Position numbers and translations under genes: made by a program
Notes under the pieces: model-generated
Databases searched by the model: none
The model's input: the letters and a program-made list of their open reading frames with translations, nothing else
Told to the model about the DNA's origin: nothing
Shown here: piece by piece, positions 1-64,000 of the stretch
Position numbering within the stretch: the first letter of the stretch is position 1
Layout: every line of letters begins with the position of its first letter
Source: Candidatus Krumholzibacteriota bacterium
Lineage (GTDB): Bacteria > Krumholzibacteriota > Krumholzibacteriia > JAJRXK01
NCBI GenBank assembly: GCA_029262065.1
Contig: JAJDAC010000022.1
Location: 251,982-315,981 of the forward strand
Length of the DNA: 64,000 bases
Reading direction: 5' to 3'

Positions 1-173
1 CGCGATGATCGCGCCAATGAAGCCGAACACGAGCAGTACGAACACGCCTTCCACGCCACTCCTCCGAGATCGCGAGTGCACCATCCTCGGCTGCAGCCTA
101 CCACCGCGGCGGTCCTCGGCAAAGATGGCACCTATTCGGATCTCAAGAAGTCCGGCGACGAAGGGTAGCCAGC

Positions 174-785
174 CTAGTCCACCATGACGCTGGCCCCGGA
201 CTCCGGATCGAAGAAGTACGACGTGTTGCCGTCGCCGCCGATGTAGCCGCCCGCGGTTCGGCGTTGGTACGCCGAGCCGCCACCACCACCGCCGCGCGCC
301 AGCTGCCAGAGATTCAGCAAGGCCGGCCCACCCTCGTACCCCGCGAAACCCTGGGCATCCAGCCAGTAGCGGCCGGGCGAAACCGGTATGAGCTGGGAGA
401 GCTGCATCACATCCAGCGGATGAAGTTCGCGACCGTTGACCCACACCCAGGTCTGCCGACCCCGCGAGCTCCCACCGGAGGCATCGGCCCGCAAGGTGCC
501 ACCCAACCTGCGCCCCGGCACAGTCAGACCCAACGCGGGTCCCCCCTCAAGGCCCCAGGCGCCGCAGGCCGAGTCGTACCAGTAACGGCCGTCAGGAATA
601 CGTTGGCCCAGCTCGGCTTCCATCGCCCGCTGCACCTCTGGATCGATTGAGGCGCCATTGACGACCAGGTCACCGGCGAACGTTGTCGCCGACAGAAACA
701 GAAGCAACAGGGTTGCGCCAAAGGGAGTCAGACCTCGCATGTTCTTCTCCGTCGCCGGGGTGGTCCAATCGGGGTTCGATTTCAC
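174..785 (-). CDS. Secreted hypothetical protein with two internal GRYW(Y/L)D...EGGPAL repeats
   Basis: 203-aa ORF. N-terminal hydrophobic signal (LTPFGATLLLLFLSATTFAG). Two copies of a ~30-aa motif (PDGRYWYDSACGAWGLEGGPALGL / SPGRYWLDAQGFAGYEGGPALLNL). Gly-rich C-terminus. No family recognised. Confidence 0.4.
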   Translation of the reverse strand: MKSNPDWTTPATEKNMRGLTPFGATLLLLFLSATTFAGDLVVNGASIDPEVQRAMEAELGQRIPDGRYWYDSACGAWGLEGGPALGLTVPGRRLGGTLRADASGGSSRGRQTWVWVNGRELHPLDVMQLSQLIPVSPGRYWLDAQGFAGYEGGPALLNLWQLARGGGGGGSAYQRRTAGGYIGGDGNTSYFFDPESGASVMVD

Positions 786-824
786 TCAAACCCTAGGACT
801 CTCCTCCGACGCTGGAATCACAGC

Positions 825-1730
825 TCAGCGCGATTCTTCACTGTTCGCGGGCTCGGCGGCCACCAAGGCAAGCCACTTGCCGTCGTCGCTGACCGCGAGC
901 CGCGTGATTCCGTGAAGCTCGGAGTCGGCGAAATCGTGCAACGCCACCCAATCTGAACCAGGTGCCCACTCCATGAGCCGCGTGCCGTCGACCATCCATA
1001 TCGTCCGCCACGGCGACCACGCGAAGTCCTGACTTTGTCCAGGAGCATCCACAAGGTCTTCCGTCTCGCCGGTTTTCATGTCGACAACCCGGATCATCCA
1101 CTGATCGTCGTCCCGAGGCTGGGTAAAGGAACCCGCCCGGCGTCCGGGAACGGGCTGCAAAGCACGTCCGATGTCCGCCACCACGCGCACCGACGGCCGG
1201 TCGCCCCGGCGCGCTCGGTGCAGCTCGTGGGGGTCGCCCAGGACGAACAGGATCAGCTCTTCGGAATCGATCCAGGCGTGGTAACCCACGCCCGTGACGT
1301 TCGGATTCACCAGCACCGGCTCGCCCTCGACGGGAAATTCCCAGAGCCGTTGGGTGGAATCGGCTTCCACTCGCACGGTCGAAAATCCACCGCCGGGAAG
1401 CGGCGTGGGAGAGTACTCACTTTCGGCAGTAAACGTGATCCGGCGCACCGCCGGTTGGCCAATATCGTAGGCGTAGATGTCGGCTTGTTCATCCTCACGA
1501 ATCGAAGTGAAGTAGAAGCCCGCGCCATTGGATCCGTCGCCGGGCCAGAAACTGGGCTGGTTGTCGTACCCCGGCCGCTCGGTCACGTTCACCGGCGCGC
1601 CAAACACAATGCTGTCCTCAGACCGGTCGATGGAGACCAGGTGAATATCCATCGCCGGTGGCTGGGCGATCGCGGCGGTAGCAAACGCACCCAGGACAAT
1701 CGGACACCAGAAGAAACAACGAGACATCAT
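825..1730 (-). CDS. Secreted PD40/TolB-like beta-propeller repeat protein
   Basis: The ORF runs to 1919, but an internal Met-Met at 1730 is followed by a signal peptide (MMSRCFFWCPIVLGAFATAAIAQP) and preceded by a GGGAGGGG ribosome-binding site. PD40-like repeats are present (GYDNQPSFWPGDGSNGAGFYFTSIREDEQADIYAYD..). Confidence 0.5.
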   Translation of the reverse strand: MMSRCFFWCPIVLGAFATAAIAQPPAMDIHLVSIDRSEDSIVFGAPVNVTERPGYDNQPSFWPGDGSNGAGFYFTSIREDEQADIYAYDIGQPAVRRITFTAESEYSPTPLPGGGFSTVRVEADSTQRLWEFPVEGEPVLVNPNVTGVGYHAWIDSEELILFVLGDPHELHRARRGDRPSVRVVADIGRALQPVPGRRAGSFTQPRDDDQWMIRVVDMKTGETEDLVDAPGQSQDFAWSPWRTIWMVDGTRLMEWAPGSDWVALHDFADSELHGITRLAVSDDGKWLALVAAEPANSEESR

Positions 1731-1907
1731 GACTACTACCCCTCCCTTGTGAGGTACCACGCTAGCACGGGGCGGTGGATGAGGTCGAGGCGGGCGTGGT
1801 TCTTGCGGTCTATCGCATCCGATACTCCGCCCTGATCTGCTCATGGCTGCCCATGAGACCTTGAAGGATCCCATACGTCCCGACGTCGGTAGTGCCCGGA
1901 GGCCACC

Positions 1908-2942
1908 GTGCGGAAACATGATCTACAAGCGCGCACATTGCGAAGCGCGGGTAGTGTGTTGTTGGCGCTCGTCCTGCTCGCCGATATCACGGGTTGTGAT
2001 GCGCCTCGCCGGAGACCCGTGGTCACTGATCCCGATCCGACCCCGGTGGCAATCGCGAAACCTGCACCAAAGCCTGCACCAAAGCCTACACCAAAGATGG
2101 TCACGCCACCGCCCGCGGTACCGCCCAAGTCCGTCCCCCGCGCGGTGATCGTGGTAGTCAGCGGGACCGATCCCGCGTACGGCAACGTGGCAATCGCCCT
2201 GTCCGACCGTTTTGGCTCAGACGGTGTCACCGTGCTCAACGTGCAGGCGGGACCACTCGATTTGACGCCGGACCTGGTTTCGGACGACGTCGCCGTAATT
2301 GCCGTGGGATTGGGTGCCGCCCTCGCGGTCCGCAAGGCCGGCGTTCGACCCGCGTATTTTTGCCAGGTATTCAACCATCGCCCCTACTCGTTGCTGGATT
2401 CGGGCATGCATGGAATCGACATGATCCCCGAACCGAAACCGGTTCTCCGGCGCTGGCGCCAAACCTTCCCGAACTCGAAAACGATGGGGATCGTTACCGG
2501 CGTGGGACACGAAGACCGAGTGGCCGCGATCGCCGCGACCGCTTCGGATATGGGAATGGAAGTCGTTCACCGAGTCGTAACCTCGGACAAGGAAGCCAAA
2601 CTGGCGTTCGGCAAACTGCTACATTCCGTCGACGGACTCTGGATGCTTCCGGACAACCGCGTGCTTTCACGCGAAGTACTTCAAGATGTTCTGATCCAGG
2701 CCCAAAACCTACGGAAACCAGTTCTCGTGAACACTCCGGCCCTGCTGGCTCTGGGCGCCGCAATGACCGCCTCCGTACATCCGTCGGAAATCGCTTCTCT
2801 GGCGTTCGACCATATTCAAACAACGAACGATACGGCGTCGAGAATGCACACGATTGACAACGTCGAATTCACCATGAATTCCGACGCCGTCGCCTGGATC
2901 CAGGCCGCGACAGACACTCCCGCAACAAAGCCGAGCCGCTGA
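1908..2942 (+). CDS. Periplasmic ABC-type substrate-binding lipoprotein (ABC_sub_bind-like)
   Basis: GTG start. Lipobox LLADITGC followed by a Pro/Lys-rich linker (KPAPKPAPKPTPK). The fold is a class-I periplasmic binding-protein fold (..VIVVVSGTDPAYGNVAIAL.., ..MGIVTGVGHEDRVAAI..). It lies directly upstream, on the same strand, of a GGDEF-EAL sensor. Confidence 0.5.
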   Translation: MRKHDLQARTLRSAGSVLLALVLLADITGCDAPRRRPVVTDPDPTPVAIAKPAPKPAPKPTPKMVTPPPAVPPKSVPRAVIVVVSGTDPAYGNVAIALSDRFGSDGVTVLNVQAGPLDLTPDLVSDDVAVIAVGLGAALAVRKAGVRPAYFCQVFNHRPYSLLDSGMHGIDMIPEPKPVLRRWRQTFPNSKTMGIVTGVGHEDRVAAIAATASDMGMEVVHRVVTSDKEAKLAFGKLLHSVDGLWMLPDNRVLSREVLQDVLIQAQNLRKPVLVNTPALLALGAAMTASVHPSEIASLAFDHIQTTNDTASRMHTIDNVEFTMNSDAVAWIQAATDTPATKPSR

Positions 2943-2947
2943 GGTCG

Positions 2948-5140
2948 TTGATGTCAGGTAGCGAGCCGGCCAAGCCAGACATCGCGTCCCCCTCGGCAAT
3001 CCGCGCCTTCATGGCCCGCATGCCGCAGCCGGGAGTGCGAAGCCTGGTCAGCGATTTCTTCATGGTGCACCTGGTGTTCACCGCGTTCGTTGGGTTGTTG
3101 GCCGTGGGCGCGCTGTGGTGGACGTCGCAGTGGGTTATCGAAGACAACATGAGAAACTGGGCTGTGCAGTGGGTTACCCGACTCGACTCCCTCGGCGCCC
3201 CATTGTACGCCTCGGACCGATCGGCCGAATTCAGCCGGGTCGAGCAGTACGCCCGCCGATTTCCCGAGATCGCATTCGTGCGCTACTACGACGCGGAGGG
3301 CGAGCTTCTGCAGCAGGAGTACAGCAACGGGGGAAACCTGGCCGAACAGGTACCAAACCTCACCGAGGAACAGATCGGGCTACTTCAGGATGGCCTCGAC
3401 GACGAAGATTATGTACTGGACGAACGTTTCGGTGAAGGCCACCGTTTTCGCGCCAGTACCTCTCTGTGGGCCGAGTCCATCGCCTCCGATGGCTTGCTGG
3501 CCTTCGATCTCGAAGGCGATACCAGCCACCCCCGTACTCTTCTGGGATTCGTGGAACTCGGACTCGATTTCGATGAGTACGGCAGCGGACTGACGAGCCG
3601 GGTCCTGAACGTAGGTGTGGCGATCATGGCGGGGGTGTTTCTGCTCGCGGTGGCCGGTCGCTTCGCAGCCAAGCGCGCGCTTTCGCCGCTGAGCCAATTG
3701 CACGAGCCTCTGCATCGACTGGCCAGCGGCGACATGGAGTTCGACCTGCAACAGGGTGGCCACACCGAGATCAAGGCGATCAACACCGCGCTGGTGAGTA
3801 CCATCACCGCACTGCAGGAGCGTGACCGGAAGCTTCGCCGGCTTGCCAACTACGACCCTCTGACCGGCCTCATGAGCCGTCGCGGCTTCGAAGAGCAACT
3901 CGATGCCGATCTGCTCGAAATCGAAAGCGACGACGAACCCGCGGCGCTGTTGTTCATCGATCTGGATCAATTCAAGTACGTCAACGATACGGCCGGGCAC
4001 GCGGCGGGCGATCGCCTGTTGGTACGCGTGGCCGAAACGCTACGATCGTCGCTCCGGGATCAGGACCTCGTCTGTCGCTTCGGCGGCGACGAATTCACCA
4101 TCCTGGCCCGCCACGTCACCCAGACCGACGCCAACACCCTCGCCCAGCAGCTTCTGGACGCGATGGCGGAGATCAATTTCGTGGAGAACGGACACCCATT
4201 CCAGGTGCTCTGCAGCATCGGTGTCACGATCGTGCGCTCGAACAACTATACCGCGACCGAACTGATCGAGCAGGCCGACCTCGCCTGCCACGAGGCCAAG
4301 GCCAACGGAAGGAATCGGCACGAGTTCTACCGGGCAATCGCGGCCGACGAGGAACAGGCCGCCACCGACATGGGCTGGTCCCGTCGCATCGCCGATGCTC
4401 TCGAGAACGACCGGTTCACCCTTCAGTTCCAGCCAATCATCGACATCCAGAGTCGTTCGCCAGTGCTGTACGAAGTGCTCCTACGCATGCGCGCAGGTGA
4501 CAAGATCATCGCGCCCGGTGCGTTCCTGCCCGCCGCCCACCGTTTCGGGTTCATGGTCGACATCGACTACTGGGTGATCCGACAGGCGCTGGAAACCCTG
4601 GCTCAGTTTCGCCAGGGTGGCCACGAAGTGTCGCTGGCGCTGAATCTGTCGGGGGTGGTTTTCGACGACCGGCGCGTAGTCGACTACGTAAGGGAACACC
4701 TGGATAGGAACCAGATTCCAGCCTCGTCGGTGGTATTCGAGATCACCGAACAGATTGCAATTCGGTACGTGGCCGACGCCAACAAGATCATCGGCGAACT
4801 AAAGGAAATGGGCTGCTCGTTCGCGCTCGATGACTTCGGGGCCGGCTTCAGCTCGTTCAACTACCTGAAGCAACTCCCCATGGACTATCTGAAGATCGAC
4901 GGAACGTTCATAGAGAATATTGATCGGGATGAAACCAACCAGGCCATGGTGCGCTCGATGGTTCAGATTGCCAGCGCCGTGAACATGAAGACCATTGCCG
5001 AGTACGTCATGAACGACGCTTCGTTGGCCAAGCTGGAGGAGTTGGGAGTCGACTTCGCACAGGGCTTCCACATTGCCCGCCCCGACAGCGCACTTGCCCT
5101 GGGACCCTTCACGCACGTGGGCGCGGTCGACAACTCCTAG
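2948..5140 (+). CDS. Membrane sensor diguanylate cyclase/phosphodiesterase (TM-periplasmic domain-TM-HAMP-GGDEF-EAL)
   Basis: Two transmembrane segments flank a ~190-aa periplasmic region, followed by a HAMP domain. GGDEF domain with an intact RFGGDEF motif. EAL domain (QFQPIIDI.., VFEITEQ, ALDDFGAGFSSFNYL, LKIDGTFI). Confidence 0.85.
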   Translation: MMSGSEPAKPDIASPSAIRAFMARMPQPGVRSLVSDFFMVHLVFTAFVGLLAVGALWWTSQWVIEDNMRNWAVQWVTRLDSLGAPLYASDRSAEFSRVEQYARRFPEIAFVRYYDAEGELLQQEYSNGGNLAEQVPNLTEEQIGLLQDGLDDEDYVLDERFGEGHRFRASTSLWAESIASDGLLAFDLEGDTSHPRTLLGFVELGLDFDEYGSGLTSRVLNVGVAIMAGVFLLAVAGRFAAKRALSPLSQLHEPLHRLASGDMEFDLQQGGHTEIKAINTALVSTITALQERDRKLRRLANYDPLTGLMSRRGFEEQLDADLLEIESDDEPAALLFIDLDQFKYVNDTAGHAAGDRLLVRVAETLRSSLRDQDLVCRFGGDEFTILARHVTQTDANTLAQQLLDAMAEINFVENGHPFQVLCSIGVTIVRSNNYTATELIEQADLACHEAKANGRNRHEFYRAIAADEEQAATDMGWSRRIADALENDRFTLQFQPIIDIQSRSPVLYEVLLRMRAGDKIIAPGAFLPAAHRFGFMVDIDYWVIRQALETLAQFRQGGHEVSLALNLSGVVFDDRRVVDYVREHLDRNQIPASSVVFEITEQIAIRYVADANKIIGELKEMGCSFALDDFGAGFSSFNYLKQLPMDYLKIDGTFIENIDRDETNQAMVRSMVQIASAVNMKTIAEYVMNDASLAKLEELGVDFAQGFHIARPDSALALGPFTHVGAVDNS

Positions 5141-6243
5141 TTGGACCCGGTTCCGACGGCCATCTTCTCGATGACCTCTACCAAGGCGCGCCCAAAGTAT
5201 TCGTGACCCAGTTGGGTCGCGTGACGGTCGTAGGGAAAGAACATTTCCTGACCCGGCGGCATTCCGTCCAGCGCATTCACCCAGGTAACCCCCAGATCGT
5301 CAAACATCGCGTGTACCCGATCGCGAAACTCCAGCTCGAGTTCACTGGCCCGGTGCTGGTATTCGTTCACCCGGGGCAGATACACAAACCCCACTTTGAC
5401 CCCGCGCTCTTCGGCCAACCGCAGAATCTCCCCGAATACTTCCTCGCGCAGTACCCGGTCGGCAAACTCGATTCGCTCGGAGTCGACGGGAGGCAACGTA
5501 TTTCGTAGGTCCGCCCGCATGGCGTCGAGCGTCCGCGAACCCGCCCAACTCAGCGCATGCGAGGGCGCGTTGATCATGCGTACCGCCACCAGCTGAGCGC
5601 GGGCCTGAATCTTCTCTTTCCAGCGGTACTTGCTGGTCAGAGGCGGCATTGACACCGAATAGCGGGCGTCACCCTGGGCCACGTTGCGCAAACCATTCAA
5701 ACGTAGACAGAACACCACGGCGTCGACGCCCGGGTAGTTGCCGTCCTCTCCGAACAAGGACAGGAACTCGTCGCGGAACAGCGACATCTGACGTGGGGCG
5801 TACTGAGCCGAGGCCCCCAGAGCCACGATCTGGATTCCCGGCAGGCTTCGCTGGGCCACGGAGCTGAAATGCAGATCGACGGGGAGCTGATGGGCTTCCA
5901 GATAGCTGTCACCGATGACCGCGACGCGAACGGGACGTTCGGGATCGGCGCCGAAAGGTCGGGCGTGGTACCCCTCGGCGTTGCGATACACGGGATTGGC
6001 AAACTCGCGCTTGTACCAGGGACGACCCACAATCAGTTCGTGATCGGGCTGGGAAAATCTGGCCCGAATCTGGTTGGGTCCGTTGTAGCCGAAATCGTCG
6101 AAGCCCCGCAACATACCCTCGACGGCCAACAACACGACGAGCAACGACACCACGGCCAGCAGCAACTCCCGAGCGCTGGCCACGATCGCTTCGCGCGCGC
6201 CGCGAGGGCGCGCGGCGTCAAAACTGAAAATAGACGAAGTCAT
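5137..6243 (-). CDS. AlgJ/AlgX/DltD-like SGNH O-acyltransferase partner protein
   Basis: N-terminal transmembrane anchor. VAVIGDSYLEAH (GDS block) and FFPYDRHATQLGH (D-x-H block), as in AlgJ/DltD. Its start overlaps the stop of the upstream MBOAT gene. Confidence 0.55.
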   Translation of the reverse strand: MTSSIFSFDAARPRGAREAIVASARELLLAVVSLLVVLLAVEGMLRGFDDFGYNGPNQIRARFSQPDHELIVGRPWYKREFANPVYRNAEGYHARPFGADPERPVRVAVIGDSYLEAHQLPVDLHFSSVAQRSLPGIQIVALGASAQYAPRQMSLFRDEFLSLFGEDGNYPGVDAVVFCLRLNGLRNVAQGDARYSVSMPPLTSKYRWKEKIQARAQLVAVRMINAPSHALSWAGSRTLDAMRADLRNTLPPVDSERIEFADRVLREEVFGEILRLAEERGVKVGFVYLPRVNEYQHRASELELEFRDRVHAMFDDLGVTWVNALDGMPPGQEMFFPYDRHATQLGHEYFGRALVEVIEKMAVGTGSN

Positions 6244-7618
6244 TACCTCGAAAATCCCCGAAGGCCAGAGTGATGAAGACTCCCAACCATACCAGAACCC
6301 AGTACCAGACGGGTCGCGCCAGCAACCACGCCGTAATCCGGGTCCGCCACATCAGACCATCGATGAGCAACAATCCAGGCACGTAGCGAAAGGCGGTCAG
6401 ATCCAGATCCGTGGACCAACCCCCACGAAACAGTCCCAACAGAATGCTGAAGGAATCCTGGACGGTGTCGGCGCGAAAGAAAATCCACGTGATGCAAACC
6501 AGATGAAACGTCAGGAACGTTCCCAGCAGGCGAGGCCAAAACCCCGTGGTACGGCCCGACATTGTAAATCCCCGGCGCTCCAGGGCGTGCTCCAGGTTGA
6601 TCCATACGCCATGGATGAAACCCCAGACCACGAAGGTCCAGTTGGCCCCGTGCCACAAGCCACCCAGAAGCATGGTGGCCATGATGTTGGCCATGGCTCT
6701 CAGACGAGGCACGCGATTGCCGCCCAACGTGATGTACAGGTAGTCGCGCAGCCAGGTGGAGAGTGAGATGTGCCACCGCGACCAGAAGTCGCGCACTCCC
6801 ACGGCGAAGTAGGGAAAGTTGAAGTTCAAGCCGATGTCGTAGCCGAGCACCGCGCCAATACCCCGCGCCATATCGGTATACCCGGAGAAGTCGCAGTAGA
6901 TCTGGAAAGCGAACGCGTAGGTTCCCAACAGTACGCCCACGCCCCAGTACTCTTCGGGCGCGGCAAAAACGACGTTCGCGACGCGCGCGATATTGTCGGC
7001 TACGACAACCTTCTTGATCAGGCCGTACAGGAATATGCCGATACCCCAACGCACCTGCCCCGGCGCGTAGCGGGGCCCGGCCGTGAGCTGGGGCAGGAGG
7101 TACGACGCTCGCACGATCGGGCCAGCCACGAGCTGGGGGAAGAACGCCACGTACAGGCCAAACGTCAGGATGCTATCGGTAGGTTTGAGCTGACGACGAT
7201 AGATATCGATGGTGTAGCTCAGCGTCTGGAACGTGTAGAACGAGATGCCCAGGGGCAGAATGATGTCGTAGAGAGGAAACGCCGCCTCTCCGGTCACCAT
7301 ATGCGACACGCTGTTCAGCGATCCCAGAAACCAGTTGGTGTACTTGAAGTAGAACAGCAATCCCAGGTTGCCCAGGAGCGACAGGCCCAGGAGAGCACGT
7401 CGGCGCGGCCCGTCCGGACTCTCGTGCATGGCGCGGCCGACGAAGAAATCGAGAACGGTGGAGAACAACATGAGACTCAGCAGGGGCACGCTGAACCAGG
7501 CGTAGAAGGCGTAGCTCGCCAACAACAACGCCACACGGCGTATCAGGTGTCCCCCGAAAATCGCCAGGGGCAACACCAACGCGAAGAGAATCGCGAACTC
7601 TAGAGTGTGGAAGAGCAT
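6218..7618 (-). CDS. Membrane-bound O-acyltransferase (MBOAT; AlgI/DltB family)
   Basis: 466-aa polytopic membrane protein. The MBOAT signature is present (WHISLSTWLRDYLYITLGGNR ... LGGLWHGANWTFVVWGFIHG), including the conserved His. Confidence 0.8.
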   Translation of the reverse strand: MLFHTLEFAILFALVLPLAIFGGHLIRRVALLLASYAFYAWFSVPLLSLMLFSTVLDFFVGRAMHESPDGPRRRALLGLSLLGNLGLLFYFKYTNWFLGSLNSVSHMVTGEAAFPLYDIILPLGISFYTFQTLSYTIDIYRRQLKPTDSILTFGLYVAFFPQLVAGPIVRASYLLPQLTAGPRYAPGQVRWGIGIFLYGLIKKVVVADNIARVANVVFAAPEEYWGVGVLLGTYAFAFQIYCDFSGYTDMARGIGAVLGYDIGLNFNFPYFAVGVRDFWSRWHISLSTWLRDYLYITLGGNRVPRLRAMANIMATMLLGGLWHGANWTFVVWGFIHGVWINLEHALERRGFTMSGRTTGFWPRLLGTFLTFHLVCITWIFFRADTVQDSFSILLGLFRGGWSTDLDLTAFRYVPGLLLIDGLMWRTRITAWLLARPVWYWVLVWLGVFITLAFGDFRGNDFVYFQF

Positions 7619-7719
7619 TCGATGTGGCGGCGAGATCCGACCGGGAGAGAGTTTCTTGGAGCCTGTAAATCGTAACTATCGTTGAACTTGCGTGTCAAGA
7701 CCCACGCGGCCCGAAACAA

Positions 7720-8715
7720 TCAATAGGTGGCCGGGGGTTCGGGCGTGTTGTCGAGGATCGTCTCGATCGATTCCAGAACCTCGGTCGAGAGACGAGGCAA
7801 CAACTCCAGGGCATCCAGGTTCTCTCGTAACTGATCCACCTTCGACGCTCCCAGAATGACCGTACTCACACGGGTTGACCGCAAGCACCAGGCCAACGCC
7901 AACTTGGCCAGCGAAGTATCGAGCTCTTCGGCTACCCGCTGCAGCCGGCCCACTTTTTCCAGATTCTCGCGGCCCTTCTCGTCCAGAACCTGATCGCGCA
8001 GCCATTGGTAGTCGGGCAGGGCCAGACGCGAATCGTCTGGCACTCCCTGATTGTACTTGCCCGTCAGGATACCCGACGCCAGTGGTGACCAAATGGTCGT
8101 ACCCAACCCTATGTCGTCATAGAGTTGAAGATATTCACGCTCTACCCGCTCCCGGTGAAGCATGTTGTACTGCGGTTGCTCCATCGTGGGCGGGTCCACT
8201 CCCAACGAGATTGCGATCCCGTGGGCACGGGCGATCTGGTCGGCACTCCACTCGGATGTCCCCCAGTACAGCACCTTGCCCTGGCGCACCAGGTCGCCCA
8301 TGGCCCGAACGGTTTCCTCGATCGGAGTTTCGTGGTCGGGGCGATGGCAGAAGAAGAGATCGAGATAGTCGACGTCGAGGCGGCGCATTGCCGCGTGGCA
8401 GGCATCATGCACATGCTTGCGGCTGAGGCCACGCTGTGTGGGCAGGTCGCCACCCCAGAACACCTTGCTGGAAACACAGTAGCTGTCCCGCGGGAACCCC
8501 AGCTTCTTCAGCGCCCGCCCCATGATTTCCTCAGAACGGCCCTGGGCGTAGGCTTCGGCGTTGTCGAAGAAGTTCACACCGGCGTCGTACGCCACTTTCA
8601 TGCATTCCACGGCCAACGAATCATCGACCTGATAGTGGAACGTGACCCACGACCCCAACGAGAACGCGCTCACTTTCAGTCCGCTGCGACCCAGCCGCCG
8701 GTACTCCATATCCAC
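7720..8715 (-). CDS. Aldo/keto reductase (Kv-beta/YajO-like)
   Basis: MEYRRLGRSGLKVSAFSLGSW.. N-terminus, GVNFFDNAEAYA, and the CHRPD motif are all typical of the AKR superfamily. Confidence 0.85.
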   Translation of the reverse strand: MDMEYRRLGRSGLKVSAFSLGSWVTFHYQVDDSLAVECMKVAYDAGVNFFDNAEAYAQGRSEEIMGRALKKLGFPRDSYCVSSKVFWGGDLPTQRGLSRKHVHDACHAAMRRLDVDYLDLFFCHRPDHETPIEETVRAMGDLVRQGKVLYWGTSEWSADQIARAHGIAISLGVDPPTMEQPQYNMLHRERVEREYLQLYDDIGLGTTIWSPLASGILTGKYNQGVPDDSRLALPDYQWLRDQVLDEKGRENLEKVGRLQRVAEELDTSLAKLALAWCLRSTRVSTVILGASKVDQLRENLDALELLPRLSTEVLESIETILDNTPEPPATY

Positions 8716-8728
8716 GACCCATCCCCCT

Positions 8729-11116
8729 CTACGCGCGCCGAATCGAACGCGCGACGATCAGTATGAAACCCACGCCGGCCACCATGAACCAGATGAGTGG
8801 AGACGACGCTTGCGGCAACGGAGCCGCCGCCAGCGCGGCCACCGGCTCGTGCCCCGCGCCGATCAACACGAAGGCGGATCTATCGCGATGCGAGTACCCT
8901 TCGGCCGCCATCGCGGCACGAGCCGCACGGAGACTTTCATCACGAGGGGTCCCGGCCCGCAAGGCTCCGTAGAAGTGGGTCATGAACTGCGCCGCGGCGG
9001 CGTCTTCCACGTCCCACAGGCTCGCCACGATCGAACGGGCGCCCGCCACCAGAAACGATCGCGTCAACCCAAACGTACCCTCGCCCAAATAGACATAGCC
9101 GCCGCTGGTGCGGCAGGCGCTCAAGGTGACGAGGTCAGCCTCGAGCTGCAGCTCTTGTACTTCCGACGCCGCCAGCATTCCGTTGGAACCGGCCAACAGC
9201 AAACAGGACGTCTCCGGCGAGAAGTTTTGGACCAACGCGTGGGTGGCAAAATGCAGCACACTGGCATGCCGTACATGATCCTGATCGACCTGTTCCCGAC
9301 TGGCATCTTCGCCCATGTAGATATGCGCACCCTCGATGTCGAGCACGTTCACTTCGTCTCGCGCCCGTGGCAACCGCGAATCGGAGGCTTCTCCACGGAA
9401 GCTTCCCCAGGCCGAGGAACCGGCCGATCCTTCCGACAACACCGGGTCGGCAAAGGCCACGATGGTCTGGGTCGAGCGCGGCCGGGCAATCAGCGCTTCA
9501 AGCGAGCTGGCGCTGGGCAGATACGAAATTGCGAAACGATCACCCAGCGCACCCTGCGGATTGTCGGCCGTGGGAAACGGAAGCACCTCGAAAGGAAATC
9601 CGCTCAATTCGGTAGGCGCAACCAGGAACAGCCGTCGCACCAATGGGGGCAATTCAGCCAGGCCCGGTGGCAGCAGGGCTTCACCCAATCGCCCCAGGAC
9701 AGGCGCGCACGCCGCGTCGTCTGCTCCCGATGACATCAAGTCCAGGGCGGCTTGAGCATCTTTCAGAATTGGCGACAGGAAACTGCTCTCGAATGCTTGG
9801 CTGCCGCTCGGTTGAACGAGGATCGCCAATGTAGGGTTGAGCCGGGGGTCGTTGAACTGCAGCAGCACGGCGTCTTCCTGGCGCAATCGTGAACGCAGTT
9901 TCTCGATCGATATCGAGTCCTGTCCGTGGCCAAGATACTCGCGCAACAGAGGAGCACGCCCTCGTTCCAGACTGGCCCAGGCCGCATCGAGATCGTCGGC
10001 TATGTGATAGCAACGGGCCAACGCGGCGTAGACTTCTCCGCCGCTAGTGAACAGGCCCATCTGACTTTCGGTTTCCCCCAGCTTGGCGCGCTCCGACTCG
10101 TACAAATTGGCGGCATCGGACAACACGACCTGGGCCTCAACATGGCGACCCTGTTCCAGCATGATCGTGCCCAGGCTTGCTTCGTTCTGTAGGATCTGGG
10201 TGGGATCGCCCTGGCGCTCCACGATGGGCCGCAACTCAAGCGTTGCCTCCTCGGCCTCGGCGAACCGATCCAGCTCCAGCAGAAACCGCGCCCGCCCCAT
10301 GAGAGGCATGGGGATGTAGAGCTCGTCGCCCATCTGCCGCCGCAGAGCAATCGCCTCGTCCATGGTTACCAGTGCGGCGGCCACGTCGCTCAGCGCCTGT
10401 TGGGACAGCGCCTTGACGATCAGCCCCGAACTCAGCTGCAGCAGCCAGTTCTCGCGGCGGGCAATGGCAATGGCCGAATCTGCGTAGGCCACGGATTCTT
10501 GAAAGCGTCCCTGCCACTGCAATAGCTCCGACGCGCGGGCGTACGCTGAGCTCATCGATGCGGTGTTGTCCTGACTGCGCGCCAAGGGAATGGCCTTGGC
10601 ATTGGTTTCCACCGCCTCCAATACCCGGCCCAGCTTCATGTACGCCACCGAAAGGTTGCCCCAACTGCGAGCCAACATGAGCGTATCGGCCATGGCCTCG
10701 AAGCGCGGAATGTTTTGCTTGGTGTCCGCAATCATGCGCTCCAGGTCGCCCTGTAGAGCATAGGTAATCGACAGGCTCATCATGAGTTGCGCTTCGCGAC
10801 CCGGCAGCCCGGCCCGTTGCGCGATGGCAATGGCCCGTTCGAGCGTGGCTTGGGCGGCGGCAATGTCCGAACTCCGCGTCTGCAACTCGTTCAGGGAATC
10901 AAGAGCCAACGTAGCCAGGCTATCGTGCCCGGACGCTTCGAATGCGTCCGCCGCGTCGGCCATGCTGGCTCGCAACGCATCCAAATCCACTGCTTCTTGT
11001 TGCGAGCGGCGGTACCTCGACTCCAGCTCGGACCACCGGGTTTCGGCGTCCGAACCTTGGGCCATCGCCGAAGCCGCCAGAAAAAGAAATGAAACCGCGA
11101 GCGCGGCGAGCCGCAT
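8729..11116 (-). CDS. Exported TPR-repeat protein with C-terminal CHAT (caspase-like) protease domain and C-terminal TM anchor
   Basis: The internal Met at 11116 is followed by a signal peptide (MRLAALAVSFLFLAASAMAQG) and preceded by a GAGGGG ribosome-binding site; the upstream extension would overlap the next gene. A long TPR-like helical region follows. The CHAT domain has a His motif (VLHFATHA) and a Cys motif (LVTLSACRTSGG). A terminal hydrophobic helix is present (LIWFMVAGVGFILIV). Confidence 0.65.
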   Translation of the reverse strand: MRLAALAVSFLFLAASAMAQGSDAETRWSELESRYRRSQQEAVDLDALRASMADAADAFEASGHDSLATLALDSLNELQTRSSDIAAAQATLERAIAIAQRAGLPGREAQLMMSLSITYALQGDLERMIADTKQNIPRFEAMADTLMLARSWGNLSVAYMKLGRVLEAVETNAKAIPLARSQDNTASMSSAYARASELLQWQGRFQESVAYADSAIAIARRENWLLQLSSGLIVKALSQQALSDVAAALVTMDEAIALRRQMGDELYIPMPLMGRARFLLELDRFAEAEEATLELRPIVERQGDPTQILQNEASLGTIMLEQGRHVEAQVVLSDAANLYESERAKLGETESQMGLFTSGGEVYAALARCYHIADDLDAAWASLERGRAPLLREYLGHGQDSISIEKLRSRLRQEDAVLLQFNDPRLNPTLAILVQPSGSQAFESSFLSPILKDAQAALDLMSSGADDAACAPVLGRLGEALLPPGLAELPPLVRRLFLVAPTELSGFPFEVLPFPTADNPQGALGDRFAISYLPSASSLEALIARPRSTQTIVAFADPVLSEGSAGSSAWGSFRGEASDSRLPRARDEVNVLDIEGAHIYMGEDASREQVDQDHVRHASVLHFATHALVQNFSPETSCLLLAGSNGMLAASEVQELQLEADLVTLSACRTSGGYVYLGEGTFGLTRSFLVAGARSIVASLWDVEDAAAAQFMTHFYGALRAGTPRDESLRAARAAMAAEGYSHRDRSAFVLIGAGHEPVAALAAAPLPQASSPLIWFMVAGVGFILIVARSIRRA

Positions 11117-11198
11117 GTTCCTACCCCTCGTGTATGCAGTGCAGGCGAGTCCCCACGATGCTACACCAAGGTTCCCGGGCGCGTCTTGATCGGAGAAT

Positions 11199-12836
11199 TC
11201 AGCGGCGGCTGTCGTCGGTTTCGAGCTGCTCTCGGGCCAGGCGAGCCTCGAGTCCAGCCTGCTGATGATCGGGATACGCCCGCAGGACACGATTCGCCTC
11301 CGAAAGCGCCTCGCGTGGCCGTCCCTGGAGCCGGTAGACGGTCGCGAGACGTACGGAAATGGACAGATTTTGCGGTGAGTAGCGCGCCGCATCGCGATAA
11401 CACTGCTCGGCATCGACCAGACGTCCCTGCCCGACCAGCAGATCTCCCAGCTTCCAGACCGCCCGCCAGTCGGCGGGAAGCAGCTCCAACGCCCGCCGGA
11501 ACGCTGCCTCGGCCGTCGAAGCGTCGCCGCGGCTGGCCGCGGCATCCCCTTCACGAACTCGCGCCAGCGCGGCCACCACATCCTTTGGATCGGTCAGCAC
11601 CGTGAGCTCGTCGTCGTCGCCCGAGATGTACCCCAACGACGCCAGCATGTTGCGGGTCTGAGCGTCCATCCGGCCTTTCATGTCGGGTCGTACGCCGGTG
11701 AACCACTCCAAGGGATGTTGCTCACGCAGAGTTTGTTCCATGGCCAACGCTTGCTCGGACCCGGCAAGGTTCGCAGCTTCACGGGAATCCGCCGACAGGT
11801 CATATAGCTCGGCGCGTGGCGCGGCTATGTATTTCCAGTTGTCCAGACGAATGCTCGCCAGGGGCGAAGCTCCGTGGTTGTGGAAGGGAACCATGGTTTC
11901 CGAAAGCAACGGGCGACCCGAACGCGGCTTTGCCGCCAGCAACGACACCGACGGCGTCGGGGCCGGAGCGTCCAGCCCACCGAACTCACGCAGGGTGGCC
12001 GCCACATCGATCGTCGATACGGCCGCGGAAACTCTCAAGTTCGCTACCGTCGCATTGGGATCCACCACGATCAACGGAACGTGGATGGTGGACTGATACA
12101 GGAGCAAACCATGTTGCTCCTCGCCGTGCTCGCCCAAACCCTCGCCATGGTCTGATGTAACGATGATCGCCAGGTCCGAGGAGTCGAGACCATCCAGTAG
12201 CACCCTGATCTGGGAATCGACGTAGGAAATCTCCTCATCGTACCGGTCGCGATCGACCGGCCCGGCATGATCGACGTAGGGATGGTGCGGATCGAAGTAG
12301 TGGACCCAGAGAAACCGGGGCCGACCAGCCATGGAGCGCCACGCTTTCAGGGCCGCCGCGGTCGATGTGCCGGCGTCTCGTTCGTGCGCGTCTGCGGATA
12401 GGCCGTCTTCGTCGTAGATCTCGAATGCGCGGGCCAGGCCGTAGCGGGAGCCCAGCACCGTGGAACTCACGACCGCCGCGGTGGCGTAGCCAGATTCGCC
12501 AAGTTCACGCGGAACCAGGGAAACCGACTCGGTGGCCGGCATTCCATTGCTGCGGCTGGCATGCTCATGCGGATACAAGCCCGTCAGCATCGAGCTATGC
12601 GACGGCAGGGTCAGCGGGCTCGTACTCATGGCGTTTTCGTACAGGATGCCGACCGAAGCCAACGAGTCGAGGGTGGCGGTTGCCGCCCGCGAATAGCCGT
12701 ATGCGCCCAGGCGATCAGCCCGCAGCGTGTCGATGGTTATGAGCACAATGTCCGGCTGGTTTCGTGAACCACACGAAACCGATGACAACGCACCCAGCCC
12801 CAGAAGGAGGCACCAGAGTTGACGGATCTTTGGCAA
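11199..12836 (-). CDS. Sulfatase-like hydrolase/transferase (alkaline phosphatase superfamily) fused to C-terminal TPR repeats; lipoprotein
   Basis: Lipobox ALSSVSC. Classic sulfatase N-terminus (DIVLITIDTLRADRLGAYGY). At the nucleophile position the sequence is STSPLTLPSH (Thr/Ser), not the formylglycine CxPxR motif, so it is probably not a true sulfatase. The C-terminal ~110 aa are TPR-like. Confidence 0.65.
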   Translation of the reverse strand: MPKIRQLWCLLLGLGALSSVSCGSRNQPDIVLITIDTLRADRLGAYGYSRAATATLDSLASVGILYENAMSTSPLTLPSHSSMLTGLYPHEHASRSNGMPATESVSLVPRELGESGYATAAVVSSTVLGSRYGLARAFEIYDEDGLSADAHERDAGTSTAAALKAWRSMAGRPRFLWVHYFDPHHPYVDHAGPVDRDRYDEEISYVDSQIRVLLDGLDSSDLAIIVTSDHGEGLGEHGEEQHGLLLYQSTIHVPLIVVDPNATVANLRVSAAVSTIDVAATLREFGGLDAPAPTPSVSLLAAKPRSGRPLLSETMVPFHNHGASPLASIRLDNWKYIAAPRAELYDLSADSREAANLAGSEQALAMEQTLREQHPLEWFTGVRPDMKGRMDAQTRNMLASLGYISGDDDELTVLTDPKDVVAALARVREGDAAASRGDASTAEAAFRRALELLPADWRAVWKLGDLLVGQGRLVDAEQCYRDAARYSPQNLSISVRLATVYRLQGRPREALSEANRVLRAYPDHQQAGLEARLAREQLETDDSRR

Positions 12837-12984
12837 GGTCGATGATGGGGCCCGCTAGCAGCCCCGGCGAAAGCCTGAGTTCCTGACGCCCGGGGAATGG
12901 GTAGGCGTCGCGGATTTAGTGGCGGGATGCGGGGATAGGGTCCCTTGCTGGAAACTACGGTCGACAGCAAGATAAGGTTTCCGA

Positions 12985-14211
12985 TTAGCCACCAAACGCA
13001 TCGAGAACATTCAACACCTGCGCAATGTCAGCCTCGGTATGCGCGGCGTTGATCTGGAATCGTATCGTATCGTCGCCGCGAGGCACCACGGGAAACGCCA
13101 GTCCCACGACCAGGATTCCCTGTTCGAAGAAATGCTGGACCATCGCGCGGGTTTTCTGGGTATCACGAACCATCAGGGGAACCACGGGATGTGGCCCCTC
13201 GATCGATTCCTTGCCCAGTGCCTGCAGGCCGTCGCGAAACTGCGCCACGCGAGCCCGCAGGTGGGACAAGCGTTCCTGGCCCATCGGGCCGTCCACCAGA
13301 TCGACCGACGCCTTGGCGGCCGCGGCGTCGGCAACACTCAAGGGGTTGGTGTAGATATAGGTGTCCGCCTTCTGACGGACCGCCTCGATCACCTCGGCAC
13401 TGGACGCCACGAAGCCACCGTTCACGCCGAAGCCCTTGCCAAACGTCCCTACGACAATGTCGGCCGCCGTATCGCAGTACTCCTCGGTGCCACGCCCCGA
13501 CGCGCCGTAGGCGGCGATGCCGTGGCTATCATCGACAACCGTCACGAGTCCCTGGGGAAAGCGATCCCGGTGCTGGGCGCATAGCGCCTGGATCTGTTCC
13601 ATGGGAGCGTTGTCACCTCGCATCGAGAAGATACCGTCAAAGATCACCACCACGCGCTCGACACCACCCGGTATGCCTTCGAGGCAACGCTGCAGGTGAT
13701 CCATGTCGTTGTGTTTGAAAATGGCCTTGTTCTCGCGCGCAACGTTCGCGATGCGCATGGCGCGGATGATGCAGTTGTGGTTGAGCTCGTCGCCCACCCA
13801 GTACGTTTGCTTGTTCTGGATGGCCAGCGCCAACCCCAGGTTGGCCGTGTACGCCGAATTGAAGATCTTCGCCGCCGGCTTCGACATGAATTGCGCGATC
13901 CGCGTTTCCAGAGCCTCGTGGGCGTCGAACGTTCCATCGATGAAGCGCACGGCGCCCGGCCCCACACCGAACTCACGCGCGGCCACGTCGGCGGCCTCGA
14001 TCAATTCGGGCACGTGCGACATGGATAGGTAGCTGTTCGAGTTCATGCGCAAGTACTCGGTATCCGAACCGCGTAAACGATAGCGTGGCCCACGGCCGTC
14101 ATGGCTTGGCACGTACCCATCGATGATTCGCTCGGGCGCCTTGGCGCGCCCTTCTTCCACCATGGCCGCCACGTCGTTCTTCAGCGCCGAATTCATCTTG
14201 TCCAGGGTCAT
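12985..14211 (-). CDS. kbl: 2-amino-3-ketobutyrate CoA ligase (glycine C-acetyltransferase), alpha-oxoamine synthase family
   Basis: Begins at the internal Met (MTLDKM). The N-terminal region matches E. coli Kbl closely (ERII..., YLS..HPELIEAA...GxGxxxVRFIxGTxDxHxxLExxxAxF). PLP-lysine block GTFGKGFGVNGGFVASS. BioF or serine palmitoyltransferase relatives cannot be fully excluded. Confidence 0.65.
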   Translation of the reverse strand: MTLDKMNSALKNDVAAMVEEGRAKAPERIIDGYVPSHDGRGPRYRLRGSDTEYLRMNSNSYLSMSHVPELIEAADVAAREFGVGPGAVRFIDGTFDAHEALETRIAQFMSKPAAKIFNSAYTANLGLALAIQNKQTYWVGDELNHNCIIRAMRIANVARENKAIFKHNDMDHLQRCLEGIPGGVERVVVIFDGIFSMRGDNAPMEQIQALCAQHRDRFPQGLVTVVDDSHGIAAYGASGRGTEEYCDTAADIVVGTFGKGFGVNGGFVASSAEVIEAVRQKADTYIYTNPLSVADAAAAKASVDLVDGPMGQERLSHLRARVAQFRDGLQALGKESIEGPHPVVPLMVRDTQKTRAMVQHFFEQGILVVGLAFPVVPRGDDTIRFQINAAHTEADIAQVLNVLDAFGG

Positions 14212-14319
14212 GGTACGGAGTGCCTCGTGCGTGGGTGGTGAAAGTTGCCAAGGCAGGATTCTGCCAGCCGGCGTGCATCTCGACAACCCGCACGACGGTC
14301 GCACTGACGAGGGCTTGCC

Positions 14320-14372
14320 TACATCTTTGAAAGTTTGTATTATTTTTCAATAATCAATCTGCCCTGAAACCC
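14320..14372 (+). promoter_or_regulatory. AT-rich divergent promoter/operator island between kbl and the HTH regulator (TTGAAA-17-ATAATC; inverted repeat ATTATT-N4-AATAAT)
   Basis: A ~50-bp AT-rich patch in otherwise ~65% GC DNA. It carries a sigma70-like -35/-10 pair with 17-bp spacing oriented toward the regulator gene at 14385, and a 6-4-6 inverted repeat that overlaps the -10. Confidence 0.35.
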
Positions 14373-14384
14373 ACGGACACGGTC

Positions 14385-14942
14385 ATGGCCCAGGAAATTC
14401 GGGATCCGGAGCAGATCGCGGTACTGGCGTCTGGCATCCGGCAAAACATCGTGGATTACGCGGAAGCCCTCGGGCCCTGCTCGGTGGCCGATCTGGCCCG
14501 GGCGCTCGGGCGTGCCGCCGACTCCCTCTACTATCACGTGCGAATCCTATTGCGGGCTGAGCTGTTGGTGGAACGCGGCACGCGAGGCGAAGGAAGAGAA
14601 GCCGAGGCCTTGGTTGATGTGGCGGCCCGCCCGCTGGCAATTCGCTACGACGACGAAAACGACAACAATCTCGACGCGGTCCGTGACCTTTCGGCGGCCA
14701 TGCTGCGCCTGGCCCAGCGCGATTTCAGCCGCGGGCTGGCAGCCCCCGACGTGCGATTGCACGGACCACGCCGCCAGGTCTGGACGGGTCGGCACGTGGG
14801 CCGGTTGACCAGAGACGAACTGGCCGCCGTGAACGCCCACGTGGAAGCGATTGGTCGAATCTTTCTAAGCAGCTACCAACGACGCGATGGGCATCTTCAG
14901 ACCTTCACGTTTTCCAGCGCCCCTGTTGCCCCCAATGATTAG
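14385..14942 (+). CDS. Winged-helix (ArsR/MarR-like) transcriptional regulator
   Basis: 185 aa. An HTH-like segment (PCSVADLARALGRAADSLYYHVRILLRAELLV) lies near the N-terminus. Divergent from kbl; upstream of the aspartic protease. Confidence 0.45.
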   Translation: MAQEIRDPEQIAVLASGIRQNIVDYAEALGPCSVADLARALGRAADSLYYHVRILLRAELLVERGTRGEGREAEALVDVAARPLAIRYDDENDNNLDAVRDLSAAMLRLAQRDFSRGLAAPDVRLHGPRRQVWTGRHVGRLTRDELAAVNAHVEAIGRIFLSSYQRRDGHLQTFTFSSAPVAPND

Positions 14943-14964
14943 AAACAAGTCCAGGAGGAAGACG

Positions 14965-16470
14965 ATGGTCAGAATCTTCAGCTTGATGGTGACGCTGATC
15001 GCCATGTCGAGCGCGCCCGCGCTGGCTTCGGACCTGTACGAAAGAGTACGGGAGGCCAGTGGTTCACCTACGTCGTCCGCCGGCATTCACCTGACCGGCG
15101 ACGCATTCTTCGTGGGCGAGGAGTGCGATTTTGAATTGCAGCTATCGGGCACCGGGCTCTATCGACGCGAATTTCGCGGACCGATTTCGCTACTGACCGT
15201 CGACGATGGAAGTCCGGCATGGGAACGCGACTGGTCGAACACGGTTCGCACCCTGGCGATGGCCGACCTCGAAAAACCGCGTTTCTTCACGTGGTTGACC
15301 AGCGGCTATTGGCTGCGAGAACCCACGGCGTTTGACGTGGTGGAGGGCGAGGCGCCCAATACGCTCGAACTGACGCTGCGCGGAGGCATCGAGGGAGGCA
15401 CACTTTGGATCGACCCCCAGACCCTTCTGCCGGCCCGACTGGTTCAGATTGAAGACGAACAGGAGACGATCACCACGTTCGCGAAGTACGAGCGGCTGGG
15501 CGAACTCCTGGTGCCCATGCACGTGGAAACCACCAATCCCGTGGGTGAACTCACCTGGGTGAAGGTCTCAAATGCTGGCCCGCTCGATGCCTCGGAGTTC
15601 GGCGAACCTTGGTCTCGGCCTACTTCCACCCCCGCTCGTTTCGAGCCGGGCCTCGACCTGGTAACCCAGGTCGCACCCACGGGACACCTGCTGGTCCAGG
15701 TCCGCGTCAACGGCCACGAACCAGGTTGGTTCATTTTCGACACGGGAGCCGGCGGACACTGCATATCCTCAACGGTTCCCTACATCGATGAACTCCAGAA
15801 GCACGGACAACAGACAGTGGGCGGCGTGGGTGGAAGCGTCACCGCCCCGTACCGCGTGGGAAGTGAACTACAGATCGGGCCCGTCACCATGGATGAACCC
15901 TGGTTCATCGAACTGGACCTGGCGTTTCTGGAGGGACCCATGAACGCGCGCATCGACGGCATCGTGGGCTTCGACCTGCTTTCGCGCTGCGTGGCCGACA
16001 TCGATCTACCGAACGGAGTGGTCGAGCTATTCGATCCGCAAACCTATGAACTCTCGGGAGCCAAGTGGGAGAAGTTGGTGCTGGCTTCCCGCCACCCCAG
16101 TGTGCGAGCGCAACTGGAGGGCGGTCGGTCTGGCCAATTCAAGATCGACACCGGTGCCGCCGGAAGCACGGTGACATTCCACGCCCCGTACGTGGAATCA
16201 TCGGGCCTGCTGTTGTTTCGCGATACCGACTCCAGCACCAGCGGTGGTGTGGCGGGAACCGTCGAAACCCGAAGCGGAGAAATCTCATCGTTCGAACTGG
16301 GTGGTCATCGATTCGAAGACGTGTTCGCGGAGTTCGCGCTGGAGCACAAAGGTGCGTTCGCGAACAAATACACGGCCGGAAACATCGGCGGCCAATTGCT
16401 CAAGCCGTTCCGGCTGGTGCTGAACTACCCGCGCGAAACCCTCGCGTTCGTTCCACGCGGTCCGCAGTAG
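14965..16470 (+). CDS. Secreted pseudo-dimeric retropepsin-like (clan AA) aspartic protease with two DTGA active-site motifs
   Basis: AGGAGG ribosome-binding site 6 nt upstream of the ATG at 14965. Signal peptide MVRIFSLMVTLIAMSSAPALA. Two tandem Asp_protease_2-like halves (VNGHEPGWFIFDTGAGGHCIS.. and GQFKIDTGAAGSTVTF..). The ~230-aa N-terminal domain is of unknown type. Confidence 0.6.
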   Translation: MVRIFSLMVTLIAMSSAPALASDLYERVREASGSPTSSAGIHLTGDAFFVGEECDFELQLSGTGLYRREFRGPISLLTVDDGSPAWERDWSNTVRTLAMADLEKPRFFTWLTSGYWLREPTAFDVVEGEAPNTLELTLRGGIEGGTLWIDPQTLLPARLVQIEDEQETITTFAKYERLGELLVPMHVETTNPVGELTWVKVSNAGPLDASEFGEPWSRPTSTPARFEPGLDLVTQVAPTGHLLVQVRVNGHEPGWFIFDTGAGGHCISSTVPYIDELQKHGQQTVGGVGGSVTAPYRVGSELQIGPVTMDEPWFIELDLAFLEGPMNARIDGIVGFDLLSRCVADIDLPNGVVELFDPQTYELSGAKWEKLVLASRHPSVRAQLEGGRSGQFKIDTGAAGSTVTFHAPYVESSGLLLFRDTDSSTSGGVAGTVETRSGEISSFELGGHRFEDVFAEFALEHKGAFANKYTAGNIGGQLLKPFRLVLNYPRETLAFVPRGPQ

Positions 16471-16480
16471 GCAACGTCGC

Positions 16481-18184
16481 CTAGTGGGAGGCCCCGGTCG
16501 ACACTCCCGCTCCGTCGCCTTCCTGGCTGGGAGCGGGGTCTGCAATCGGTGGCGCCACGGGGCGTGGTTTGCGGGGCATCTTCTCGGCTCGGTTGGCCGC
16601 ATGATAGACCAAGGACGCCAGCACCGCGGCCGACCGCTTGAGGTCTTCGGGCACCAGGTAGTCGTAGGTGTCGAGATGGCTGTGGTGCGTCAATGCGAAA
16701 TAGTTCATGGGATCCTGGATGAACTGAAACGCGGGCAGACCCACGTCGTTGAACGGCACATGGTCGGTACTGGTGGTACCGTTCAGCGTGACCTGGGTGG
16801 CTCCCAGGTCGTGGACTGGCTTCAACCAGGATTCCAGGACGGCCCCCGCCGCGACATTGCCCTCGGCGTAGATACCGCGGATACGGCCCGAACCGTTGTC
16901 CAGGTTGAAGTAGACCGAAAACCGATCGTGAGCCGGGCGATACTCGATGGGCCACTGCTTGTCGTACATCCCCGGGGATAGTAGCTCGGCCCCCTCCACT
17001 TCGGGCGCCGGTCGCGACGCGAAGGTCTGGCCCACGTACGCGGTCGAACCCAGCAAACCCTGCTCTTCGCCGGTCCACAGTCCCACGCGAACCGTGCGGG
17101 CCAACGGAAGGTCCAACGCACGGAGAATACGCACCGCCTCCATCACCACGGCGCAACTACCTCCGTTGTCGGTGGCACCGTCTCCGGACTGGTAGGAATC
17201 GAGGTGCGCGCCCAACATCACCACCTCGTCGCGTTTCTTGCCGCCGGGAATCTCAGCTACGACGTTGTGGCCCATGCCACCGTTATCGTGGAACTTCGCC
17301 TTCACGTTGATTTCGAGCTCCACCTCTTGTCCATCATCGAGCAACCGCACCAGGCGATTGTAGGCCTCTGACGAAAGCCCCACGGCCGGGACACCGCGCG
17401 CGCCGCCGGACCGGTGCGACCCTCCGCGTCCTACTCGCAGAATGCCGCCGTCACGTGAGCTGATACCAACCACGGCGAGGGCACCCTCCTCCACGAGAAA
17501 CTCGTTGAGCACAAGCCGGAACAGATATCGCTTCTTGAACTTCGTGCGCCACTCCGCCGGCTTGCCATCGGGAACCTGGAAATCGTACTGCTCGGCCAAC
17601 TCGTCGGAGTCCAACCTCTGAAGATCTCGCTTGGCCTCGAGATCGACATCTCGTGGTTCGTCGATCAATAGGATCTTGCCCTTCAGCGTCCCCCTCAGTT
17701 CCTCCAGATCCTCTTCTTCCTTGGCCTCGAGCCTGACCACCGAACCCTTCACGGGCCCGTCGGTTCCAGGAGTCCAGCCCTGGGGCATGGCCGGCAGCAT
17801 GGCGGGACGAGGCGAGGTCATGTGAACCGAACAGTGTTGCCAGTCCCACCCATCACCGAACTCGTAGGGTACGCGCTCGCCTTCGAGGCCCCATTCGGCC
17901 ATCGTCGCCAAGGACCAGCGTTGGGCTTCATGCGCCGCCGGTGATCCGGTAACACGTGGGCCGATGACATCGGCCAGGTGGCGGGCGAGGTCCATCACCT
18001 GCGAACGGTGAAAGGCTTCGTTGCGAATCCGATTCACCACGTCAAGGTCGACGGGTTCCTCGGCGCGCGAGTTCGAAGAAAACGGAAGGATCACCGGCAA
18101 GGCCAAGACGAGGGCCCACACCGGGTGCGAACGCAGGGCGAAATTCAGCGAGGTCATCGTTGAGCTCCGGGGTAGAGTTGGCAA
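16481..18184 (-). CDS. M28-family zinc aminopeptidase with PA domain, secreted
   Basis: Signal peptide. M28 metal-ligand blocks (HNVVAEIPG.., MLGAHLDSYQSGDGATDNGGSCA, GEEQGLLGS, HHSHLDTYD). Confidence 0.75.
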   Translation of the reverse strand: MPTLPRSSTMTSLNFALRSHPVWALVLALPVILPFSSNSRAEEPVDLDVVNRIRNEAFHRSQVMDLARHLADVIGPRVTGSPAAHEAQRWSLATMAEWGLEGERVPYEFGDGWDWQHCSVHMTSPRPAMLPAMPQGWTPGTDGPVKGSVVRLEAKEEEDLEELRGTLKGKILLIDEPRDVDLEAKRDLQRLDSDELAEQYDFQVPDGKPAEWRTKFKKRYLFRLVLNEFLVEEGALAVVGISSRDGGILRVGRGGSHRSGGARGVPAVGLSSEAYNRLVRLLDDGQEVELEINVKAKFHDNGGMGHNVVAEIPGGKKRDEVVMLGAHLDSYQSGDGATDNGGSCAVVMEAVRILRALDLPLARTVRVGLWTGEEQGLLGSTAYVGQTFASRPAPEVEGAELLSPGMYDKQWPIEYRPAHDRFSVYFNLDNGSGRIRGIYAEGNVAAGAVLESWLKPVHDLGATQVTLNGTTSTDHVPFNDVGLPAFQFIQDPMNYFALTHHSHLDTYDYLVPEDLKRSAAVLASLVYHAANRAEKMPRKPRPVAPPIADPAPSQEGDGAGVSTGASH

Positions 18185-18213
18185 TCACCCTACCACCGGA
18201 GCCCAAATGGGGT

Positions 18214-19290
18214 CTACCGGGCGTAGCCCTCGCCGGCTTCCAACCGAAGTTGCGCCAGCCACCGCATGTACTTGTCCTGTGGGTCGAGTTCGATCGCGCG
18301 TTCAGCACTAACCATGGCTTCCCGCTCGCGGCCCATTACGTCCGCGGCCAACGACTTGTTGAAATGATTGGCGGCGTCGTTGGGGTAGGCCCGCACCGCG
18401 GAACTGAATGCTTCGTACGCCTTGTCCCACAGACCCGACTGGGCGTAGGAGATACCCAGTTCGGTCTGGGGCAGTTCATTGTTCTCGAAGTTCACACGAC
18501 GCGTAACGGTGCGCGGATGAATGCGACCCAGGAACCGGTACGTCACCTCGGCGGCCAGGTCTTCCAGAATGACATCCTTGGGTGGCAACTTCTCTCGTTC
18601 GTCGTCCCAAGCCCGCTTGGCGAAGCGCGCGGTTTCCGACTTCAGCGCCACGATTTCACCCGTGTTGATATTGGCCAGGCGAAAGGTCACACCAACGTTG
18701 CCCTCGCGCATCACGTAACCGCGATCGATCAGGATCACCTCGGTGATCTCTTCTTCGATGGTCTCGATTTCGCCTTCGCCATTCTCGCGCTCCACGGTGC
18801 GGTACCGCCCGGTACCCACCTCGCGCTCGATGCGCTCCACTCCGGTCTGCTGGTCGATGCTATACGCGTCCACCACGCCAAAGATCAGAGCATCGACGCC
18901 CATGAGCTTCAGGTCACGGACCGTGTCGGGGTCGACGACATCGGAATCGTTGAAATCGCGCTCGGCCAGGATGCGATCCAGCTCGTCTCGCTCGAACAGC
19001 TGGAAGTAGCCCTCGTCCACGATGCCTTCGGCCAACTTGGCCGAGATCATTCGCCCCGAACGATCGAGACCGCGGAACTCGGCCACGGCAATGCGCTGGA
19101 TTTCGTCAACGTTGGCTTCGGGTGGTACTACCATGCTGTAGTACGCGGATTTGGACGAGCAACCCAGTAGGGCCATACAGGCCAGTACCAGGACAGGAAG
19201 AATACGTTTGATGGACAGCACCGCGGCCTCCGGGGAACGGGTCGGTGGAAATGGGACACTCCACCGACCCGTTAGCAATTGGAACGCCAA
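18214..19290 (-). CDS. Lipoprotein with CsgG/LpoB-like N-terminal domain and C-terminal TPR
   Basis: Lipobox LLGCSS; the true start is probably internal, near 19220. A CsgG-family-like block (IQRIAVAEFRGLDRSGRMISAKLAEGIVDEGYFQLFERDELDRIL...MGVDALIFGVVD). C-terminal TPR (YAQSGLWDKAYEAFSSAVRAYPNDAANHFN..). Confidence 0.4.
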   Translation of the reverse strand: MAFQLLTGRWSVPFPPTRSPEAAVLSIKRILPVLVLACMALLGCSSKSAYYSMVVPPEANVDEIQRIAVAEFRGLDRSGRMISAKLAEGIVDEGYFQLFERDELDRILAERDFNDSDVVDPDTVRDLKLMGVDALIFGVVDAYSIDQQTGVERIEREVGTGRYRTVERENGEGEIETIEEEITEVILIDRGYVMREGNVGVTFRLANINTGEIVALKSETARFAKRAWDDEREKLPPKDVILEDLAAEVTYRFLGRIHPRTVTRRVNFENNELPQTELGISYAQSGLWDKAYEAFSSAVRAYPNDAANHFNKSLAADVMGREREAMVSAERAIELDPQDKYMRWLAQLRLEAGEGYAR

Positions 19291-19330
19291 GCGTTCCCCC
19301 GGAGGTAGGCAAACCTTGCCGAGTACGGGC

Positions 19331-22012
19331 TTACAGGTCTCGATTCACCTGGGCGTCGAGCGCCGCCACGATGCGGGCACGGCTTTCATCCAGGTGGGCC
19401 CGCGTCTCGTCGTCGACAGTACCGTCGCCCAGCGCCGAATCGATGCTGGCCCGCAGCTCGACCAGATTGGCCCGAGCGAACGACATGGCGTCCTCAGGCA
19501 CGCGAATCTGGCCCGCGGGCTCGTTGCCTCTGAACGGTGAGTACCACGGTGCGCTGGGCGGGTCCACGGCCAGAGCGATCAAGTGACGCAGGTGCGCCCG
19601 CTGTAGGTTGCGACGGAAGCTGTTGATCGTGCCCGCCGTCCCCACTTCGGACCAGATGCTCTCGCCCACCTCACGAAAGACATCGTGCATGGTCAGCGGG
19701 TTGCTGCCTGGCTCGAAATGCAACGGGAAATCGAGCAGACGGTTGAGCAGGATCGGGTGGTAGATACGCGACAGTGCCGCGCGTTGGGCATTCAACACCA
19801 CGTCGTGCAACGGGTAGTCGATGCGGGGCGCGTAGTACTGACTCCAATCGAAATCCATCAGGCGCTCCGGCGCGAGCTTGTTGGTAAGACTGGCCGGCAC
19901 GGTGAACGACTCTTCGCTGAACAGGTGGGTCTTCAGGAAGTCCAGCGCTCGGCGCTGGTCTTCCACCGTGACCGGTTCGAACGGCAGGCGCCCTTCGGGG
20001 TCACCAATGTGGTCCCGGTTGTGATGAAAACCAGCCAGGTATTTGGGTACCACCGCGGCCGCCGTGAAGTACGCGCCCATGGAGCGGCCAAATACCGTAC
20101 GGTGCTTCTGGTAGCCGCCGCCCTTGTTGGCGAAGGTCTCCTCCATCGAACCAATGACCTCGCCCACCAACGCGATTCGCTGAGCATGGTAACCAATGGG
20201 GTCCGAACTGAGATCCCACGGGTTGATGACGGGATCGATGCCACGCGGTGAGAAACCCAACGCATCTTCGTCGGTGCCGTAGGCCAACATGGGCTCGGAC
20301 GAACGCGACGCGATGGCCTCGAGTTGTTCCATCTGCGAATCGGGATCACCGGCAACGGGTGTGTACGCGTACTCGATGGCCCACATGTCGTAGGTACCGA
20401 GTGTGGTATGGAAGAACTCGCCCTGCTCGGCGCCGCGAGCCGCAATGTTCACCGGGTTATAGTCCATGACCGAACCGGTGAGACCGTACTTCTGCGTGCG
20501 CTCGCGATCGTTGAGCTGCTCGAGGGTATGCAACGTGCTGGCGTGGTAGTTGTGACGCATACCCAGGGTGTGGCCCACCTCGTGCGCCACGAGATCCACG
20601 ATGGCCTCGTGCAGATACCGACGGAACTCTTCGGAATCGGTGTCGGTAATGCCTCGGGCCATGAGCAGATCGCCACCGAACGCGACCTCCCGTGCCTTCT
20701 GCGATCCGTAGCTGCACGCATCGCTAGCTACCGGCGGCACGTCCAGCTGCATGACGTCGGCGAAATTTGTCAGCGGGTTCACCTGTTCGTCGTAGGACAG
20801 GAACATGGCGCGTACGTAGTCAGCCGAGATTCGAATGTCGGCCGCGTACAACTCACCTGTATAGGGATTGGCACTCGACGGGCCCACCGCGTAGGAACCG
20901 CCGGGCATGACGATCCAGCGAATGGTGTTGTAACGGATGTCCGAAGGATCCCACTCGGCATTGTCGGGCATCTGCTTTACCACCACCGCGTCCTGGAAAC
21001 CCAGGGCATCGAACGCCTGGTTCCAGAGCAGGGCCCCCTCGCGGATGGACGCACGGTACTCGTGAGGCACCGTGTTCTCGATCCAATAGACGATCGGCTT
21101 CTGCGGCTTGCTCTTGGTGGCCTCGGGGTTGGACTTCTTCAGGTTCCATCGGTTCACGTACCAGATGTACGGCGTATCGCGCTCGAGTGAAGAAAAGTCC
21201 TGGAACTGCGTTACGAAGTGGCCCACGCGATCGTCGGCGTAGCGCGGTTGGTAGTCCGACTCGGGGATCGCCGAGAGGCTGAACCGGTAGCGATGCTGCA
21301 TGCTGCGGGCATCGGGAATCCGCATGTTGGTGGCGATCTGCTTCTTGCTGGTGTAGTGAGCAACCAGCTCGATTTCGGCGTTCATGGGGAACGATTTGAT
21401 GAACGAAAACCGACTGCCACTCTTGTCGAACGAGTAGCTCAATTTGGCCCGACCCGAACTCAGAGCCTCGGCGATGCCAAGGTGGTCCTGAACGAAAAAG
21501 TCAGCCGGATCGACGAGCCAACTGCCGCGCTTCTCGTGCTTGGGGCCCTTTATCTCGGCTGTGCCCACGACCGAGTTCGTGACGCCACGTTCCACGGCGC
21601 CTGCAATGGGTAGATCCGCGTCGGCACGGTAGTACACGTTCTTGTGCAGCAGCCGAATGTTGTTGCCGGTCTTTTCGAAGATAATGGGGTAGGCGGAAGC
21701 CATGGTGCCCGAGTCGAAGAACATTCCGTCCCCCGCTTCGCGCGCGACATCACACATGTACACGGTACCCAGTTGCTCCGGCGTGATCTCCATGTACCAC
21801 TTATCGTCATCGTCATGGCGGTAGAAGGTGAATAGGCCTTCGACGGTATCGAAGTCCTCGATCATGGCTTCGAACGTCTTCTCTTCCTTCTTGTCATCAC
21901 CCGACTTCTCGCCCTTGGCTTCTTTATCCTCGTCGCCGCCGGCCGATACGGGCATGGCGACGAACAACACTAGGAGGAGGATCCCGAGAGTTCGGGTCGT
22001 CCTTGGATTCAT
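19331..22012 (-). CDS. Large secreted zinc-dependent metalloprotease (metzincin-like HExxHxxGxxH; DUF4953-type)
   Basis: Signal peptide and an acidic/Lys-rich linker. Zinc-binding motif VAHEVGHTLGMRHNYHAS. 893 aa. Confidence 0.7.
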   Translation of the reverse strand: MNPRTTRTLGILLLVLFVAMPVSAGGDEDKEAKGEKSGDDKKEEKTFEAMIEDFDTVEGLFTFYRHDDDDKWYMEITPEQLGTVYMCDVAREAGDGMFFDSGTMASAYPIIFEKTGNNIRLLHKNVYYRADADLPIAGAVERGVTNSVVGTAEIKGPKHEKRGSWLVDPADFFVQDHLGIAEALSSGRAKLSYSFDKSGSRFSFIKSFPMNAEIELVAHYTSKKQIATNMRIPDARSMQHRYRFSLSAIPESDYQPRYADDRVGHFVTQFQDFSSLERDTPYIWYVNRWNLKKSNPEATKSKPQKPIVYWIENTVPHEYRASIREGALLWNQAFDALGFQDAVVVKQMPDNAEWDPSDIRYNTIRWIVMPGGSYAVGPSSANPYTGELYAADIRISADYVRAMFLSYDEQVNPLTNFADVMQLDVPPVASDACSYGSQKAREVAFGGDLLMARGITDTDSEEFRRYLHEAIVDLVAHEVGHTLGMRHNYHASTLHTLEQLNDRERTQKYGLTGSVMDYNPVNIAARGAEQGEFFHTTLGTYDMWAIEYAYTPVAGDPDSQMEQLEAIASRSSEPMLAYGTDEDALGFSPRGIDPVINPWDLSSDPIGYHAQRIALVGEVIGSMEETFANKGGGYQKHRTVFGRSMGAYFTAAAVVPKYLAGFHHNRDHIGDPEGRLPFEPVTVEDQRRALDFLKTHLFSEESFTVPASLTNKLAPERLMDFDWSQYYAPRIDYPLHDVVLNAQRAALSRIYHPILLNRLLDFPLHFEPGSNPLTMHDVFREVGESIWSEVGTAGTINSFRRNLQRAHLRHLIALAVDPPSAPWYSPFRGNEPAGQIRVPEDAMSFARANLVELRASIDSALGDGTVDDETRAHLDESRARIVAALDAQVNRDL

Positions 22013-22197
22013 GATTCGGCTCCCTTGGAATTGAACAGTAGCTCACGCGAGCTCGAGGCGAGGGCGGGCGATACTACGATACGGCATCTGGAAACGAACG
22101 GTTGCACGAGCTGAATGTCCGGCGCGGCCGGCCCCGTAACGCGTGGTTTTTCAATAGGCCCGGGGCCCAAGCGATCACGAATTCAGCGCGCCGGCCC

Positions 22198-23145
22198 CTA
22201 CCCGCGCCGGCGCCACAGGAGCACCACGCCACCGGTGATGAGAATAAACCAGTAATTCAACGCGCGATCAACCAGGGCCACCGCCGTGGCCACGGTCGGC
22301 TCCACGCCAATCAGCGGCAGTGCCTGTTGGTAGAACAGCTCCACCGTCCCCAATCCACCGGGGGTAATGGGTAAGCCGGTCAGAACGGCCGCGGCCAGGG
22401 CGAAGAACCCAACCTCCACTATTGGCCGAGGCGCATCGAAGGCCGCCAGCACGCACCAGAGGCGCACGCACTCCAACAACCATAGCACCACACTCAGCCC
22501 CAATACCGCGCTCGGTTGACGCAGGGCACGGAACGTACTGCCCTGGAACTCGCGATAGCGACGCTCGGCCCATTGCGGCAAGAACCTCACGAGGCTTTGT
22601 GGTGAACGCCGCAGAACCGTCAAACCCACCAACAAGACCAAGCCCAGCAACGCGGCCGAGCCGCCTACGATCGAGAACAATTCATCCCCGCGGTCCGACG
22701 TCCAGATGAGAAACAGCGCCAGGACCATGGTGACCAACGTTCCCACATCCAGCACGCGGGCGGCCAGGATCGTTCCCAGGACATGCGACGCCGAAAGTCC
22801 CCGCTCGGTCTTGAGCGTGAGGGCGGCAAAGACATCGCCGGAGCGGCTGGGCAGAACACAGTTGATGGTCCAGGCGCGATAGATGGTGCCCATGAGCGCG
22901 ACCACGCCCACGTGAGAGCCCGCGCGTTTCAGAAGAATATGCCACCGCCACCCGCGGGCGGGGATGGAAGCGTAGAAGAAAACGAACCCCGCGATCACCC
23001 ATGCCCAGTTGGCACTGCGCACATGCTGCCAGGTGGAAGACGGATCGGCCCTGGTCATCAGCAGAACCAACGCGGCGCCCGCCACGAGCAGACTCGTGGC
23101 GCGGTGGACGCGACGAGGCCAAGGTGATTTCCCGTCGACACTCAT
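22198..23145 (-). CDS. Flippase-like integral membrane protein (lysylphosphatidylglycerol-synthase TM region / UPF0104 family)
   Basis: Begins at the internal Met (MSVDGK); ATGA start/stop overlap with the upstream TMTC-like gene. About 8 transmembrane helices and Gly-rich loops typical of the LPG_synthase_TM domain. Confidence 0.5.
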   Translation of the reverse strand: MSVDGKSPWPRRVHRATSLLVAGAALVLLMTRADPSSTWQHVRSANWAWVIAGFVFFYASIPARGWRWHILLKRAGSHVGVVALMGTIYRAWTINCVLPSRSGDVFAALTLKTERGLSASHVLGTILAARVLDVGTLVTMVLALFLIWTSDRGDELFSIVGGSAALLGLVLLVGLTVLRRSPQSLVRFLPQWAERRYREFQGSTFRALRQPSAVLGLSVVLWLLECVRLWCVLAAFDAPRPIVEVGFFALAAAVLTGLPITPGGLGTVELFYQQALPLIGVEPTVATAVALVDRALNYWFILITGGVVLLWRRRG

Positions 23146-24842
23146 TGCGACTGCCGCCGGGCTTCTTCCAACATCGCCTTCACCCGGTCGTTGTCTGGCC
23201 GCAGACGGGACGCCGCCTCGGCCGCCTCGCGGGCCAGCTTCCATTCGCCCCTGGCCCCCTGCACGCGGGCCAAGCCCAGGTGCCCCCGCCAGTTCATGGG
23301 ATTGGCGGCGATCGCCGCGTGCGCGTGCTGCTCAGCGGACGCCATGTCGCCCCGTGTGAGCGCGATGCTCAAGAGATTCACATGGGCGTCGTCAGAAGTG
23401 GGATCGTAGCGAAGAGCCTGGCGATAGTGATGCTCGGCCCGATCCAGGTTGCGCTGCAAATAGAACACATTGCCCAGATTGGTATGGGCCGCGGGCAGCG
23501 ACGGTTTCACTTCGATGGCCTGCTGCAGATATCGCATGGCCGCGGCCTGCTCGCCAGCCTGTGCACATACGGTGCCCAGACCGTTCAATGCCTGGAAGTT
23601 GCGCCCGTTCTGGGCGACGGCCCTTTCGAACAGAGCGCGGCTATCGCGCCAGACCGGCACCTGGGCGTAGGTACCCACGGCGCTCGCGCTCACCGCCAGC
23701 ACGGACAGCGTGATCGCGATGGCTCGTTGCACGCGACCGCGTTCGGCCAGAGCCACCACGGCCGCGACCAGGAAGATCCAGAGACCCAGTTGGGGAATGT
23801 AGGTATAGCGATCGGCCACGGACTGGCTGCCCACCTGAACGATTCCAATCACCGGCACCAGCGTGCCCAGATACCACAACCATCCTACCAGTGGCGCGCT
23901 CATGCCACGCCGGGCCAGGTTCACACAGGATGTCGTCATCACTCCCACGGCCAGAATCGCGCCCACGACAAAGCTCAGCGACCACGTTCCACCGGCCTCC
24001 ATCTGTGCGGGGTGCAAGTACAGATAACTCAGATCAACCGGCCAGACCGTCATGGTGAGATAGCGCTCGTAGGCAACGATGGCGTTGGCCAACCGCGCCA
24101 ACAGATCGACTTTTTCCAGGCCAGAAACCGCGCCCCCACCGCGCTGCGCCATGAAGGTGATGACCGACACGGCGACGGAGAGCGCGAAGAACGGAATCTT
24201 CTCCCGCCATCTCGCCTTCCACGCCAGCGGTCGACGCAACGGCCACGCGTCCAGCAACAACAGGGTAAACGGCAGGGTAACCAGCATGGCCTTGGACAGA
24301 AGACCGCCCGCAAACAGGACCAGGGACGCGACGTACCAAACCTGCCGTCGCGTACGGGCGTACAAGGCGTAGGACAGGGTGCACGCGAACCAGAAGGCCG
24401 AACTGAGGACATCTTTGCGCTCGGCGATCCAGGCCACCGATTCCACCCGCAGCGGGTGGAGGGCAAACAGGGCGGCCAACAACAATGACGCCCACCACCG
24501 ACCGCTGAGGGCGGCGGCACAGGCAAACACGAGCGCAGCATTGAGCGCGTGCAAGAGCACATTCGTCCGATGATACGGAGCGGGGTCCAGGGCCCCGGAA
24601 CCGCGATCGGCCATGAGCGACAACCAGGTAAACGGTAACCAATTCGAGGCGTGGGTCTCGACAAAAGCCCACTTCACCGATTCAGGCGTCAGGCCCTGCC
24701 TTACATAAGGATTCTCGGTCACGAAGTCCGGATCGTCGACGGCCACGAAGTCGTAGCCAACGGTAGGCCAATACAGACCAAGGGTGACCGCCACCAGGAC
24801 GATCACCCCCAAAACAACGTTGCGTGGCGGTAGAACGCTCAC
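23142..24842 (-). CDS. PMT/TMTC-like polytopic glycosyltransferase (GT39-like, DUF1736) with C-terminal TPR repeats
   Basis: N-terminal multi-TM domain with a DD motif in the first loop (FVAVDDPDFV). The C-terminal ~170 aa are TPR (RYLQQAIEVKPSLPAAHTNLGNVF.., HYRQALRYDPTSDDAHVNL..). Confidence 0.6.
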   Translation of the reverse strand: MSVLPPRNVVLGVIVLVAVTLGLYWPTVGYDFVAVDDPDFVTENPYVRQGLTPESVKWAFVETHASNWLPFTWLSLMADRGSGALDPAPYHRTNVLLHALNAALVFACAAALSGRWWASLLLAALFALHPLRVESVAWIAERKDVLSSAFWFACTLSYALYARTRRQVWYVASLVLFAGGLLSKAMLVTLPFTLLLLDAWPLRRPLAWKARWREKIPFFALSVAVSVITFMAQRGGGAVSGLEKVDLLARLANAIVAYERYLTMTVWPVDLSYLYLHPAQMEAGGTWSLSFVVGAILAVGVMTTSCVNLARRGMSAPLVGWLWYLGTLVPVIGIVQVGSQSVADRYTYIPQLGLWIFLVAAVVALAERGRVQRAIAITLSVLAVSASAVGTYAQVPVWRDSRALFERAVAQNGRNFQALNGLGTVCAQAGEQAAAMRYLQQAIEVKPSLPAAHTNLGNVFYLQRNLDRAEHHYRQALRYDPTSDDAHVNLLSIALTRGDMASAEQHAHAAIAANPMNWRGHLGLARVQGARGEWKLAREAAEAASRLRPDNDRVKAMLEEARRQSQ

Positions 24843-24851
24843 ACGAAGAAC

Positions 24852-27800
24852 TTAGCGGCCGCCGGGTATCGCCCGACCGGGTGTCCACGGCACACCCGCG
24901 GCCTCCAGCGCACTTTCGAGCTCGGGCAATTCGATCGACGCAATGGCGCTCAGTTCCCGCCTGAACTCGGCGAACTGCTCGCGCGCGATTTCCAGACTTC
25001 GTAGATGTGTCGACGTGGGACCATAGGTCGAGCGGAAGTTACCCAGGAACACAACTCCCAGACGATCCGAGATCGACATTGGACCCTGGTCGTTGGCAAA
25101 TCCTCGCCTCTGGTCTCCGTTCAGGCCACGATCCAGCGAGACCAACTTCGCGTTGAGGCCGGCGACCTGGGACTCGATGGCCGGGTCATGAAGCGTCGAC
25201 CGAATCAGAACCTCGCGGATTGCCTCAACCCGACGACGAACTTCGGTAAGGCGCGCGTTGGCGCCGTCGGTCTGCCTTGCAAACTCTGAGTAGTCTTGCA
25301 TGAAGGTGGCCACCTCACCCGGTGATGCGCCAATCATGCCGCGTTCGCGCAATGGCTCCACCAAGAAAGAGAAAGACTGGCCAGCATCGTCCAGTTGTCC
25401 GTCCACCATCCGGCCGATCTCCACGGAGTAACGGCCAGGCGCCGCCAGCGGCCCCCGAGGTTCGAAGAACTCATCCCCTTCGCTCTCCTGCCAGGCCGAG
25501 GTTTCTGGGTAGCGCAGATCCCAGGCTACCCGGTGGAAACCCTTGGTCGCTGGGCCCGACAATCGCCGAACCACTTCGCCGTTCGTGTTGCGAACGGTCA
25601 AGATGATCTGGGGTTCGGCCTCCAGCTCCTCGTCTTGCAGGACGCTCCAACCGGGATACGGCGTATCGTCGCCTTCCTCGGCCAATTTCTTTTCGCGCTC
25701 CTGACGCACCTGCTTGCGGGTCTTGATCGTCGAACCCAGGTAATACGTGAAGGTCGCACCGAACGGCGGGTTCTCGGCCACGTAAAACGAATCTCCCTGC
25801 CAGGCCTGGCCATCGCCTCCCATGGGGGTGCGCTCGACGTACCACTTGGCGTCCTTCACCGCGAACAACTTCAGGTCCGTGGCCAGGACTTCGTCGTCGA
25901 CCTCTCTCAGAGACGAGTAGTCGTCCAGAATGAAGAATCCGCGACCAAAGGTCGCCCCCACCAGGTCGTTTTCGCGTCGTTGGATCACGATGTCACGAAA
26001 CGGGATGTTGGGCGCGCCGCCTTTCAACTTCGTCCACCGTTCCCCCGCGTCGACCGTGAAGAACACACCGAACTCGGTGGCCAGGAACAGGAGGTCCGAC
26101 TTCACATGGTCCTGGACGATGCGCCAAGCCACATGACGATCAGGCAGATTACCCACCATGGATTTCCAGGAGCGACCCCGATTGGTACTGCGCAGGACGT
26201 ACGGTGAGAAGTCACCGGATTTGTGGTCATCGACCACCACGTAGACCGTATCGGGATCGTGGAGGTCGGCACGGATGTCGTTCACGAAGAAGCGTTGGGG
26301 GACTCCCGGCAACTTGTCGATCCGTTTCCACGACTGGCCACTGTCCTCGCTGATCTGAATGATGCCGTCGTCGGTTCCGGCGTAGAGTAACCCCTCCACC
26401 AAGGGTGACTCGCTCAACGATGTAACGGTCGCGAACTTCGACATGGCGTACAGGTCCCAGATGGCGTCGTAACTCCAGACACGCCCCATCATCGGCAATG
26501 TGAACCGATCTTCGCCCCGCGTCACATCACCGGATACCGCGCGCCAAGAATCTCCACGGTCGTCACTGCGCCACACGCGTTGGCTGGCGAAGTAGAGCCG
26601 AGCCGGATCGTGGGGGCTGATGAGAATCGGCGAGTCCCAATTGAACCGTTCGGTGGGCTCCCCTTTCTCGGGTTGAGGCTGGATATAGGTCATCTCGCCC
26701 GTCACACGGTCGAAACGGGTAAGGTTTCCCTGTTGCCACTCGCTGTAGATTATTTCGGGATTCGTGGGGTCGATGGCCGGTTGATGCCCGTCACCAAACA
26801 ACGTGACGATCCAGTCGCTATTGCGAATGCCGTTGGCATTGTCGGTACGCGAAGGCCCGTACTGCGTGTTGTTGTCCTGCGTGCCGCCCATGACGTGGTA
26901 GAACGGTTCGTCGTAGTCCACGGCCACCTTGTAGAACTGGGTAACGGGCAAGTTGGCAAAATAGCGCCACGATTCTCCTAGATCGAAACTTTCGTACAGG
27001 CCTCCGTCGCAACCCACCAGCAGGTAGTTCGGGTCGGATGTGAACGCCATCGCGTGGTCATCTACGTGCTTCTGCTCGGTATTCACGGGAGTCATGGTGG
27101 TACCACCGTCGTTCGTCACCCGCATTCTGGTATCCATCTGGTAGACGCGGTCGAACTGGTGGGGGCTGGCGAACAACTCCTGGTAGTAATGCGGGCCGGT
27201 AGCGCCCGAAATGAAGTCGTTACGCTTCTCCCATTTCTCACCGCCGTCGGTCGATCGGTAGAAACCGCCCTCGCGATGGGCCAACTCCACGGTAGCGTAG
27301 ATCACGCTGGGGTCCTGGGGCGACACCGCCAAACCAATCTTGCCCTTGTCCACCTCGGGCAGGCCGTTGGTAAGTTCGCGCCAGTTTGCACCGCTATCGG
27401 TCGACTTGAGGATTCTCGACTCGGGCCCACCGTTGATCAAGGCCGCTACCGTACGCAGACGCTGATGCGTGCTGGCATACAGCACATCAGGATTTTCGGG
27501 ATCCATCACGACTTCATTCACGCCGGTGTAGGGTCCCCCGCCCAGCAATTTCGTCCAGGTGGTGCCACCATCTTCACTCTTGAACAATCCCCGCTCTCCG
27601 CCCTCCGACCACAACGGGCCCTGGGCGGCTACGTACACGACGTTCGAATCGCGAGGATCGATCCGAATGGAACCGATGTGCTCGGATTCCTTCAACCCCA
27701 TGTTTTCCCAGGTCTGCCCCCCGTCACGGCTGCGATACACGCCATCGCCGTAGCCAACGTGTCGTCCGCCCACATTTTCGCCGGTGCCCACCCAAACCGT

Positions 27801-28139
27801 TTCCGGGCGGCTGGGATCAATGGTGATGCAACCGATGGAGTAGGAACCCTGGTCGTCGAAAATGGGAGTCCACGTGGTACCCGCGTTCGTCGTTTTCCAG
27901 ACGCCGCCACTGCCTACGGCCACGTACCACGTGCTCTCGTCGTGCGGATGGATCGCGATATCGGCGATCCGGCCCGACATGAACGCCGGGCCGATGTTTC
28001 GGAACGCAAGACCGGTGAAGGTCGATTCCTCGAAGGCTGACTTGTCGTCGGCCGCCACCGCCGTCCATCCGAATCCAATTACACACGAAAACACTACACC
28101 GGCGGTGAGGACCGCTCGTCGCATTCCATCGACCTCCAT
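24852..28139 (-). CDS. Sortilin/VPS10-like BNR (Asp-box) repeat beta-propeller protein, secreted
   Basis: Signal peptide. Multiple Asp-box motifs (SxDxGxTW: SRDGGQTW, SEDGGTTW, STDSGANW, STDGGEKW, SEDSGQSW, STNRGRSW). About 1090 aa. Resembles proteins annotated as glycosyl hydrolase BNR repeat/VPS10 domain proteins. Confidence 0.65.
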   Translation of the reverse strand: MEVDGMRRAVLTAGVVFSCVIGFGWTAVAADDKSAFEESTFTGLAFRNIGPAFMSGRIADIAIHPHDESTWYVAVGSGGVWKTTNAGTTWTPIFDDQGSYSIGCITIDPSRPETVWVGTGENVGGRHVGYGDGVYRSRDGGQTWENMGLKESEHIGSIRIDPRDSNVVYVAAQGPLWSEGGERGLFKSEDGGTTWTKLLGGGPYTGVNEVVMDPENPDVLYASTHQRLRTVAALINGGPESRILKSTDSGANWRELTNGLPEVDKGKIGLAVSPQDPSVIYATVELAHREGGFYRSTDGGEKWEKRNDFISGATGPHYYQELFASPHQFDRVYQMDTRMRVTNDGGTTMTPVNTEQKHVDDHAMAFTSDPNYLLVGCDGGLYESFDLGESWRYFANLPVTQFYKVAVDYDEPFYHVMGGTQDNNTQYGPSRTDNANGIRNSDWIVTLFGDGHQPAIDPTNPEIIYSEWQQGNLTRFDRVTGEMTYIQPQPEKGEPTERFNWDSPILISPHDPARLYFASQRVWRSDDRGDSWRAVSGDVTRGEDRFTLPMMGRVWSYDAIWDLYAMSKFATVTSLSESPLVEGLLYAGTDDGIIQISEDSGQSWKRIDKLPGVPQRFFVNDIRADLHDPDTVYVVVDDHKSGDFSPYVLRSTNRGRSWKSMVGNLPDRHVAWRIVQDHVKSDLLFLATEFGVFFTVDAGERWTKLKGGAPNIPFRDIVIQRRENDLVGATFGRGFFILDDYSSLREVDDEVLATDLKLFAVKDAKWYVERTPMGGDGQAWQGDSFYVAENPPFGATFTYYLGSTIKTRKQVRQEREKKLAEEGDDTPYPGWSVLQDEELEAEPQIILTVRNTNGEVVRRLSGPATKGFHRVAWDLRYPETSAWQESEGDEFFEPRGPLAAPGRYSVEIGRMVDGQLDDAGQSFSFLVEPLRERGMIGASPGEVATFMQDYSEFARQTDGANARLTEVRRRVEAIREVLIRSTLHDPAIESQVAGLNAKLVSLDRGLNGDQRRGFANDQGPMSISDRLGVVFLGNFRSTYGPTSTHLRSLEIAREQFAEFRRELSAIASIELPELESALEAAGVPWTPGRAIPGGR

Positions 28140-28358
28140 CAGGGGTTCAGTATCCCGGGGCCGGCCATGGTAGCACGGAGCCCGGAGGCCGAGAATGCCT
28201 GAGGAGCGAGGCTCTTGGCGCCCACGCTATTGCCCCCAGCCTGACGATCTGCGTACATTTGACGCGGATAGTGCGTGTCCCGAGCCGCACGGACCCTCCC
28301 GGTCCAGACTGTCCGTGCAAGCCCGAGTTCCTGCGAAAATCGAAATGGAGAGACGAAT

Positions 28359-29333
28359 ATGCAACGCTCGCTCGTCGTAGCGGGGCTCTGCGTCCTGATG
28401 CTTGGTACCGTAGGTGCCGAGGCACGGGACTTTCAGCCCCTCACGAAATCGCCCGACCGGCCCGAAATGCCCGCCCCGGGCATCGGCAAGGCCGCCCTCG
28501 ATTGTTCACAGGCCATCGACGTGAGTCTGGGAGACACCGTATGCGGTGACACCACCGGACTCGCGAACGAAGCCGACCAATACTGTTTCAGCCCGTGGAA
28601 CGAAACCGGCGGTGAAATCATCTACCGGCTGGTCATCGATACTCCGGCCCGCATCGAAGTGTCGTTGGACGCCCAGTGCGACCTGGACGTGGCGCTGTTG
28701 GCGTCCTGCGACGCATCGGACTGCCTGATCCTGACGGATCTCGGCTTCCGCTCTTCCGGTGCCATAAGCGGCGAGTACTTCATCGTGGTCGATGGCTACG
28801 TCGGTGCCGCGTGCGGCTTCTGCCTGACGATCGAAGAGATTCCGGTTGCCCCGCCTATTGACCTGGCCGGATGCACGAACGCGGAATTCACAAACTGCCT
28901 GAGCCAGACCATCACCGGCACAACGTGCGGTGAGACCAACCACGTGACCGAGGCTGCGTGTGGCCTATTCCCCGAGCAGGGGCAAGACAAGTGGTACACC
29001 TTCGAGATCGAGCCATTTGGCTACATCCTGGCCAGCGCCAACATGCCCAACGCCGACGTGTCTCTGTGGGTCTTTGATGACTGTCTTACCGGTCTTGAGT
29101 GCCTCGGGTTTTCAGACTTCCAGGGAGTAGGTGGGTACGAAGCAGTCGTGTACTCCAACACCAGTAGCGAGAATAAACGGGTACACCTGGTAGTCGACTC
29201 GTTCGGCGCGGCCGGCGACTGTGCCGAGTTCGAGATAGATCTCACCTGCAGTGGCGGTGTAGTGCCTGTGCAACAGACCAGCTGGGGCACGCTCAAGGGA
29301 ACCTTCTCGACCGAGAACGGAGGCACACAATGA
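28359..29333 (+). CDS. Secreted protein with two tandem pre-peptidase C-terminal (PPC)-like domains, Cys-rich
   Basis: GGAGAG ribosome-binding site before the ATG at 28359. Signal peptide. Two ~110-aa repeats, each with CGDT/CGET .. YxF .. DxDLxL/DVSLWVFDDC .. motifs typical of PPC domains. Confidence 0.45.
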   Translation: MQRSLVVAGLCVLMLGTVGAEARDFQPLTKSPDRPEMPAPGIGKAALDCSQAIDVSLGDTVCGDTTGLANEADQYCFSPWNETGGEIIYRLVIDTPARIEVSLDAQCDLDVALLASCDASDCLILTDLGFRSSGAISGEYFIVVDGYVGAACGFCLTIEEIPVAPPIDLAGCTNAEFTNCLSQTITGTTCGETNHVTEAACGLFPEQGQDKWYTFEIEPFGYILASANMPNADVSLWVFDDCLTGLECLGFSDFQGVGGYEAVVYSNTSSENKRVHLVVDSFGAAGDCAEFEIDLTCSGGVVPVQQTSWGTLKGTFSTENGGTQ

Positions 29334-31516
29334 AAACGCGTGTACTTCTGATCGGCGCAGCGGCGTTGGCCATCGCGATTGCCGGATGCGGCGACGACAA
29401 CCTTCAGACTCTCAACCAACTTCCCGACACCTCGGTGATCGCCGAATCACCCTACGATATCGAGGGTGGTCGAGCCGTGCGCTTCGAGCTGGCCGGCGAA
29501 GACCCCGACGGCAGCGTAGTGGCGTTCGAATGGCGTGTTCTGATCGACATGACCAGCGCGGCCAGTCAGCCATGGACCCGAACCGTCGACGCTGAGCTGG
29601 TGCTGAAATTCGCCGACGGCGAGTCGATGGAGAATCGCGTGTTTCAGGCGCGATCCATAGACAACGCGGGCGGCGATGATCCCACCCCCGCATCGGTGGA
29701 GTTCTCACCGATATCGTTGGCTCCCGAAGTCATCATCGACTACCCCGATGCCGCGCCCTCCATCACGTGCCGATCGGTACCCTTGGCGCCTCGCATGGGT
29801 TGGAGTGCTCGCGATCGGGACGCACGCGGCGAGGCCGTCTCTACGCGGTACATTCTATTGTCCACGGGCACGGGATCTTGCCTGACCCAATTGCAGTTCC
29901 AACTTGCCAATCCGTTCTACGATATTGCCAGCGATGACCCTCGCTGGAGCGACTGGGTGACCTACGAACTCGCGGAGGATCGTCCCAATCCCAGTGCCTC
30001 CGTGCGGTTGGAAAACCTGGTATTGGGAGAGAACTATCTGTTTGCGGTTCAGGCCCGCGGAGCCGACGGAGCACTCACCAAGAGCTTCGATTGGGATCGC
30101 AACGTTCGACACTTCCAGACCAGCGAAAACCTGTTTCCCCTGCTCGCCGTGAACAGCAACGTGTTGGGCGTGCGAAGCTTCGTGGGCACCAACAACTTCG
30201 TTTCGGTTGAAGTATTGGGCGGTCAGGAGCTGACGTTCGAACTGAGCGGCAGTGCCGACAGTTACGGCAGTGGCATTGACGGATACCGCTGGGGCCAGGA
30301 CGTGGTCGACCCGGCCGACCCCAACGATCCCGGCTGGGGCACACCATTCGGCCTCGGCGGCGGGTTCCAATCGGTCTCGTTCTCGTACAGTCAGGGAACC
30401 CACAACTTCGTCGTCCAGGTTCGCGACGACAACGGGGCCATTACCCAGGCCGTATACCAGTTGCAGGTTGTCCAGGCTCCGCCTTACGAAACCCGTCGCG
30501 ACATACTGCTGGTGGACGATTTCCCGTCAGACCAAGCAATGTTCCTGGAGGCAGAGTGGGACGCCGCGTGGCAGGATCTGCTCACTTCGGTAGCCCCGGG
30601 CTTCGACCCATCGCAAGATGTCATCGACACGCAGGCACAACCGAACGAACTGAACCTGGCCAAGCTGCTGGAATACAAGACCGTGATCTGGTTCGTATCA
30701 CCAAGTTCACAGACCTTTCTCGCGACACGTCTGTCGCCACCTTCGCTGCTGACGCCCGCCAACAACTGGCTCGAAGCGTACCAGCGGATCGCGGGAAACC
30801 TCCTGTTGGTGGGCCCCGGCGCCTTGCTGGGTTCGGTCTCCAACATCACCAGCAACTTTCGACAGCCTACTCTGTACGACGTACCATCTGCTCCACCGTT
30901 TGGGTTTGGCGTCGAGCTTGCCGGCGGCATCTTGACGAATCGCGGTAGACGGTTCTGGCCCTACAGCGGTTTCTGCCTGGAGGCGACCGACTTCGTTCGG
31001 CCCGCCGCGGGCCTCATATTCGGTGAGCTGGCGGGACCGCTCAACATCGCGCGCAGCTCCGGCTGTGATGCCATGCTTCGCGGTGGCGTATCCAACGAGT
31101 TTCTCTTGGCCAACCCGGGAGCGGGCGCGTTGGTCACCGACCTTCGACCCACCGATGCCCGACGCAACCTGGAACCAGGCTACTTCGCGCAATTCGAGGA
31201 GTTCTACAACGTGAACGTCACTGTCCGACAAGTGACGCTGGAAGTCCGGGATTGTTTCACACCGATGTTCGTCTTGAAATCACGTCGCGACGAGGGCGAG
31301 GTCGACCCCTCCCTTTGCCCGCAACCGGGATTGCCGTCACCCTTGCAGGACGTACCCGTGGGATTCATGAGTACCCTCTTCAGCGACAGCAAGCCCGTGG
31401 TGGGCTCGGCCGATTTCGTATGGGGTTTCCACCCCCTGTCTTTCGAATCGAACGACATCGCCGCCTCGTTGCGTTGGATCATTGGCGACAACTGGCAGTT
31501 GCCGGTGAATCCATAG
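29330..31516 (+). CDS. Large lipoprotein with PKD-like domains, function unknown
   Basis: ATGA overlap with the upstream gene. Lipobox IAIAGC. PKD-like blocks (DPDGSVVAFEWRV; GIDGYRWGQD...GTHNFVVQVRDDNGA). 728 aa. Confidence 0.45.
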   Translation: MKTRVLLIGAAALAIAIAGCGDDNLQTLNQLPDTSVIAESPYDIEGGRAVRFELAGEDPDGSVVAFEWRVLIDMTSAASQPWTRTVDAELVLKFADGESMENRVFQARSIDNAGGDDPTPASVEFSPISLAPEVIIDYPDAAPSITCRSVPLAPRMGWSARDRDARGEAVSTRYILLSTGTGSCLTQLQFQLANPFYDIASDDPRWSDWVTYELAEDRPNPSASVRLENLVLGENYLFAVQARGADGALTKSFDWDRNVRHFQTSENLFPLLAVNSNVLGVRSFVGTNNFVSVEVLGGQELTFELSGSADSYGSGIDGYRWGQDVVDPADPNDPGWGTPFGLGGGFQSVSFSYSQGTHNFVVQVRDDNGAITQAVYQLQVVQAPPYETRRDILLVDDFPSDQAMFLEAEWDAAWQDLLTSVAPGFDPSQDVIDTQAQPNELNLAKLLEYKTVIWFVSPSSQTFLATRLSPPSLLTPANNWLEAYQRIAGNLLLVGPGALLGSVSNITSNFRQPTLYDVPSAPPFGFGVELAGGILTNRGRRFWPYSGFCLEATDFVRPAAGLIFGELAGPLNIARSSGCDAMLRGGVSNEFLLANPGAGALVTDLRPTDARRNLEPGYFAQFEEFYNVNVTVRQVTLEVRDCFTPMFVLKSRRDEGEVDPSLCPQPGLPSPLQDVPVGFMSTLFSDSKPVVGSADFVWGFHPLSFESNDIAASLRWIIGDNWQLPVNP

Positions 31517-31671
31517 GGACGTAAGCCTGGTCATATCGGGTTTGGTAGGCGGACTTCGCAAGCGCGAAGTCCGCCTTTTCGTACCCTCCCCATTCTTTTC
31601 TCCGGAAGTGAATCACGGTGGAGTACTCTCGTGCCGTCAGCGTTCCCGCCATATCAAGTCCTAGGAGGGTC

Positions 31672-32634
31672 ATGCGTTACCTCATCTTCCTCTCCGCGCT
31701 CCTGCTCGCTTCGCCGTCGGCGGCCCTCGCACAATCTTGCTGTGTCATTGCCGACAACGGCACGGGGACCATAGACCTGCCGCCCAACTGTCTACCCGAC
31801 GGTTTCTCCGGAAACCTCGAGCTCGTCGAGGGCCTGCCCGCGGGTAGTGCCGTGGACATGGAGGCGCGACTGACCGATTTTTCTTCGACCGAAAGCGCGG
31901 GTGGAGTGCTGGGCGGAACCATTCATGAGTTCACCGCCACGATCCACCTGGAAGTAATCGGCAGCGGCACCCTGGCCGCGTTCCAACGCTCGCTCACGTT
32001 TCCCGTGTCGGGAGAGCTACACGCCGAACCACGCACGCCCGGCGCCGCCGTGCAAAACGTGGAAGCGACCATGTTCCGGCTGAAAGGCAAGCTGCAGAAC
32101 GATTTCGATTTCTGGCTGCTGGAGTTCGAAGGCGGCGACGTGTTCGGATTGGATAGCCCCGGTGAGATCGAAATGGTCCGTCAGGGCGGCCCCGGATCGG
32201 ACTTCGAAGTGACGGGTTTCTTCGACTACAACTATCGCATTCAATTCGAAGGGGCTCAGGAAAGTTTCTTCATCGAGGGTTTCCGGGGCATCACCCTCGA
32301 CCTGGCGTCGGGGTTCGAACTGTGCCCATCCGGTTCCGCCACTGCCGTCCCCGCGGCTGACACACTGTTCTTCGCGAGCTACCCGAACCCCACCCCCGCC
32401 TCGACCCAGCTGTCGTTCAACATCGATCAGGTTACGCACGTCGACGTGGCAATCTTCGACGTGCGGGGACGCCTCGTGCGCGCCCTTTGGCGGGGCCCGA
32501 TGGAACCGGGTCTTCGGCGGCTCCGCTGGAATGGTCGGAGCGACAGTGGCGATCGCGTCGCCGCGGGCGTGTATTCGGCAAGACTTCGAACCGGGGAGAC
32601 CACGCGAGCCGTTCGCCTCACGATCTTGCGGTAA
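31672..32634 (+). CDS. Secreted protein with C-terminal T9SS type-A (FlgD-Ig-like) sorting domain
   Basis: AGGAGGG ribosome-binding site. Signal peptide MRYLIFLSALLLASPSAALA. The C-terminal ~75 aa match the Por-secretion-tail pattern (YPNPTPASTQLSFNI..VAIFDVRGRLVRAL...WNGRSDSGDRVAAGVYSARLRTGE..RLTILR). Confidence 0.55.
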   Translation: MRYLIFLSALLLASPSAALAQSCCVIADNGTGTIDLPPNCLPDGFSGNLELVEGLPAGSAVDMEARLTDFSSTESAGGVLGGTIHEFTATIHLEVIGSGTLAAFQRSLTFPVSGELHAEPRTPGAAVQNVEATMFRLKGKLQNDFDFWLLEFEGGDVFGLDSPGEIEMVRQGGPGSDFEVTGFFDYNYRIQFEGAQESFFIEGFRGITLDLASGFELCPSGSATAVPAADTLFFASYPNPTPASTQLSFNIDQVTHVDVAIFDVRGRLVRALWRGPMEPGLRRLRWNGRSDSGDRVAAGVYSARLRTGETTRAVRLTILR

Positions 32635-32649
32635 AGCGGCGCAAAAAAG

Positions 32650-32680
32650 GCCCGGCGAGTGCGAAACTCACCGGGCCTTA
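32650..32680 (-). terminator. Intrinsic terminator hairpin (12-bp stem GGCCCGG(C/T)GAGT) with A6/T6 tract, bidirectional between convergent genes
   Basis: aaaaaaGGCCCGGCGAGTgcgaaACTCACCGGGCCtt. On the minus strand the hairpin is followed by TTTTTT. Confidence 0.6.
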
Positions 32681-32686
32681 GACTAT

Positions 32687-32759
32687 CACGCGACGCCTCA
32701 GCTGGCGTGAAGAAAGCCAGCGCCGGAACTATGTGCCACGCGACGCCTCAGCTGGCGTG
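32687..32759. repeat. Two copies of a 23-nt hairpin-forming direct repeat (CACGCGACGCCTCAGCTGGCGTG) 27 bp apart
   Basis: Exact 23-nt duplication at 32687-32709 and 32737-32759. Each copy contains ACGCC/GGCGT arms around CAGCTG. Located in a convergent intergenic space. Confidence 0.6.
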
Positions 32760-32761
32760 GC

Positions 32762-34840
32762 TTAACGCACCAGTGACAGCTTCAGGGTACTGACTCCTTC
32801 AGCCGACTCCACCCGGGCTATGTACACCCCGCTGGGAACCGACCGCCCTCGGTCGTCGTGCCCACCCCAAGCGAATGCATGGGGGCCCGCAGGCAGAGCA
32901 CCACGATGCAACTGGCGCACGCGTTCGCCGCGCAGGTTGAACACCGCCACGTCCACCATGGACTCGTTCGCCAGACGGAAGCCCACCTGGGTCGTGGCGA
33001 AGGGATTCGGACTGGCACGTAGGAAGATGTTGGTGCCAGCGACCTGCGGCGCGGGCGTGGGATCGACCCCGGTCCCGGTCAACGGAACCGTAAACGCACC
33101 CACCCCCGAATCGTAGTTCACCGCAAGTGCCGCACTGGACAGACTTCCGTACTGGGCATCGCCGGTACCGTAGGTCACTTCAGCCGTCGGCTCGAAAGAA
33201 ACGTCGATGGTAACCGTCTCACCCGGACTCAACGTCACCGGGGTGAAAGTTACGCTGAACACGTCCATGTCGGACCCGATGATCTGGGCGTGCGTCACGT
33301 TGATGTCCGGTTCGCCACCGGTACCTGGGTGCGTAAGCCCCACGAACTGCGACTTCGACCCGCCCACGGGCACCGAACCGAAATCGACCATGGGATCCAC
33401 GGGACCCAGAACCGTGAGCGACACCGACAATGGAATTCCCGGCGAACCTCCCCCACCGGCGGCGGTGTAGGGGGTCGCGGTGATGGTGAGCGCCCCCAGC
33501 GGCGGGGTCCAGGCGTTGAAGTTTCCACTGGAGTCGCCAGCCAGTGCGTACGGCGGGTTGGTTTCCACCGCATAGGATGCAACGCCATTCAGATCGAATA
33601 CGACACTGCCCACGATCGTGGGGTTGCAGTCCGCGCGTACATTCAGATTGTCAGTGGGCAGGGTGTCCAGGTTCAGAGTGGAACCATCCATCAAGGGACC
33701 GATGTCGGTATCGGTGTCGGCGTTGATGAGCATGAGAGTCACCACTTCGTTCGCCGGACCCTTGGCCGCCGCCGAACGATGCTTTGGCAGGCCGGTCGGG
33801 ATCTCCCACACGAGGGTCTGATACGTCGGCGCGGCCGGAGTCACACATGGACCATCCAGCGAATAGCATTCGGCCGAAGTAAGCTCGGGTCCGCCGCCTC
33901 GATTGCCCGAGCCCGACGCTACATAGATTTGACCGTCGTACACGATCCCCTGGGTACCGTGCCGCCCCTGGTTCAGAGGAGCCATCGTAGCCCAGAGGTC
34001 GGTGTCTACGTCCATCGCTTCGGTCTCGGAGTGCGCGGGCGTTTGCGAAGTGCTCTCCCCACCCATGACATATACGCTGCCGTTGAAGCCCACGGCCGGT
34101 GCACCGGCACGCTCAGTGGGAATGTTGTTGGCAAGCGTGGTCCAGTTGCCGGTGTTGAAGTCGTACATGTCCACCGCCTGCACCGTGCCACCAAAAACGC
34201 TCCCCGCCTGCGTCGAGGCTCGGCCTCCCGCCGCATACAACTTGTCGCCCACGACCGAAACCTGGATATGGTCGCGCGGGTTGGGCATGTCGCTCGGCTG
34301 CGGAGTCCAGATACCGGTTTCCGGGTCGTACTCATCGACCCAACCGTTGGTACCCGAAACGTGACCCGAGAGTTGGCCACCCACCACGTAGATCTTGTCC
34401 TGATACACGGCCGATCCGGCTCCCCCCCGCCGTCGTGCAGCAGGAAACTCAGGGCCTTCGAACCATGTATCGGACGCTGGGTTGTAGATCAGGATGTTGT
34501 CGATCGGCGGCTCACCGGGGTAGCCACCCGTCATGGCGCCAGTCAGGTAGATCAACCCTCGAAAGGAAACTGCCTGGAAGTGATGCAACTCGATGGGCGA
34601 GTCATCATTGGCCGTCCACGTGTTGGCCGCTGGGTCGTAGACATCGACCGGGTTCACCCGGCGACCACCCATGAGATAGAACCGTCCGTTCAACTCGACG
34701 AACGCAGCCTCGTGGCGCTGGGTTGGGCTACCGGTCGGGCTCAGGGTAGTCCAGGTGTCAACGGCTGCCGCCGGAGTGGGATTCAAGAGCGGAAGAGCGC
34801 ATGCGAGAACGAGGGTCGCCAACGCGATGTGTCGAAGCAA
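32762..34840 (-). CDS. Secreted Kelch-repeat beta-propeller protein with C-terminal T9SS type-A sorting domain
   Basis: Signal peptide. N-terminal Kelch/galactose-oxidase-like repeats (GRFYLMGG, GLIYLTGA, DKIYVVGG, DKLYAAGG, GSVYVMGG, GQIYVASG). Ig-like middle region. C-terminus ASPNPFATTQVGFRL...VAVFNLRGERVRQL..GVYIARVES..LKLSLVR. Confidence 0.65.
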   Translation of the reverse strand: MLRHIALATLVLACALPLLNPTPAAAVDTWTTLSPTGSPTQRHEAAFVELNGRFYLMGGRRVNPVDVYDPAANTWTANDDSPIELHHFQAVSFRGLIYLTGAMTGGYPGEPPIDNILIYNPASDTWFEGPEFPAARRRGGAGSAVYQDKIYVVGGQLSGHVSGTNGWVDEYDPETGIWTPQPSDMPNPRDHIQVSVVGDKLYAAGGRASTQAGSVFGGTVQAVDMYDFNTGNWTTLANNIPTERAGAPAVGFNGSVYVMGGESTSQTPAHSETEAMDVDTDLWATMAPLNQGRHGTQGIVYDGQIYVASGSGNRGGGPELTSAECYSLDGPCVTPAAPTYQTLVWEIPTGLPKHRSAAAKGPANEVVTLMLINADTDTDIGPLMDGSTLNLDTLPTDNLNVRADCNPTIVGSVVFDLNGVASYAVETNPPYALAGDSSGNFNAWTPPLGALTITATPYTAAGGGGSPGIPLSVSLTVLGPVDPMVDFGSVPVGGSKSQFVGLTHPGTGGEPDINVTHAQIIGSDMDVFSVTFTPVTLSPGETVTIDVSFEPTAEVTYGTGDAQYGSLSSAALAVNYDSGVGAFTVPLTGTGVDPTPAPQVAGTNIFLRASPNPFATTQVGFRLANESMVDVAVFNLRGERVRQLHRGALPAGPHAFAWGGHDDRGRSVPSGVYIARVESAEGVSTLKLSLVR

Positions 34841-34894
34841 GAAAAAGACTCCTCAAGAATCGGGTCCAGGCCCGCGGGGAGCAGGGGCCTACAA

Positions 34895-34908
34895 ACCATA
34901 TATGGATC
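34895..34908. promoter_or_regulatory. CCATATATGG palindrome in the divergent promoter region between the Kelch gene and prfC
   Basis: AT-rich perfect 10-bp palindrome (context aaaCCATATATGGatc). The same decamer recurs at ~61625. Confidence 0.3.
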
Positions 34909-35069
34909 ATCAGATCGTATAGCGTACCAGATGTGTCCGGGCTCTGTGTGGTGAGGCCGGGCAAAAATTGACCCCAGGGCACGCCAGAGCCCTGCGGGGA
35001 ACGACGCTACCGCTTGCAACCCCGGCCAAAGCCACTACATTTGGCGGGTTCTCCAACCCAGGCACGGCC

Positions 35070-36671
35070 ATGAACCCTTCTGTATCCGCCACCGAGCTCC
35101 GCCGCGAAGTCGCGCGCCGACGGATATTCGCCATCATTTCGCACCCCGACGCCGGCAAGACCACGCTGACCGAGAAGCTGCTCCTCTATTCGGGAATGGT
35201 GCGTACGGCGGGAATGGTCGGCGGCCGCAAGGGCAACAAGAGCGCGGCCAGTGACTGGATGTCGATGGAGCAGGAACGAGGCATCTCCATCACCGCCTCG
35301 GCCATGCAGTTCACCTACAAAGACATCGTCATCAACATTCTCGACACTCCCGGTCACCAGGACTTCAGCGAAGATACCTACCGCACCCTCACGGCGGCCG
35401 ACAGCGTGATCATGGTCATCGATGGCTCCAAAGGTGTAGAGGCCCAGACGCGCAAATTGTTCGACGCATGTCGCATGCGCGGTACGCCCGTGTTCACACT
35501 CATGAACAAGTGGGATCTACCGGTTCGCGACCCCATCGACCTGATGGACGAGGTCGAAGAGATCCTGGGCATTCATGCCAGCCCCCTGAACTGGCCGGTT
35601 GGCTCGGGCCGGGAGTTTCGCGGCGTCGTCAATCGCGCCACCCGCGAAGTCCAGCTCTACGAGAAGGCCGCCGCCGGGGGCAGCGCCATCCCGCACACCG
35701 TCCGCGTTCCTCTGGAAGAGGCAACCGATCACCTGAGCGCCGACGAAATCAGCGATCTACGTGATGAGTTGGATCTCCTGGACGCAGCCGGCAACGCGTT
35801 CGATAAAGAAGCGTTTCTGGCCGGGAAAGTCACCCCTGTTTTCTTCGGTTCGGCCCTTTCAAACTTTGGCGTCGAACCGCTGTTCGATGCGTTCATGAAC
35901 CTGGCTCCCGCGCCCGCTCCGCGATTGGCCAAATCGGCCACGGGAGAGGATCTGGTGGTCGAACCCACCGATCCCGATTTCAGCGCCTACGTCTTCAAAC
36001 TGCAGGCCAACATGAACCCTCGTCATCGTGACTGCGTGGCGTTCCTGAGAATCAACAGCGGGCTGTTCTCGCGCGACATGCAGGTAGTTCACGAACGACT
36101 CGGCCAGAAGATTCGCCTGTCGCGCCCACACACGCTCATGGTTTCCGAGCGCGAAACGCTGGAACAGGCCTACCCCGGTGACGTCATCGGCGTCATCAGC
36201 CCGGGCAACCTTCAAATTGGTGATACCCTGACCACCAAGGGCGGCATGAGCTTCGAATCCCTGCCGCAGTTTCAGCCCGAGCATTTCGCGCGAATCGACC
36301 CCGTGGACATGACCAAACGAAAGTCGCTGGACAAGGGTCTTGAGCAACTCGCGGGCGAGGGCGCGGTGCAGATGCTATGGGAATACGGTGACCGATCCAG
36401 CTACCCTATTCTGGCCGCCGTGGGTCGGCTGCAGTTCGAGGTAATGCAATACCGCCTGCGCGACGAGTATTCGGTGGAAGTCCGCCTGGCACCCATGCCC
36501 TACAAGTGCAGCGCCTGGCTGAAGGGCGACGTATCCAGCTTCGACAAGCCGTCCACATCCCGCCTGGTGGAAGATCGCTTCGGCCGCCCCATGCTCCTGT
36601 TCCAGTCCCCCTGGGAAAAGGACTTCGCGGCCAAGAAGAACCCCGACCACGAGCTGACCGACTTCGCCTGA
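35070..36671 (+). CDS. prfC: Peptide chain release factor 3
   Basis: Begins at the internal Met (MNPSVSATELRREVARRRIFAIISHPDAGKTTLTEKLL..). GTPase G1-G4 motifs. Strong full-length similarity to RF3. Confidence 0.9.
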   Translation: MNPSVSATELRREVARRRIFAIISHPDAGKTTLTEKLLLYSGMVRTAGMVGGRKGNKSAASDWMSMEQERGISITASAMQFTYKDIVINILDTPGHQDFSEDTYRTLTAADSVIMVIDGSKGVEAQTRKLFDACRMRGTPVFTLMNKWDLPVRDPIDLMDEVEEILGIHASPLNWPVGSGREFRGVVNRATREVQLYEKAAAGGSAIPHTVRVPLEEATDHLSADEISDLRDELDLLDAAGNAFDKEAFLAGKVTPVFFGSALSNFGVEPLFDAFMNLAPAPAPRLAKSATGEDLVVEPTDPDFSAYVFKLQANMNPRHRDCVAFLRINSGLFSRDMQVVHERLGQKIRLSRPHTLMVSERETLEQAYPGDVIGVISPGNLQIGDTLTTKGGMSFESLPQFQPEHFARIDPVDMTKRKSLDKGLEQLAGEGAVQMLWEYGDRSSYPILAAVGRLQFEVMQYRLRDEYSVEVRLAPMPYKCSAWLKGDVSSFDKPSTSRLVEDRFGRPMLLFQSPWEKDFAAKKNPDHELTDFA

Positions 36672-36754
36672 CTGGAGCTGGCCCCCGTCAGACCGGTTCT
36701 ATAGAATAGGCGCGTCGCGAACTACGCAACCGCCACCAATACCGGGAGCCACCC

Positions 36755-38902
36755 GTGAAATCGTACGTATTTGTCCTGCTCGCAATTGCCACGGCCACGA
36801 CCGCCGGACTGGCCTGCAGCCCCGTCGACCAGGAAGTTGTTTCAGAAGGAGTGCCCGACATGGTCACCAACCCGCTGCTCGCCGAATGGAATACCCCGTT
36901 TGGAGTGCCGCCGTTCGACCAGATCGAAGATGCCCACTACCTACCCGCCTATCGCGCGGCCATTCTGGAGCACCGGGCCGAGATCGAGACCATCATCGCC
37001 AACCCGCAGGCACCGACGTTCGACAACACCATCGTGGCGTTGGAGCGAAGCGGTGGTCGACTACAACGCGTGGACAATGTCTTCTCGGCCGTCAACTCGG
37101 CCCACTCGAACGATACCATCCGGGAAGTGGCCCAGACGGTGGCGTCCGAATTGTCGTCGCACAACGACGATATCAACCTGAACGCGGACCTCTACGTCCG
37201 CGTGAAGTCGGTCTACGACCGACGGGACTCTCTGACCCTTACCCCCGAGGACCGCAAACTTCTGGAGGAAACGAACAAGACATTCGTGCGTAGCGGCGTT
37301 GGGCTCGACGAAGCCACCAAGAGTCGCGTGCGGGAAATCAACGGGGAGATCGCCACCCTGAGCGAGAAATTTGGCAAGAACGTCCTGGATGAGACGAACG
37401 ACTTCGATCTGCACGTGACCGATCGCACTGACCTGGGCGACCTGCCGAGCAGCCTGGTGGCAGCCGCGGCGGCGGAAGCCAAACGACGGGGACACGACGG
37501 CGGCTGGTCGATCACGCTACAACGGCCCAGCTGCAATCCGTTCCTGCAGTACTCGCCCAACCGTGAGATGCGCAAGCGGGTGTTCATGGGGTACGCCATG
37601 CGAGGCGATCGCGACAACGCTTCTGACAACAAACCCATCCTGGCGCGCATGGCCGCTCTAAGAGCCGAACGGTCCAAGCTCATGGGGTACGCCAACCACG
37701 CATCGTTCATCCTGTCCGACAACATGGCCGAGAACCCCGAACGGGTCTTCGAGCTACTCGACAAGGTCTGGCGCCCCGCCCTGCGCGTGGCCCAAGCCGA
37801 ACGCAATGCCCTGGAAGAGATGATGCATCGTGACGGCATTCAGGGCGAACTCGAAGGCTGGGACTGGCGCTACTATGTGGAGAAGGTCCGGCGCGAACGC
37901 TACGACCTCGACGAAGATCTGCTGCGCCCTTATTTCGAGTTCAATGCCGTGCGAAAGGGCACGTTCGAAGTAGCCACCAAGCTGTTCGGACTCACGTTCC
38001 ACGAACTGGCGAACGTACCCAAGTGGCATCCAGAACAGCAGGTGTACGAGGTCAAGGAAGCCAACGGAGATCACCTGGGCATTCTCTACATGGATTTCTT
38101 CGCCCGCGAGAGCAAGCGCGGGGGCGCCTGGATGAACGACCTTCGCGCACAGAATCGTTTGGACGGCGACGTGAAACCCATCGTCACCAACAACTTCAAC
38201 TACCCTCCGCCCGCGGCTGATGGCCCCTCGCTCCTGTCGTTCGACGAGGCTTCTACCCTGTTCCATGAGTTCGGACACGCCCTGCACGGGCTACTGTCCG
38301 ACGTGAAATACACGTCACTGTCGGGCACCAACGTACCCCGTGACTTCGTGGAGTTCCCGTCTCAGGTCATGGAAAACTGGATGGCCGAGCCCGAGGTCCT
38401 ACGGCTGTTCGCGCGGCACTACGAAACGGGCGAGCTCATCCCCGATGAACTCATCCAGAAGCTCCAGGCGGCCGCCAAGTTCAATCAGGGCTTTGCCACG
38501 GTCGAGTATATGGCCGCGTCGTACCTGGACCTGGCCTGGCACACGCTCGAGAGCAATGGCGCACAGTCGCCTCGTGACTTCGAGACCGCCGCCATGGAAA
38601 AGATCGGCCTCATGGAGGAGATCATTCCGCGGTACCGGAGTACGTACTTCAGCCACATCTTCGAGGGCGGATATTCTTCGGGCTACTACAGCTATCTATG
38701 GTCGGAGGTCCTGGACGCCGACGCCTTCGAAGCCTTCAAGGAAACGAGCCTGTTCGACCCCGATACGGCCAGTCGATTTCGCCGGCTCCTATCGCGCGGC
38801 GGCTCGCGGCCGGGCATGGACCTCTACCAGGAGTTTCGCGGACGGGCCCCGGTCATAGAGCCACTGCTCGAACGCCGAGGTTTGGTCGAAGCCGAAAGCT
38901 GA
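36755..38902 (+). CDS. dcp: M3-family peptidyl-dipeptidase (Dcp-like), lipoprotein
   Basis: GTG start. Lipobox TTAGLAC. HEFGHALH zinc motif. M3 architecture along 715 aa. Confidence 0.85.
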   Translation: MKSYVFVLLAIATATTAGLACSPVDQEVVSEGVPDMVTNPLLAEWNTPFGVPPFDQIEDAHYLPAYRAAILEHRAEIETIIANPQAPTFDNTIVALERSGGRLQRVDNVFSAVNSAHSNDTIREVAQTVASELSSHNDDINLNADLYVRVKSVYDRRDSLTLTPEDRKLLEETNKTFVRSGVGLDEATKSRVREINGEIATLSEKFGKNVLDETNDFDLHVTDRTDLGDLPSSLVAAAAAEAKRRGHDGGWSITLQRPSCNPFLQYSPNREMRKRVFMGYAMRGDRDNASDNKPILARMAALRAERSKLMGYANHASFILSDNMAENPERVFELLDKVWRPALRVAQAERNALEEMMHRDGIQGELEGWDWRYYVEKVRRERYDLDEDLLRPYFEFNAVRKGTFEVATKLFGLTFHELANVPKWHPEQQVYEVKEANGDHLGILYMDFFARESKRGGAWMNDLRAQNRLDGDVKPIVTNNFNYPPPAADGPSLLSFDEASTLFHEFGHALHGLLSDVKYTSLSGTNVPRDFVEFPSQVMENWMAEPEVLRLFARHYETGELIPDELIQKLQAAAKFNQGFATVEYMAASYLDLAWHTLESNGAQSPRDFETAAMEKIGLMEEIIPRYRSTYFSHIFEGGYSSGYYSYLWSEVLDADAFEAFKETSLFDPDTASRFRRLLSRGGSRPGMDLYQEFRGRAPVIEPLLERRGLVEAES

Positions 38903-38927
38903 AACAACTCGCACCGAGTGTTCAGGG

Positions 38928-38956
38928 AGGGTGGGGCTTTCCCCACCCTTTTTTTG
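38928..38956 (+). terminator. Rho-independent terminator of dcp
   Basis: AGGGTGGGG-cttt-CCCCACCCT stem followed by a run of seven T. Confidence 0.75.
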
Positions 38957-39210
38957 TGCGCCTGGCTCTAGTCCACTGGAACCACGCCACTTGCTGACCC
39001 ACCGCGACGCGCGCACGTCGCGGCGTAGCATTGCGTCGAATTGCCCGTGGTTGCCAAAGATACCGATCGCGCGGCGGGCTGCTTCCGACGCGCGCGGCCA
39101 GGTGTTACAATTGTCTGCGGTTTGAATCGTGGCCAAGAGTGGCCGCGTGCCTTCCTCCATTTTTGGATCCAACCCTCGTCTTTGGATCCAACAACAACCC
39201 GAGGTGATGC

Positions 39211-39849
39211 ATGACTCGTCGGACCAGGCGTTCGATGGTTTCGGTCGTAGCGCTCTTTGCGCTGGCCGTGACCGTCGCTCCAGCCTTCAGTTCCTCCGTG
39301 CTCCATCGCAACGTCGTCGACCTGATCGAGCTCTCTGAGCGGATCATCGTGGGCGAAGTGCTGGACGTATCCGATGGATTCGACAACAACGTTCCCTACA
39401 CCCAAGTCACCGTGCGCGTGGATGAGTCCATTCGCGGCGCCAACGGCGGCACCTACACATTTCGTCAGTTTGGGCTGATCGAGCCGCGGCCCATGGCCAA
39501 CGGCCAGGTCAATCTGAACGTGACGCCCGACGGATGGCCGCGCTACGAGGCCGGCCGCGAGATCATGCTGTTCCTCTATAAGCAGGCCGAAATGACTGGG
39601 CTGCAGACCACGGTTGGTCTGTTCCAGGGCAAGTTCGACATCCAGGACGGCCAGATCACCAACTTGAGTGACAACCAGGGGCTGTTCCAGAAGCTACGCC
39701 TCGACGGCGGCCTACTGGACGCCAAGGAGTCGGCACTGCTGAGTCACCAGGCCGGCCAGATCGACTCTGATACGTTCGTTTCCTTCGTAAAGAAGGCCGT
39801 CGACGGTCGCTGGGTCGAGCAGGGGAGGATGATCAATGCGCAACAGTAG
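39211..39849 (+). CDS. Small secreted hypothetical protein, translationally coupled to the downstream metzincin
   Basis: Signal peptide (MTRRTRRSMVSVVALFALAVTVAPAFS). 212 aa. The 3' end overlaps the start of the next gene by 14 nt. No family recognised. Confidence 0.4.
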   Translation: MTRRTRRSMVSVVALFALAVTVAPAFSSSVLHRNVVDLIELSERIIVGEVLDVSDGFDNNVPYTQVTVRVDESIRGANGGTYTFRQFGLIEPRPMANGQVNLNVTPDGWPRYEAGREIMLFLYKQAEMTGLQTTVGLFQGKFDIQDGQITNLSDNQGLFQKLRLDGGLLDAKESALLSHQAGQIDSDTFVSFVKKAVDGRWVEQGRMINAQQ

Positions 39850-42800
39850 CATCCTTCGCACCGCCGTCCTTCTCACGTGCCTCTTTGCGTCTACCGCGGC
39901 GTTCGCGGGCGGACCTCTCATTCTATTCGCGCCCAACGATCCGTGGAACTACCCGGTCGGCGGCGTAAACGTATACACGGACCTGGGCGGCATGGGCCCG
40001 CTCACCAATGCGCAGGCCGATGTACTGTCCGCGAACGGTTTCGCGCAGTGGACCGGCGTTGCCTCGTCGTTCTTCAATGCCACGGTGGCCGGTGACTTTT
40101 CCTCGGTGGGACTGCCCGACATTACCAACGCAAACGTGGCCACGGTCATTGGTGTCAATAACGGTGGTGGCTTCCACGTCATCTACGATACCGATGGCAC
40201 CATTACCACTGGCTTCCTGGGTGCGCCTCCCGGCGTACTGGGCGTCGCATCGCCCGATTTCGGAGCCGGTGGCATCCTGAGCGAAAGCTGGGCCGTCATG
40301 AACGGCGCGGCGGTAAACCCTGGTGATCCCGCGGGTCAGAGCTTCGGTGGCGTATTCACGCACGAGTTCGGCCACGGCATCAACATGGCGCACACGCAGA
40401 CCAACGGCCAGATCGTGTTCTTCGGCAATGCGATTACGCCGGCCGGCTGCGGCGGACCCTACGGAGGCTCGCCAACGTTTGCCCAGGTCGAAACCATGTA
40501 CCCGTTCATCGATCCCAGCCCCGGCAGCGTGGGCGTGCAGATGGCCACCATCGAGCACATCGATGACGTCTCGACGCTTTCGGATATCTACCCCACGGGT
40601 GGATGGCCGGCGGGAACGGGTACCATCAGCGGTACGATCTTCAACATCGATGGCACCACGCCCATCGGCGGCGTGAACGTAATCGCGCGTAACGTCGCGA
40701 ACGCGTTCACAGACGCTGTTTCGGCTCTTTCGGGTGACTTTACCCAGAGCGCGGCTGACGGCGCGTACACGTTGACGGGGCTGACGCCCGGCGCCAACTA
40801 CGTACTGTACGTCGACACCATCGTCGATGGCGGCTTCAGCCAGACCCCGGTGCAACCGCTACCGGGTCCGGAGGAATACTACAACGCGGGTGAGAGCAAC
40901 ACGCCGGTCGACGACCCCTGCGACTTCACCACCATATCAGTGGGTGCGGGCGCTACGGTTACACGGGACATCCAGCTGAACGGCGCGAACATTCCGCCGA
41001 CCATCTCGGTGAATCCCACGTCGTTGTCGTTCACCATCCCCACCAATACCAACGACAACGGCTTGCTGACCATCAGCAACATCGCCGCGGCCGGTGCGGA
41101 TGACCTGAACTGGACCATCGTGGATTCTGATCCCGTGACCACGCAGATCTTCCCCCTACCCACCGATCTTCCGATCGGCGGGGGCAAGGCCGCCGTGGGT
41201 CGCACGATCACCGATGATCCCACTCGCATGCGCTGCGCTACCTGTGGCAAGCCGCGCGATACCCAACCGTTCGATGGTGACTCTGGCCTGGCCAAGATGA
41301 ACCTGGTGAACGACGGTGGCTTCGAGCTGGGCACGGGTGGACCGTGGATCCAGTCGTCCACCAACTTCGGAACACCGTTGTGTGACTCCACCTGCGGTGT
41401 CGCCGGTGCCAATACCGGTGCCTGGTGGTGCTGGTTCGGCGGAATCGCCGCTTTCGAAGACGGCGCGGTGCGCCAGAGCGTGGTCTTCCCCGCCGGCGGT
41501 ACAATCTCGCTGGACTTCTTCGTTCTGCCCGGGGCGTGCGATTCGCCCGCGGACTTCGTGGAAGTGACCATCGATGGCACCCAGGTGTGGGTGCTCGACG
41601 GCTCGAGCGGACTGTGTGGCACTGCCACGTACAGCCCGGTCAGCGTGGATCTCTCCGCGTTCGCCGATGGTGCGGCCCACAACGTCCGTTTCCATTCGAC
41701 GATCTTCGCCAACAACGCGGGCGGATCGAATTTCTTCGTGGACGATGTCTCGATTACGCACACGCCGACCATTACGGACTGCGCGTGGTTGTCGGCGGCT
41801 CCGCTCGCGGGCACGACCGCGCAGGGTGGTTCCGACAACGTAACCGTGACCGTCGACTCGACGGGCCTGCCCGTAGGTGTCTACAACTGTAGCCTGCAGG
41901 TCAACAGCGACGACCCCGCGACGCCCCTGGTCACGGTTCCGGTTACGCTGAATGTCGTGGCCAGCGGTGTCGATGTCATCGTCACCACGTCCACGCCGTT
42001 ACCCGTCGCACTGAAGACCCTCCCCAGCGGATCCGGCGACACGTTCAACGCCGCCCAGGATTGGGACGGTGTCGTGGGATCAAGTCCCGCGGCGGTCGAT
42101 GCAACCGTAACGGTACAACTGCTGCAGGGCGGCGTACCGGTAGTAGGCCATCCGGCAAACCTGATGCTGGTTCAGGTAACGTCGCCAGGAAACTGGAACG
42201 GCTGCAATCAGAACTCGCCAGACGGACCAACGGACGTCAACGGTATCACGACTTTCTCCGGCGCACTCTCGGCCGGTGGAGTCACGTTGCCGGGCGCGTT
42301 CATGGAAGTCGCCGTGGGCGGCCTGACCATCAACAGCATCACCTACAACGGTGGTGCAACGCCGCTGGACATCCGTGTAATGAGCCCGGACATCGACGCC
42401 AATTTCACGGTGAACCTGGCCGACCTGGGTTTCTTTGCCACCGATTTCGCTGGGGCATACGCGTTCCGTAGCGATTTCCAGTGGAACGGTGTGCTGAACC
42501 TGGCCGATGTGGGCGTGTTCGCCACCGATTTCGGCGATGCCTGCACCACGATCGTTCCCGGTAATCCCACCGCATCCGGTGACATGATCGGTGTCTACTT
42601 CGATACCGCCGGCCGCAACCACGCGACCGACCTGGAGCCGGGGAAAGCCGTTACGGCCTATCTCATGCTGCAGGGACCGAGCGCTTCGAAGGGCATCGAC
42701 GCCTGGGATGCACAATTGGTCACCTCGTCGAACCTGGTCGTACGAAACGTAGTCTTGCCGCAGGGCTCGATCAACGTGGGCAGCGACCACGAGTTCGTCG

Positions 42801-43327
42801 TAGGGACGGGCGGTATGGTCGTACCCAAGGGAAAGCCCGCGGTACTGGCCACGCTGACGCTCGAGGTTACCGACAACAATCCCGCGAGCCTGTCGCTCAC
42901 GTCTTCCTCGCTGGCCCAGGGCGCTTCGCCCATCGTGGCCCGCGGCGAAGAGCTTCAGAGCGTTGCCCTTTCCATGGGCGAAGGCATGCCGGTGGCGTAC
43001 GTGAACGACGAGCACGCTCCGCGCAACGACGGCCTGCCGGTTCCGGCTACGCTGTCGCTCAGCAACGTGCCCAATCCGTTCAATCCGTCCACCGAGATCC
43101 GTTTCAACCTGCCCCGCGATGGTCGGGCTGAGGTCCGGATCTACGATGTGAGTGGCCGTCTGGTAAGCCAGCTCGACGGAGGTCTCATGACCGCCGGCGC
43201 GAGCGCCCTTACCTGGAACGGTGTGGATCATCGGGGAGCTGGCGTACGCAGCGGCTTGTATTTCTACCAGCTGCTGCTCGACGGTCAGAGCCTCGGGGAT
43301 ACAAAGAAGATGAACCTGGTCAAATAG
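39836..43327 (+). CDS. Large secreted metzincin-like zinc protease with carboxypeptidase-regulatory-like and dockerin-like modules and C-terminal T9SS type-A sorting domain
   Basis: GGGGAGG ribosome-binding site. Signal peptide. Zinc motif HEFGHGINMAH plus a Met-turn (ETMYP), matrixin-like. TISGTIFNIDGTTPIGGVNVIARN (CarbopepD_reg-like). Two dockerin-like repeats (DIDANFTVNLADLGFFATDF / NGVLNLADVGVFATDF). C-terminal NVPNPFNPSTEIRFNL..VRIYDVSGRLV..GLYFYQL..KKMNLVK. Confidence 0.6.
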   Translation: MRNSSILRTAVLLTCLFASTAAFAGGPLILFAPNDPWNYPVGGVNVYTDLGGMGPLTNAQADVLSANGFAQWTGVASSFFNATVAGDFSSVGLPDITNANVATVIGVNNGGGFHVIYDTDGTITTGFLGAPPGVLGVASPDFGAGGILSESWAVMNGAAVNPGDPAGQSFGGVFTHEFGHGINMAHTQTNGQIVFFGNAITPAGCGGPYGGSPTFAQVETMYPFIDPSPGSVGVQMATIEHIDDVSTLSDIYPTGGWPAGTGTISGTIFNIDGTTPIGGVNVIARNVANAFTDAVSALSGDFTQSAADGAYTLTGLTPGANYVLYVDTIVDGGFSQTPVQPLPGPEEYYNAGESNTPVDDPCDFTTISVGAGATVTRDIQLNGANIPPTISVNPTSLSFTIPTNTNDNGLLTISNIAAAGADDLNWTIVDSDPVTTQIFPLPTDLPIGGGKAAVGRTITDDPTRMRCATCGKPRDTQPFDGDSGLAKMNLVNDGGFELGTGGPWIQSSTNFGTPLCDSTCGVAGANTGAWWCWFGGIAAFEDGAVRQSVVFPAGGTISLDFFVLPGACDSPADFVEVTIDGTQVWVLDGSSGLCGTATYSPVSVDLSAFADGAAHNVRFHSTIFANNAGGSNFFVDDVSITHTPTITDCAWLSAAPLAGTTAQGGSDNVTVTVDSTGLPVGVYNCSLQVNSDDPATPLVTVPVTLNVVASGVDVIVTTSTPLPVALKTLPSGSGDTFNAAQDWDGVVGSSPAAVDATVTVQLLQGGVPVVGHPANLMLVQVTSPGNWNGCNQNSPDGPTDVNGITTFSGALSAGGVTLPGAFMEVAVGGLTINSITYNGGATPLDIRVMSPDIDANFTVNLADLGFFATDFAGAYAFRSDFQWNGVLNLADVGVFATDFGDACTTIVPGNPTASGDMIGVYFDTAGRNHATDLEPGKAVTAYLMLQGPSASKGIDAWDAQLVTSSNLVVRNVVLPQGSINVGSDHEFVVGTGGMVVPKGKPAVLATLTLEVTDNNPASLSLTSSSLAQGASPIVARGEELQSVALSMGEGMPVAYVNDEHAPRNDGLPVPATLSLSNVPNPFNPSTEIRFNLPRDGRAEVRIYDVSGRLVSQLDGGLMTAGASALTWNGVDHRGAGVRSGLYFYQLLLDGQSLGDTKKMNLVK

Positions 43328-43328
43328 C

Positions 43329-43452
43329 CGCGCGAACTCGATAGCCGCGCACCACCATTGTGGAACGCGCGGCTATCTTCCGCGCGAACTAGATAGCCGC
43401 GCACCACCTTTGTGGAACGCGCGGCTATCTTCCGCGCGAACTAGATCACAAC
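43329..43452. repeat. Tandem 52-bp hairpin-forming repeat (2.4 copies) immediately after the metzincin stop codon
   Basis: Units at 43329-43380 and 43381-43432 differ at 3 positions, followed by a 20-nt partial third copy. Each unit carries inverted arms GATAGCCGCGC ... GCGCGGCTATC around a CCAC..GTGG core. Confidence 0.6.
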
Positions 43453-43455
43453 AGT

Positions 43456-43494
43456 CGAGCCCCTCGATCCACCGATCGAGGGGCTCTTTTCTTG
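43456..43494 (+). terminator. Rho-independent terminator (GAGCCCCTCGATC-cacc-GATCGAGGGGCTC + TTTTCTT)
   Basis: 13-bp perfect stem followed by a T-rich tract, downstream of the tandem repeats. Confidence 0.7.
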
Positions 43495-43537
43495 GCTGCG
43501 TGGCGGGAAGATCCGCATTTCTTTCCGCCGGGCTAAG

Positions 43538-44197
43538 CTACCCGAACCCCAGTACCGTCTTCCGACAGTAGAACGCCTCCGCGTAGCCCGACGCTGACCG
43601 ACACTCCATGCCCCTGAGCCGGGCCAGCGCCCGAAACGTCTCGGGCTCGAACCAGTCCTTGTTGCGCTGGGTCTGATACACCTTCATCAGAATAGCGATC
43701 TTGGCGTCCAATTGCTGACGCGTCACCGGCACGTAGGTACCTGGCTTTCCCAGGTCGCCGTCGTACTTGGGAATCTCGTATTCGAGAATCAGATGATCCC
43801 GAAACGTGTTCCACGTGAGCTCATTCACCAGACGGTGGTCCTGATGGGCGTCTTGTGAATAGTGGGTGAAGATCACGTCCGGCGAAGTACGCGCCTTGAG
43901 CGCCTCGAACTCACGCTTCACGTCGGCGTGTCGACTGGGAAGAAACCCATCCTCGAATTTCAGCGTTTCGATGTTCGTCGAGCTTGCCCCGGCCAGAAAC
44001 AGCGAGGCCGCTTGCTTGGCTTCAGAGCCGCGTTGGGAGTCTGACGTGAGAACCACCCAGTCCACGTGGACGGAGCCGTTCGCCTCCAGCAACGCCAACA
44101 GTGAACCCCCGGCCCCGATTTCGATGTCGTCTGCGTGCGCCCCCAGGCACAACACGCGAAGGGGACCCTGGGCCGCTGAAATACCAAGCCGCTGCAT
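43538..44197 (-). CDS. PIG-L/LmbE-family N-acetylglucosaminyl deacetylase
   Basis: Begins at the internal Met (MQRLGIS). VLCLGAHADDIEIGAGG (the PIG-L HxDD motif). ~219 aa. Last gene of the polysaccharide locus. Confidence 0.6.
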   Translation of the reverse strand: MQRLGISAAQGPLRVLCLGAHADDIEIGAGGSLLALLEANGSVHVDWVVLTSDSQRGSEAKQAASLFLAGASSTNIETLKFEDGFLPSRHADVKREFEALKARTSPDVIFTHYSQDAHQDHRLVNELTWNTFRDHLILEYEIPKYDGDLGKPGTYVPVTRQQLDAKIAILMKVYQTQRNKDWFEPETFRALARLRGMECRSASGYAEAFYCRKTVLGFG

Positions 44198-44202
44198 TGT
44201 TC

Positions 44203-44973
44203 CTACTTCCAGACCATCCAGGGAGTATCGCCGCGGGAATACATGTCTTCCAGATCCTGCCGGTCCTTGAAGGTGTCCATGCACTCCCAGAAACCGTCGT
44301 ACTCGTAGGTTACGAGTTCCCGCCGCGCGATCAAGCTCTGGAAGCCCTCTACCACCAAGTCGTCTTCGGCTCCCAGATGATCGAAAATCGAGGATTTCAG
44401 CACGAAGTAGCCGCAGTTGATGCGCAACGACCGGGACACGGGACGAATGTCCGTAACCAGGCCATCTGGCTGATTCTGAACGGCATGGAAGGTGGCCGTC
44501 GGGTGCACCGACACGAAACACGCCGTCTTGTCCTGTTTTCGCGCATAGTCTACATAGTCATCGAGGGGAAGGTCGGTCAACCCATCGCTGTAGTTGGCCA
44601 GAAACAACTCCTCGCCGTCCAGATGCTCGCGCACGGCCTGCAGACGCTGACCGATACTGGCGTTGGGCCCGGTGTCCACGAAGGTGATGTTCCAATCGCG
44701 CAGATCGTGAGACGCCAACTTCACGTTCGCTCCGTTGCCCGACATGACGAAATCGTTCGACATGCATTCGTTGTAGTTCAGGAAGAACTCCTTGATGGCA
44801 TCGCCGCGATACCCAAGGCAAAGCACGAAGTCAGTGTGGCCGTAGTGGGCGTAGTACTTCATGACGTGCCACAGAATGGGCAACTGACCAATGGGCACCA
44901 TGGGTTTGGGCAACGTATTCGAGTAGTCGCGCAGTCGCAATCCAAGACCACCGCAGAACAACACTACTTTCAT
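44203..44973 (-). CDS. rfbF: Glucose-1-phosphate cytidylyltransferase
   Basis: MKVVLFCGGLGLRLRDYSNTLPKPMVPIGQLPILWHVMKYY.. is the RfbF/DdhA signature. 256 aa. Confidence 0.85.
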   Translation of the reverse strand: MKVVLFCGGLGLRLRDYSNTLPKPMVPIGQLPILWHVMKYYAHYGHTDFVLCLGYRGDAIKEFFLNYNECMSNDFVMSGNGANVKLASHDLRDWNITFVDTGPNASIGQRLQAVREHLDGEELFLANYSDGLTDLPLDDYVDYARKQDKTACFVSVHPTATFHAVQNQPDGLVTDIRPVSRSLRINCGYFVLKSSIFDHLGAEDDLVVEGFQSLIARRELVTYEYDGFWECMDTFKDRQDLEDMYSRGDTPWMVWK

Positions 44974-44993
44974 CGCTCTTCGCTCCAGTTGGA

Positions 44994-46343
44994 TCAGTGC
45001 CGCCGCCGCATAGCCGGCTGTACGGGACGCCCATGAAGAAACTCGTGCACGTCGCCATCCAACGCTTCACGATACACCGCCAATGATGAATCAACCGCCT
45101 CGATGGTTCGGTCAATATCGTCGTCCGAATGCGAGTAGCTCACCACGAACGATGGGCCGAGAATGCCGCGACGAACCATCTGCTGCATGAACAGGGTGCG
45201 AAACAGCTGAGAGCGCTCACCCTGCGCGTCACACGTGGCGAACACGAGATTGCAATCGCGTCCCGACACCCAGAATGCCGATTCCAAGCCCCGTGCTCTC
45301 GCCACCTGTTCCACACCAAGGCGTAGACGCTGCCCCTGACGATGCAACCGCCCCACCACATCCTCGCTTTGGTATACATCGATGGTGGCCAGAGCCGCCG
45401 CCAGGCCCACACTTTCCGCCCCGTGTGTAGTCGATAGCAGAAACACACGCTCTCGGTCGTGATCGAAGCCACCCAGCTCCATGATGTGGCGCTTGCCGAC
45501 CAGAGCGGATATCGCGAAACCGTTACCCAGGCCCTTACCAAACGCCGACAGATCAGGATCCAGACCGTAGACCGCTTGTGCTCCGCCACGATGCCACCGG
45601 AACCCGGTAATCATCTCGTCCAGAATGAACACCGCGCCTTCACGACGGCATAGCTCCTGAACCCGCATCAGGAAGTTGTCGCCAGGAGGCGTCTCCCGTT
45701 CGGGTTCAAGGATTACGCAGGCCACCTGACCGGGGTTGGCCGCAAAGACTGCTTCGAGGCTGACGATATCGTTGTAGCGAAACGTCGCGGTAAGGTCGCG
45801 CGCCGCCGCGGGAATTCCCGCGTCCATGGGCGAGTGGCCAATGAACCAGTCGTTGTAGGAAAAGAACGGATGGTCGTGGCAGAACGCGACGAGTGGTCGC
45901 CCGGTATGCGCCCGCGCCAGGCGAATCGCGGCCGTGGTCACGGTGGAACCGTCCTTGGCGAACTTCACCTGCTCGGCACCGTCGATGAGCTCCAGGACCG
46001 CCTCGGCGCATTCCCCTTCCAGGGCCGCGGGACGAGTGTAGTTCGTGCCGTGGCTCAGCACCGCGGCCACGCGCTGGATAACCGGTTCATACGCGTGGCC
46101 CAACGTAACCGAGCGCAAACCCATGCCGTACTCGATGTATTCATTCCCGTCAGCGTCCCAGGCGTGACACCCATCGCCGCGTACGATCACGCCCGGGGCG
46201 TCCACGGGAAACTGGTCGTCGCCCTTGGCGTACGTGTGCGCGCCGCCGGGTATGAGCGCGCGGGCGCGCTGCCTGAGGCGCTCGCTCTCGTCGAGGACTC
46301 GCTTGTCGTCGCGATCGACCAAGTATCCTCCCACTCGTATCAA
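44994..46343 (-). CDS. Class-III (GSA aminomutase-like) PLP-dependent aminotransferase in sugar-modification context
   Basis: HemL-family architecture. ~449 aa. Embedded in a CDP-sugar locus. Confidence 0.65.
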   Translation of the reverse strand: MIRVGGYLVDRDDKRVLDESERLRQRARALIPGGAHTYAKGDDQFPVDAPGVIVRGDGCHAWDADGNEYIEYGMGLRSVTLGHAYEPVIQRVAAVLSHGTNYTRPAALEGECAEAVLELIDGAEQVKFAKDGSTVTTAAIRLARAHTGRPLVAFCHDHPFFSYNDWFIGHSPMDAGIPAAARDLTATFRYNDIVSLEAVFAANPGQVACVILEPERETPPGDNFLMRVQELCRREGAVFILDEMITGFRWHRGGAQAVYGLDPDLSAFGKGLGNGFAISALVGKRHIMELGGFDHDRERVFLLSTTHGAESVGLAAALATIDVYQSEDVVGRLHRQGQRLRLGVEQVARARGLESAFWVSGRDCNLVFATCDAQGERSQLFRTLFMQQMVRRGILGPSFVVSYSHSDDDIDRTIEAVDSSLAVYREALDGDVHEFLHGRPVQPAMRRRH

Positions 46344-47653
46344 ACGTCGAGCAGCAGGTCGTGCTGCACGAGGGTTTGGGCCACTTCGGCCAGAAGCTCT
46401 TCATCAAAACCAGAGCGCTCGGCAATGTCGGCCAGACAGTGCTTTCCATCGGAGTAGTTCAGCAACCACAACATCGCCCGCTCCTTGATGTTGGAGTCGC
46501 GATGCCCACCCCAGGCCGAGTAGAGCCCCCGGCGCCCCAACTGCGGCTCGCCACGGCCCAACGGGTTGCGGTAGCGAGGGGAAGAGTCGAACGCCACGAC
46601 CAGGCGAAGCAAAGCCTCGAGTGTTTCTTCCAACGACTCGCGCTGCACGAATGAAAGGTTGTCGAGTGAAGTGTGATACTCGGGGTAGGTTCCGTACGGC
46701 GTTCGGGACAGGCGCCCGACTGCGAGGTCAATGCCGGGGGATCCGTACTGGCGCTCATCGTAGCCGTCCGGCGTAAACGGAAGCACGCCGAAAGCAACAT
46801 TCATGTCCCGAAGCTGTCGCTCGATGAGCAGGTCCACCTCGGCCCCCGCCTGACGACTCTGCTTGTAGGTCAGCGGCCCTTTGTCACCCACGCCGGCCAC
46901 CACCAGCCCACCTCGGACCAATCCCAAGCGGGCCTCATTCTGGGCCAACCAGGTGAGAGCTCCAATGGTCCCCGGCGCGAACACAAAGCGGTACGAATAT
47001 TCCAACTTCATGTCGCGCAGCGCGCGCGCCAACTCGTGCAGGACCACCACGGCCGAAAGGTTGTCGTTTGCCAATGAAGGATGGCAGACGTGCGCCGAAA
47101 AAAGAAATTCGTCGTCGCGACGACCCTGAACCAAGCACTCTCCGTAGGTCAACGCTCCCTCTTCAAGCGAGCTGTCGATGCAAACCTCGTAGGTTTCGTC
47201 GGCCAACGACTCACGCTGATCGTGCGTCAGGCAGAATCCCCAGGCCTCGTGGTAGTACGATGTCTTGTACGGGATTGCTTGCGGCAGGCCTTCCAGGGAA
47301 TGCAGGTTGCCCTGCAATTCAGCCAGCGACATTTGCCGGCGCACCGGAATGCTATAGTTCACCACGTGCAGATTTGATTGCGTAAAGTCCACGACCTTCG
47401 CGCCATCGGCGCCCTTGATCCAGGCATCGCGAATATTCCACTCGCGCGGAACCGTCCAATCAAAGACCGGAGTACCCGTCGGCACCTCGGAAATTTCCAA
47501 CGGAAGGTCGGCCTGAAGGCCCCGCAATGTCTGTCGAACTCCGTCACCGGTTATGGAACGACACAGCGGATACAACCGTTTGATCAATTCGACCATTCGC
47601 TCACCGGCCGCATCGAGGTCGAAGGAATCCAGGGTATCGACGGGTAGTGTCAT
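46340..47653 (-). CDS. DUF4910-type aminopeptidase-like domain protein associated with sugar-modification loci
   Basis: Begins at MTLPVDTL; ATGA overlap with the upstream epimerase gene. M28/PA-like core (HPSLANDNLSAVVVLHEL). I recall this architecture co-occurring with class-III aminotransferases in polysaccharide clusters, but am not certain. Confidence 0.4.
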   Translation of the reverse strand: MTLPVDTLDSFDLDAAGERMVELIKRLYPLCRSITGDGVRQTLRGLQADLPLEISEVPTGTPVFDWTVPREWNIRDAWIKGADGAKVVDFTQSNLHVVNYSIPVRRQMSLAELQGNLHSLEGLPQAIPYKTSYYHEAWGFCLTHDQRESLADETYEVCIDSSLEEGALTYGECLVQGRRDDEFLFSAHVCHPSLANDNLSAVVVLHELARALRDMKLEYSYRFVFAPGTIGALTWLAQNEARLGLVRGGLVVAGVGDKGPLTYKQSRQAGAEVDLLIERQLRDMNVAFGVLPFTPDGYDERQYGSPGIDLAVGRLSRTPYGTYPEYHTSLDNLSFVQRESLEETLEALLRLVVAFDSSPRYRNPLGRGEPQLGRRGLYSAWGGHRDSNIKERAMLWLLNYSDGKHCLADIAERSGFDEELLAEVAQTLVQHDLLLDV

Positions 47654-48189
47654 GATCCGCTCGCGGAAAAATCGGGGTAGCCAGCATCGCGATCGGAGAT
47701 CACGCGTACCGAGGTTGGCCACTCGATGCCAAAGGCCGGGTCGTCGTAGCGCACGCCCTCAGCCACGTCAGGCGTGTAGAAATTGGACATTTGGTAGAAG
47801 ACCTCGACATCGTCTTCCAGCGTCAGGAATCCGTGGTGCACGCCGCTGGGAAGGTAGAACATCCGGCCATTCACCGCGGAAAGCTTGAAACCCTGGTGCC
47901 GCAGGTACGTGGGCGACTTGCGCCGAAGGTCAAGCGCCACGTCGAACATCGACCCTCGGGCACAACGCACCAACTTCGCTTCGCCGTGCGGCGCTCGTTG
48001 CCGATGCATGCCCCGCAACGTACCACGCTCCCGATTCGTGCTGATGTTGCACTGCGCAACAACCGCTTCCATCCCATGACTTTCAAATTCGCGTGCACAG
48101 AACGACCGTGCGAACGATCCCCGCTCGTCGACAAACGACTCCAACTCGATGAGGAAGGCCCCGTCGACCTGGGTGCGATGGAACTTCAC
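47650..48189 (-). CDS. dTDP-4-dehydrorhamnose 3,5-epimerase-like cupin (RfbC family; probably acting on a CDP-4-keto-6-deoxy sugar)
   Basis: Proposed GTG start (VKFHRTQVDGAFLIELESFVDERGSFARSF..) with a GAGGT ribosome-binding site. Rml-type double-stranded beta-helix motifs. The long ORF extension to 48297 would overlap the methyltransferase gene. Confidence 0.6.
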   Translation of the reverse strand: MKFHRTQVDGAFLIELESFVDERGSFARSFCAREFESHGMEAVVAQCNISTNRERGTLRGMHRQRAPHGEAKLVRCARGSMFDVALDLRRKSPTYLRHQGFKLSAVNGRMFYLPSGVHHGFLTLEDDVEVFYQMSNFYTPDVAEGVRYDDPAFGIEWPTSVRVISDRDAGYPDFSASGS

Positions 48190-48199
48190 GGCCTGGACC

Positions 48200-49471
48200 T
48201 CACGACGAACCTTTCGCAAGTACTTGGACCTCGGGAATGGGAACCACGAACTGGCCACCCCAATCGTACACGTGCGCGTTGAGCCGTACGATCTCATCCT
48301 TGATGTTCCACGGCAGAATCAAGACATAGTCGGGTTTGGTCTGCGCCAGGTGGTCGGGCGAGAAGATGGGGATGTGGGTGCCCGGCAGGTACCGGCCCTG
48401 CTTGTAGGGACTGCGGTCCACGGTGTACTGGAGGAGATCGGTCCGTATGCCACAGTAGTTCAGCAACGTGTTGCCCTTGCCCGGCGCACCGTAGCCAGCC
48501 ACCGACTTGCCACGCTTTCGCGCATCGATCAGGAACTCCAGGAGAGCATGCTTGGTGGCATCGGTCTTTTCCTGAAACCGTGTGTAGCGCGCGATGTCGC
48601 CAAACCCCTGGGACTTCTCACGGGCCAGAAGCTCCCGAGCCCGTTCGGTCTCCGGCTTGGTTGCGTCGTCATCGTGACAACCGAAAACGCGCAAGGATCC
48701 TCCGTGCGTCGGCACTTCCTCGACATCGAACAACCGTATCCCGTGCGCCGCGAAGATACGGGCCACCGTGATGAAGGAGAAATAGGAGAAGTGTTCATGA
48801 TATATGGTATCGAACTGGTTCTCCTCGATCAGACGCAGCAGATGAGGAAACTCCAACGTAACAACACCTTGCTCGTTCAAAAGCACCTTGAAGCCGGCCA
48901 CGAAATCGTTGAGGTCGTGTACCTGGGCCAAAACATTGTTGGCAATGATCAGGTCGGCCATCTTGCCATCGTCGGCCATACGCCGCGCACTGCCGCGCCC
49001 GAAGAACTCGACACGGGTCGGTACGCCTTTTTCCACCGCCACCTTGGCCACGTTGGCCGCCGGTTCCACACCCATGACTGGCACGCCATGGTTCGCAAAG
49101 TGCTGCAGCAGGTACCCATCGTTACTGGCGACTTCAACCGCTAGACTGTCAGCTCCCAGCCCCAGGCGCTCGGTGATCATTGCAACGTAGCGAGCGCAGT
49201 GATCAACCCACGAATCCGAGTACGACGAAAAGTAGGCGTACTCGGTGAAGATGTCTTCCACGGCCACGTATTCGTCCAACTGGACCAAAAAGCACTCGTG
49301 ACACACCCGGACCCATAGCGGGTAGAACGCTTCCATTCGGTTGAGATTCTCGGCCGCCACATAGCTTTCGCACAGCGGAGACATACCCAGATCCACGAAC
49401 GTGTGCTCGAGCGGCGTGAAGCAGAAACGGCATTCCCCGGGTTGCGGTGCACGGTCAGACATGGGAAGCAC
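48200..49471 (-). CDS. NDP-hexose C-methyltransferase (TylC3-like; N-terminal Zn-ribbon + SAM MTase + C-methyltransferase C-terminal domain)
   Basis: CRFC...CHEC zinc-ribbon. SAM-binding [10 protein letters not shown]. The C-terminal domain is typical of sugar C-methyltransferases. Confidence 0.6.
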
Positions 49472-50489
49472 TCCAGCTCAGGTCGCTCTGGAGCAATCCG
49501 TCCTCCAGGAGTTGACGAATGTGGGCGATCCGATTGTAGCGGGGACCCTCGAACTCATCGATGGTCAGGCCAAATTTTTCATAGGCCCCAACCAACTGAT
49601 CCACTCCCTTGCGAGCGTTCCACTCCGGTTGAAACGCCGGCACATGCTCGAAGATCTTGGAGCTATCCACCTTGTAGTTACGCGAGTCTGGCCCGGCCTC
49701 GGCCGCAAACGACACCTCGCACTCGGGTAGACGCTCATGGACCAATCTGGCGAGATCTCGAATCTGATAGTTCTCACCCGGAGGCGCGACGTTGAACGCA
49801 TGATCGTGCACGGCCTCCTTGGGCGACTCGAGCACGGCAATGAACGCCGCCGCCATATCCAATACGTGGATGATCGGACGCCAAGGGGACCCGTCGCTTT
49901 TCAACAGAATCTTCCCCGAAGTGAATCCCCAGGCGGTCAGGTTGTTCAAAACAATATCGAATCGATGACGTGGCGATACGCCGTAGGCGGTGGCGAAGCG
50001 CAAGTATGTAGGCGAGAACTGTTCGCCGGCAAGCTGGGCCAGGTCACGTTCGGCCAAGACCTTTGATTCGGCGTAGGGCGTCACCGGCTTCAACTCGCAA
50101 TTCTCGCGGGCGGGTTCGTCCCCTTGTGCGCCGTAGTTGCTACATGAAGAAGTGAAGACGAATCTCTCAACCCCCGCTTCGCGAGCCAATGTTCCCAGAC
50201 GAACGGTGGCCCGATGATTGATCTCGAAAGTGAGGTCGGGGTTCAGATCGCCCAACGGGTCGTTCGACAACGCGGCTAGATGCAACACCGCGTCGTAGCC
50301 TTGCAGATCGTCGACGGTGGCGTTTCGAATATCGAGAATCTTCTCGCGAACCTCGGGCATAGAGGGACCATAGGTGCAGCGGCGATACAGGTCCGTATCC
50401 ATACCGGTCACCTCGTGGCCGGCCGCCATCAACTGGGACACCAGCACGGAACCCACGTAACCCTTGTGGCCAGTCACCAATGTCTTCAA
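49455..50489 (-). CDS. NAD-dependent epimerase/dehydratase (extended SDR)
   Basis: [17 protein letters not shown] (Rossmann GxxGxxG). Catalytic SSCS...YAESK (YxxxK). 344 aa. Confidence 0.75.
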
Positions 50490-51481
50490 CGAACACCACC
50501 TTCATTCGAATCTTCAAAGTTCATGATCTCGTGGGAAGAACCGTCGGCCGCGTATGGTTCCGCGCCGGGCGCCAATACTCCCCGCTTCGCGTCCTTGCGT
50601 GCTTCGGCGATTTGACCCAATACCCTTGCAACGAGCAGGCGTTGGTAGAACCGCTCCTCGCGATCGAAAGTGAATTGCCATTTGGCGATGCGTTCGATCA
50701 ACAGACGTACCAGGTAGCGTGGGATTCCAAAAAAGGAAACATCGCGCGGATACGGCTTCCGCCGCATCAGGAAGCGGCCGTAGTTGAAATACCAATTGCG
50801 CAGATAGTCAGGGTGCAACTTCTGGGTTTCGATGGGGTGAAAGACCACGGCCTCTGGCTCGTAGAGCAACGTCGCCCCGGCATCCATCATACGAGCCGAC
50901 AACTCGGTATCTTCGCCTCGGCCCATGGGGTTGTTGCCCGTGGGGCCCAGGTCGGTCCGAAACGTACCGTACTTCTCGATCGCCGTTCGGCGAAACGCCA
51001 TGTTGGCGCCGAAGGGCGACCGATTCAGCCTTACCCGGTCGGGGCCCAGATCGAACCGGAACGGAAAGAAACGGGCCTGCTTGAGCCAGGCCAGGCCACC
51101 GTCTTCGAATACCGGCAGGATCTTGCCGCCGGCTCCCGCGCAGTCGGTAGTGGCAAACGTGTTCCATAGGGCCTGGATCCACCCGGGTCCCAGTCCCACA
51201 TCGTCGTCGGTAAACAGAAGTATGTCGCCCGCCGCCATCTCGATGCCCCGGTTCAAGGCGAACGATTTTCCGATACGCTCTTCGAGTGCATAACCCACAC
51301 GGCCGCCGGTTTCCTCGGCGAATTCTTGGACCACTTGCGGTGTCGAGTCGCTGGATCCGTTGTCCACCACCACGACTTCCCAGCTCAGGTCGTCGGAAAC
51401 TTCTTGATTCAGCAACGAACGCAAAACGTTCGCCAGGCGCTGGCTACGATCACGGGTGCAGATGATGATGGTGATGTCCAT
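50486..51481 (-). CDS. Family-2 glycosyltransferase
   Basis: [12 protein letters not shown]...[10 protein letters not shown]... LFTDDD is a GT-A fold DxD-containing GT2. Confidence 0.7.
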
Positions 51482-51502
51482 GATGCTGAGCGTTCTGCCA
51501 GG

Positions 51503-52726
51503 CTAGGCTCCGGGGGTCTCCATTGGAGAAGCAGGCGCCGCCCCGTGTCGGACGGTCACTTTGGGTTTGCAGTTCGCCACGCCACGCACCTCAACGCCGG
51601 TATTCACGTAGACCGTGGCGGCTGGATTCATCGTATCGAACACATACTCGGTACCGTAGTTGTAGACGGTTATCTCAATGTCGTAGGCACCGTTCGCCAA
51701 ATTCAGATCGAGTTGAAAGGAACAGCTATAGGTGCTTCCCGACCGCAGGGAAAATGGCTCCTCGCCGAGTCTTTCGGTGGAAGTGTTGAACACGTTGTAA
51801 CCACTGCGATCCAGCATATCCAGCACCACCGCGAGACCTTCGCAATCAGCCAGACCCTCAAGCTCCACATCGATCCATGCACGTTCTCCGCTGTCGAACC
51901 GCATGTTCGCGCCGTCTTCGCCACGCAGTGAAACTGACACGATGCGTGCCTTGTGCCCCTCCCGATTCCGTGATGCGTAGGAAAGCCCCATGTAGGATTG
52001 GATGACTTCCTCAATGGGCCCAATCGACATCATCTGACCACGGTCGAGCAATAGGCTTCGGCCACAAAGGTCAGCCACGGCCTGCAGGTTGTGCGACACG
52101 AACACCACCGTCGTTCCGTTCTGGATCACAGTGTTCATGCGATCGAGGCACTTCTTCTGAAACATGTGATCGCCTACGCTCAGCACCTCGTCCACTACCA
52201 GAATCTCGGCGTCGACGTGCGCGGCCACCGCAAAACCAAGTCGCGCGTACATTCCGCTGGAATAGCGCTTCACCGGCGTATCGATGAAGTCACTGAGCCC
52301 AGAGAACTCCACGATTTCGTCGAAACGCAGTTCGATCTCGCGCCTGGCCATGCCCAGGATGGTCCCGTTCAGGTAGATGTTTTCTCGACCAGTCAGGTCG
52401 GGATGAAAACCCGCCCCGACTTCGATCAACGCCGACAAACTGCCGTTGACGTCGATCGTTCCCTTCGTGGGACGCATGATGCCACTCAACAGTTTCAAGA
52501 TCGTGCTCTTGCCCGCGCCGTTGTGACCGACGATTCCGAATGCCTCACCACGCGTGATCTCGAAAGAGATTTCCTTCAGCGCCCAGAACTCTCGCGACTC
52601 AAGATTCCCGGTGCGACGCAGGAATCGGCCAGTCAGCGCAGGCAGCAGGTCACGCAGCGAATCGTGGATCTCGCCCCGCTTGAACTTCTTATGAACATCG
52701 TCGAATGTGAGCACTACGTCGGACAA
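51503..52726 (-). CDS. wzt: ABC transporter ATP-binding protein for polysaccharide export (Wzt/TagH-like with C-terminal carbohydrate-binding extension)
   Basis: Walker A GHNGAGKST, signature YSSGMYARLGFA, Walker B ILVVDE. A ~150-aa C-terminal beta-rich extension follows. Confidence 0.85.
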   Translation of the reverse strand: MSDVVLTFDDVHKKFKRGEIHDSLRDLLPALTGRFLRRTGNLESREFWALKEISFEITRGEAFGIVGHNGAGKSTILKLLSGIMRPTKGTIDVNGSLSALIEVGAGFHPDLTGRENIYLNGTILGMARREIELRFDEIVEFSGLSDFIDTPVKRYSSGMYARLGFAVAAHVDAEILVVDEVLSVGDHMFQKKCLDRMNTVIQNGTTVVFVSHNLQAVADLCGRSLLLDRGQMMSIGPIEEVIQSYMGLSYASRNREGHKARIVSVSLRGEDGANMRFDSGERAWIDVELEGLADCEGLAVVLDMLDRSGYNVFNTSTERLGEEPFSLRSGSTYSCSFQLDLNLANGAYDIEITVYNYGTEYVFDTMNPAATVYVNTGVEVRGVANCKPKVTVRHGAAPASPMETPGA

Positions 52727-52755
52727 CTGATTCCCCTCGCCCCTCGCGTTGCTTT

Positions 52756-53541
52756 CTAGATGCTTTCGGCGAACATCGGCTCCGCCTTCTTGAAGAACGA
52801 ATATCCGGCGGTAAGCAAGATCACCGATACTGCCGCGCTATATCCAACCCACAGAAAATCGGGCGATTCGTGAAGCACCACGGTGTCGTTGAGACCCTCG
52901 AGAATCGGCGCCACGGGGTTGAGTAGAAGCACCGTGCCCCACTTACCGAACATCTCAACCTCGTAGAACACTGGCGTGAAGAAAATCGCGAACGTCAGGA
53001 CCACTTCGGTAAGATACTTCACGTCCCGGAAGAACAAACTGGCGGCGGACAAGACGGTGCCCAGCCCAACCGTGAACAACACCAACAGAGCAATGAGCAA
53101 TGGCGCCCACAACACCTGCAGCGACAGGCCAACGCCCGACACGAGCAAGATCACGGTCAGCGCGACGGAAGCCACGAGGAAATCGATGAGTTGCGACGCG
53201 ACCGACGCCACGGGAAAGATCTCCTTGGGAAACGATATCTTTGTCACCAGGTTTGTGTTGGCGATGAGGCTGTTGGTGGCGAACCGCAGGGCGGAAACAA
53301 AGAACGCCCACGGCACCGCCTTGACTGAGATGGTGGCTACTTCGCTGAGCAAGAAGGGCTTCTGCGCCACGTGAGCCATGGCGTACTTCACCAGAATGCC
53401 CGCCGCCACGATGATCAATGGCATGAAGATGGCCCACAGGAAGCCCATCATTGACTGCTTGTACTTGATGCGTACTTCACGCCACGTGATCATGTACAGC
53501 AGCTCACGGTAGCGAAAGAGGGTTTTCAGGTGCTCCAGCAT
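52756..53541 (-). CDS. wzm: ABC-2 type polysaccharide export permease (Wzm/TagG-like)
   Basis: 261 aa, 6 transmembrane helices. N-terminus LFRYRELLYMITWREVRIKYKQSMMGFLWAI typical of Wzm. Confidence 0.8.
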   Translation of the reverse strand: MLEHLKTLFRYRELLYMITWREVRIKYKQSMMGFLWAIFMPLIIVAAGILVKYAMAHVAQKPFLLSEVATISVKAVPWAFFVSALRFATNSLIANTNLVTKISFPKEIFPVASVASQLIDFLVASVALTVILLVSGVGLSLQVLWAPLLIALLVLFTVGLGTVLSAASLFFRDVKYLTEVVLTFAIFFTPVFYEVEMFGKWGTVLLLNPVAPILEGLNDTVVLHESPDFLWVGYSAAVSVILLTAGYSFFKKAEPMFAESI

Positions 53542-53558
53542 GTGCCTCTACTGGCCGC

Positions 53559-54530
53559 TTACGCGGCTAGCTTTCCGCGCATCCGGCGCAGCGTCGACGC
53601 GGGGTTACCAGCCAGGTTGGCCACGGCGCGACCAGCGCAGCCCAACTTCCGGCGCCAGTCCCATTCGATCTCCATCTCTTTCATGCCCGATTCATGGTAG
53701 TCCCAGAATTCCTTCGAACGCCGCGACAGCAACGCCTCGCCAAGATAGGCCCAGTACCGACCACCCAGTTCGCGCGCACGACGGTCGCACTCGTGCGGCT
53801 CGAGGGCCCAGCTGCCGTACTCGTGGAGCAGTACAAGTTCGTGGAGCAGATACGGGTTGAATGACTCGAACGCGGAGGTGATCGATGCGTTGTCCACTCG
53901 GACGTAGGTCAAGACCCGATGAACGAAGCCAAAGTCACTTTCTTTCAACAGCTCGTAGCACACCTTCGTGTCTTCCAGAAGACTCTCTTCGGAGTAGAAC
54001 CTCGGTCGCGCGCGAACCAGGTCACTGCGGTACATGACCGTGGAGGGTGAACCGAACACCGACATGGAATGAAGCAGGTGCCGACGGCAAGCCGTCCGGC
54101 CCGAAACTACCGCCTCTTCAAAGGCAAGACCCTGTGCGCCCACCCTTCGGCCGCGCAGGAGATATGCTCCTACCAGACCCACGGCGGGGTTTGCGTCGGC
54201 GAGAGTGGCCATGGCGTCGAGGCACTCGGGCATCATCCAGTCGTCGGCCTGGATTACCTTGCAGTACCGACTCTCGTCGGATATCGACGCCATCGCTCGG
54301 TTGTAGTTGGGCACCTGGGCCAGGAACTCTTCGTGCCTGACGTGACGGATTCGACTGTCGCGCCTGGAGTACTCGGCGGCAATATCGCTGGTTCCATCGG
54401 TACTGCGATTGTCGGCAATGATGTATTCCCACTGGGTGTGGGTCTGCGCCAGTACGCTGTCGATACACTCGGCCAGCGAATCGGCCGTGTTGTAGACAGG
54501 CGTGACGATGCTCACGAATGACTGGCTCAT
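53559..54530 (-). CDS. Family-2 glycosyltransferase (first gene of polysaccharide operon)
   Basis: Proposed start MSQSFVSIVTPVYNTADSLAECIDSVLAQTH...YIIADNRSTDGT, typical of GT2. The ORF could extend to 54602. Confidence 0.65.
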   Translation of the reverse strand: MSQSFVSIVTPVYNTADSLAECIDSVLAQTHTQWEYIIADNRSTDGTSDIAAEYSRRDSRIRHVRHEEFLAQVPNYNRAMASISDESRYCKVIQADDWMMPECLDAMATLADANPAVGLVGAYLLRGRRVGAQGLAFEEAVVSGRTACRRHLLHSMSVFGSPSTVMYRSDLVRARPRFYSEESLLEDTKVCYELLKESDFGFVHRVLTYVRVDNASITSAFESFNPYLLHELVLLHEYGSWALEPHECDRRARELGGRYWAYLGEALLSRRSKEFWDYHESGMKEMEIEWDWRRKLGCAGRAVANLAGNPASTLRRMRGKLAA

Positions 54531-54689
54531 CTGCCCTTTTTTGCTTCGAAGGTTATGCATTCCCGCATGGGTCCATGATCCCATCTGCGACATCCGTACC
54601 ACTCGGGCTGGAAGCGGTCAATACACTGGCCGCCGAGGACGCGTTCGCGTTTCACACCCAATCCGCACCAATTCCCATAACCGTGGCCT

Positions 54690-54745
54690 CGGTACCGAAA
54701 ACGAACGCATGTTATTGAATTAAAACAACTTAATGGATCTTTCCT
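54690..54745 (-). promoter_or_regulatory. AT-rich putative promoter of the 11-gene polysaccharide operon, with ~170-nt leader
   Basis: AT-rich island (ttattgaattaaaacaacttaatgg) upstream of the first minus-strand gene. All genes from 54530 down to 43538 are co-directional with gaps of 30 bp or less. Confidence 0.3.
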
Positions 54746-57218
54746 AGCGCCGGCCCATGAGAATCCAGGGAGCCCACTTGTCCGGAGCGGACCATCGCGG
54801 GTCGTGCCGCAGAAAGAGCTTCGCCTTGCGCAGTGCCTGGGCGTACTCGCGCTGCGCAAATTCTGGCGCCAGCATCGCCCGCCTCAGCACCTCCTCGGCG
54901 GCATCATCGACCGCTTCGGACACGGGCAGCACCACGCGCTGGGTTCCCGCCGAGAGAAAGGCATGGGCGACCTCCAGGCCCTGGACGCCGGCCTGGGGCC
55001 ACGATAACCAGGCCAACGCGGCCTCCTGGCTCAACTGGGTCAACTCGAACGCACTCAGGTGGCCGTTGTCCTCTTCGTGTCCTGATCCCGGCGACAGTTT
55101 CAACGCGGGCCCCTGGGCGCCCTGGGACGGGCTCACGCGAGTTGCCACGTGAAGTAGCTCGACCCTCCCCAGCAGCTGCCGCAGTTCTCCCTCGGTGGCG
55201 TTCCTGCCCGTGAGTTCGGCCACGCGCACGCCCCGCAGCGACGTGGTGAACACGTGGCTCTGCCTCTGACTGGACGGCCAGGTGTTTTCTTCCCCAGGGA
55301 GCGCGGGCGCGCTCAGGGTAACCATTACACCGGATGGGGGCTCCACCTCGGACTGGGCGAGAATTGCCAGCATGGCCACGGACGGGGCGTACCGAACCGT
55401 TGGCCCAGAGTCCAACCAATACACCGGATCAGGAGCGTTGACCGAACCCGTGATCAGGGTCTCGAAGGGAAATCCCACCAGTACGGAGTGAGGCACCACG
55501 ATCACGTGCGCCTTCTCGGCCAGCGTGGGCCGCACTGTTTCGGGCACCAGAATTTCCCAGAGGGCGTGTCCGCGCGCGAGCGGTTGATCCTCGAGGGTGG
55601 GCGCCTCCAGCCAGCCGCGCAACCCGTCACGCCCCACTCCGAGCGAGCGAGCGAGCTTGCCCGTGCGGTCGACAGCTTCGAGCTCTACGGCTTCGAGTGG
55701 ACGATCCGCGGTGGCGACGAACACGAAGCTACGATCACGACCCACGTGGTACTGCAGAAGGGATTCGTCGTCCCACAGGTGCAGAGATGGATTCAGGGAC
55801 ACTAGCCTGGGGTGTTTCCAGAGCACGGTTTCCTCGAAGCGCCGCACGTCGGCTCGCGCAAGCCGCCAGGCCTGCCACGTCGCGTCGATCGAACCTGTAT
55901 CGATTTGCCGAATGTCGTCGCGAACCGCGAGTGCACGCGCGTTTCGCTCACGGTTGATCGCCTCGGCGTGGCGCGGGTTGCGTGCAGGCAATTTCAGCGG
56001 TCGCAGCCAGGCCTGAAAGCACTCCGCCACGAACATTGCCTCGGTCGGAGTGTCCGCATCGACATTCCAGGCCACCAGGTCATCGGCCAATGCCGCCACG
56101 TGATGGGGCCACTCGAGTTCACTCGCGCGACGGGGACACCCGGCCGCGGGTATTTCTTCGCGCATGGCCCACGCAGCCCGAGCGTCGTCCAGCCCCTGCT
56201 CACGTTTTCCTTGCGCGTCGAAGCGCCGAGCGCGGGTCATCAGCGCCACCGCCAGGTTCGTCGCGAAGCGGGGGTGCGACGCGAAGATCTCTATTTCAGT
56301 ATCGAGTCCCGCCGGGCCCAATTGCGACCGTGGACCAGCGAGTCGGGCCAGAACCAGACGGAGCCGAGCACAATCAGGATCCCGGAACCCCAGACTGGAT
56401 TCGAACCGCGCCAGTATCGGTCGCAGCGAATCGACCGCGGCGACGGCCAGGCCAGCCCGCAGGGCCGCCACGGCCCGATCGGCGTGGGCGCGTACCAGCC
56501 AACGCAACGGGACACCGCCATTGCCCGCGGCCAGCAATGCCTCACTCCACCAACGGTGAGCATCCCGCCACTGTCCGCCACTGGCCTCCAGCATCGCCCT
56601 CTCGTGGTTCCACTCGAACCGGGAGGTCAGGTCGTCGGGGTCCAGAACGATCGATTCGAGTACGGAACGCGCCGGGTCAAGCCGGCCTTCCGCGCGCAGC
56701 GCGCGGGCCACACCCAGACGGGCGCGTGAACGAGCCAAGTCTGACGAGTCCATGGAAACGATCGATTCGTACGCTTCGCGCGCCGGGACGTACAGGCCGC
56801 GAAACACGAGGAGTTGGGCCAGCTGATCGAGCCAGTTCGCGAGTTCGGTAGTCTGATCGACCGACCGCGACGGTTGCGACTGCACGATCCCCACGGCCAC
56901 CTCGTACGCCGCGGAGGCATCCTCGAGCCGACGCTGTGCGTCGGTCAGCTGAGCCAGGCGAGCCCAGGCGGCAGCCACTTCGAACGCACCCTCGCCGAAC
57001 TGCTCGCGCGCGACTTCGATCGCCATCTGGGCCTGGTCCAGCCCGGAGATCCGTTGACGGGGAGTGGACGGCGATGCTTCCGAGGGGCCCGAACGCAGGC
57101 TGACCGGGCCGGCGGTAGGAGCCGGTTGCGCCGGCGGCGCTGGCTCACGTGCGCATGCCGCCAGAGCCACCACCAGGAGCACGAGACAGCCGCAAATGTA
57201 GGAGCACCGAATATTCAT
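54744..57218 (-). CDS. Exported TPR-repeat protein with C-terminal CHAT-like domain lacking the catalytic His/Cys (predicted pseudo-protease)
   Basis: Internal start with lipobox (MNIRCSYICGCLVLLVVALAACA). Long TPR-like N-terminal region. The C-terminal domain aligns with the CHAT domain of the 8729-11116 protein, but LHFATHA becomes LHVATRV (His to Arg) and LSACRT becomes LSWPQA (Cys to Pro). Confidence 0.5.
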   Translation of the reverse strand: MNIRCSYICGCLVLLVVALAACAREPAPPAQPAPTAGPVSLRSGPSEASPSTPRQRISGLDQAQMAIEVAREQFGEGAFEVAAAWARLAQLTDAQRRLEDASAAYEVAVGIVQSQPSRSVDQTTELANWLDQLAQLLVFRGLYVPAREAYESIVSMDSSDLARSRARLGVARALRAEGRLDPARSVLESIVLDPDDLTSRFEWNHERAMLEASGGQWRDAHRWWSEALLAAGNGGVPLRWLVRAHADRAVAALRAGLAVAAVDSLRPILARFESSLGFRDPDCARLRLVLARLAGPRSQLGPAGLDTEIEIFASHPRFATNLAVALMTRARRFDAQGKREQGLDDARAAWAMREEIPAAGCPRRASELEWPHHVAALADDLVAWNVDADTPTEAMFVAECFQAWLRPLKLPARNPRHAEAINRERNARALAVRDDIRQIDTGSIDATWQAWRLARADVRRFEETVLWKHPRLVSLNPSLHLWDDESLLQYHVGRDRSFVFVATADRPLEAVELEAVDRTGKLARSLGVGRDGLRGWLEAPTLEDQPLARGHALWEILVPETVRPTLAEKAHVIVVPHSVLVGFPFETLITGSVNAPDPVYWLDSGPTVRYAPSVAMLAILAQSEVEPPSGVMVTLSAPALPGEENTWPSSQRQSHVFTTSLRGVRVAELTGRNATEGELRQLLGRVELLHVATRVSPSQGAQGPALKLSPGSGHEEDNGHLSAFELTQLSQEAALAWLSWPQAGVQGLEVAHAFLSAGTQRVVLPVSEAVDDAAEEVLRRAMLAPEFAQREYAQALRKAKLFLRHDPRWSAPDKWAPWILMGRR

Positions 57219-57252
57219 TGAGGACCACCTGCGCGGCCACTCTATCGCAACG

Positions 57253-57268
57253 TTCATTCGACGTCGAA
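57253..57268. promoter_or_regulatory. 16-bp perfect palindrome CATTCGACGTCGAATG upstream of the CHAT-like gene
   Basis: Located ~35-50 bp upstream of the proposed start codon at 57218; candidate operator. Confidence 0.3.
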
Positions 57269-57293
57269 TGATCCACGGCCGAAGTGGGAAAAG

Positions 57294-57328
57294 AGAAGAG
57301 CCCGACCCCAAAAAGGGTCGGGCTCTTC
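57294..57328 (-). terminator. Rho-independent terminator of paralog A (14-bp stem GAAGAGCCCGACCC)
   Basis: GAAGAGCCCGACCC-caaaaa-GGGTCGGGCTCTTC. On the minus strand the hairpin is followed by TCTTTTCCC. Confidence 0.7.
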
Positions 57329-57356
57329 GTCTCCGTCGCGCGGATGAATTCGGAAT

Positions 57357-58934
57357 CTACTCGCTGAACATGGGACCGATTCGCTCGGTCGCAACCGCCA
57401 CGTGGGTGAAGAACACGTGCTGGTTCTTCGGCCACATGCGAGCGCCACCGTGGTACAGGTTCATCCAGAACTTCTCGATGTAGCTGGGAACGTCCGACAG
57501 ACGTACGTAGCGCGAGTAGGCCAACTCGCCGTCGATCCAACCCTCGACCCAACCGTGTACTTCGTCGGTGTCCATCTTGACGTGGGTTTCCAGGCAGTAC
57601 CAACGACCCGGCTCCAGCATGTGGCTGTCGCCATTCTGGTCCCAATGGTCATGGTCTCCCCAGGTCGTGGCCTGGTCCTGGGAATACAGGTACGTACCTA
57701 CCGGAACGCGACCCTGGTCGTCATCGCGACCCAGATCGCCACGGGCCGACCAACACTTGTCACCGTTGCCCGGCGTACGTCCTCCCCAGGCACATTCATC
57801 GAACGTGCTGGAGAAACCAGGAAACTTGCCGACGTCGTTCATGTCGAACCCGGGCTCGAACATGGCGTAGAAGCGCGCGTACATCTCCATCTGCTGGCCG
57901 TCGAAGCGCTTGTAAAAGTCCATACCGCCATTCGAGTTCGTCCGGCAGGGCGCGCGCAGCGCTTTTCCGAAATACTGATCGTCGACCTGCACCAGGTCGA
58001 ACTTGTCAGCACCACGCCACTTGTCGCGCCAATTGGACTGCTCAAAGTCTTCAAACAATACGATGCGGGGGTCGGACCCCAGGCCTACGTCATTGGGGTA
58101 GGCCGACGCGAAGCCGTCGCCCGAACCGGGCGCGGGCGGCGGAGGAGGAGGCGGCGGAGCCATTCCCTCCTGCACGTACAAGGTGAACGCTGCGGTCGAT
58201 TGCAAACCAGGCTCTCCGTCGTCGGTCACGCGAAGCAGAATGGAATACACGCCCAGGGCGAATTCCACATCGGTCGTTTCGCCACGCCCGATGAGCGTGG
58301 GAATGCCCGATTGGTCGAACCACTCCCAGGAAACGATGGAACCGTCGGGGTCGGTCGAAGTCGATCCGTCCAATGTGACCGTGACGAAGCCATCTTCGTC
58401 ATCATCGCTGACCACGCTCTCCGTACGGCTGGCGTTGGCCACCGGGCTACCCGCAGCGGGCGAAGAATTGGAATTGATGATATTCAACGTAACTTCGTGA
58501 CTGGCGCCGGGGCGGCCGGCGAGACTCGCGCCGGGGTAGGCCAGAACTTCGATGGTCACTGCCCCCATGGGCGGCGTCCACTCGAAGTAGTCACCGCCGT
58601 AGTCGCCAGCGATCGAGAACGGCGCCGCGTTTTCCACCTGACGGCGGGTGCCATTGACCTGAAACTCCACACTGGCCGTTCCGTCGGTCACGTTGGCCCA
58701 CATGGTCACGGGGGGCATGGTCGCCAGGTCGAGCGTCGCGCCATTGGGAATGGGGTCGAACCCTGGAATGGGAATTCCGATGCGTGAATCGATCAGCGTC
58801 AGGCTCTCAACGACCGGTGTCTCGCCTGTGGGATCGGGATCCGGATTCGGATTCGTACCACCCTCGGGCCCGGGTTGTTCGGGCACGCCCGCGATCTCGC
58901 AGCCGGACACGGCGAGCGAAAGCAGGAGCGTCAT
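57357..58934 (-). CDS. Paralog A: lipoprotein with beta-sandwich domain, PKD domain, poly-Pro linker and conserved C-terminal ~300-aa domain of unknown function
   Basis: Lipobox LAVSGC; the start is uncertain between 58934 and 59180. PKD block (VTLDGSTSTDPDGSIVSWEWFD..GVYSILLRVTDDGEP). A PPPPPPPPAP linker. The C-terminal domain carries the motifs VLFEDF..W..KWRGADK, GKFPGFSSTFDECAWGGRTPG, CWSARGDLG, TTWGDHDHWDQNGDSH, EGWIDGELAY, WMNLYHGG. Confidence 0.5.
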   Translation of the reverse strand: MTLLLSLAVSGCEIAGVPEQPGPEGGTNPNPDPDPTGETPVVESLTLIDSRIGIPIPGFDPIPNGATLDLATMPPVTMWANVTDGTASVEFQVNGTRRQVENAAPFSIAGDYGGDYFEWTPPMGAVTIEVLAYPGASLAGRPGASHEVTLNIINSNSSPAAGSPVANASRTESVVSDDDEDGFVTVTLDGSTSTDPDGSIVSWEWFDQSGIPTLIGRGETTDVEFALGVYSILLRVTDDGEPGLQSTAAFTLYVQEGMAPPPPPPPPAPGSGDGFASAYPNDVGLGSDPRIVLFEDFEQSNWRDKWRGADKFDLVQVDDQYFGKALRAPCRTNSNGGMDFYKRFDGQQMEMYARFYAMFEPGFDMNDVGKFPGFSSTFDECAWGGRTPGNGDKCWSARGDLGRDDDQGRVPVGTYLYSQDQATTWGDHDHWDQNGDSHMLEPGRWYCLETHVKMDTDEVHGWVEGWIDGELAYSRYVRLSDVPSYIEKFWMNLYHGGARMWPKNQHVFFTHVAVATERIGPMFSE

Positions 58935-59412
58935 GGCGAGGACGCAACGCGAAACACGAGCCGCGCGTTGTATTCTGAATTGCGATCCGCGAAAAATTAC
59001 CACGGTGGAAGAAACCTCTGGGAACGGGGACGAACTTGCCGCCCTAAATAGGCGGGTCCGACCTGGGATCATTACAAGTTGTGCGCCAAGGGGCCCACAG
59101 GTACACGAGCGAGGGGGCGAGAGCTTCCCTCTGGCGTGGAGCGATTCTTTGTCGTGTGGGGACCCCCTTGCTAATGCCATACCGTGGAGATGTCAACCGG
59201 CCAGGACCCCATCGTGGCGACACCTGTCGCAAGTGTTTCGAAAACGACCGCGTAACGCGTAAATCGGGCAACGAGTTGAACGAATTGGGTGATCCGCGCC
59301 AGGCAGCGACCGAATGAAGCCGCCGGGCCCGCGCAAGGAATGCGTGGGCCCGGGAATCGGCCCCGGTCCGCGGCGATGCGGCCCGGGGCAAAACCCTACA
59401 TATGGACTGAGA

Positions 59413-61389
59413 TCAGGGGGTAGCCGATCCGGCCCGGGGCCCGATACGCTCGGTCGCAATGACCACATTGGCGAAAAATACGTGCTGGTTCCTGGGCCAC
59501 ATGCGCACGCCGCCGTGGTAGAGGTTCATCCAGAACTTCTCCACGTAGGTCGGGGCATCCGAGAGCTGCACATACCGGGAGTACGCCAGCTCACCGTCGA
59601 TCCAGCCCTCCACCCAACCATGGCGACGGTCCGTATCCACCTTCACATGCGTCTCCAGACAGTACCAACGGCCTGGTTCGAGCCGGTGACTGTCACCGTT
59701 TTCGTCCCAGTGATCGTGGTCGCCCCAAGTAGTCGCCTGATCCTGTGAATACAGATAGGTACCCACGGGGACCCGCCCCTCGCTGTCCTCGCGGCCCAGG
59801 TCGCCACGCGCGGACCAACAGCGGTCGCCCGAGCCGGGCGTACGCCCTCCCCAACCGCACTCGTCGAACGTGCTGGAGAAACCCGGAAACTTGCCCACGT
59901 CGCTCATGTCGAACCCCGGTTCGAACATGGCGTAGAACCGTGCATACATTTCACTGGGCTCGTCATCGAACCGCTTGTAGAAATCCATTCCACCGTTGGA
60001 GTTCGTACGGCACGGAGCCCTCAACACGGTTCCGAAGTACGGGTCGGCGACCTGAACCAGGTCGTACTTATCGGCCCCTCTCCATTTGTTTCGCCAGTCC
60101 CCCTGCGCGAAATCCTCGAACAGGATTACCCGTGGGTCTCCCCCGATTCCCGCGTCACTGGGATAGTTCCCCGCGAATCCCTGGCCCGATCCGGGGGGCG
60201 GAGGTGGGGGCGGCGACGGCGCGGAATCCACGACGACTGTGAAGTCGGTGGACGCCGACAGAGACGGTTCTCCGTCGTCAGACACCGTCAGCGTGAACGC
60301 GTGCGAACCCACGGCCAACGAAACGTCGATACGTTCACCCTGGCCAAGACTCGCATCGCCATTGGTTCGATCGAACCACTCCCACCGCAGAATCTGACCA
60401 TCGGGGTCGACCGAAGCGGACCCGTCGAGCGTCACGACTTCGAGGCCGTCATCATCGAGATCGGCAACTTGCGTCAACGTGGCACCGGCATCGGCTACCG
60501 GCGGCTGCGGCTGCCCTGGCTCTTCTTCGGTTGATTCAACGGTCTTGATATCGACCGTCAGCCCGACCCCAGGTCGCTGAGAACCGTCATCGATCGAATA
60601 CGGAATGGCCTCCAACGCTAGGTTGCCCACGGGGGCTACCCACGGGAAGTAGTCGCCGTCGCGATCTCCCGCCAACGCGTAGGGCGACTTGCTCTCGTTG
60701 CGAACGTGGTCACCGTTCACTTTGAACGACACCCTCGAAGCCGCACCATCAACGTTGGCCCGAACATTCAGCCGCGCCGGAAGCGCCGAGAGATTCAGCA
60801 CCGCGCCAGGAACGAGCGGATCGTGCCCACTCACGGGCTGATCGTTGTCGGCGTTGATCAACGTGAGGCTGGTGACACGAGGCCCCGATGGAGAAGGAGG
60901 CGTGTCGGGCGGCAACTCCGAGTCGCAATCGCCCGCGTCCTCTGGACAGGGATCGACACAAGCGCCGATCGCCACCAACACCTGGAAGATCTTCAGATCC
61001 TCGATATCGACCGTACCGTCCGAATTGAGATCGGCACGGCGCTCGTAGCGATCCATTGCGTTTTCCAGGATCAGGCCATCGAGTTCGTCGACGCAGCCTG
61101 ATCCATCCAGATCCCCATATACGGTGCCGCACATTCCGTCACCGTCCTGGTCGCCCCCCTGTTCGGCCGGACAAGCATCTCGACGGTCAACGACACCGTC
61201 TCCGTCGTAATCCTGGGTGTCCGAGAGCAAAGGCAGCTCTTCGTCTGGCGCGACATCGTTGGACTCGCACCCTCCCGTCATCAACAACCCAATGAGCATC
61301 AGGACTGAGACCCGATCCCATGGAGCGAAATTCGCACCCCGCCTGGGTGGTGTTGCAATCAGTTTTGGTAGTCGGCGATAGAAATTCAC
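59413..61389 (-). CDS. Paralog B: lipoprotein with Ca-binding TSP3/dockerin-like repeats, beta-sandwich domain, PKD domain and the conserved C-terminal domain
   Basis: Lipobox LMTGGC. D-x-D-x-DG repeats (DYDGDGVVDRRD, DQDGDGM, DLNSDGTVDIEDLKIF). PKD (VVTLDGSASVDPDGQILRWEWFD). A PPPPPPP linker. The C-terminal domain is about 80% identical to paralog A. Confidence 0.5.
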   Translation of the reverse strand: MNFYRRLPKLIATPPRRGANFAPWDRVSVLMLIGLLMTGGCESNDVAPDEELPLLSDTQDYDGDGVVDRRDACPAEQGGDQDGDGMCGTVYGDLDGSGCVDELDGLILENAMDRYERRADLNSDGTVDIEDLKIFQVLVAIGACVDPCPEDAGDCDSELPPDTPPSPSGPRVTSLTLINADNDQPVSGHDPLVPGAVLNLSALPARLNVRANVDGAASRVSFKVNGDHVRNESKSPYALAGDRDGDYFPWVAPVGNLALEAIPYSIDDGSQRPGVGLTVDIKTVESTEEEPGQPQPPVADAGATLTQVADLDDDGLEVVTLDGSASVDPDGQILRWEWFDRTNGDASLGQGERIDVSLAVGSHAFTLTVSDDGEPSLSASTDFTVVVDSAPSPPPPPPPGSGQGFAGNYPSDAGIGGDPRVILFEDFAQGDWRNKWRGADKYDLVQVADPYFGTVLRAPCRTNSNGGMDFYKRFDDEPSEMYARFYAMFEPGFDMSDVGKFPGFSSTFDECGWGGRTPGSGDRCWSARGDLGREDSEGRVPVGTYLYSQDQATTWGDHDHWDENGDSHRLEPGRWYCLETHVKVDTDRRHGWVEGWIDGELAYSRYVQLSDAPTYVEKFWMNLYHGGVRMWPRNQHVFFANVVIATERIGPRAGSATP

Positions 61390-61622
61390 CTTTGACGAAA
61401 CCTTCGGCCACGAAGACGAACTTGGCTCCCTCCCGCGCGTTCTCAGTGGTGTTCACCATCAAGCCGTGCGCCATTGCCCACAGTCGTGGGCCAAGGTGAT
61501 TCCGATGATGTCGGACACGCCAGCAAGAGGGAAAGCCTCGTCCCCCCGGGGGCCGACCAGTACAAACCTCCGCCGTACGCCGTCGTAGTGGCCCGGAGTC
61601 CGTCAACGAGGCCCGCTTTGAT

Positions 61623-61668
61623 CGCCATATATGGCGCAGGAACTCGCCTGTAACTCTTGTAATTACAA
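61623..61668. promoter_or_regulatory. AT-rich divergent promoter region with two perfect palindromes (CGCCATATATGGCG and TTGTAATTACAA)
   Basis: Lies between paralog B (minus) and the small lipoprotein gene (plus). A 14-bp and a 12-bp perfect palindrome sit ~20 bp apart. The first contains the CCATATATGG core also found at ~34897. Confidence 0.35.
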
Positions 61669-61792
61669 TCAGTTAAAATTTCATGAATTTTGTTTGGGAG
61701 ATTGAAGCCCTGTTGCAAATGAGTCCCGTGAAGCCGCGGTGATGGCGACCAGCCGGACCGCAAACAGAACAGGACCCGAAGGAGACATCCCA

Positions 61793-62317
61793 ATGAAGAA
61801 GACGTTCCACACCGCACTGAACACTGTTGCCATGCTCGCCATGACCGCCAGCCTGAGCCTGATGACCGGCTGCAGCGAAGACGCCCCCAACAATCCCAAC
61901 GACCCGATCGTGGTCGAAGACACGTTCGACGGAACCTACGAGGGCGCGAACACCTTCTCGGTCGACCTGATCGTCGACGACTTCAATGACCCCAACACGC
62001 CCCCCGCCACGGGAACCTGCGTGGGCAACATTTCGGTAACGGTGGACGAAAATGGACTGATCGAGGTCGTGGGCAACGGCAATTGCCTCACCGCGGCCAA
62101 CGCGGCGAGCTACACGCTCGAAGGCCAGGTCGGGCAGGACGGAAACGCGCAGGGCACCATGGACATCGTGTTCAACAATCGCAGCAATGTCGTGGATTGG
62201 CAGGGAACCTTCGACGATGGCGTTCTTACCGTGGCCTTCTCGGGCCGTACCCCAGCCGTAGGTACGATCGAGATCGATTGGGACGGCGACTTCACGGCTA
62301 CGCTGGTCGAACCCTAG
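61793..62317 (+). CDS. Small lipoprotein, function unknown
   Basis: AGGAG ribosome-binding site. MKKTFHTALNTVAMLAMTASLSLMTGC lipobox. 174 aa, Asp/Gly/Thr-rich beta-type sequence. Confidence 0.5.
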   Translation: MKKTFHTALNTVAMLAMTASLSLMTGCSEDAPNNPNDPIVVEDTFDGTYEGANTFSVDLIVDDFNDPNTPPATGTCVGNISVTVDENGLIEVVGNGNCLTAANAASYTLEGQVGQDGNAQGTMDIVFNNRSNVVDWQGTFDDGVLTVAFSGRTPAVGTIEIDWDGDFTATLVEP

Positions 62318-62341
62318 AAACCGCCGGGCAGGTTGAAACAA

Positions 62342-62374
62342 ACGGGCCCCCGCATGTGGCGGGGGCCCGTTTTT
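62342..62374 (+). terminator. Rho-independent terminator (ACGGGCCCCCGC-atgt-GCGGGGGCCCGT + TTTTG)
   Basis: 12-bp GC stem followed by a T-run, directly after the stop at 62317. Confidence 0.75.
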
Positions 62375-62427
62375 GCTGGTCAACTTTGGAACGCCAGCCA
62401 GCCAAGGGCAATACTCAACAAGGCCCG

Positions 62428-63996
62428 CTACAGGGAGCCCCCACCGGTGCGGTGCATGGGCCCGATTCGCTCGGTGGCGACAACCACGTTGGCGAAGAAC
62501 ACGAACTCGTCCTTGGGCCAGGTACGGCCGCCACCGTGGTACAGGTTCATCCAGAACTGCTCGATGTACGTCGGCGCATCGGCCAACTGAACTCGCCGGG
62601 TATAGGCCAGCTCACCGTCGATCCAACCTTCGAGAAGCCCATGCAATCCGTCGGCTTCCACGCGCACGTGGGTCTCGATGCAATACCATTCGCCGGGGAC
62701 GAACAGGTGACTGTCCCCGTTTTGATCCCAGTGGTCGTGATCGCCCCAGGTGGTAGCCTGGTCCTGCGAGTACAGGTACGTACCCACGGGAATCCGATCG
62801 TCGCCCTGACTGCGCCCGAGATCGCCACGTGCCGACCAACAGCGATCGCCCGCGCCGGGAGTACGGCCACCCCACCCGCATTCACCAAACGTGGCCGAAA
62901 AACCAGGAAACTTGCCCACATCGTTCATCTCGAAGCCTTCTTCGAAACGAGCGTAGTAGCGCGCGTACATTTCCATGGGTTGACCATCGAAACGCTTCAC
63001 GAAGTCCATCGCGCCATTGGTCGCGTCGTCGCACGGGGCCCGCAGCACAGTGCCGAACTCGGCGGACGGAACGCGCACCAGATCGTACTTGTCCGCACCA
63101 CGCCATTGGTCGCGCCACGACTCCTGCGAGAAGTCCTCGAACAGCACCACGCGCCCGTCGCTTTCGATCCCTACGTCATTGGGATATTGCGACGCGAAGC
63201 CCTCTGAGTCGGACCCCGGTTCCGGATTCGGCGTTATCACGAAGAACCCGAACTCCTGGTCGTTCGTCATACCCGCCCGGCTGTCGTCGGTGACCCGTAG
63301 CAGCACGGAATGGACTCCCGTGTCAAACGAACGACTCAGCGTCGAGCCCGATCCCAGGTAGTTGGGAATGGCCGACCGCGATGTGTCATACCAATCCCAG
63401 CCTATGATAGTGCCATCGAGATCGTAGGATTGGGTTCCTACCAGCGCCAGCGTCGCAATACCGTCGCGGTCGTCATCGATCACGAGGCGCTGAGTGCCGT
63501 GCGCATCGGCTACTGGCGGCAGGCTCAACAGCCCCTCGCCGCTTTCGACCACCACGAAATTCACGGTATACGGAGCACTCGATTGTTCAACGGTATCGTC
63601 TTTTCCGAATGCGGTTACCGTCAATATGGTCCGGCCCATGGGAGGCAACCACGGAAGATATTCGCCGTCTTCATAGCCCGCGATCGCGAACGGACGGGTA
63701 TCGCGCAAGCTCGACTGTTTGTCATCCAGTTCGAAACGTACGCTCCTGGTCGTGCTGCTCGCATTGGCCCGCAACGTAACGCGTCGATGTTCGGCTACAT
63801 TGAGCACAGCGTCACGCGGCAGCGGGTCGAACCCCTCGACGGGTTCGCCGGTTCGGGTATCGACAAGACTCAGGCTCGTGATCGCCACGGGATCACAGGC
63901 GCCATCCACGCACGGATCCTCTTCCACCGAGGCCGGCCGCTGCGCGATTTCGCAACCCGCGGTGACGACGAGACAAAGCAGGATCCAGGTTCGCAA
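62428..63996 (-). CDS. Paralog C: lipoprotein with beta-sandwich domain, PKD domain and the conserved C-terminal domain
   Basis: Lipobox LVVTAGC. PKD (GTIIGWDWYD..GVHSVLLRVTDDS). The C-terminal domain has the same invariant motifs (CWSARGDLG, TTWGDHDHWDQNGDSH, WMNLYHGG). Confidence 0.5.
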   Translation of the reverse strand: MRTWILLCLVVTAGCEIAQRPASVEEDPCVDGACDPVAITSLSLVDTRTGEPVEGFDPLPRDAVLNVAEHRRVTLRANASSTTRSVRFELDDKQSSLRDTRPFAIAGYEDGEYLPWLPPMGRTILTVTAFGKDDTVEQSSAPYTVNFVVVESGEGLLSLPPVADAHGTQRLVIDDDRDGIATLALVGTQSYDLDGTIIGWDWYDTSRSAIPNYLGSGSTLSRSFDTGVHSVLLRVTDDSRAGMTNDQEFGFFVITPNPEPGSDSEGFASQYPNDVGIESDGRVVLFEDFSQESWRDQWRGADKYDLVRVPSAEFGTVLRAPCDDATNGAMDFVKRFDGQPMEMYARYYARFEEGFEMNDVGKFPGFSATFGECGWGGRTPGAGDRCWSARGDLGRSQGDDRIPVGTYLYSQDQATTWGDHDHWDQNGDSHLFVPGEWYCIETHVRVEADGLHGLLEGWIDGELAYTRRVQLADAPTYIEQFWMNLYHGGGRTWPKDEFVFFANVVVATERIGPMHRTGGGSL

Positions 63997-64000
63997 CGGA

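Follow-up and report, generated by a model that had tools for sequence, protein, structure and literature searches.

A DUF4910-type sugar module in a glycan export operon of a Krumholzibacteriota bacterium, probably for a methyl-branched amino sugar

Which sugar could be produced by an operon that combines genes for a glycan-exporting ABC transporter with genes for a sugar C-methyltransferase, a DUF4910 protein and a class-III aminotransferase, and by which route? The operon is located in a stretch of 64 kb from a Candidatus Krumholzibacteriota bacterium, called the window in the following, and contains these features in the order of transcription:

53559..54602, minus strand: GT2a, family-2 glycosyltransferase, operon gene 1 (PF00535, 1e-25)
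52756..53541, minus strand: Wzm, ABC-2 permease of the glycan exporter (ABC2_membrane, PF01061, 7e-14)
51503..52726, minus strand: Wzt, ABC ATPase with C-terminal carbohydrate-binding domain (ABC_tran and Wzt_C)
50486..51481, minus strand: GT2b, second family-2 glycosyltransferase (PF00535, 6e-29)
49455..50489, minus strand: extended SDR of the Cj1427-like clade (Epimerase family, 3e-46)
48200..49471, minus strand: SAM-dependent sugar C-methyltransferase, TylC3/MtmC type (Methyltransf_13, Methyltransf_23, Methyltransf_14)
47650..48189, minus strand: RmlC-like cupin epimerase (PF00908, 3e-59)
46340..47653, minus strand: DUF4910/DUF2172/HTH_47 protein, hallmark of the module (domain match 6e-96)
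44994..46343, minus strand: class-III (PRK06209-type) aminotransferase (class-III family, 2.5e-34)
44203..44973, minus strand: RfbF-like sugar-1-phosphate nucleotidyltransferase (TIGR02623, 223.6, cutoff 300.25)
43538..44197, minus strand: PIG-L/LmbE-family zinc hydrolase (PF02585, 1.5e-16)
43457..43486, no strand assigned: GC-rich hairpin, likely terminator, between the operon end and a convergent upstream gene

Organization of the operon and glycan export

All eleven open reading frames (43538-54602) are co-directional on the minus strand with intergenic spacings of -17 to +29 nt and constitute a genuine single operon. The initial annotation had described eleven tightly packed, co-directional genes at these positions, which was confirmed by spacings of at most 29 nt. 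Its domain calls match the families in all cases, and the call of 'RfbF' needs refinement, the gene being a diverged paralogue. The hairpin has a 13-bp stem with nine G-C pairs and is followed by a T-run on the plus strand. The start of the GT2a gene may be 54530 rather than 54602. The rmlC-like gene starts at about 48189, with a 179 aa call on an independent assembly, and the PIG-L gene at 44197 instead of the maximal ORF start of 44521. For the aminotransferase, the source annotation places the start at about 46322. Further nucleotide-sugar genes were not detected in the whole 64 kb window, nor were genes for a 4,6-dehydratase, an initiating phosphoglycosyltransferase, a ligase or a polymerase found anywhere in it.

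With the families of Wzm and Wzt assigned, the locus is indeed of the ABC-transporter type that had been suggested. Wzm partially matches the galactan Wzm/RfbD model. Wzt matches Wzt_C with 56.3 bits (cutoff 30.4), the domain spanning residues ~257-381. The best solved relative is full-length Wzt of Aquifex aeolicus (8dku, 253 bits), with an alignment that extends to residue 355. Taken by itself, the C-terminal domain matches 6o14, the carbohydrate-binding domain from A. aeolicus, at 2e-8, so that the carbohydrate-binding C terminus noted before also holds. In known systems, this domain recognizes the capped chain end. An ABC-2 permease Wzm and a Wzt with Wzt_C are likewise found in the transporters of A. 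aeolicus (WzmWzt) and of the E. coli O9a type, but in contrast to these systems the operon lacks a chain terminator such as WbdD as well as an initiating or ligating enzyme. GT2b showed its best NCBIfam matches, all partial and below cutoff, to HpsE, MftF and AglG-type GT2s.

The DUF4910 module and its variants

The sugar genes represent one instance of a widespread seven-gene 'DUF4910 module', which is common across bacterial phyla. In a comparison set of 80 loci from more than ten phyla, anchored on DUF4910, a C-methyltransferase gene is present in 67, a nucleotidyltransferase gene in 64, rmlC in 63, and a gene for a Cj1427-like SDR in 59; these co-occurrence statistics count the loci as independent, though they are phylogenetically related. 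The module is not unique to the window, and the neighbourhood was already published in 2014. Das et al. (PMC4000134) reported conserved neighbourhoods of DUF4910 (CA_C2195, PDB 3k9t) in Streptomyces ipomoeae, Chroococcidiopsis, Kuenenia, and Haliscomenobacter, comprising a nucleotidyltransferase, an SDR, a C-methyltransferase, RfbC, a PIG-L-type deacetylase, a 'GSA aminomutase' and sometimes Wzm/Wzt. The DUF4910 protein of the window is a member of that family (433 bits) and has the same set of neighbours. While 'a role in modified carbohydrate biosynthesis' was suggested in that study, no pathway was assigned. The SDR was called a dehydratase there, whereas a Cj1427-like C4-dehydrogenase is proposed here, and the two nucleotidyltransferase variants and the alternation of aminotransferase and reductase are separated only in the present analysis. 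The structural prototype, CA_C2195/3k9t, is found outside this module in a nonulosonic-acid/flagellin-type context.

The mono-zinc DUF4910 protein is the invariant core of the module, with more than 8000 homologues across phyla at 55-66% identity. Its match to the crystal structure 3k9t (433 bits) indicates an M28-like fold with a single zinc site, whose ligands His189, Asp195, and His324 correspond to H191, D197, and H327, all invariant in the alignment. In place of the catalytic Asp and Glu of M28, the protein has S193 and P227, and it lacks the second zinc site. The gene is directly beside rmlC in 35 of 63 loci, and in the window the rmlC stop overlaps its start. Across the 80 loci, it is also often next to an aminotransferase or an adh_short reductase gene.

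Two sequence variants of the nucleotidyltransferase have to be distinguished. The protein of the window retains the nucleotide/phosphate residues R15, K25, R111, and D131 and aligns to Salmonella RfbF (1tzf) with 183 bits. The E178-K179 pair, which all 12 true RfbF sequences share, is not retained, and eight positions are group-specific. The gene is a diverged paralogue of rfbF, and the sequence differences suggest that sugar specificity is probably altered. The PIG-L protein, in which the metal motifs AHADD and HQDH are seen, is presumed to be a de-N-acetylase. Its gene is an obligatory partner for the RfbF-like one, present with it in 50 of 53 loci but with true rfbF in none of 11, and is directly downstream of the nucleotidyltransferase gene in almost all loci. 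A CDP-hexose had been deduced from RfbF in the initial annotation. The family assignment stands, but with a score below the TIGR02623 cutoff, the missing Glu-Lys pair and the coupling to PIG-L, CDP-glucose is not established as the starting point. By similarity to RfbF, the nucleotide base is probably C.

The aminotransferase scores 676 bits on NF004856 (cutoff 486) and contains a lysine within an FGKGLGNG motif. Its gene is present in 23 of the 80 loci, an adh_short ketoreductase gene in 21, and a second extended SDR gene in 13. In none of the 23 loci was it found together with either ketoreductase family (Fisher p = 2.4e-7), and the alternatives switch within single orders, e.g. Nostocales. 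Three terminal enzymes thus exclude one another, this aminotransferase and two ketoreductases, and the former should aminate the keto group that is reduced in sister loci. The core enzymes (C-methyltransferase, RmlC, DUF4910, SDR) contain no residues specific for aminotransferase or reductase loci, and their identity between the two groups equals that within each group, which places amination or reduction last. The pairing of DUF4910 with a class-III aminotransferase had been pointed out before. Both belong to the module but do not form a dedicated pair, since DUF4910 forms the core of the module everywhere and the aminotransferase is an optional terminal enzyme. When loci were anchored on the aminotransferase itself, the module was present in three of four. 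About one quarter of the well-covered loci contain neither a separate reductase nor an aminotransferase, so that a reductase activity may also reside in the SDR or in the C-methyltransferase, MtmC being bifunctional.

Orthologues of GT2a (220-301 bits) are located beside the sugar module in six other loci and keep company with it regardless of the export route of each locus. Judged by this conservation, GT2a is probably the transferase for the special sugar. Close orthologues of Wzm (305-338 bits) adjoin the module in four loci.

The proposed pathway and its alternatives

No 4,6-dehydratase had been recognized in the initial annotation unless the SDR filled that role. RfbG is indeed absent and the SDR occupies the 4-keto-forming slot, but it appears to be of the Cj1427 type. 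With 29 bits on TIGR02622 (RfbG, cutoff 278) and Cj1427 as the only close solved relative, identification as a CDP-glucose 4,6-dehydratase was judged unlikely. A profile of 24 family members detected Cj1427 (6vo6) at 7e-50, the next match being 1.8e-29; in bits, Cj1427 reached 173 and 4,6-dehydratases at most 85. Identity to Cj1427 is ~30%. Invariant in the family are S114-x-C116-S117-x-Y119-G120 and Y139xxxK143, and the family alignment contains no Asp or Glu at the acid/base positions of dehydratases. From these data, the SDR is proposed to be an NDP-hexose C4-dehydrogenase yielding a 4-keto sugar; in the absence of a 4,6-dehydratase, the sugar would then probably not be 6-deoxy.

Cj1427 converts 2-oxoglutarate to L-2-hydroxyglutarate, and the subsequent enzymes of its pathway are an RmlC-like epimerase and a C4 reductase (PMC10680097). 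This by-product is tied to sister modules by genes for L-2-hydroxyglutarate oxidase, present in 7 of 80, all of which have a Cj1427-like SDR. The seven FAD oxidases score 296-587 bits against the equivalog (cutoff 299), fall into two sequence groups, and occur in several phyla and with both nucleotidyltransferase variants. The 64 kb window itself contains no such gene, and 2-oxoglutarate coupling is therefore deduced from homology and the seven sister loci.

The C-methyltransferase matches the Methyltransf_13 zinc ribbon (1e-22) and Methyltransf_14 (2e-66), with the YHEH motif aligned and the N-terminal Cys4 zinc ribbon (C14, C17, C57, C60) present. Its best solved relatives, MtmC (4rv9, 287 bits), KijD1 (5t64, 256 bits) and TcaB9 (3ndi, 219 bits), are all 3-C-methyltransferases, in agreement with the earlier call of a sugar C-methyltransferase; an O- or N-methyltransferase was rejected on the same grounds. 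The RmlC-like cupin (155.9 on TIGR01221, cutoff 155.75) is predicted to epimerize a 4-keto sugar at C-5 and/or C-3.

Combining these assignments, the RfbF-like enzyme would convert a hexose-1-phosphate to an NDP-sugar, probably CDP-linked. The pairing of the diverged nucleotidyltransferase with a zinc hydrolase makes plain glucose improbable as the hexose, which, speculatively, may be of the GlcNAc type and de-N-acetylated later. The SDR would oxidize C-4, its bound NADH being re-oxidized by 2-oxoglutarate to yield L-2-hydroxyglutarate, so that no 4,6-dehydratase is needed and the 6-OH is retained. The TylC3/MtmC-type enzyme would methylate C-3 beside the keto group, the RmlC-like cupin would epimerize C-5, and DUF4910 would act further on the alpha-hydroxy-ketone. 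Finally, the remaining keto group, most simply at C-4, would be converted to an amine by the aminotransferase, or reduced by a ketoreductase in sister loci. The most likely product, as predicted from the gene content, is an NDP (probably CDP) 4-amino-4-deoxy-3-C-methyl-hexose with the 6-OH kept. The probability of the whole model, a C4-dehydrogenase route to an exported C-methyl amino-sugar glycan, is estimated at about 0.5. The non-standard chemistry suspected in the initial annotation is supported.

A classical 6-deoxy route appears rather unlikely. Here, the SDR would be an unorthodox CDP-hexose 4,6-dehydratase using the invariant Cys116-Ser117 where dehydratases have Asp-Glu, and RmlA-D-like logic with C-methylation and transamination would yield a kansosamine-like CDP-4-amino-4,6-dideoxy-3-C-methyl-L-hexose. 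To our knowledge, all characterized TylC3-family enzymes act on 4-keto-6-deoxy sugars, and the CDP-cereose/cillose route begins with RfbF and a 4,6-dehydratase. True RfbG (TIGR02622, 493 bits) is encoded in five sister loci, four of which lack the Cj1427-like SDR, which thus sits in the RfbG slot, and the invariant Cys beside the catalytic Ser could serve as acid/base. A 174 Da 'dimethyl-deoxyhexose' on the Kuenenia S-layer glycan (PMC5088730) would also fit. However, the Asp/Glu pair is absent, the family profile clearly favours Cj1427 over 4,6-dehydratases, and a self-recycling dehydratase gives no reason for the repeated recruitment of L-2-hydroxyglutarate oxidase.

Two further schemes are improbable. 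In an order like that of vancosamine or kijanose, DUF4910 would be a zinc-dependent analogue of 2,3-dehydratases creating a 3-keto group, and the aminotransferase, or the ketoreductase in sister loci, would act at C-3 before C-methylation, giving a 3-amino-3-C-methyl deoxy sugar. Such alternation at C-3 separates mycarose from vancosamine/kijanose pathways, and it is in all these pathways that the closest C-methyltransferase relatives, MtmC, KijD1, and TcaB9, act. This order would give DUF4910, often adjoining the aminotransferase or adh_short reductase gene, a role and fit the deoxy sugar of Kuenenia. DUF4910 does not resemble the Nudix-type sugar 2,3-dehydratases, however, and the uniformity of C-methyltransferase, RmlC, and DUF4910 in both groups of loci argues for a choice between amine and hydroxyl after these enzymes. 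Equally doubtful is an SDR acting late as 4-ketoreductase or epimerase, with the dehydratase encoded elsewhere in the genome and the aminotransferase acting on another carbonyl, e.g. C-6 or a branch aldehyde, a type of reaction known for class-III enzymes of aminoglycoside biosynthesis. One locus, L038, encodes RfbG and the Cj1427-like SDR with no other reductase, which would fit the SDR as 4-reductase there; the SDR also shows weak partial matches to RmlD and Fcl, and GenB-type C-6' aminotransferases act on aldehydes. Against this, most loci, including three compact ones and the present one with its 64 kb window, lack any dehydratase, and alternation with ketoreductases argues for a common ketone substrate.

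That the aminotransferase is a genuine HemL and DUF4910 a peptidase, both passengers outside the sugar pathway, is very improbable: NCBI and JGI name the family 'glutamate-1-semialdehyde 2,1-aminomutase' and one homologue lies in an unrelated context, but the score on hemL (TIGR00713) is 207 against a cutoff of 527, which also removes the initial annotation's doubt about a misplaced HemL, both genes lie within the module in many phyla (the aminotransferase in 23 of 80 loci) and translationally coupled in the window, and DUF4910 lacks the M28 catalytic residues and second zinc site.

Relation to known sugar pathways

The proposed route shares its logic with GDP-heptose modification in C. jejuni (C4-dehydrogenase Cj1427, C3/C5-epimerase Cj1430, C4-reductase Cj1428), that is, oxidation of C-4 without dehydration, RmlC-like epimerization and a finish at C-4. 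In contrast, the module would use a CDP-type hexose, adds C-methylation, DUF4910 and PIG-L, and would end here in transamination instead of reduction.

The pathways for dTDP-L-mycarose, L-epivancosamine and D-kijanose likewise combine a C-methyltransferase of this family with zinc ribbon and YHEH (TylC3, MtmC, EvaC, KijD1, TcaB9) with a 5-epimerase and a reductase or aminotransferase. These antibiotic sugars, however, are dTDP-linked and 2,6-dideoxy, and RmlB-type dehydratases, Nudix 2,3-dehydratases and DegT-class aminotransferases are used. Bacillus cereus produces CDP-cereose and CDP-cillose, CDP-3-C-methyl-6-deoxyhexoses for a surface glycan made with a TylC3-family methyltransferase, and CDP activation is also probable here. 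Their four-gene operon, however, encodes a 4-reductase in addition to a canonical CDP-glucose 4,6-dehydratase and lacks RmlC, DUF4910, PIG-L, and the aminotransferase, all four present here. The existence of this pathway is cited in PMC7725333. GenB-type enzymes (~100 bits to the aminotransferase), likewise class-III, GSA-aminomutase-like PLP enzymes aminating sugar carbonyls, show that class III can act on carbohydrates, but their substrates are C-6' aldehydes of pseudo-oligosaccharides, not NDP-keto-sugars.

The glycan would be assembled on the cytoplasmic face and then exported by Wzm/Wzt. Transfer of the sugar is probably catalysed by GT2a, and the sugar may form a terminal cap read by the carbohydrate-binding domain of Wzt. 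Synthesis and export of a surface glycan with a methyl-branched amino sugar is thus the probable function of the operon.

Organisation of the operon and its surroundings

The locus at 43538-54602 comprises eleven minus-strand open reading frames whose spacing ranges from an overlap of 17 nt to a gap of 29 nt, in agreement with the tightly packed, co-directional arrangement described in the initial annotation. The family names proposed there were all recovered with Pfam and NCBIfam. The seven sugar genes, from the SDR gene to the PIG-L gene, are referred to as the module.

Genes of the operon in order of transcription
53559-54602, minus strand: GT2a, family-2 glycosyltransferase
52756-53541, minus strand: Wzm, ABC-2 permease
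51503-52726, minus strand: Wzt, ABC ATPase with Wzt_C domain (56 bits, cutoff 30)
50486-51481, minus strand: GT2b, family-2 glycosyltransferase
49455-50489, minus strand: SDR, extended SDR
48200-49471, minus strand: C-methyltransferase, zinc ribbon PF08421 and PF08484
47650-48189, minus strand: RmlC-like cupin epimerase
46340-47653, minus strand: DUF4910/DUF2172/HTH_47 protein
44994-46343, minus strand: class-III aminotransferase
44203-44973, minus strand: RfbF-like nucleotidyltransferase
43538-44197, minus strand: PIG-L, zinc hydrolase

Between the last gene of the operon and a convergent 1163-aa gene, a strong GC-rich hairpin with a 13-bp stem is located (43457-43486), which is probably the shared terminator of both. 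A scan for sigma-70 promoters revealed none in the operon. From the C-methyltransferase gene through GT2a (48001-54000), GC content is 0.576-0.584, compared with 0.60-0.645 over most of the window, a mild compositional sign that some of the operon was gained by horizontal transfer.

Among the large ORFs of the 64-kb window, no further nucleotide-sugar enzyme, 4,6-dehydratase, initiating transferase, ligase or polymerase was detected, in line with the earlier remark that the locus contains no recognisable CDP-glucose 4,6-dehydratase. The remaining genes specify unrelated functions, namely secreted proteins, TPR/CHAT proteins, peptidases, RF3 and PL14-like proteins. Two large proteins with TPR and CHAT (caspase-like) domains are encoded on the minus strand, one directly upstream of the operon (54744-57311) and one at 8729-11581. 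Three tandem paralogues with PKD-like and polysaccharide-lyase-14-like domains are located just upstream on the same strand as the operon (57357-59180, 59413-61389 and 62428-63996, all minus). Large secreted-type proteins, with Kelch, BACON-like and CarboxypepD_reg domains among them, are specified at 39836-43327 (plus), 31618-32634 (plus) and 32762-34840 (minus). They carry a FlgD_ig-like / Por_Secre_tail-like C-terminal domain, suggestive of a common C-terminal sorting signal.

Proposed entry into the pathway and formation of the keto sugar

Eighty sister loci (L001-L080) were taken from species-representative genomes with the DUF4910 gene as anchor, and each of their ORFs was scored against the window proteins and recurrent neighbour families. 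The C-methyltransferase is present in 67 of the 80 loci, a nucleotidyltransferase in 64, RmlC in 63 and an SDR of the window type in 59; RmlC directly adjoins DUF4910 in 35. In L015, L021 and L023, the genes for C-methyltransferase, DUF4910 and an adh_short reductase form a minimal trio, with nucleotidyltransferase, SDR and RmlC not nearby, from which it is evident that DUF4910 is functionally linked most tightly to the methyltransferase and the terminal enzyme. Two more families, c15 (e.g. L016:7198-8136) and c16 (e.g. L008:5039-6145), occur in 12 module loci each and gave no Pfam or NCBIfam match; c15 is usually placed between RmlC and the terminal aminotransferase or reductase.

The nucleotidyltransferase had been named RfbF. 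Family likeness is evident, but with 223.6 bits on TIGR02623 it stays below the equivalog cutoff of 300.25 for true RfbF, the glucose-1-phosphate cytidylyltransferase. Such diverged paralogues are found in 53 of the 80 loci (224-235 bits, below the cutoff), accompanied by PIG-L in 50 of the 53, almost always immediately downstream. True RfbF (380-468 bits) is present in 11 loci, none of which contains PIG-L. The associations of the two variants with PIG-L gave Fisher p = 2.6e-18 and 5e-6, loci being counted as independent despite shared ancestry. Both classes keep R15, K25, R111 and D131 (1TZF numbering), the residues for nucleotide and phosphate; N188 and D236 are also conserved. Glu178-Lys179, the pair in the sugar pocket, occurs in all 12 true RfbF sequences and varies among the 53 window-type sequences; the window protein has Ile-Arg by pairwise alignment. 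Eight further positions are class-specific. Together with the loss of Glu178-Lys179, they suggest that the starting sugar-1-phosphate in window-type loci is probably not glucose-1-phosphate. Our guess would be a GlcNAc-type substrate, later de-N-acetylated by PIG-L, a member of the PIG-L/LmbE family by PF02585 (61.5 bits) and the metal motifs AHADD and HQDH. Only the SDR among the downstream enzymes co-varies with the nucleotidyltransferase class.

The possibility raised earlier that this SDR acts as CDP-glucose 4,6-dehydratase (RfbG) was not upheld. It scored 29.3 bits on TIGR02622 (cutoff 278.45), and its motif S-S-C-S-N-Y-G lacks the dehydratase acid/base pair after the catalytic Ser/Thr. 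In the family, S114-x-C116-S117-x-Y119-G120 and the extended-SDR motif Y139xxxK143 are invariant, with Cys-Ser at the dehydratase Asp/Glu positions. A profile of 24 members identified Cj1427, the heptose C4-dehydrogenase of Campylobacter jejuni (6vo6), as closest solved relative (7e-50, 173 bits), followed by the next match at 1.8e-29; 4,6-dehydratases reached at most 85 bits. Identity of the window SDR to Cj1427 is only about 30%. True RfbG is present in five sister loci (493 bits in L053), four of them without the window-type SDR. Both enzymes therefore fill the same slot; L038 has the two together. From these comparisons the SDR is predicted to make a 4-keto sugar, yet not as a dehydratase. 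The conserved Cys116 could, as an alternative, back an unorthodox dehydration.

Cj1427 is a ping-pong enzyme, its tightly bound NADH being re-oxidised by 2-oxoglutarate to yield L-2-hydroxyglutarate, and is followed by the RmlC-like epimerase Cj1430 and the reductase Cj1428 (PMC10680097). Inside seven of the 80 sister modules, FAD oxidases are encoded that scored 587, 568, 531, 317, 315, 315 and 296 bits on the L-2-hydroxyglutarate oxidase equivalog NF008726 (cutoff 299).

L-2-hydroxyglutarate oxidase genes in sister modules
L022:137-1345
L025:4620-5828
L033:11134-12516
L034:15349-16548
L052:3605-4804
L061:11179-12489
L076:12974-14263

They represent two sequence groups of this oxidase, several phyla and both nucleotidyltransferase variants. 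The window-type SDR is encoded in each of the seven loci, RfbG in none of them. For a housekeeping, single-copy oxidase roughly 0.4 loci would be expected by chance (an estimate), far fewer than the seven observed. We read these oxidases as recycling the by-product of the Cj1427-like SDR. On this reading the pathway would not require a 4,6-dehydratase, and the sugar is predicted to keep its 6-OH. The window itself contains no L-2-hydroxyglutarate oxidase.

Methyltransferase, DUF4910 and the proposed terminal enzyme

That the methyltransferase acts on carbon, as initially annotated, and not on oxygen or nitrogen, was substantiated by end-to-end alignment with the 3-C-methyltransferases MtmC (4rv9, 2.8e-84), KijD1 (5t64) and TcaB9 (3ndi). 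The domains of TylC3/TcaB9-type enzymes are all present (zinc ribbon PF08421, 1e-22; SAM-binding Rossmann domain, 5e-12; PF08484, 2e-66), as are the zinc-ribbon cysteines 14, 17, 57 and 60 and the conserved YHEH motif. The RmlC-like protein (PF00908, 3e-59) reached 155.9 bits on TIGR01221, just above the cutoff of 155.75. A score so close to the cutoff suggests that its nucleotide specificity probably differs from that of dTDP-4-dehydrorhamnose epimerase.

The DUF4910 protein matches PDB 3k9t (CA_C2195) over residues 39-457 with 433 bits and contains DUF4910, the DUF2172 insert and HTH_47. In 3k9t, a single Zn is bound via His189, Asp195 and His324, and the catalytic Asp and Glu of M28 enzymes are replaced by Ser and Pro. 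The corresponding zinc ligands of the window protein, H191, D197 and H327, as well as S193 and P227 at the catalytic positions, are invariant in alignment A1. The two zinc sites with five ligands and the catalytic Asp and Glu of M28 metallopeptidases are thus not present, and a function as peptidase is ruled out by the loss of the catalytic residues. A role as surrogate 4,6-dehydratase is ruled out as well, since DUF4910 is kept in loci with true RfbG (L024, L029, L053, L067). Speculatively, a mono-zinc site placed opposite an alpha-hydroxy-ketone would be well matched to retro-aldol/aldol or ketol-type chemistry. DUF4910 proteins form a very large family with unusually high conservation (55-66% identity across phyla).

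The aminotransferase scored 207.3 bits on the hemL equivalog TIGR00713 (cutoff 527.3) and 676 bits on NF004856/PRK06209 (cutoff 486). Homologues lie inside the same sugar module in three of four cases on long contigs and in 23 of the 80 DUF4910-anchored loci. The reservation that it might be a genuine HemL misplaced in this operon is thereby removed, by both equivalog score and genomic context. NF004856/PRK06209 has more than 8000 close members, all labelled 'glutamate-1-semialdehyde 2,1-aminomutase' by NCBI and JGI. Since the members mostly sit in DUF4910 sugar modules, this naming is probably a systematic misannotation. The class has carbohydrate precedent: the solved GenB-type C-6' aminotransferases, also class III, aminate sugars.

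Besides the 23 loci with aminotransferase, 21 contain an adh_short ketoreductase and 13 a second extended SDR. The aminotransferase occurs with either reductase in none of its 23 loci (Fisher p = 2.4e-7, loci counted as independent despite shared ancestry), and both reductases are found together only in L043. The alternatives replace one another inside individual lineages, with the aminotransferase in Nostoc carneum (L031), adh_short in Calothrix (L040) and the second SDR in N. punctiforme (L006); the pattern is therefore not simply phylogenetic. No group-specific residues distinguish aminotransferase from reductase loci in C-methyltransferase, RmlC, DUF4910 or SDR, and identity between the groups equals that within them; the same test did find differences between the two nucleotidyltransferase classes. 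Amination before C-methylation, as in a vancosamine-like order, is disfavoured because none of these core enzymes differs. The pattern is explained most simply by a shared keto intermediate, with the C-4 ketone as simplest candidate, on which some organisms would carry out a reduction and others, this one among them, a transamination. A separate terminal enzyme is absent from a quarter of the well-covered loci, where reduction may also fall to the SDR or the MtmC-like methyltransferase.

Beside modules containing the aminotransferase, genes for acyl carrier protein, AMP-ligase and acyltransferase (L084:1-3019) or for ACP and MBOAT (L082:1524-4537) were observed in two related loci, which hints at N-acylation of the amino sugar in some organisms.

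Transfer, predicted pathway and relation to known loci

The closest solved relative of Wzt is the full-length O-antigen transporter subunit of A. aeolicus (253 bits). For its carbohydrate-binding C-terminal extension, as initially annotated, the Wzt_C match is supported by a hit of this domain alone to the A. aeolicus carbohydrate-binding domain (2e-8). With ABC-2 permease, ABC ATPase and Wzt_C domain, the components for terminus recognition are present, and the exporter falls within the usual Wzm/Wzt class that carries a carbohydrate-binding domain. The 64-kb window encodes no chain terminator, phosphoglycosyltransferase or ligase; these may lie elsewhere in the genome. Wzm/Wzt occurs in 13 sister loci, with a long Wzt of 403-491 aa in the seven with gene maps, and Wzx-type flippases in 12 others; the sugar module is thus not tied to one way of export. 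In six loci, GT2a orthologues (220-301 bits) occur alongside the module irrespective of the exporter, and because of this GT2a is the best candidate for the dedicated transferase of the module sugar. The closest orthologues of the exporter and GT2a are found in Longimicrobiales, Acidobacteriaceae and Zixibacteria MAGs.

Building on the observed families, operon structure and co-occurrence patterns, the following pathway is proposed. The nucleotidyltransferase would activate a hexose, which the Cj1427-like SDR would oxidise at C-4, coupled to 2-oxoglutarate. The C-methyltransferase would then methylate C-3, RmlC would epimerise C-5, and DUF4910 would catalyse a putative zinc-dependent step, before the aminotransferase aminates the remaining ketone. 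GT2a would transfer the sugar and Wzm/Wzt export the glycan, whose unusual terminal residue is plausibly recognised by the carbohydrate-binding domain. Inferred elements of this scheme are its regiochemistry, the nucleotide base, the sequence in which methylation, epimerisation and the DUF4910 step take place, and what PIG-L and DUF4910 do.

The module resembles a hybrid of the Cj1427/Cj1430/Cj1428 heptose route of C. jejuni and TylC3-type branched-sugar routes such as those to mycarose, vancosamine and kijanose. The CDP-cereose route of B. cereus is another TylC3-type route of this kind. The module can be placed in no characterised pathway. It remains below the RfbF, RfbG and HemL equivalog thresholds, and two of its enzymes have been assigned no reaction. 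The locus is not categorically new; its gene neighbourhood has been published. Das et al. 2014 found the DUF4910 family embedded in carbohydrate loci without assigning a function (PMC4000134). Nucleotidyltransferase, SDR, C-methyltransferase, RfbC, a PIG-L-type deacetylase and 'GSA aminomutase' were listed as neighbours in Streptomyces ipomoeae, Chroococcidiopsis, Kuenenia and Haliscomenobacter (PMC4000134 supplement). Beyond that paper, literature searches on DUF4910, C-methyltransferase with GSA aminomutase, vinelose, CDP-glucose with C-methyltransferase, and aminopeptidase-like protein with C-methyltransferase returned nothing.

In Kuenenia stuttgartiensis, kuste2590-2597 are arranged as RfbF-SDR-CMT-RmlC-DUF4910-FabG-Wzm-Wzt (PMC4000134 supplement), a true-RfbF variant beside Wzm/Wzt and methyltransferases. 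The S-layer O-glycan of this anammox organism contains, close to its non-reducing end, a residue of 174.09 Da (PMC5088730), which equals a C-methyl, O-methyl deoxyhexose in mass. This residue may be the product of the module, in which case a deoxygenation step exists that is absent from the pathway preferred here.

With a probability of roughly one in three, and thus tentatively, the module makes an undescribed class of sugars, 3-C-methyl hexoses, here 4-aminated and possibly 2-aminated. Their route would start with a C4-dehydrogenase coupled to 2-oxoglutarate, in place of a 4,6-dehydratase, and include a new zinc-dependent reaction of DUF4910 on an NDP-keto-sugar; the sugar would serve as terminal cap read by the carbohydrate-binding domain of Wzt. 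Given that close homologues number more than 8000 for DUF4910 and likewise for the aminotransferase, in more than 10 phyla, this class would, if true, be a major unrecognised part of bacterial surface glycans. Carriers of the module include cyanobacteria, actinomycetes, acidobacteria, verrucomicrobia, anammox planctomycetes and rhizobia. The DUF4910 module is among the commoner 'known unknowns' of bacterial surface-glycan loci. A crystal structure has been available since 2009-2014, and thousands of PRK06209-type proteins in sugar modules carry the GSA aminomutase name. The analysis provides a testable pathway with a predicted 4-keto-forming enzyme and its co-substrate, a nucleotidyltransferase/PIG-L pair as predicted second entry route and amination or reduction as predicted last step, leaving DUF4910 as the single unexplained step. 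If these predictions hold, glycobiology would gain a branched amino sugar and an enzyme reaction that are both new, and the ping-pong mechanism of Cj1427 would extend far beyond Campylobacter.

Follow-up and report, generated by a model that had tools for sequence, protein, structure and literature searches.

In bacteria, CHAT proteases are increasingly recognized as switches that are activated by a signal; examples are Craspase, SAVED-CHAT and the DdvA anti-sigma factor. Catalytically dead enzymes have been described before, and pseudo-caspases and iRhoms have shown non-proteolytic uses for their families. Secreted or periplasmic TPR-CHAT proteins form a large group about which, to our knowledge, almost nothing has been learned. 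The DdvA anti-sigma factor of Myxococcus xanthus (PDB 8ROT/8RW5) has a periplasmic TPR-CHAT module with a canonical H862/C907 dyad, an N-terminal transmembrane helix as anchor and a cytoplasmic anti-sigma domain (PMC11506125). In type III-E CRISPR (Craspase), the TPR-CHAT protein Csx29 binds Cas7-11 in the cytoplasm and uses H615/C658 for its activity (PMC10028731). Separase (Peptidase C50) is an active eukaryotic protease which is regulated by securin. Bacterial pseudo-orthocaspases (Peptidase C14), in which the dyad is changed to Tyr/Ser, make up 8.6% of bacterial orthocaspases (858/9,994; PMC6426788); these are members of the p20/C14 family, not CHAT, and both cyanobacteria and alphaproteobacteria contain conserved clades of them. 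A search of the literature for inactive CHAT proteins found no paper.

The gene analyzed here lies on the minus strand of a 64,000-nucleotide stretch of DNA (the window), which contains just two CHAT genes, this one and that of the active 8729-11116 protein. The features of the gene and its leader are as follows.

54744..57218, minus strand: complete ORF for a dyad-less, predicted TPR-CHAT lipoprotein (ORF list, gene call on Logan contig L001, Pfam CHAT match, GC pattern)
57295..57328, minus strand: strong intrinsic terminator with a 15-bp stem and T-tract, belonging to the PL14-like gene upstream
57254..57271, no strand: perfect palindrome of 18 bp, TCATTCGACGTCGAATGA, located after the upstream terminator and before the start codon; operator role possible but unproven
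57225..57230, minus strand: Shine-Dalgarno-like AGGTGG, 6 nt 5' of the ATG (read from the sequence)
57153..57218, minus strand: predicted lipoprotein-type signal peptide MNIRCSYICGCLVLLVVALAAC with lipobox L-A-A-C and Cys22 (from the translation)
57054..57152, minus strand: disordered Pro/Ala/Ser-rich tether, approx. residues 23–55, AREPAPPAQPAPTAGPVSLRSGPSEASPSTPRQR (from pLDDT)
55818..57062, minus strand: helical-repeat solenoid, degenerate TPR-like, residues 53–467
54750..55766, minus strand: CHAT (caspase-like) alpha/beta domain, residues 485–823, of which Pfam covers 549–823
55137..55139, minus strand: codon CGC for Arg694 at the catalytic His position (from the alignments; column of DdvA H862 and Csx29 H615)
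54996..54998, minus strand: codon CCC for Pro741 at the catalytic Cys position (from the alignments; column of DdvA C907 and Csx29 C658)

The ORF encodes 824 amino acids plus a stop codon and begins with an ATG preceded by AGGTGG. Logan contig L001, which matches the window without a difference across 9,569 bp of DNA (100% identity), carries the sole other copy of the gene, and an independent gene call on this contig gave the identical protein. GC content at the three codon positions (0.73/0.52/0.76) showed the usual coding-like pattern. No stop was present in the 824 codons, where approx. 19 would be expected from composition, while the other two frames contained 20 and 14 stops. No CHAT catalytic motif was hidden in the other reading frames of the ORF, which argues against a frameshift artefact.

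The N-terminus of the protein reads MNIR-CSYICGCLVLLVVA-LAAC. The known lipobox consensus is [LVI][ASTVI][GAS]C, and matching by eye placed the lipobox cysteine at Cys22; the product is most likely a bacterial lipoprotein with a predicted lipid anchor. AF2 modelled a helix for residues 2–22 and disorder after it, with pLDDT below 50 across residues 18–54. The model as a whole had a pLDDT of 84.8 and a pTM of 0.85, values which draw on the alignment of active homologues and give no independent proof that this sequence folds. Pfam CHAT (PF12770, clan CD) matched residues 549–823 with E = 1.1e-19 (71.4 bits, cut-off 24) and spanned positions 3–289 of the 289 in the profile. A full-length profile searched against the PDB was swamped by TPR proteins and a CHAT-only profile was used instead; Foldseek comparison of the model with Csx29 gave E = 3.5e-13. 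The protein thus joins a caspase-type alpha/beta fold to a helical-repeat region, the TPR part of which is shortened and falls under Pfam thresholds. Approximately 45% of full-length homologues begin with a signal-like hydrophobic stretch, which, together with the periplasmic TPR-CHAT module of DdvA, suggests that the family is extracytoplasmic.

The catalytic positions were examined in four alignments: BLASTP against the 8729-11116 protein, MAFFT of 6 sequences, and alignments of 13 and 153 sequences. In all four the segment LLHVATR was aligned on the hHhATHG motif, and LAWLSWPQAG on LAVLSACxTxxG....GEG. The His column contained H in 150/153 homologues and in 75/77 of a second set, and here holds Arg694, as the original prediction of a His to Arg change had proposed; the Gly which follows the catalytic His is deleted. 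The Cys column contained C in 151/153 homologues (76/77 in the second set). The predicted replacement of this Cys by Pro was borne out in the 153-sequence alignment, where Pro741 occupies the column, while the small alignments instead placed a 7-residue gap directly behind LS. With either placement the catalytic Cys is absent and 7 residues of the G...GEG loop are deleted, and there is no cysteine beyond residue 400 of the protein. These columns coincide with the dyads that mutation or structure has defined in Csx29 (H615/C658; PMC10028731) and DdvA (H862/C907; PMC11506125), and none of the four alignments brought a His or Cys onto either position. Since the dyad is replaced by Arg694/Pro741 and the loop is 7 residues shorter, the alignments show a protein which, as judged from its sequence, would be incapable of cysteine-protease chemistry.

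The changes extend beyond the dyad. Many near-invariant positions of the catalytic half carry other residues (E653Q, D718N, A740W, R752H, A764L, W767S) or are deleted (the G and EG loop residues). The CHAT scaffold motifs that had been cited as retained are indeed present (P584-F585-E586-L588; F754, A757, G758, R761). Only 43 of 64 family-conserved columns are kept, the fewest among the 153 sequences. The product is homologous to active enzymes and lacks their essential catalytic residues, as a pseudoenzyme does. Two further sequences were considered as members of a dead-CHAT clade and rejected: both residues are missing from P0099, but the catalytic region of this sequence looks frameshifted, and P0226 has only a His to Tyr change, so that no dead clade was recovered.

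Searches for relatives showed how isolated the sequence is. A word-indexed search returned the protein itself and four matches at 28%–30% identity, and in an exhaustive phmmer search against 1.84 billion representatives only the protein itself reached E < 1e-30, and no relative exceeded approx. 40% identity. Two sets of protein clusters (5.8 billion and 1.84 billion) and the GTDB genomes contained no orthologue. A scan of GTDB representatives, which exclude the source genome, with the adjacent GT2 gene gave its best match, at 43% identity, in a MAG of Gemmatimonadota where synteny was absent. The active 8729-11116 protein likewise has no relative above 35% identity, although its best match scored 378 bits compared to 112 bits for the dyad-less protein. 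Because the active protein is almost as isolated, the source lineage is undersampled, and isolation was dropped as a diagnostic trait.

A strong terminator upstream separates the gene from what precedes it, so that the gene either forms a transcription unit by itself or heads one, and this terminator, together with an AT-rich spacer of approx. 160 nt downstream, may make it a stand-alone gene. The TCATTCGACGTCGAATGA palindrome sits 36 nt 5' of the ATG and is the longest in the window. It had been reported as a 16-bp palindrome in the promoter; the 16-bp core (57255-57270) does occur only once in the window and extends to 18 bp, but its promoter role is unproven and no sigma-70 promoter was found near it. 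Such a palindrome alone is not beyond chance, because 0.38 perfect palindromes of at least 18 bp are expected per random 64 kb (present in 29% of random sequences). An Rfam scan of the leader region gave nothing at gathering score. All neighbours are on the same strand: upstream lie genes for three PL14-like lipoproteins, and a polysaccharide operon (GT2/Wzm/Wzt) follows downstream. No match to the protein was obtained with NCBIfam or PADLOC, and with polysaccharide and lipoprotein genes as neighbours the locus does not resemble a defence system. The neighbours of homologues on the two contigs examined were unrelated; as active homologues lie in unrelated contexts, no conserved partner backs a link to the polysaccharide genes.

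To our reading the product is probably a retained, lipid-anchored extracytoplasmic pseudoprotease that acts as a non-catalytic scaffold or adaptor in the envelope. A signal peptide of the lipoprotein type would be followed by a flexible tether rich in Pro/Ala, a TPR-like solenoid of helices and a CHAT domain of caspase fold, in which catalysis would have been lost by the change of the His-Cys dyad to Arg694/Pro741 and the shortening of the post-Cys loop by 7 residues. As the fold is kept and both catalytic residues are gone, it is most likely a binding protein, and would hold its partners through the TPR solenoid and those surfaces of the CHAT domain that survive. Judging by position, these partners might conceivably be products of the surrounding locus, such as the PL14-like lipoproteins or the GT2/Wzm/Wzt pathway.

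The main alternative, which we regard as unlikely, is a functionless relic, that is, a TPR-CHAT protease gene which has become inactive and is drifting, with an ORF that stays open by chance. The singleton status of the protein (no relative above approx. 40% identity), its lowest count of conserved columns, its shortened TPR region and the lack of conserved context would all fit such a relic. However, drift would erode all parts equally and add stops or frameshifts, and none of the approx. 19 expected stops is seen; signal peptide, lipobox and RBS are all intact, and the deletions at both catalytic loops are in frame. The pattern of divergence also argues against drift. In the catalytic half (residues 641–780) the protein was 30.5% identical to the family, compared to 47.5% among other members, while in the flanks the values were 38.9% and 40.6%, compared to 41.9% and 43.5%. 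The catalytic/flank identity ratio was 0.774 against 1.118 ± 0.077 (z = −4.4, rank 2/152). By these sequence comparisons only the catalytic half shows excess divergence, and the flanks have diverged no faster than is normal for the family. This internal control, although indirect, favours selection on the rest of the protein, so that the gene looks retained, as had been claimed, and not decaying. With the remainder of the protein apparently under such constraint, a non-catalytic function is most likely.

A regulator similar to cFLIP seems still less likely than a relic. By analogy, the dead CHAT protein would modulate or complete the active site of an extracytoplasmic TPR-CHAT protease that is active, such as the 8729-11116 product, by pairing with it, in a manner similar to DdvA, where each protomer is turned towards the active site of the other. 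Caspase-fold enzymes work as dimers, and the periplasmic TPR-CHAT module of DdvA is dimeric, and its active site is proposed to be completed by the partner protomer (PMC11506125). The only two CHAT proteins of the window both have N-terminal signal sequences, which would place them in a common compartment. Against such pairing, the two genes are approx. 43 kb apart with no sign of co-regulation, Csx29 and separase are monomeric TPR-CHATs, and identity between the two proteins is only approx. 25% in the CHAT domain (21% over the full length). Other subfamily members are closer, at 29%–40% identity, and the label of paralogue given in the original prediction therefore holds only in a loose sense. 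We are similarly doubtful of the wider proposal of a dedicated non-catalytic envelope CHAT protein, either as a cFLIP-like controller of an active secreted TPR-CHAT protease or as a scaffold for the PL14-like lipoproteins and the Wzm/Wzt pathway; if either version is true, a structural or regulatory role of a dead bacterial CHAT domain would be described for the first time.

A substrate trap or decoy, also put forward at the outset, in which the dead site would still bind and sequester a protease substrate, is very unlikely. The fold and several groove-flanking motifs (PFE, D771, F754/A757/G758/R761) are kept as a trap would need, but traps normally retain the binding pocket, and the six replacements and the G/EG loop deletion that accompany the loss of the dyad argue against one. 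Cyanobacterial pseudo-orthocaspases, for example, are reported to retain their acidic specificity pocket (PMC6426788). It is highly improbable that the protein is still an enzyme through other residues such as Ser739 and His690, which are conserved family positions kept here, because all active members carry both beside the true dyad, and in addition the oxyanion and loop elements (G after His, GEG) are deleted and no precedent was found.

If the scaffold has been kept while the whole active site was lost, as the pseudoprotease reading holds, the TPR-CHAT architecture would be useful beyond proteolysis. The protein would also serve as a natural 'dead' control in binding studies of active envelope CHAT proteins. 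The weight of these points is limited by the fact that this is a single protein from an undersampled lineage, known from sequence alone.

Compared to DdvA, the protein has R/P at the dyad and a predicted lipoprotein anchor, and is without an anti-sigma domain or an adjacent ECF sigma gene. In contrast to Csx29 it lacks the dyad, a CRISPR or defence context and a PADLOC match, and separase is a relative at the level of fold only (10%–13% identity). As in pseudo-orthocaspases, the caspase-superfamily fold is kept and the His-Cys dyad substituted, but here in a singleton with R/P, loop deletions and the loss of many pocket residues. AlgK is a lipid-anchored TPR-type scaffold lipoprotein of polysaccharide secretion. 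The present protein may be likened to it, by analogy only, as a helical-repeat protein, predicted to be lipid-anchored, beside polysaccharide synthesis, export and lyase genes; it differs from AlgK in having a CHAT domain and in being encoded at an ABC-transporter (Wzm/Wzt) locus.

The gene examined here lies where the original prediction had placed it, downstream of a strong terminator.

54744-57218, minus strand: open reading frame of the dyad-less TPR-CHAT protein, 824 aa
57328-57295: intrinsic terminator with a 15-bp stem, 10 G-C pairs and a T-tract

The reading frame opens with an ATG at 57218, 5' of which stands AGGTGG (57230-57225), and the same protein was called independently on a Logan contig that is 100% identical to window positions 53319-62887. 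A longer version starting from a TTG at 57311 is unlikely, as it would overlap the terminator. Read against the known lipobox consensus, the N-terminus (MNIRCSYICGCLVLLVVALAAC) agrees with a lipoprotein signal whose lipobox is L-A-A-C; next comes a Pro/Ala/Ser-rich stretch which was disordered in the AlphaFold2 model (pLDDT < 50, residues 18-54). Local GC content is high over the gene (65-68% at 54800-57200 vs 55-63% in the neighbours). GC3 is the same as that of the neighbours and the excess sits in codon positions 1 and 2, and therefore reflects an Ala/Arg/Gly/Pro-rich composition and not obviously a foreign origin.

The Pfam CHAT profile (PF12770) was covered in full by residues 549-823 (E=1.1e-19), while the Pfam TPR models gave matches only below their gathering scores. 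AlphaFold2, supplied with a 91-sequence alignment, produced a model with a mean pLDDT of 84.8 and a pTM of 0.85, a confidence inherited from the alignment of active homologues, in which residues 53-467 form a helical-repeat solenoid and residues 485-822 an alpha/beta domain. The best PDB matches by Foldseek were Csx29 (8eey_B, E=3.5e-13), DdvA (8rw5, 8rot) and human separase. Taken together, the Pfam match, the model and the Foldseek matches indicate that the protein has a full-length TPR-CHAT/separase-type architecture.

Both catalytic residues of this CHAT domain are gone. Four alignments, a BLASTP alignment against the active TPR-CHAT protein encoded at 8729-11116 and MAFFT alignments with 6, 13 and 153 sequences, concurred on the dyad. 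The segment LLHVATR--VSPS aligns to the family motif hHhATHGxv, where the catalytic His column holds H in 150/153 sequences and R only in the protein studied here (Arg694, codon CGC), in which the invariant Gly that follows is deleted as well. LAWLSWPQAG aligns to LAVLSACxTxxG....GEG; in the 153-sequence alignment Pro741 (CCC) occupies a column with C in 151/153, Trp740 takes the place of a conserved Ala, and the loop is seven residues shorter, with the loss of a nearly invariant G and of an E-G pair. The smaller alignments set the 7-residue gap immediately after LS, and the Cys is missing under either placement. No cysteine occurs in the protein after residue 400, nor was a hidden catalytic motif found in the other reading frames. 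When a CHAT-only profile was compared with the PDB, the two columns corresponded to H862/C907 of DdvA and H615/C658 of Csx29 (positions counted along the printed alignment). In DdvA this pair is the described dyad (PMC11506125), and in Csx29 mutation showed it to be needed for activity (PMC10028731). The His to Arg and Cys to Pro replacements first read by eye are thus confirmed to the exact residue, since the alignments agree and the columns match known dyads, and the description of the protein as inactive is solid. Other nearly invariant positions of the catalytic half are also replaced or lost (E653Q, D718N, A740W, the G and EG of the loop, R752H, A764L, W767S).

Such double loss is rare. 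An exhaustive search found both residues missing from just one of the 152 other CHAT regions, that of the database homologue P0099, whose catalytic region reads like frameshifted, Arg/Ser-rich sequence; the His column is missing in one further fragment. Homologues of the active protein carry both residues in 74/75 cases, the remaining one, P0226 (1335 aa), having Tyr for the His with the Cys kept. P0099 and P0226 are possible further inactive CHAT proteins. On these counts, double loss amounts to less than 1% in these TPR-CHAT subfamilies.

We then have to ask whether the gene is decaying or has been retained without catalysis. A word-indexed search for orthologues returned, apart from the query, only four hits, with identities of 28-30%, and an exhaustive search of 1.84 billion representatives gave only itself at E < 1e-30, the next best hit scoring 111 bits; the named hits pointed to Gemmatimonadota-like organisms. 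Neither a syntenic relative nor the source genome is present among GTDB representatives. The active protein likewise has no relative above 35% identity, so the source lineage is simply undersampled. In place of dN/dS, an internal control compared CHAT identity by region.

Identity of the dyad-less protein to the family, and of the other members to one another, by CHAT region
Residues 548-640, N-terminal part: 38.9% vs 41.9%
Residues 641-780, catalytic half: 30.5% vs 47.5%
Residues 781-824, C-terminal tail: 40.6% vs 43.5%

The ratio of catalytic to flank identity is 0.774 vs 1.118 +/- 0.077 in the others (z=-4.4), second lowest of 152 with only the frameshifted P0099 below it; the flanks, in contrast, come 27th and 33rd from the bottom. 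Conserved columns (>= 85%) are kept at 43/64, the fewest of all (median 61), and 17 of the 21 losses fall between residues 647 and 777, the columns on both sides being largely kept. Because identity drop and column losses cluster in the catalytic half, constraint appears to have been lifted locally around the active site long ago, the remaining domain evolving like a constrained family member. Stops are absent from the 824-codon frame, against about 19 predicted by composition and 20 and 14 counted in the two alternative frames. The loop deletions do not shift the reading frame, and the gene keeps an intact ribosome-binding site, signal peptide and codon-position GC pattern. These features favour retention of a pseudoenzyme over decay of the gene, and the earlier claim of retention gains indirect support from the open frame and from flanks that diverge at the family level.

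The 16-bp palindrome reported for the promoter, CATTCGACGTCGAATG, occurs once in the window and extends to a perfect 18-mer (57254-57271), the longest perfect palindrome there, 24 nt past the terminator stem and 36 nt ahead of the ATG, and itself holding an in-frame ATG. Palindromes of at least 18 bp are expected 0.38 times per random 64 kb and were present in 29% of Markov-1 random sequences, so that this one does not by itself exceed chance. The palindrome is real and may be an operator; its promoter setting was not borne out, as no sigma-70-like promoter was detected nearby. The leader region matched no Rfam family.

The gene and all its neighbours share one strand.

62428-63996, 59413-61389 and 57357-59180, minus strand: three tandem paralogous PL14-like genes upstream, with a weak Polysaccharide-lyase-14 domain
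54603-54743: AT-rich spacer (roughly 160 nt) between the stop codon and a GT2 gene
43538-54602, minus strand: long, tightly spaced, ABC-transporter-dependent glycan operon downstream

At least two of the PL14-like proteins have PKD-like domains (K319L-like PKD in two), and a dockerin is found in one. At least two open with lipoprotein-like signals (VSGC, TAGC), and the DNA for the C-terminal parts of the three is about 75% identical. Between two of these genes lies a small plus-strand ORF (61739-62317, 192 aa; 174 aa in the Logan gene call) with a lipoprotein-like signal (LMTGC). The glycan operon encodes GT2, Wzm, Wzt (with a Wzt_C domain), GT2, NAD epimerase, C-methyltransferase and RmlC-like epimerase, and further a DUF4910/M28-like protein, class-III aminotransferase and PIG-L deacetylase. 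No terminator was found in the spacer, which may hold the operon's promoter. Because the terminator separates the gene from the PL14-like genes, the spacer sets it off from the operon, and the contexts of active homologues are unrelated, a role tied to this envelope polysaccharide locus is a guess from position. No defence-system signature was seen at the gene.

The predicted location of the protein is the periplasmic side of a membrane, to which it would be tethered; signal-like N-termini are present in many family members too, and DdvA, the one extracytoplasmic TPR-CHAT protein that has been characterised, is a periplasmic sensor module (PMC11506125). Among the roles proposed earlier, an adaptor or scaffold acting through the TPR solenoid and other surfaces would fit better than a trap or decoy, since a trap would need an intact binding groove and many near-invariant positions in the catalytic half were lost with the dyad. 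In view of DdvA's dimeric arrangement, the protein might conceivably pair, in the manner of cFLIP, with an active CHAT protease of the envelope, for example the one encoded at 8729-11116, but this is supported neither by similarity (about 25% identity, which also makes "paralog" a loose term) nor by linkage, the two genes lying about 43 kb apart. The 8729-11116 protein (minus strand) carries a signal peptide, and its C-terminus, a hydrophobic helix and basic tail (PQASSPLIWFMVAGVGFILIVARSIRRA), looks like a sorting or anchor signal; no sorting-signal model of NCBIfam matched. Adjoining its gene, 11199-12836 (minus strand) encodes a fusion protein with a lipoprotein-like signal at the N-terminus, a sulfatase domain, and TPR repeats at the C-terminus.

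As the adaptor candidate is a singleton, the weight of the finding is modest. No description of dyad loss in CHAT was found in the open-access literature. Across the caspase superfamily dyad loss is already known, pseudo-variants making up 8.6% of bacterial orthocaspases (PMC6426788), and the protein described here represents a known family in dyad-less form, within a superfamily where dead members are a known kind.

Follow-up and report, generated by a model that had tools for sequence, protein, structure and literature searches.

Three putative exported lipoproteins with a divergent PL14/PL36-like polysaccharide lyase domain in a Krumholzibacteriota bacterium

The three genes described here likely encode lipid-anchored, exported polysaccharide lyases, each ending in a β-jelly roll of about 250 aa that belongs to the PL14/PL36 group, a group that cuts acidic sugar polymers such as alginate. 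Sequence comparison and structural modelling indicate that this C-terminal domain is a divergent member of the group, an uncommon version of a well-known type of enzyme, and thus not a new kind of protein. Positions are those of the window, the whole stretch of 64,000 nucleotides that was analysed.

Gene and module layout

As the preliminary description had stated, three open reading frames (57357-58934, 59413-61389 and 62428-63996 in the ORF list) run in the same direction; all lie on the minus strand, and we refer to them as copies A, B and C. All three share one order of modules, consisting of an N-terminal Ig/FN3-like β-sandwich, a PKD-like module, a Pro-rich linker and the C-terminal domain. 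The features are as follows.

57357..59003, minus strand: copy A gene (ORF list, start-candidate codon walk, Pfam)
58455..58823, minus strand: copy A N-terminal Ig/FN3-like β-sandwich module (AF2 pLDDT 90.5)
58161..58454, minus strand: copy A PKD-like Ig domain (K319L-like_PKD 25.4 bits against a cut-off of 27; PKD_4 E 0.0035)
58116..58160, minus strand: copy A Pro-rich linker (PPPPPPPAPGSG; alignment)
57360..58115, minus strand: copy A PL14/PL36-like lyase domain, residues 274-525 (PF21294 36.5 bits, profile-to-PDB search, model, fold searches, conservation)
59413..61389, minus strand: copy B gene, 658 aa, GTG start, lipobox LMTGGC
60979..61224, minus strand: putative Ca-binding dockerin/TSP3-like segment of copy B only, residues ~56-137 (Pfam, alignment gap in A and C)
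60493..60885, minus strand: copy B β-sandwich module (alignment)
59416..60186, minus strand: copy B PL14/PL36-like lyase domain (PF21294 35.5 bits)
62428..63996, minus strand: copy C gene, 522 aa from TTG at 63996, lipobox VVTAGC
63502..63882, minus strand: copy C β-sandwich module (alignment)
62431..63207, minus strand: copy C PL14/PL36-like lyase domain (PF21294 34.4 bits)
57295..57328, minus strand: intrinsic-terminator-like hairpin with a 15-bp stem, 10 GC pairs and a T-rich tail

A lipobox-type N-terminus of the form [AGS]-C-E is visible by inspection in each copy (VSGC, TGGC and TAGC), and hydrophobic stretches precede LAVSGC in copy A, LLMTGGC in copy B and VVTAGC in copy C. Judged by eye for a charged n-region, a hydrophobic core and a lipobox of the pattern [LVI..][ASTG][GAS]-C, the three proteins are putative lipid-anchored, exported lipoproteins, in line with the earlier proposal, and we infer a surface location for them. 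In the case of copy A there are two candidate starts, the ATG at 58934 adopted in the preliminary description, which gives 525 aa, and an upstream GTG at 59003, and the latter is more likely to be the start since only it provides an Arg-rich, charged n-region ahead of the LAVSGC lipobox. The n-region of copy B is long (26 aa). The database protein P0008 is identical to copy C (100% over 522 aa) and has 14 additional N-terminal residues, so that the true start of copy C may lie beyond the window end, past position 64000. A plus-strand ORF sits between copies B and C, and the three genes are thus not a single unbroken tandem array. The terminator-like hairpin lies 29 nt past the copy A stop codon; searches for tRNA and Rfam features across the window and for sigma-70-like promoters in 57000-64000 gave no matches.

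The succession of β-sandwich, PKD domain, Pro-rich linker and C-terminal domain that had been proposed is real, except that the PKD assignment falls just short of the Pfam cut-off of 27 bits (PF22352/PF18911) in copy A, at 25.4, and in copy B, at 26.1, and copy C gave no Pfam PKD match in this region. As the region is homologous across the three copies (36-47% identity) yet scores under the gathering cut-off, "PKD-like" seems a reasonable description, and it is not meant as assignment to the PKD family. An assignment of the N-terminal β-sandwich to a CBM family was dropped, because Pfam gave at most weak Big_7 matches, the six small homologues found all lack Pfam domains, and the best Foldseek match, the Fn3-like module of CbhA, reached only E 0.007. 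In copy B, residues 91-134 match Dockerin_1 (PF00404) with 22.5 bits, just under the cut-off of 22.9, and contain two visible D-x-D/N-x-DG loops, with weak TSP_3 and EF-hand matches, and this near-threshold support is consistent with the extra TSP3/dockerin-like repeats that had been noticed in the middle copy.

The C-terminal domain and its relatives

The Pfam profile PF21294 (Polysacc_lyase_14) matches the C-terminal domain of every copy with 34-36 bits, above its gathering cut-off of 27. It also scores the PL14 enzyme AkAly30 (223 bits) and the PL36 enzyme Aly36B (70.5 bits), so the match signifies membership at the level of the group and not of CAZy PL14, and placement in a CAZy family is uncertain since the copies' scores are modest and below that of the PL36 enzyme. 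A single-sequence phmmer search of the PDB returned proline-linker noise only and a family profile was required; built from the three copies and 7 homologues, it reached Aly36B with E 5.3e-15, AkAly30 with 2.1e-7 and vAL-1 with 0.039. The Aly36B match is better than those to the PL14 structures, but identity to it is only ~17%. PL14 and PL36 HMMs often both match the same sequences, and the two families split only at E 1e-25 (PMC11890756).

The AF2 model of the lyase domain (pLDDT 80.1, pTM 0.83, with low confidence in an active-site loop at model residues 110-117) is a β-jelly roll that matches the solved PL14 structures, and its best seven Foldseek matches are Aly36B, vAL-1 and AkAly30 at E 1e-14 to 5e-12, the next being at 8e-8. 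A model whose best matches are polysaccharide lyases supports the earlier guess of a secreted jelly-roll catalytic domain acting on a glycan. The same description had called the domain unplaced, novel and ~300 aa long; it is in fact ~250 aa, and the PF21294 match above cut-off together with the profile matches to Aly36B and AkAly30 removes the novelty on that description's own terms.

The candidate catalytic residues, K370, S396, R398, Y415 and Y417 in copy A, are invariant in the three copies and conserved throughout the family, where 152 of 155 representatives have the K, 150 the S and 152 the R, and each Y is found in 147. Residue equivalences with the characterised enzymes were drawn from sequence and profile alignment. 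Aly36B, a PL36 endo-mannuronan/alginate lyase (PDB 6KCW, 6KCV and 6KZK) with the same β-jelly roll, has K143, R169, Y185 and Y187 in the places of K370, R398, Y415 and Y417; K143 and Y185, which HMMER aligns with the GKFPGF lysine and the first tyrosine of YLY, are the residues mutated in 6kcv and 6kzk according to the PDB entries. In AkAly30, an alginate/polyM lyase from Aplysia kurodai (PDB 5GMT), GGKLPG, C-F-S-L-R and Y-A-Y correspond to GKFPGF, C-W-S-A-R and Y-L-Y, the first two being aligned by HMMER and the Y-x-Y register being offset by 2. We take the cleft residues of AkAly30 to be K99, S126, R128, Y140 and Y142, a numbering that agrees with the Cys115 and Cys124 positions cited for that enzyme. 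In Aly36B a Lys serves as base and acid, PL14 enzymes use Tyr/Tyr, and the Cys115-Cys124 loop of AkAly30 shapes subsite -1 (PMC8618178).

Several features set the window copies apart from these enzymes. Aly36B is a single-domain enzyme, unlike the Ig-PKD-linker lipoproteins, and it lacks the Cys pair, the serine context of GWSARG and the H-D-H cluster that the copies contain. AkAly30 shares with the copies a Cys pair that brackets the loop before S-x-R, but it is a eukaryotic secreted single-domain enzyme of ~18-20% identity to them, and has no H-D-H cluster. The resemblance to vAL-1, a PL14 glucuronan/alginate lyase of a Chlorella virus (PDB 3A0N and 3GNE), is marginal and confined to the C-terminal third, and this viral cell-wall-degrading enzyme has a different N-terminal domain. 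A large family of PF21294-positive bacterial "PL14-like" proteins, with 7,080 cluster representatives and 346 genome loci in Planctomycetota, Verrucomicrobiota, Bacteroidota and other groups, has a lyase domain that is 33-39% identical to that of the copies and shares the invariant motifs GK(F/L)PG, WGGR, GWSARG, Y-x-Y, GWIDG and YHGG. Its members usually combine Disaggr_repeat or CBM96 with the lyase domain (55 and 34 of 87 members), in contrast to the Ig-like, PKD and lyase layout here, and they have Gly/Ala at the Cys-pair sites, His at the Ser418 site and no H-D-H. The literature searched contained no biochemically characterised member of this family.

All three copies contain every motif block listed in the preliminary description with little or no variation, except that VLFEDF is separated from the W by 4 residues and not by 1. 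Of the blocks to which it could give no function, CWSARG, which holds the predicted catalytic S-x-R, and YHGG fall within family-wide motifs, whereas the H-D-H cluster is indeed peculiar to a small clade. Features specific to that clade are limited to this cluster, to the Cys pair and to a handful of further residues (C381/C394, S418, H428-D429-H430 and H438 in copy A). Among the 155 representatives, H-D-H, H438 (domain position 169), S418 and the extra Cys co-occur only in the three copies and their closest relative, P0001. In this clade H428-D429-H430, H438, the loop clamp formed by Cys381-Cys394 and a further Cys would be gains. The His that commonly follows Y-x-Y, present in 128 of the 155 and in Aly36B and replaced by Ser in the window copies, would be a loss.

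Age of the copies

The three copies are old paralogues under purifying selection. Their lyase domains are 81-83% identical in amino acid sequence between A and B and 72-73% between C and either of these, with dN/dS of 0.04-0.15. The DNA under the conserved domain can be aligned as had been reported, with 73-77% identity over 300 nt (57372-57671, 59437-59736 and 62458-62757); compared module by module, DNA identity is 72-76% for the lyase domain and 47-55% for the N-terminal modules. The further claims of a recent tandem duplication and of N-terminal module shuffling do not hold. Synonymous sites are saturated in all pairs (dS 1.4-3.0), which together with the DNA identities rules out a recent origin, and the N-terminal modules are homologous in all three copies (33-47% identity) and align with one another, the segment in copy B being the sole addition, which rules out shuffling. 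The copies probably have different subsite preferences or are expressed under different conditions.

Predicted activity, substrate and genomic context

By homology to characterised enzymes that are no closer than ~20% identity, the domain would act by β-elimination on a uronic-acid-containing polysaccharide. The S-x-R pair (S396 and R398 in copy A) would neutralise and position the substrate carboxylate, and abstraction of the C5 proton and protonation of the O4 leaving group could be carried out by K370 of GKFPGF, the counterpart of Aly36B K143, and/or by Y415 and Y417, the latter corresponding to the Tyr/Tyr route assigned to PL14; the product would be an unsaturated oligosaccharide. Cys381 and Cys394 bracket the WGGR loop just ahead of S-x-R and probably fix it, a role suggested by the parallel with the AkAly30 Cys115-Cys124 disulfide. 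A stalk that keeps the catalytic domain off the membrane is the most likely role of the Ig-like and PKD-like modules together with the Pro-rich linker, and the dockerin/TSP3-like segment of copy B may add Ca-dependent attachment.

The substrate is most likely an exogenous polyuronide, for example mannuronan/alginate or β-glucuronan, since lyase activity on these polymers is, to our knowledge, the only activity known in PL14/PL36. Gene context could not supply a substrate: the window contains no uronate-catabolism or polysaccharide-utilisation genes, the surroundings of P0001 are uninformative on this point, and the nearest neighbours of 68 homologous loci include no recurring partner (sulfatase 6/100, with CAZyme-like genes scattered).

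It is conceivable, if on balance doubtful, that the copies and P0001, a rare clade with a possibly remodelled active-site surround, represent a new PL14/PL36-related subfamily with a specificity undescribed for the fold. Its target might be some acidic glycan besides alginate and glucuronan, perhaps a bacterial EPS, and the enzymes would be displayed on an unusual Ig-like/PKD stalk at the surface of an uncultivated deep-branching bacterium.

We think it unlikely that the target of the lyases is exopolysaccharide or capsule made by the organism itself, for trimming, release or biofilm dispersal, instead of foreign polymers. A Wzm/Wzt ABC-transporter-dependent glycan biosynthesis cluster lies at 43538-54602, ~2.7 kb downstream of copy A, with two GT2s, an epimerase/dehydratase, a sugar C-methyltransferase, an aminotransferase and a PIG-L deacetylase, and lyases or hydrolases are encoded beside EPS biosynthesis genes elsewhere, for example AlgL in alginate producers. 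The window's lack of unsaturated-uronate catabolic genes would also suit such a role, as would the participation of alginate lyases in biosynthesis pathways (PMC11890756). However, neither the cluster nor the rest of the window encodes a UDP-sugar 6-dehydrogenase or other uronic-acid-forming enzyme, and so nothing marks the local glycan as a lyase substrate; an unrelated CHAT/TPR gene and a strong terminator stand between the lyases and the cluster, and P0001 has no adjoining Wzm/Wzt-type glycan cluster.

A change of substrate or mechanism within the same fold, in which H428-D429-H430 and H438 bind a metal or act as base in place of the lost His and confer a new specificity or non-lyase chemistry, is quite improbable in our view. 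The confinement of the clade-specific residues to four sequences and the low PF21294 scores could be read in this way, and PL14 and PL36 relatives are polyspecific (PMC6442616, PMC11890756), but the canonical K, S-x-R and Y-x-Y are all kept under strong purifying selection, 23 other family members have lost that His and none of them has an H-D-H cluster, and metal dependence is not described for PL14/PL36 enzymes. We set aside as very improbable that the domain is a jelly roll with no catalytic role, serving a surface lipoprotein in carbohydrate binding or as an adhesin. This reading was prompted by the lower ranks of the fold-search lists, where concanavalin-like jelly rolls (lectins, calreticulin, toxin binding domains) occur, and by a combination with Ig-like, PKD and dockerin-like modules that is typical of adhesins.

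With the preferred reading of exported lyases acting on an exogenous polyuronide, a supposed orphan domain becomes a testable annotation, that of three polyuronide lyases anchored at the cell surface, in a bacterial lineage that has been little sampled. Characterising one copy would extend the known polyspecificity of jelly-roll lyases, with no new category of biology, and would offer a substrate clue for thousands of "PL14" genes that have a loose annotation or none, in Planctomycetota and in other bacteria of the sea and the soil.

Three genes with a common C-terminal domain

The three co-directional genes described for 57357-63996 were found there as minus-strand ORFs, here called copies A, B and C:
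57357-58934, minus strand: copy A, long ORF, 525 aa
59413-61389, minus strand: copy B, long ORF, 658 aa
62428-63996, minus strand: copy C, long ORF, 522 aa

They are predicted from sequence to be three old paralogous PL14/PL36-type polysaccharide lyases, distinguished by an unusual stalk and a rare clade-specific residue set. Each N-terminus has a hydrophobic stretch followed by a lipobox-like Gly-Cys and then Glu (LAVSGC-E in A, LLMTGGC-E in B and VVTAGC-E in C), and the proteins are probably lipid-anchored. Read from the ATG at 58934, copy A is without a charged n-region, which an in-frame GTG at 59003 provides, and the start of copy C may lie beyond the window, because P0008, a database protein 100% identical to it, has 14 extra N-terminal residues.

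Every motif block quoted in the preliminary description was recovered in the three-way protein alignment: VLFEDF..W..WRGADK(F/Y)DLV, GKFPGF..TF.EC.WGGRTPG.GD.CWSARGDLGR, (V/I)PVGTYLYSQDQATTWGDHDHWD.NGDSH, G(W/L)(V/L)EGWIDGELAY and FWMNLYHGG. The C-terminal domain (~250 aa) is 72-83% identical between the copies and the two N-terminal modules 33-47%; the DNA under the conserved domain aligns at 73-77% across 300 nt, essentially where this had been proposed.

That description was largely real in its observations and wrong in its key reading, that the domain could not be assigned to any family. PF21294 (Polysaccharide lyase 14) scores 34.4-36.5 bits in all three copies, above the curated Pfam cut-off of 27. 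Searching the PDB with a single sequence gave no genuine match. A profile combining the three copies with seven homologues from the database matched Aly36B, a PL36 alginate lyase (E 5.3e-15), AkAly30, a PL14 alginate lyase (E 2.1e-7), and the PL14 enzyme vAL-1 (E 0.039). The AlphaFold2 model built from the profile alignment is a beta-jelly roll (pLDDT 80.1, pTM 0.83), and its first seven Foldseek matches are to these same three enzymes (E 1.4e-14 to 4.9e-12); the matches that come next, to generic concanavalin-like folds, start at E 8e-8. The PF21294 match is not specific to CAZy PL14, as the model scores AkAly30 at 223 bits and the PL36 enzyme Aly36B at 70.5 bits, both higher than the window copies; moreover, PL14 and PL36 HMMs cross-hit and the families are difficult to tell apart (PMC11890756). 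For these reasons we name the domain only at group level: what can safely be said is that it belongs, as a divergent member, to the PL14/PL36 group of jelly-roll lyases. What is new here is such a member of an already known group, not an orphan domain.

Candidate catalytic residues and clade-specific positions

PDB entries 6KCV and 6KZK are the K143A/Y185A and K143A/M171A forms of Aly36B, and the substitutions are visible in the HMMER alignments, in which K143 corresponds to the Lys of GKFPGF (K370 in copy A), R169 to the Arg of W-S-A-R (R398) and Y185 to the first Tyr of Y-L-Y (Y415). AkAly30 has GGKLPG and C-F-S-L-R at the places of GKFPGF and C-W-S-A-R. According to a review (PMC8618178), its Cys115-Cys124 disulfide controls the active-site loop at subsite -1; the counterparts in the copies are the Cys directly preceding S-x-R and another one 9-13 residues N-terminal to it. 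Reviews assign the roles of both base and acid in Aly36B to Lys and a Tyr/Tyr route to PL14 enzymes; the Lys of the former and the Tyr/Tyr of the latter are both present in the copies. Among 155 wider-family representatives, K and R are each conserved in 152, S in 150 and each Tyr of Y-x-Y in 147. The retention of catalytic-type residues, together with a lyase-domain dN/dS of 0.04-0.15 between paralogues, points to copies A, B and C being active enzymes.

An exhaustive profile search returned 7,080 cluster representatives at E <= 1e-3, of which 625 reach E <= 1e-30. Scanning species-representative genomes gave 346 loci; these belong chiefly to Planctomycetota, Verrucomicrobiota, Bacteroidota, Myxococcota and Gammaproteobacteria, and each shares 33-39% identity with the domain in the window. 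Several "PL14" genes per planctomycete genome are routinely reported (PMC4807772). One wider-family member, P0012 (669 aa), also carries a glucuronoyl esterase domain of fungal type (PF22244, E 1.6e-30), a fusion hinting that at least some members act on glucuronic-acid-containing substrates. Features found family-wide are GK(F/L)PG, WGGR, GWSARG, Y-x-Y, E180, GWIDG, N223 and Y-(H)-G-G. Since GWSARG and Y-(H)-G-G are among these, two of the blocks previously listed as having no assigned function, CWSARGDLG and YHGG, represent known signatures of the family, and only the third, DHDHW, stands as a rare-clade marker.

Compared with the wider-family representatives, the clade-specific residues occur in the three copies and P0001 alone, the latter being their closest lyase relative (55-63% identity). 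They comprise the Cys381/Cys394 pair (Ala/Gly and Gly in relatives), a Cys at domain position 61 (Val/Ile in relatives) opposite the common Cys178, a Ser after Y-x-Y (His in 128/155 relatives), an H-D-H run (mostly x-W-x) and a His at domain position 169 (Gly).

Stalk modules and age of the duplications

The N-terminal module is confidently modeled as an Ig/FN3-like sandwich (pLDDT 90.5), for which a fold search gave no significant structural match (best E 0.007) and which has six homologues only, small and unannotated. The second module is PKD-like; copies A and B score slightly below the Pfam cut-offs for it, and in C it is undetected. Copy B contains a further segment, ~130 aa long, whose calcium loops resemble those of dockerin, TSP3 and EF-hand motifs (Dockerin_1, 22.5 bits versus a cut-off of 22.9). 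The Ig-like plus PKD-like stalk is unusual, because the usual partners in the wider family are Disaggr_repeat (55/87 members) and CBM96 (34/87).

Recent tandem duplication with N-terminal module shuffling had been proposed. Synonymous sites are saturated for every copy pair (dS 1.4-3.0), so the duplications are old, and the DNA remains alignable through protein-level constraint, not youth. Homologous N-terminal modules are common to all three copies, which argues against shuffling; judged from these sequences, their history is one of faster divergence and a single gain in copy B. The array is interrupted between B and C:
61739-62317, plus strand: small ORF with its own lipobox, in which an internal ATG gives MKKTFHTALNTVAMLAMTASLSLMTGC..., a lipoprotein-type signal

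This ORF has no Pfam match, and the gene call is uncertain because a 236-aa minus-strand ORF (61673-62383) overlaps it.

A FlgD_ig C-terminal domain ends several large secreted-looking proteins of the window (31618-32634, plus; 32762-34840, minus; 39836-43327, plus), one also with Kelch and ASH modules, and it occurs next to P0001 as well (in L081, 10857-14006), a distribution suggestive of a lineage-specific tag for sorting or anchoring.

Genomic context and substrate

A strong terminator-like hairpin lies 3' of copy A, and the surrounding features are:
54744-57311, minus strand: large CHAT-domain protein with TPR repeats, directly downstream of copy A
8729-11581, minus strand: second large CHAT-domain protein with TPR repeats
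43538-54602, minus strand: Wzm/Wzt-type (ABC-transporter-dependent) glycan biosynthesis cluster, beyond the CHAT/TPR gene downstream of copy A

The 54744-57311 gene probably begins further in than annotated, because its TTG start overlaps the hairpin (57295-57328). By coordinate, the cluster encodes a PIG-L deacetylase, class-III aminotransferase, DUF4910/M28-like protein with wHTH, sugar C-methyltransferase, NAD epimerase/dehydratase, GT2, Wzt ATPase with a Wzt_C domain, Wzm and a further GT2, suggesting a methylated amino-sugar polymer as product; no uronic-acid-forming enzyme was seen in it. Genes for uronate catabolism, for a dehydrogenase that forms uronic acids or for a typical polysaccharide-utilisation system are absent from the 64-kb window, and no partner gene recurs in the P0001 context or among the nearest neighbors of 68 homologous loci.

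Elsewhere in the window are a sulfatase fused to TPR repeats (11199-12836, minus), a HAMP-GGDEF-EAL c-di-GMP turnover protein (2948-5140, plus) and numerous secreted peptidases (M28, M3, DUF4953 Met-zincin, aspartyl protease), which together suggest a protein- and polymer-degrading lifestyle. The organism's RF3 shares at most 77% identity with any other, and its named relatives fall in several phyla. For four sizeable ORFs, Pfam gave no match at E <= 0.01: 28275-29333 (plus, 352 aa), 29330-31516 (plus, 728 aa), 825-1919 (minus, 364 aa) and 5137-6243 (minus, 368 aa). The last adjoins an MBOAT O-acyltransferase (6218-7618), reminiscent of the gene pairs for O-acylation of polysaccharides or teichoic acids.

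The only known PL14/PL36 activities are alginate/mannuronan and beta-1,4-glucuronan lyase (PMC11890756, PMC6442616). The significance of the copies is modest and lies in the uncharacterized specificity of their clade, as well as of the large surrounding family of bacterial proteins.
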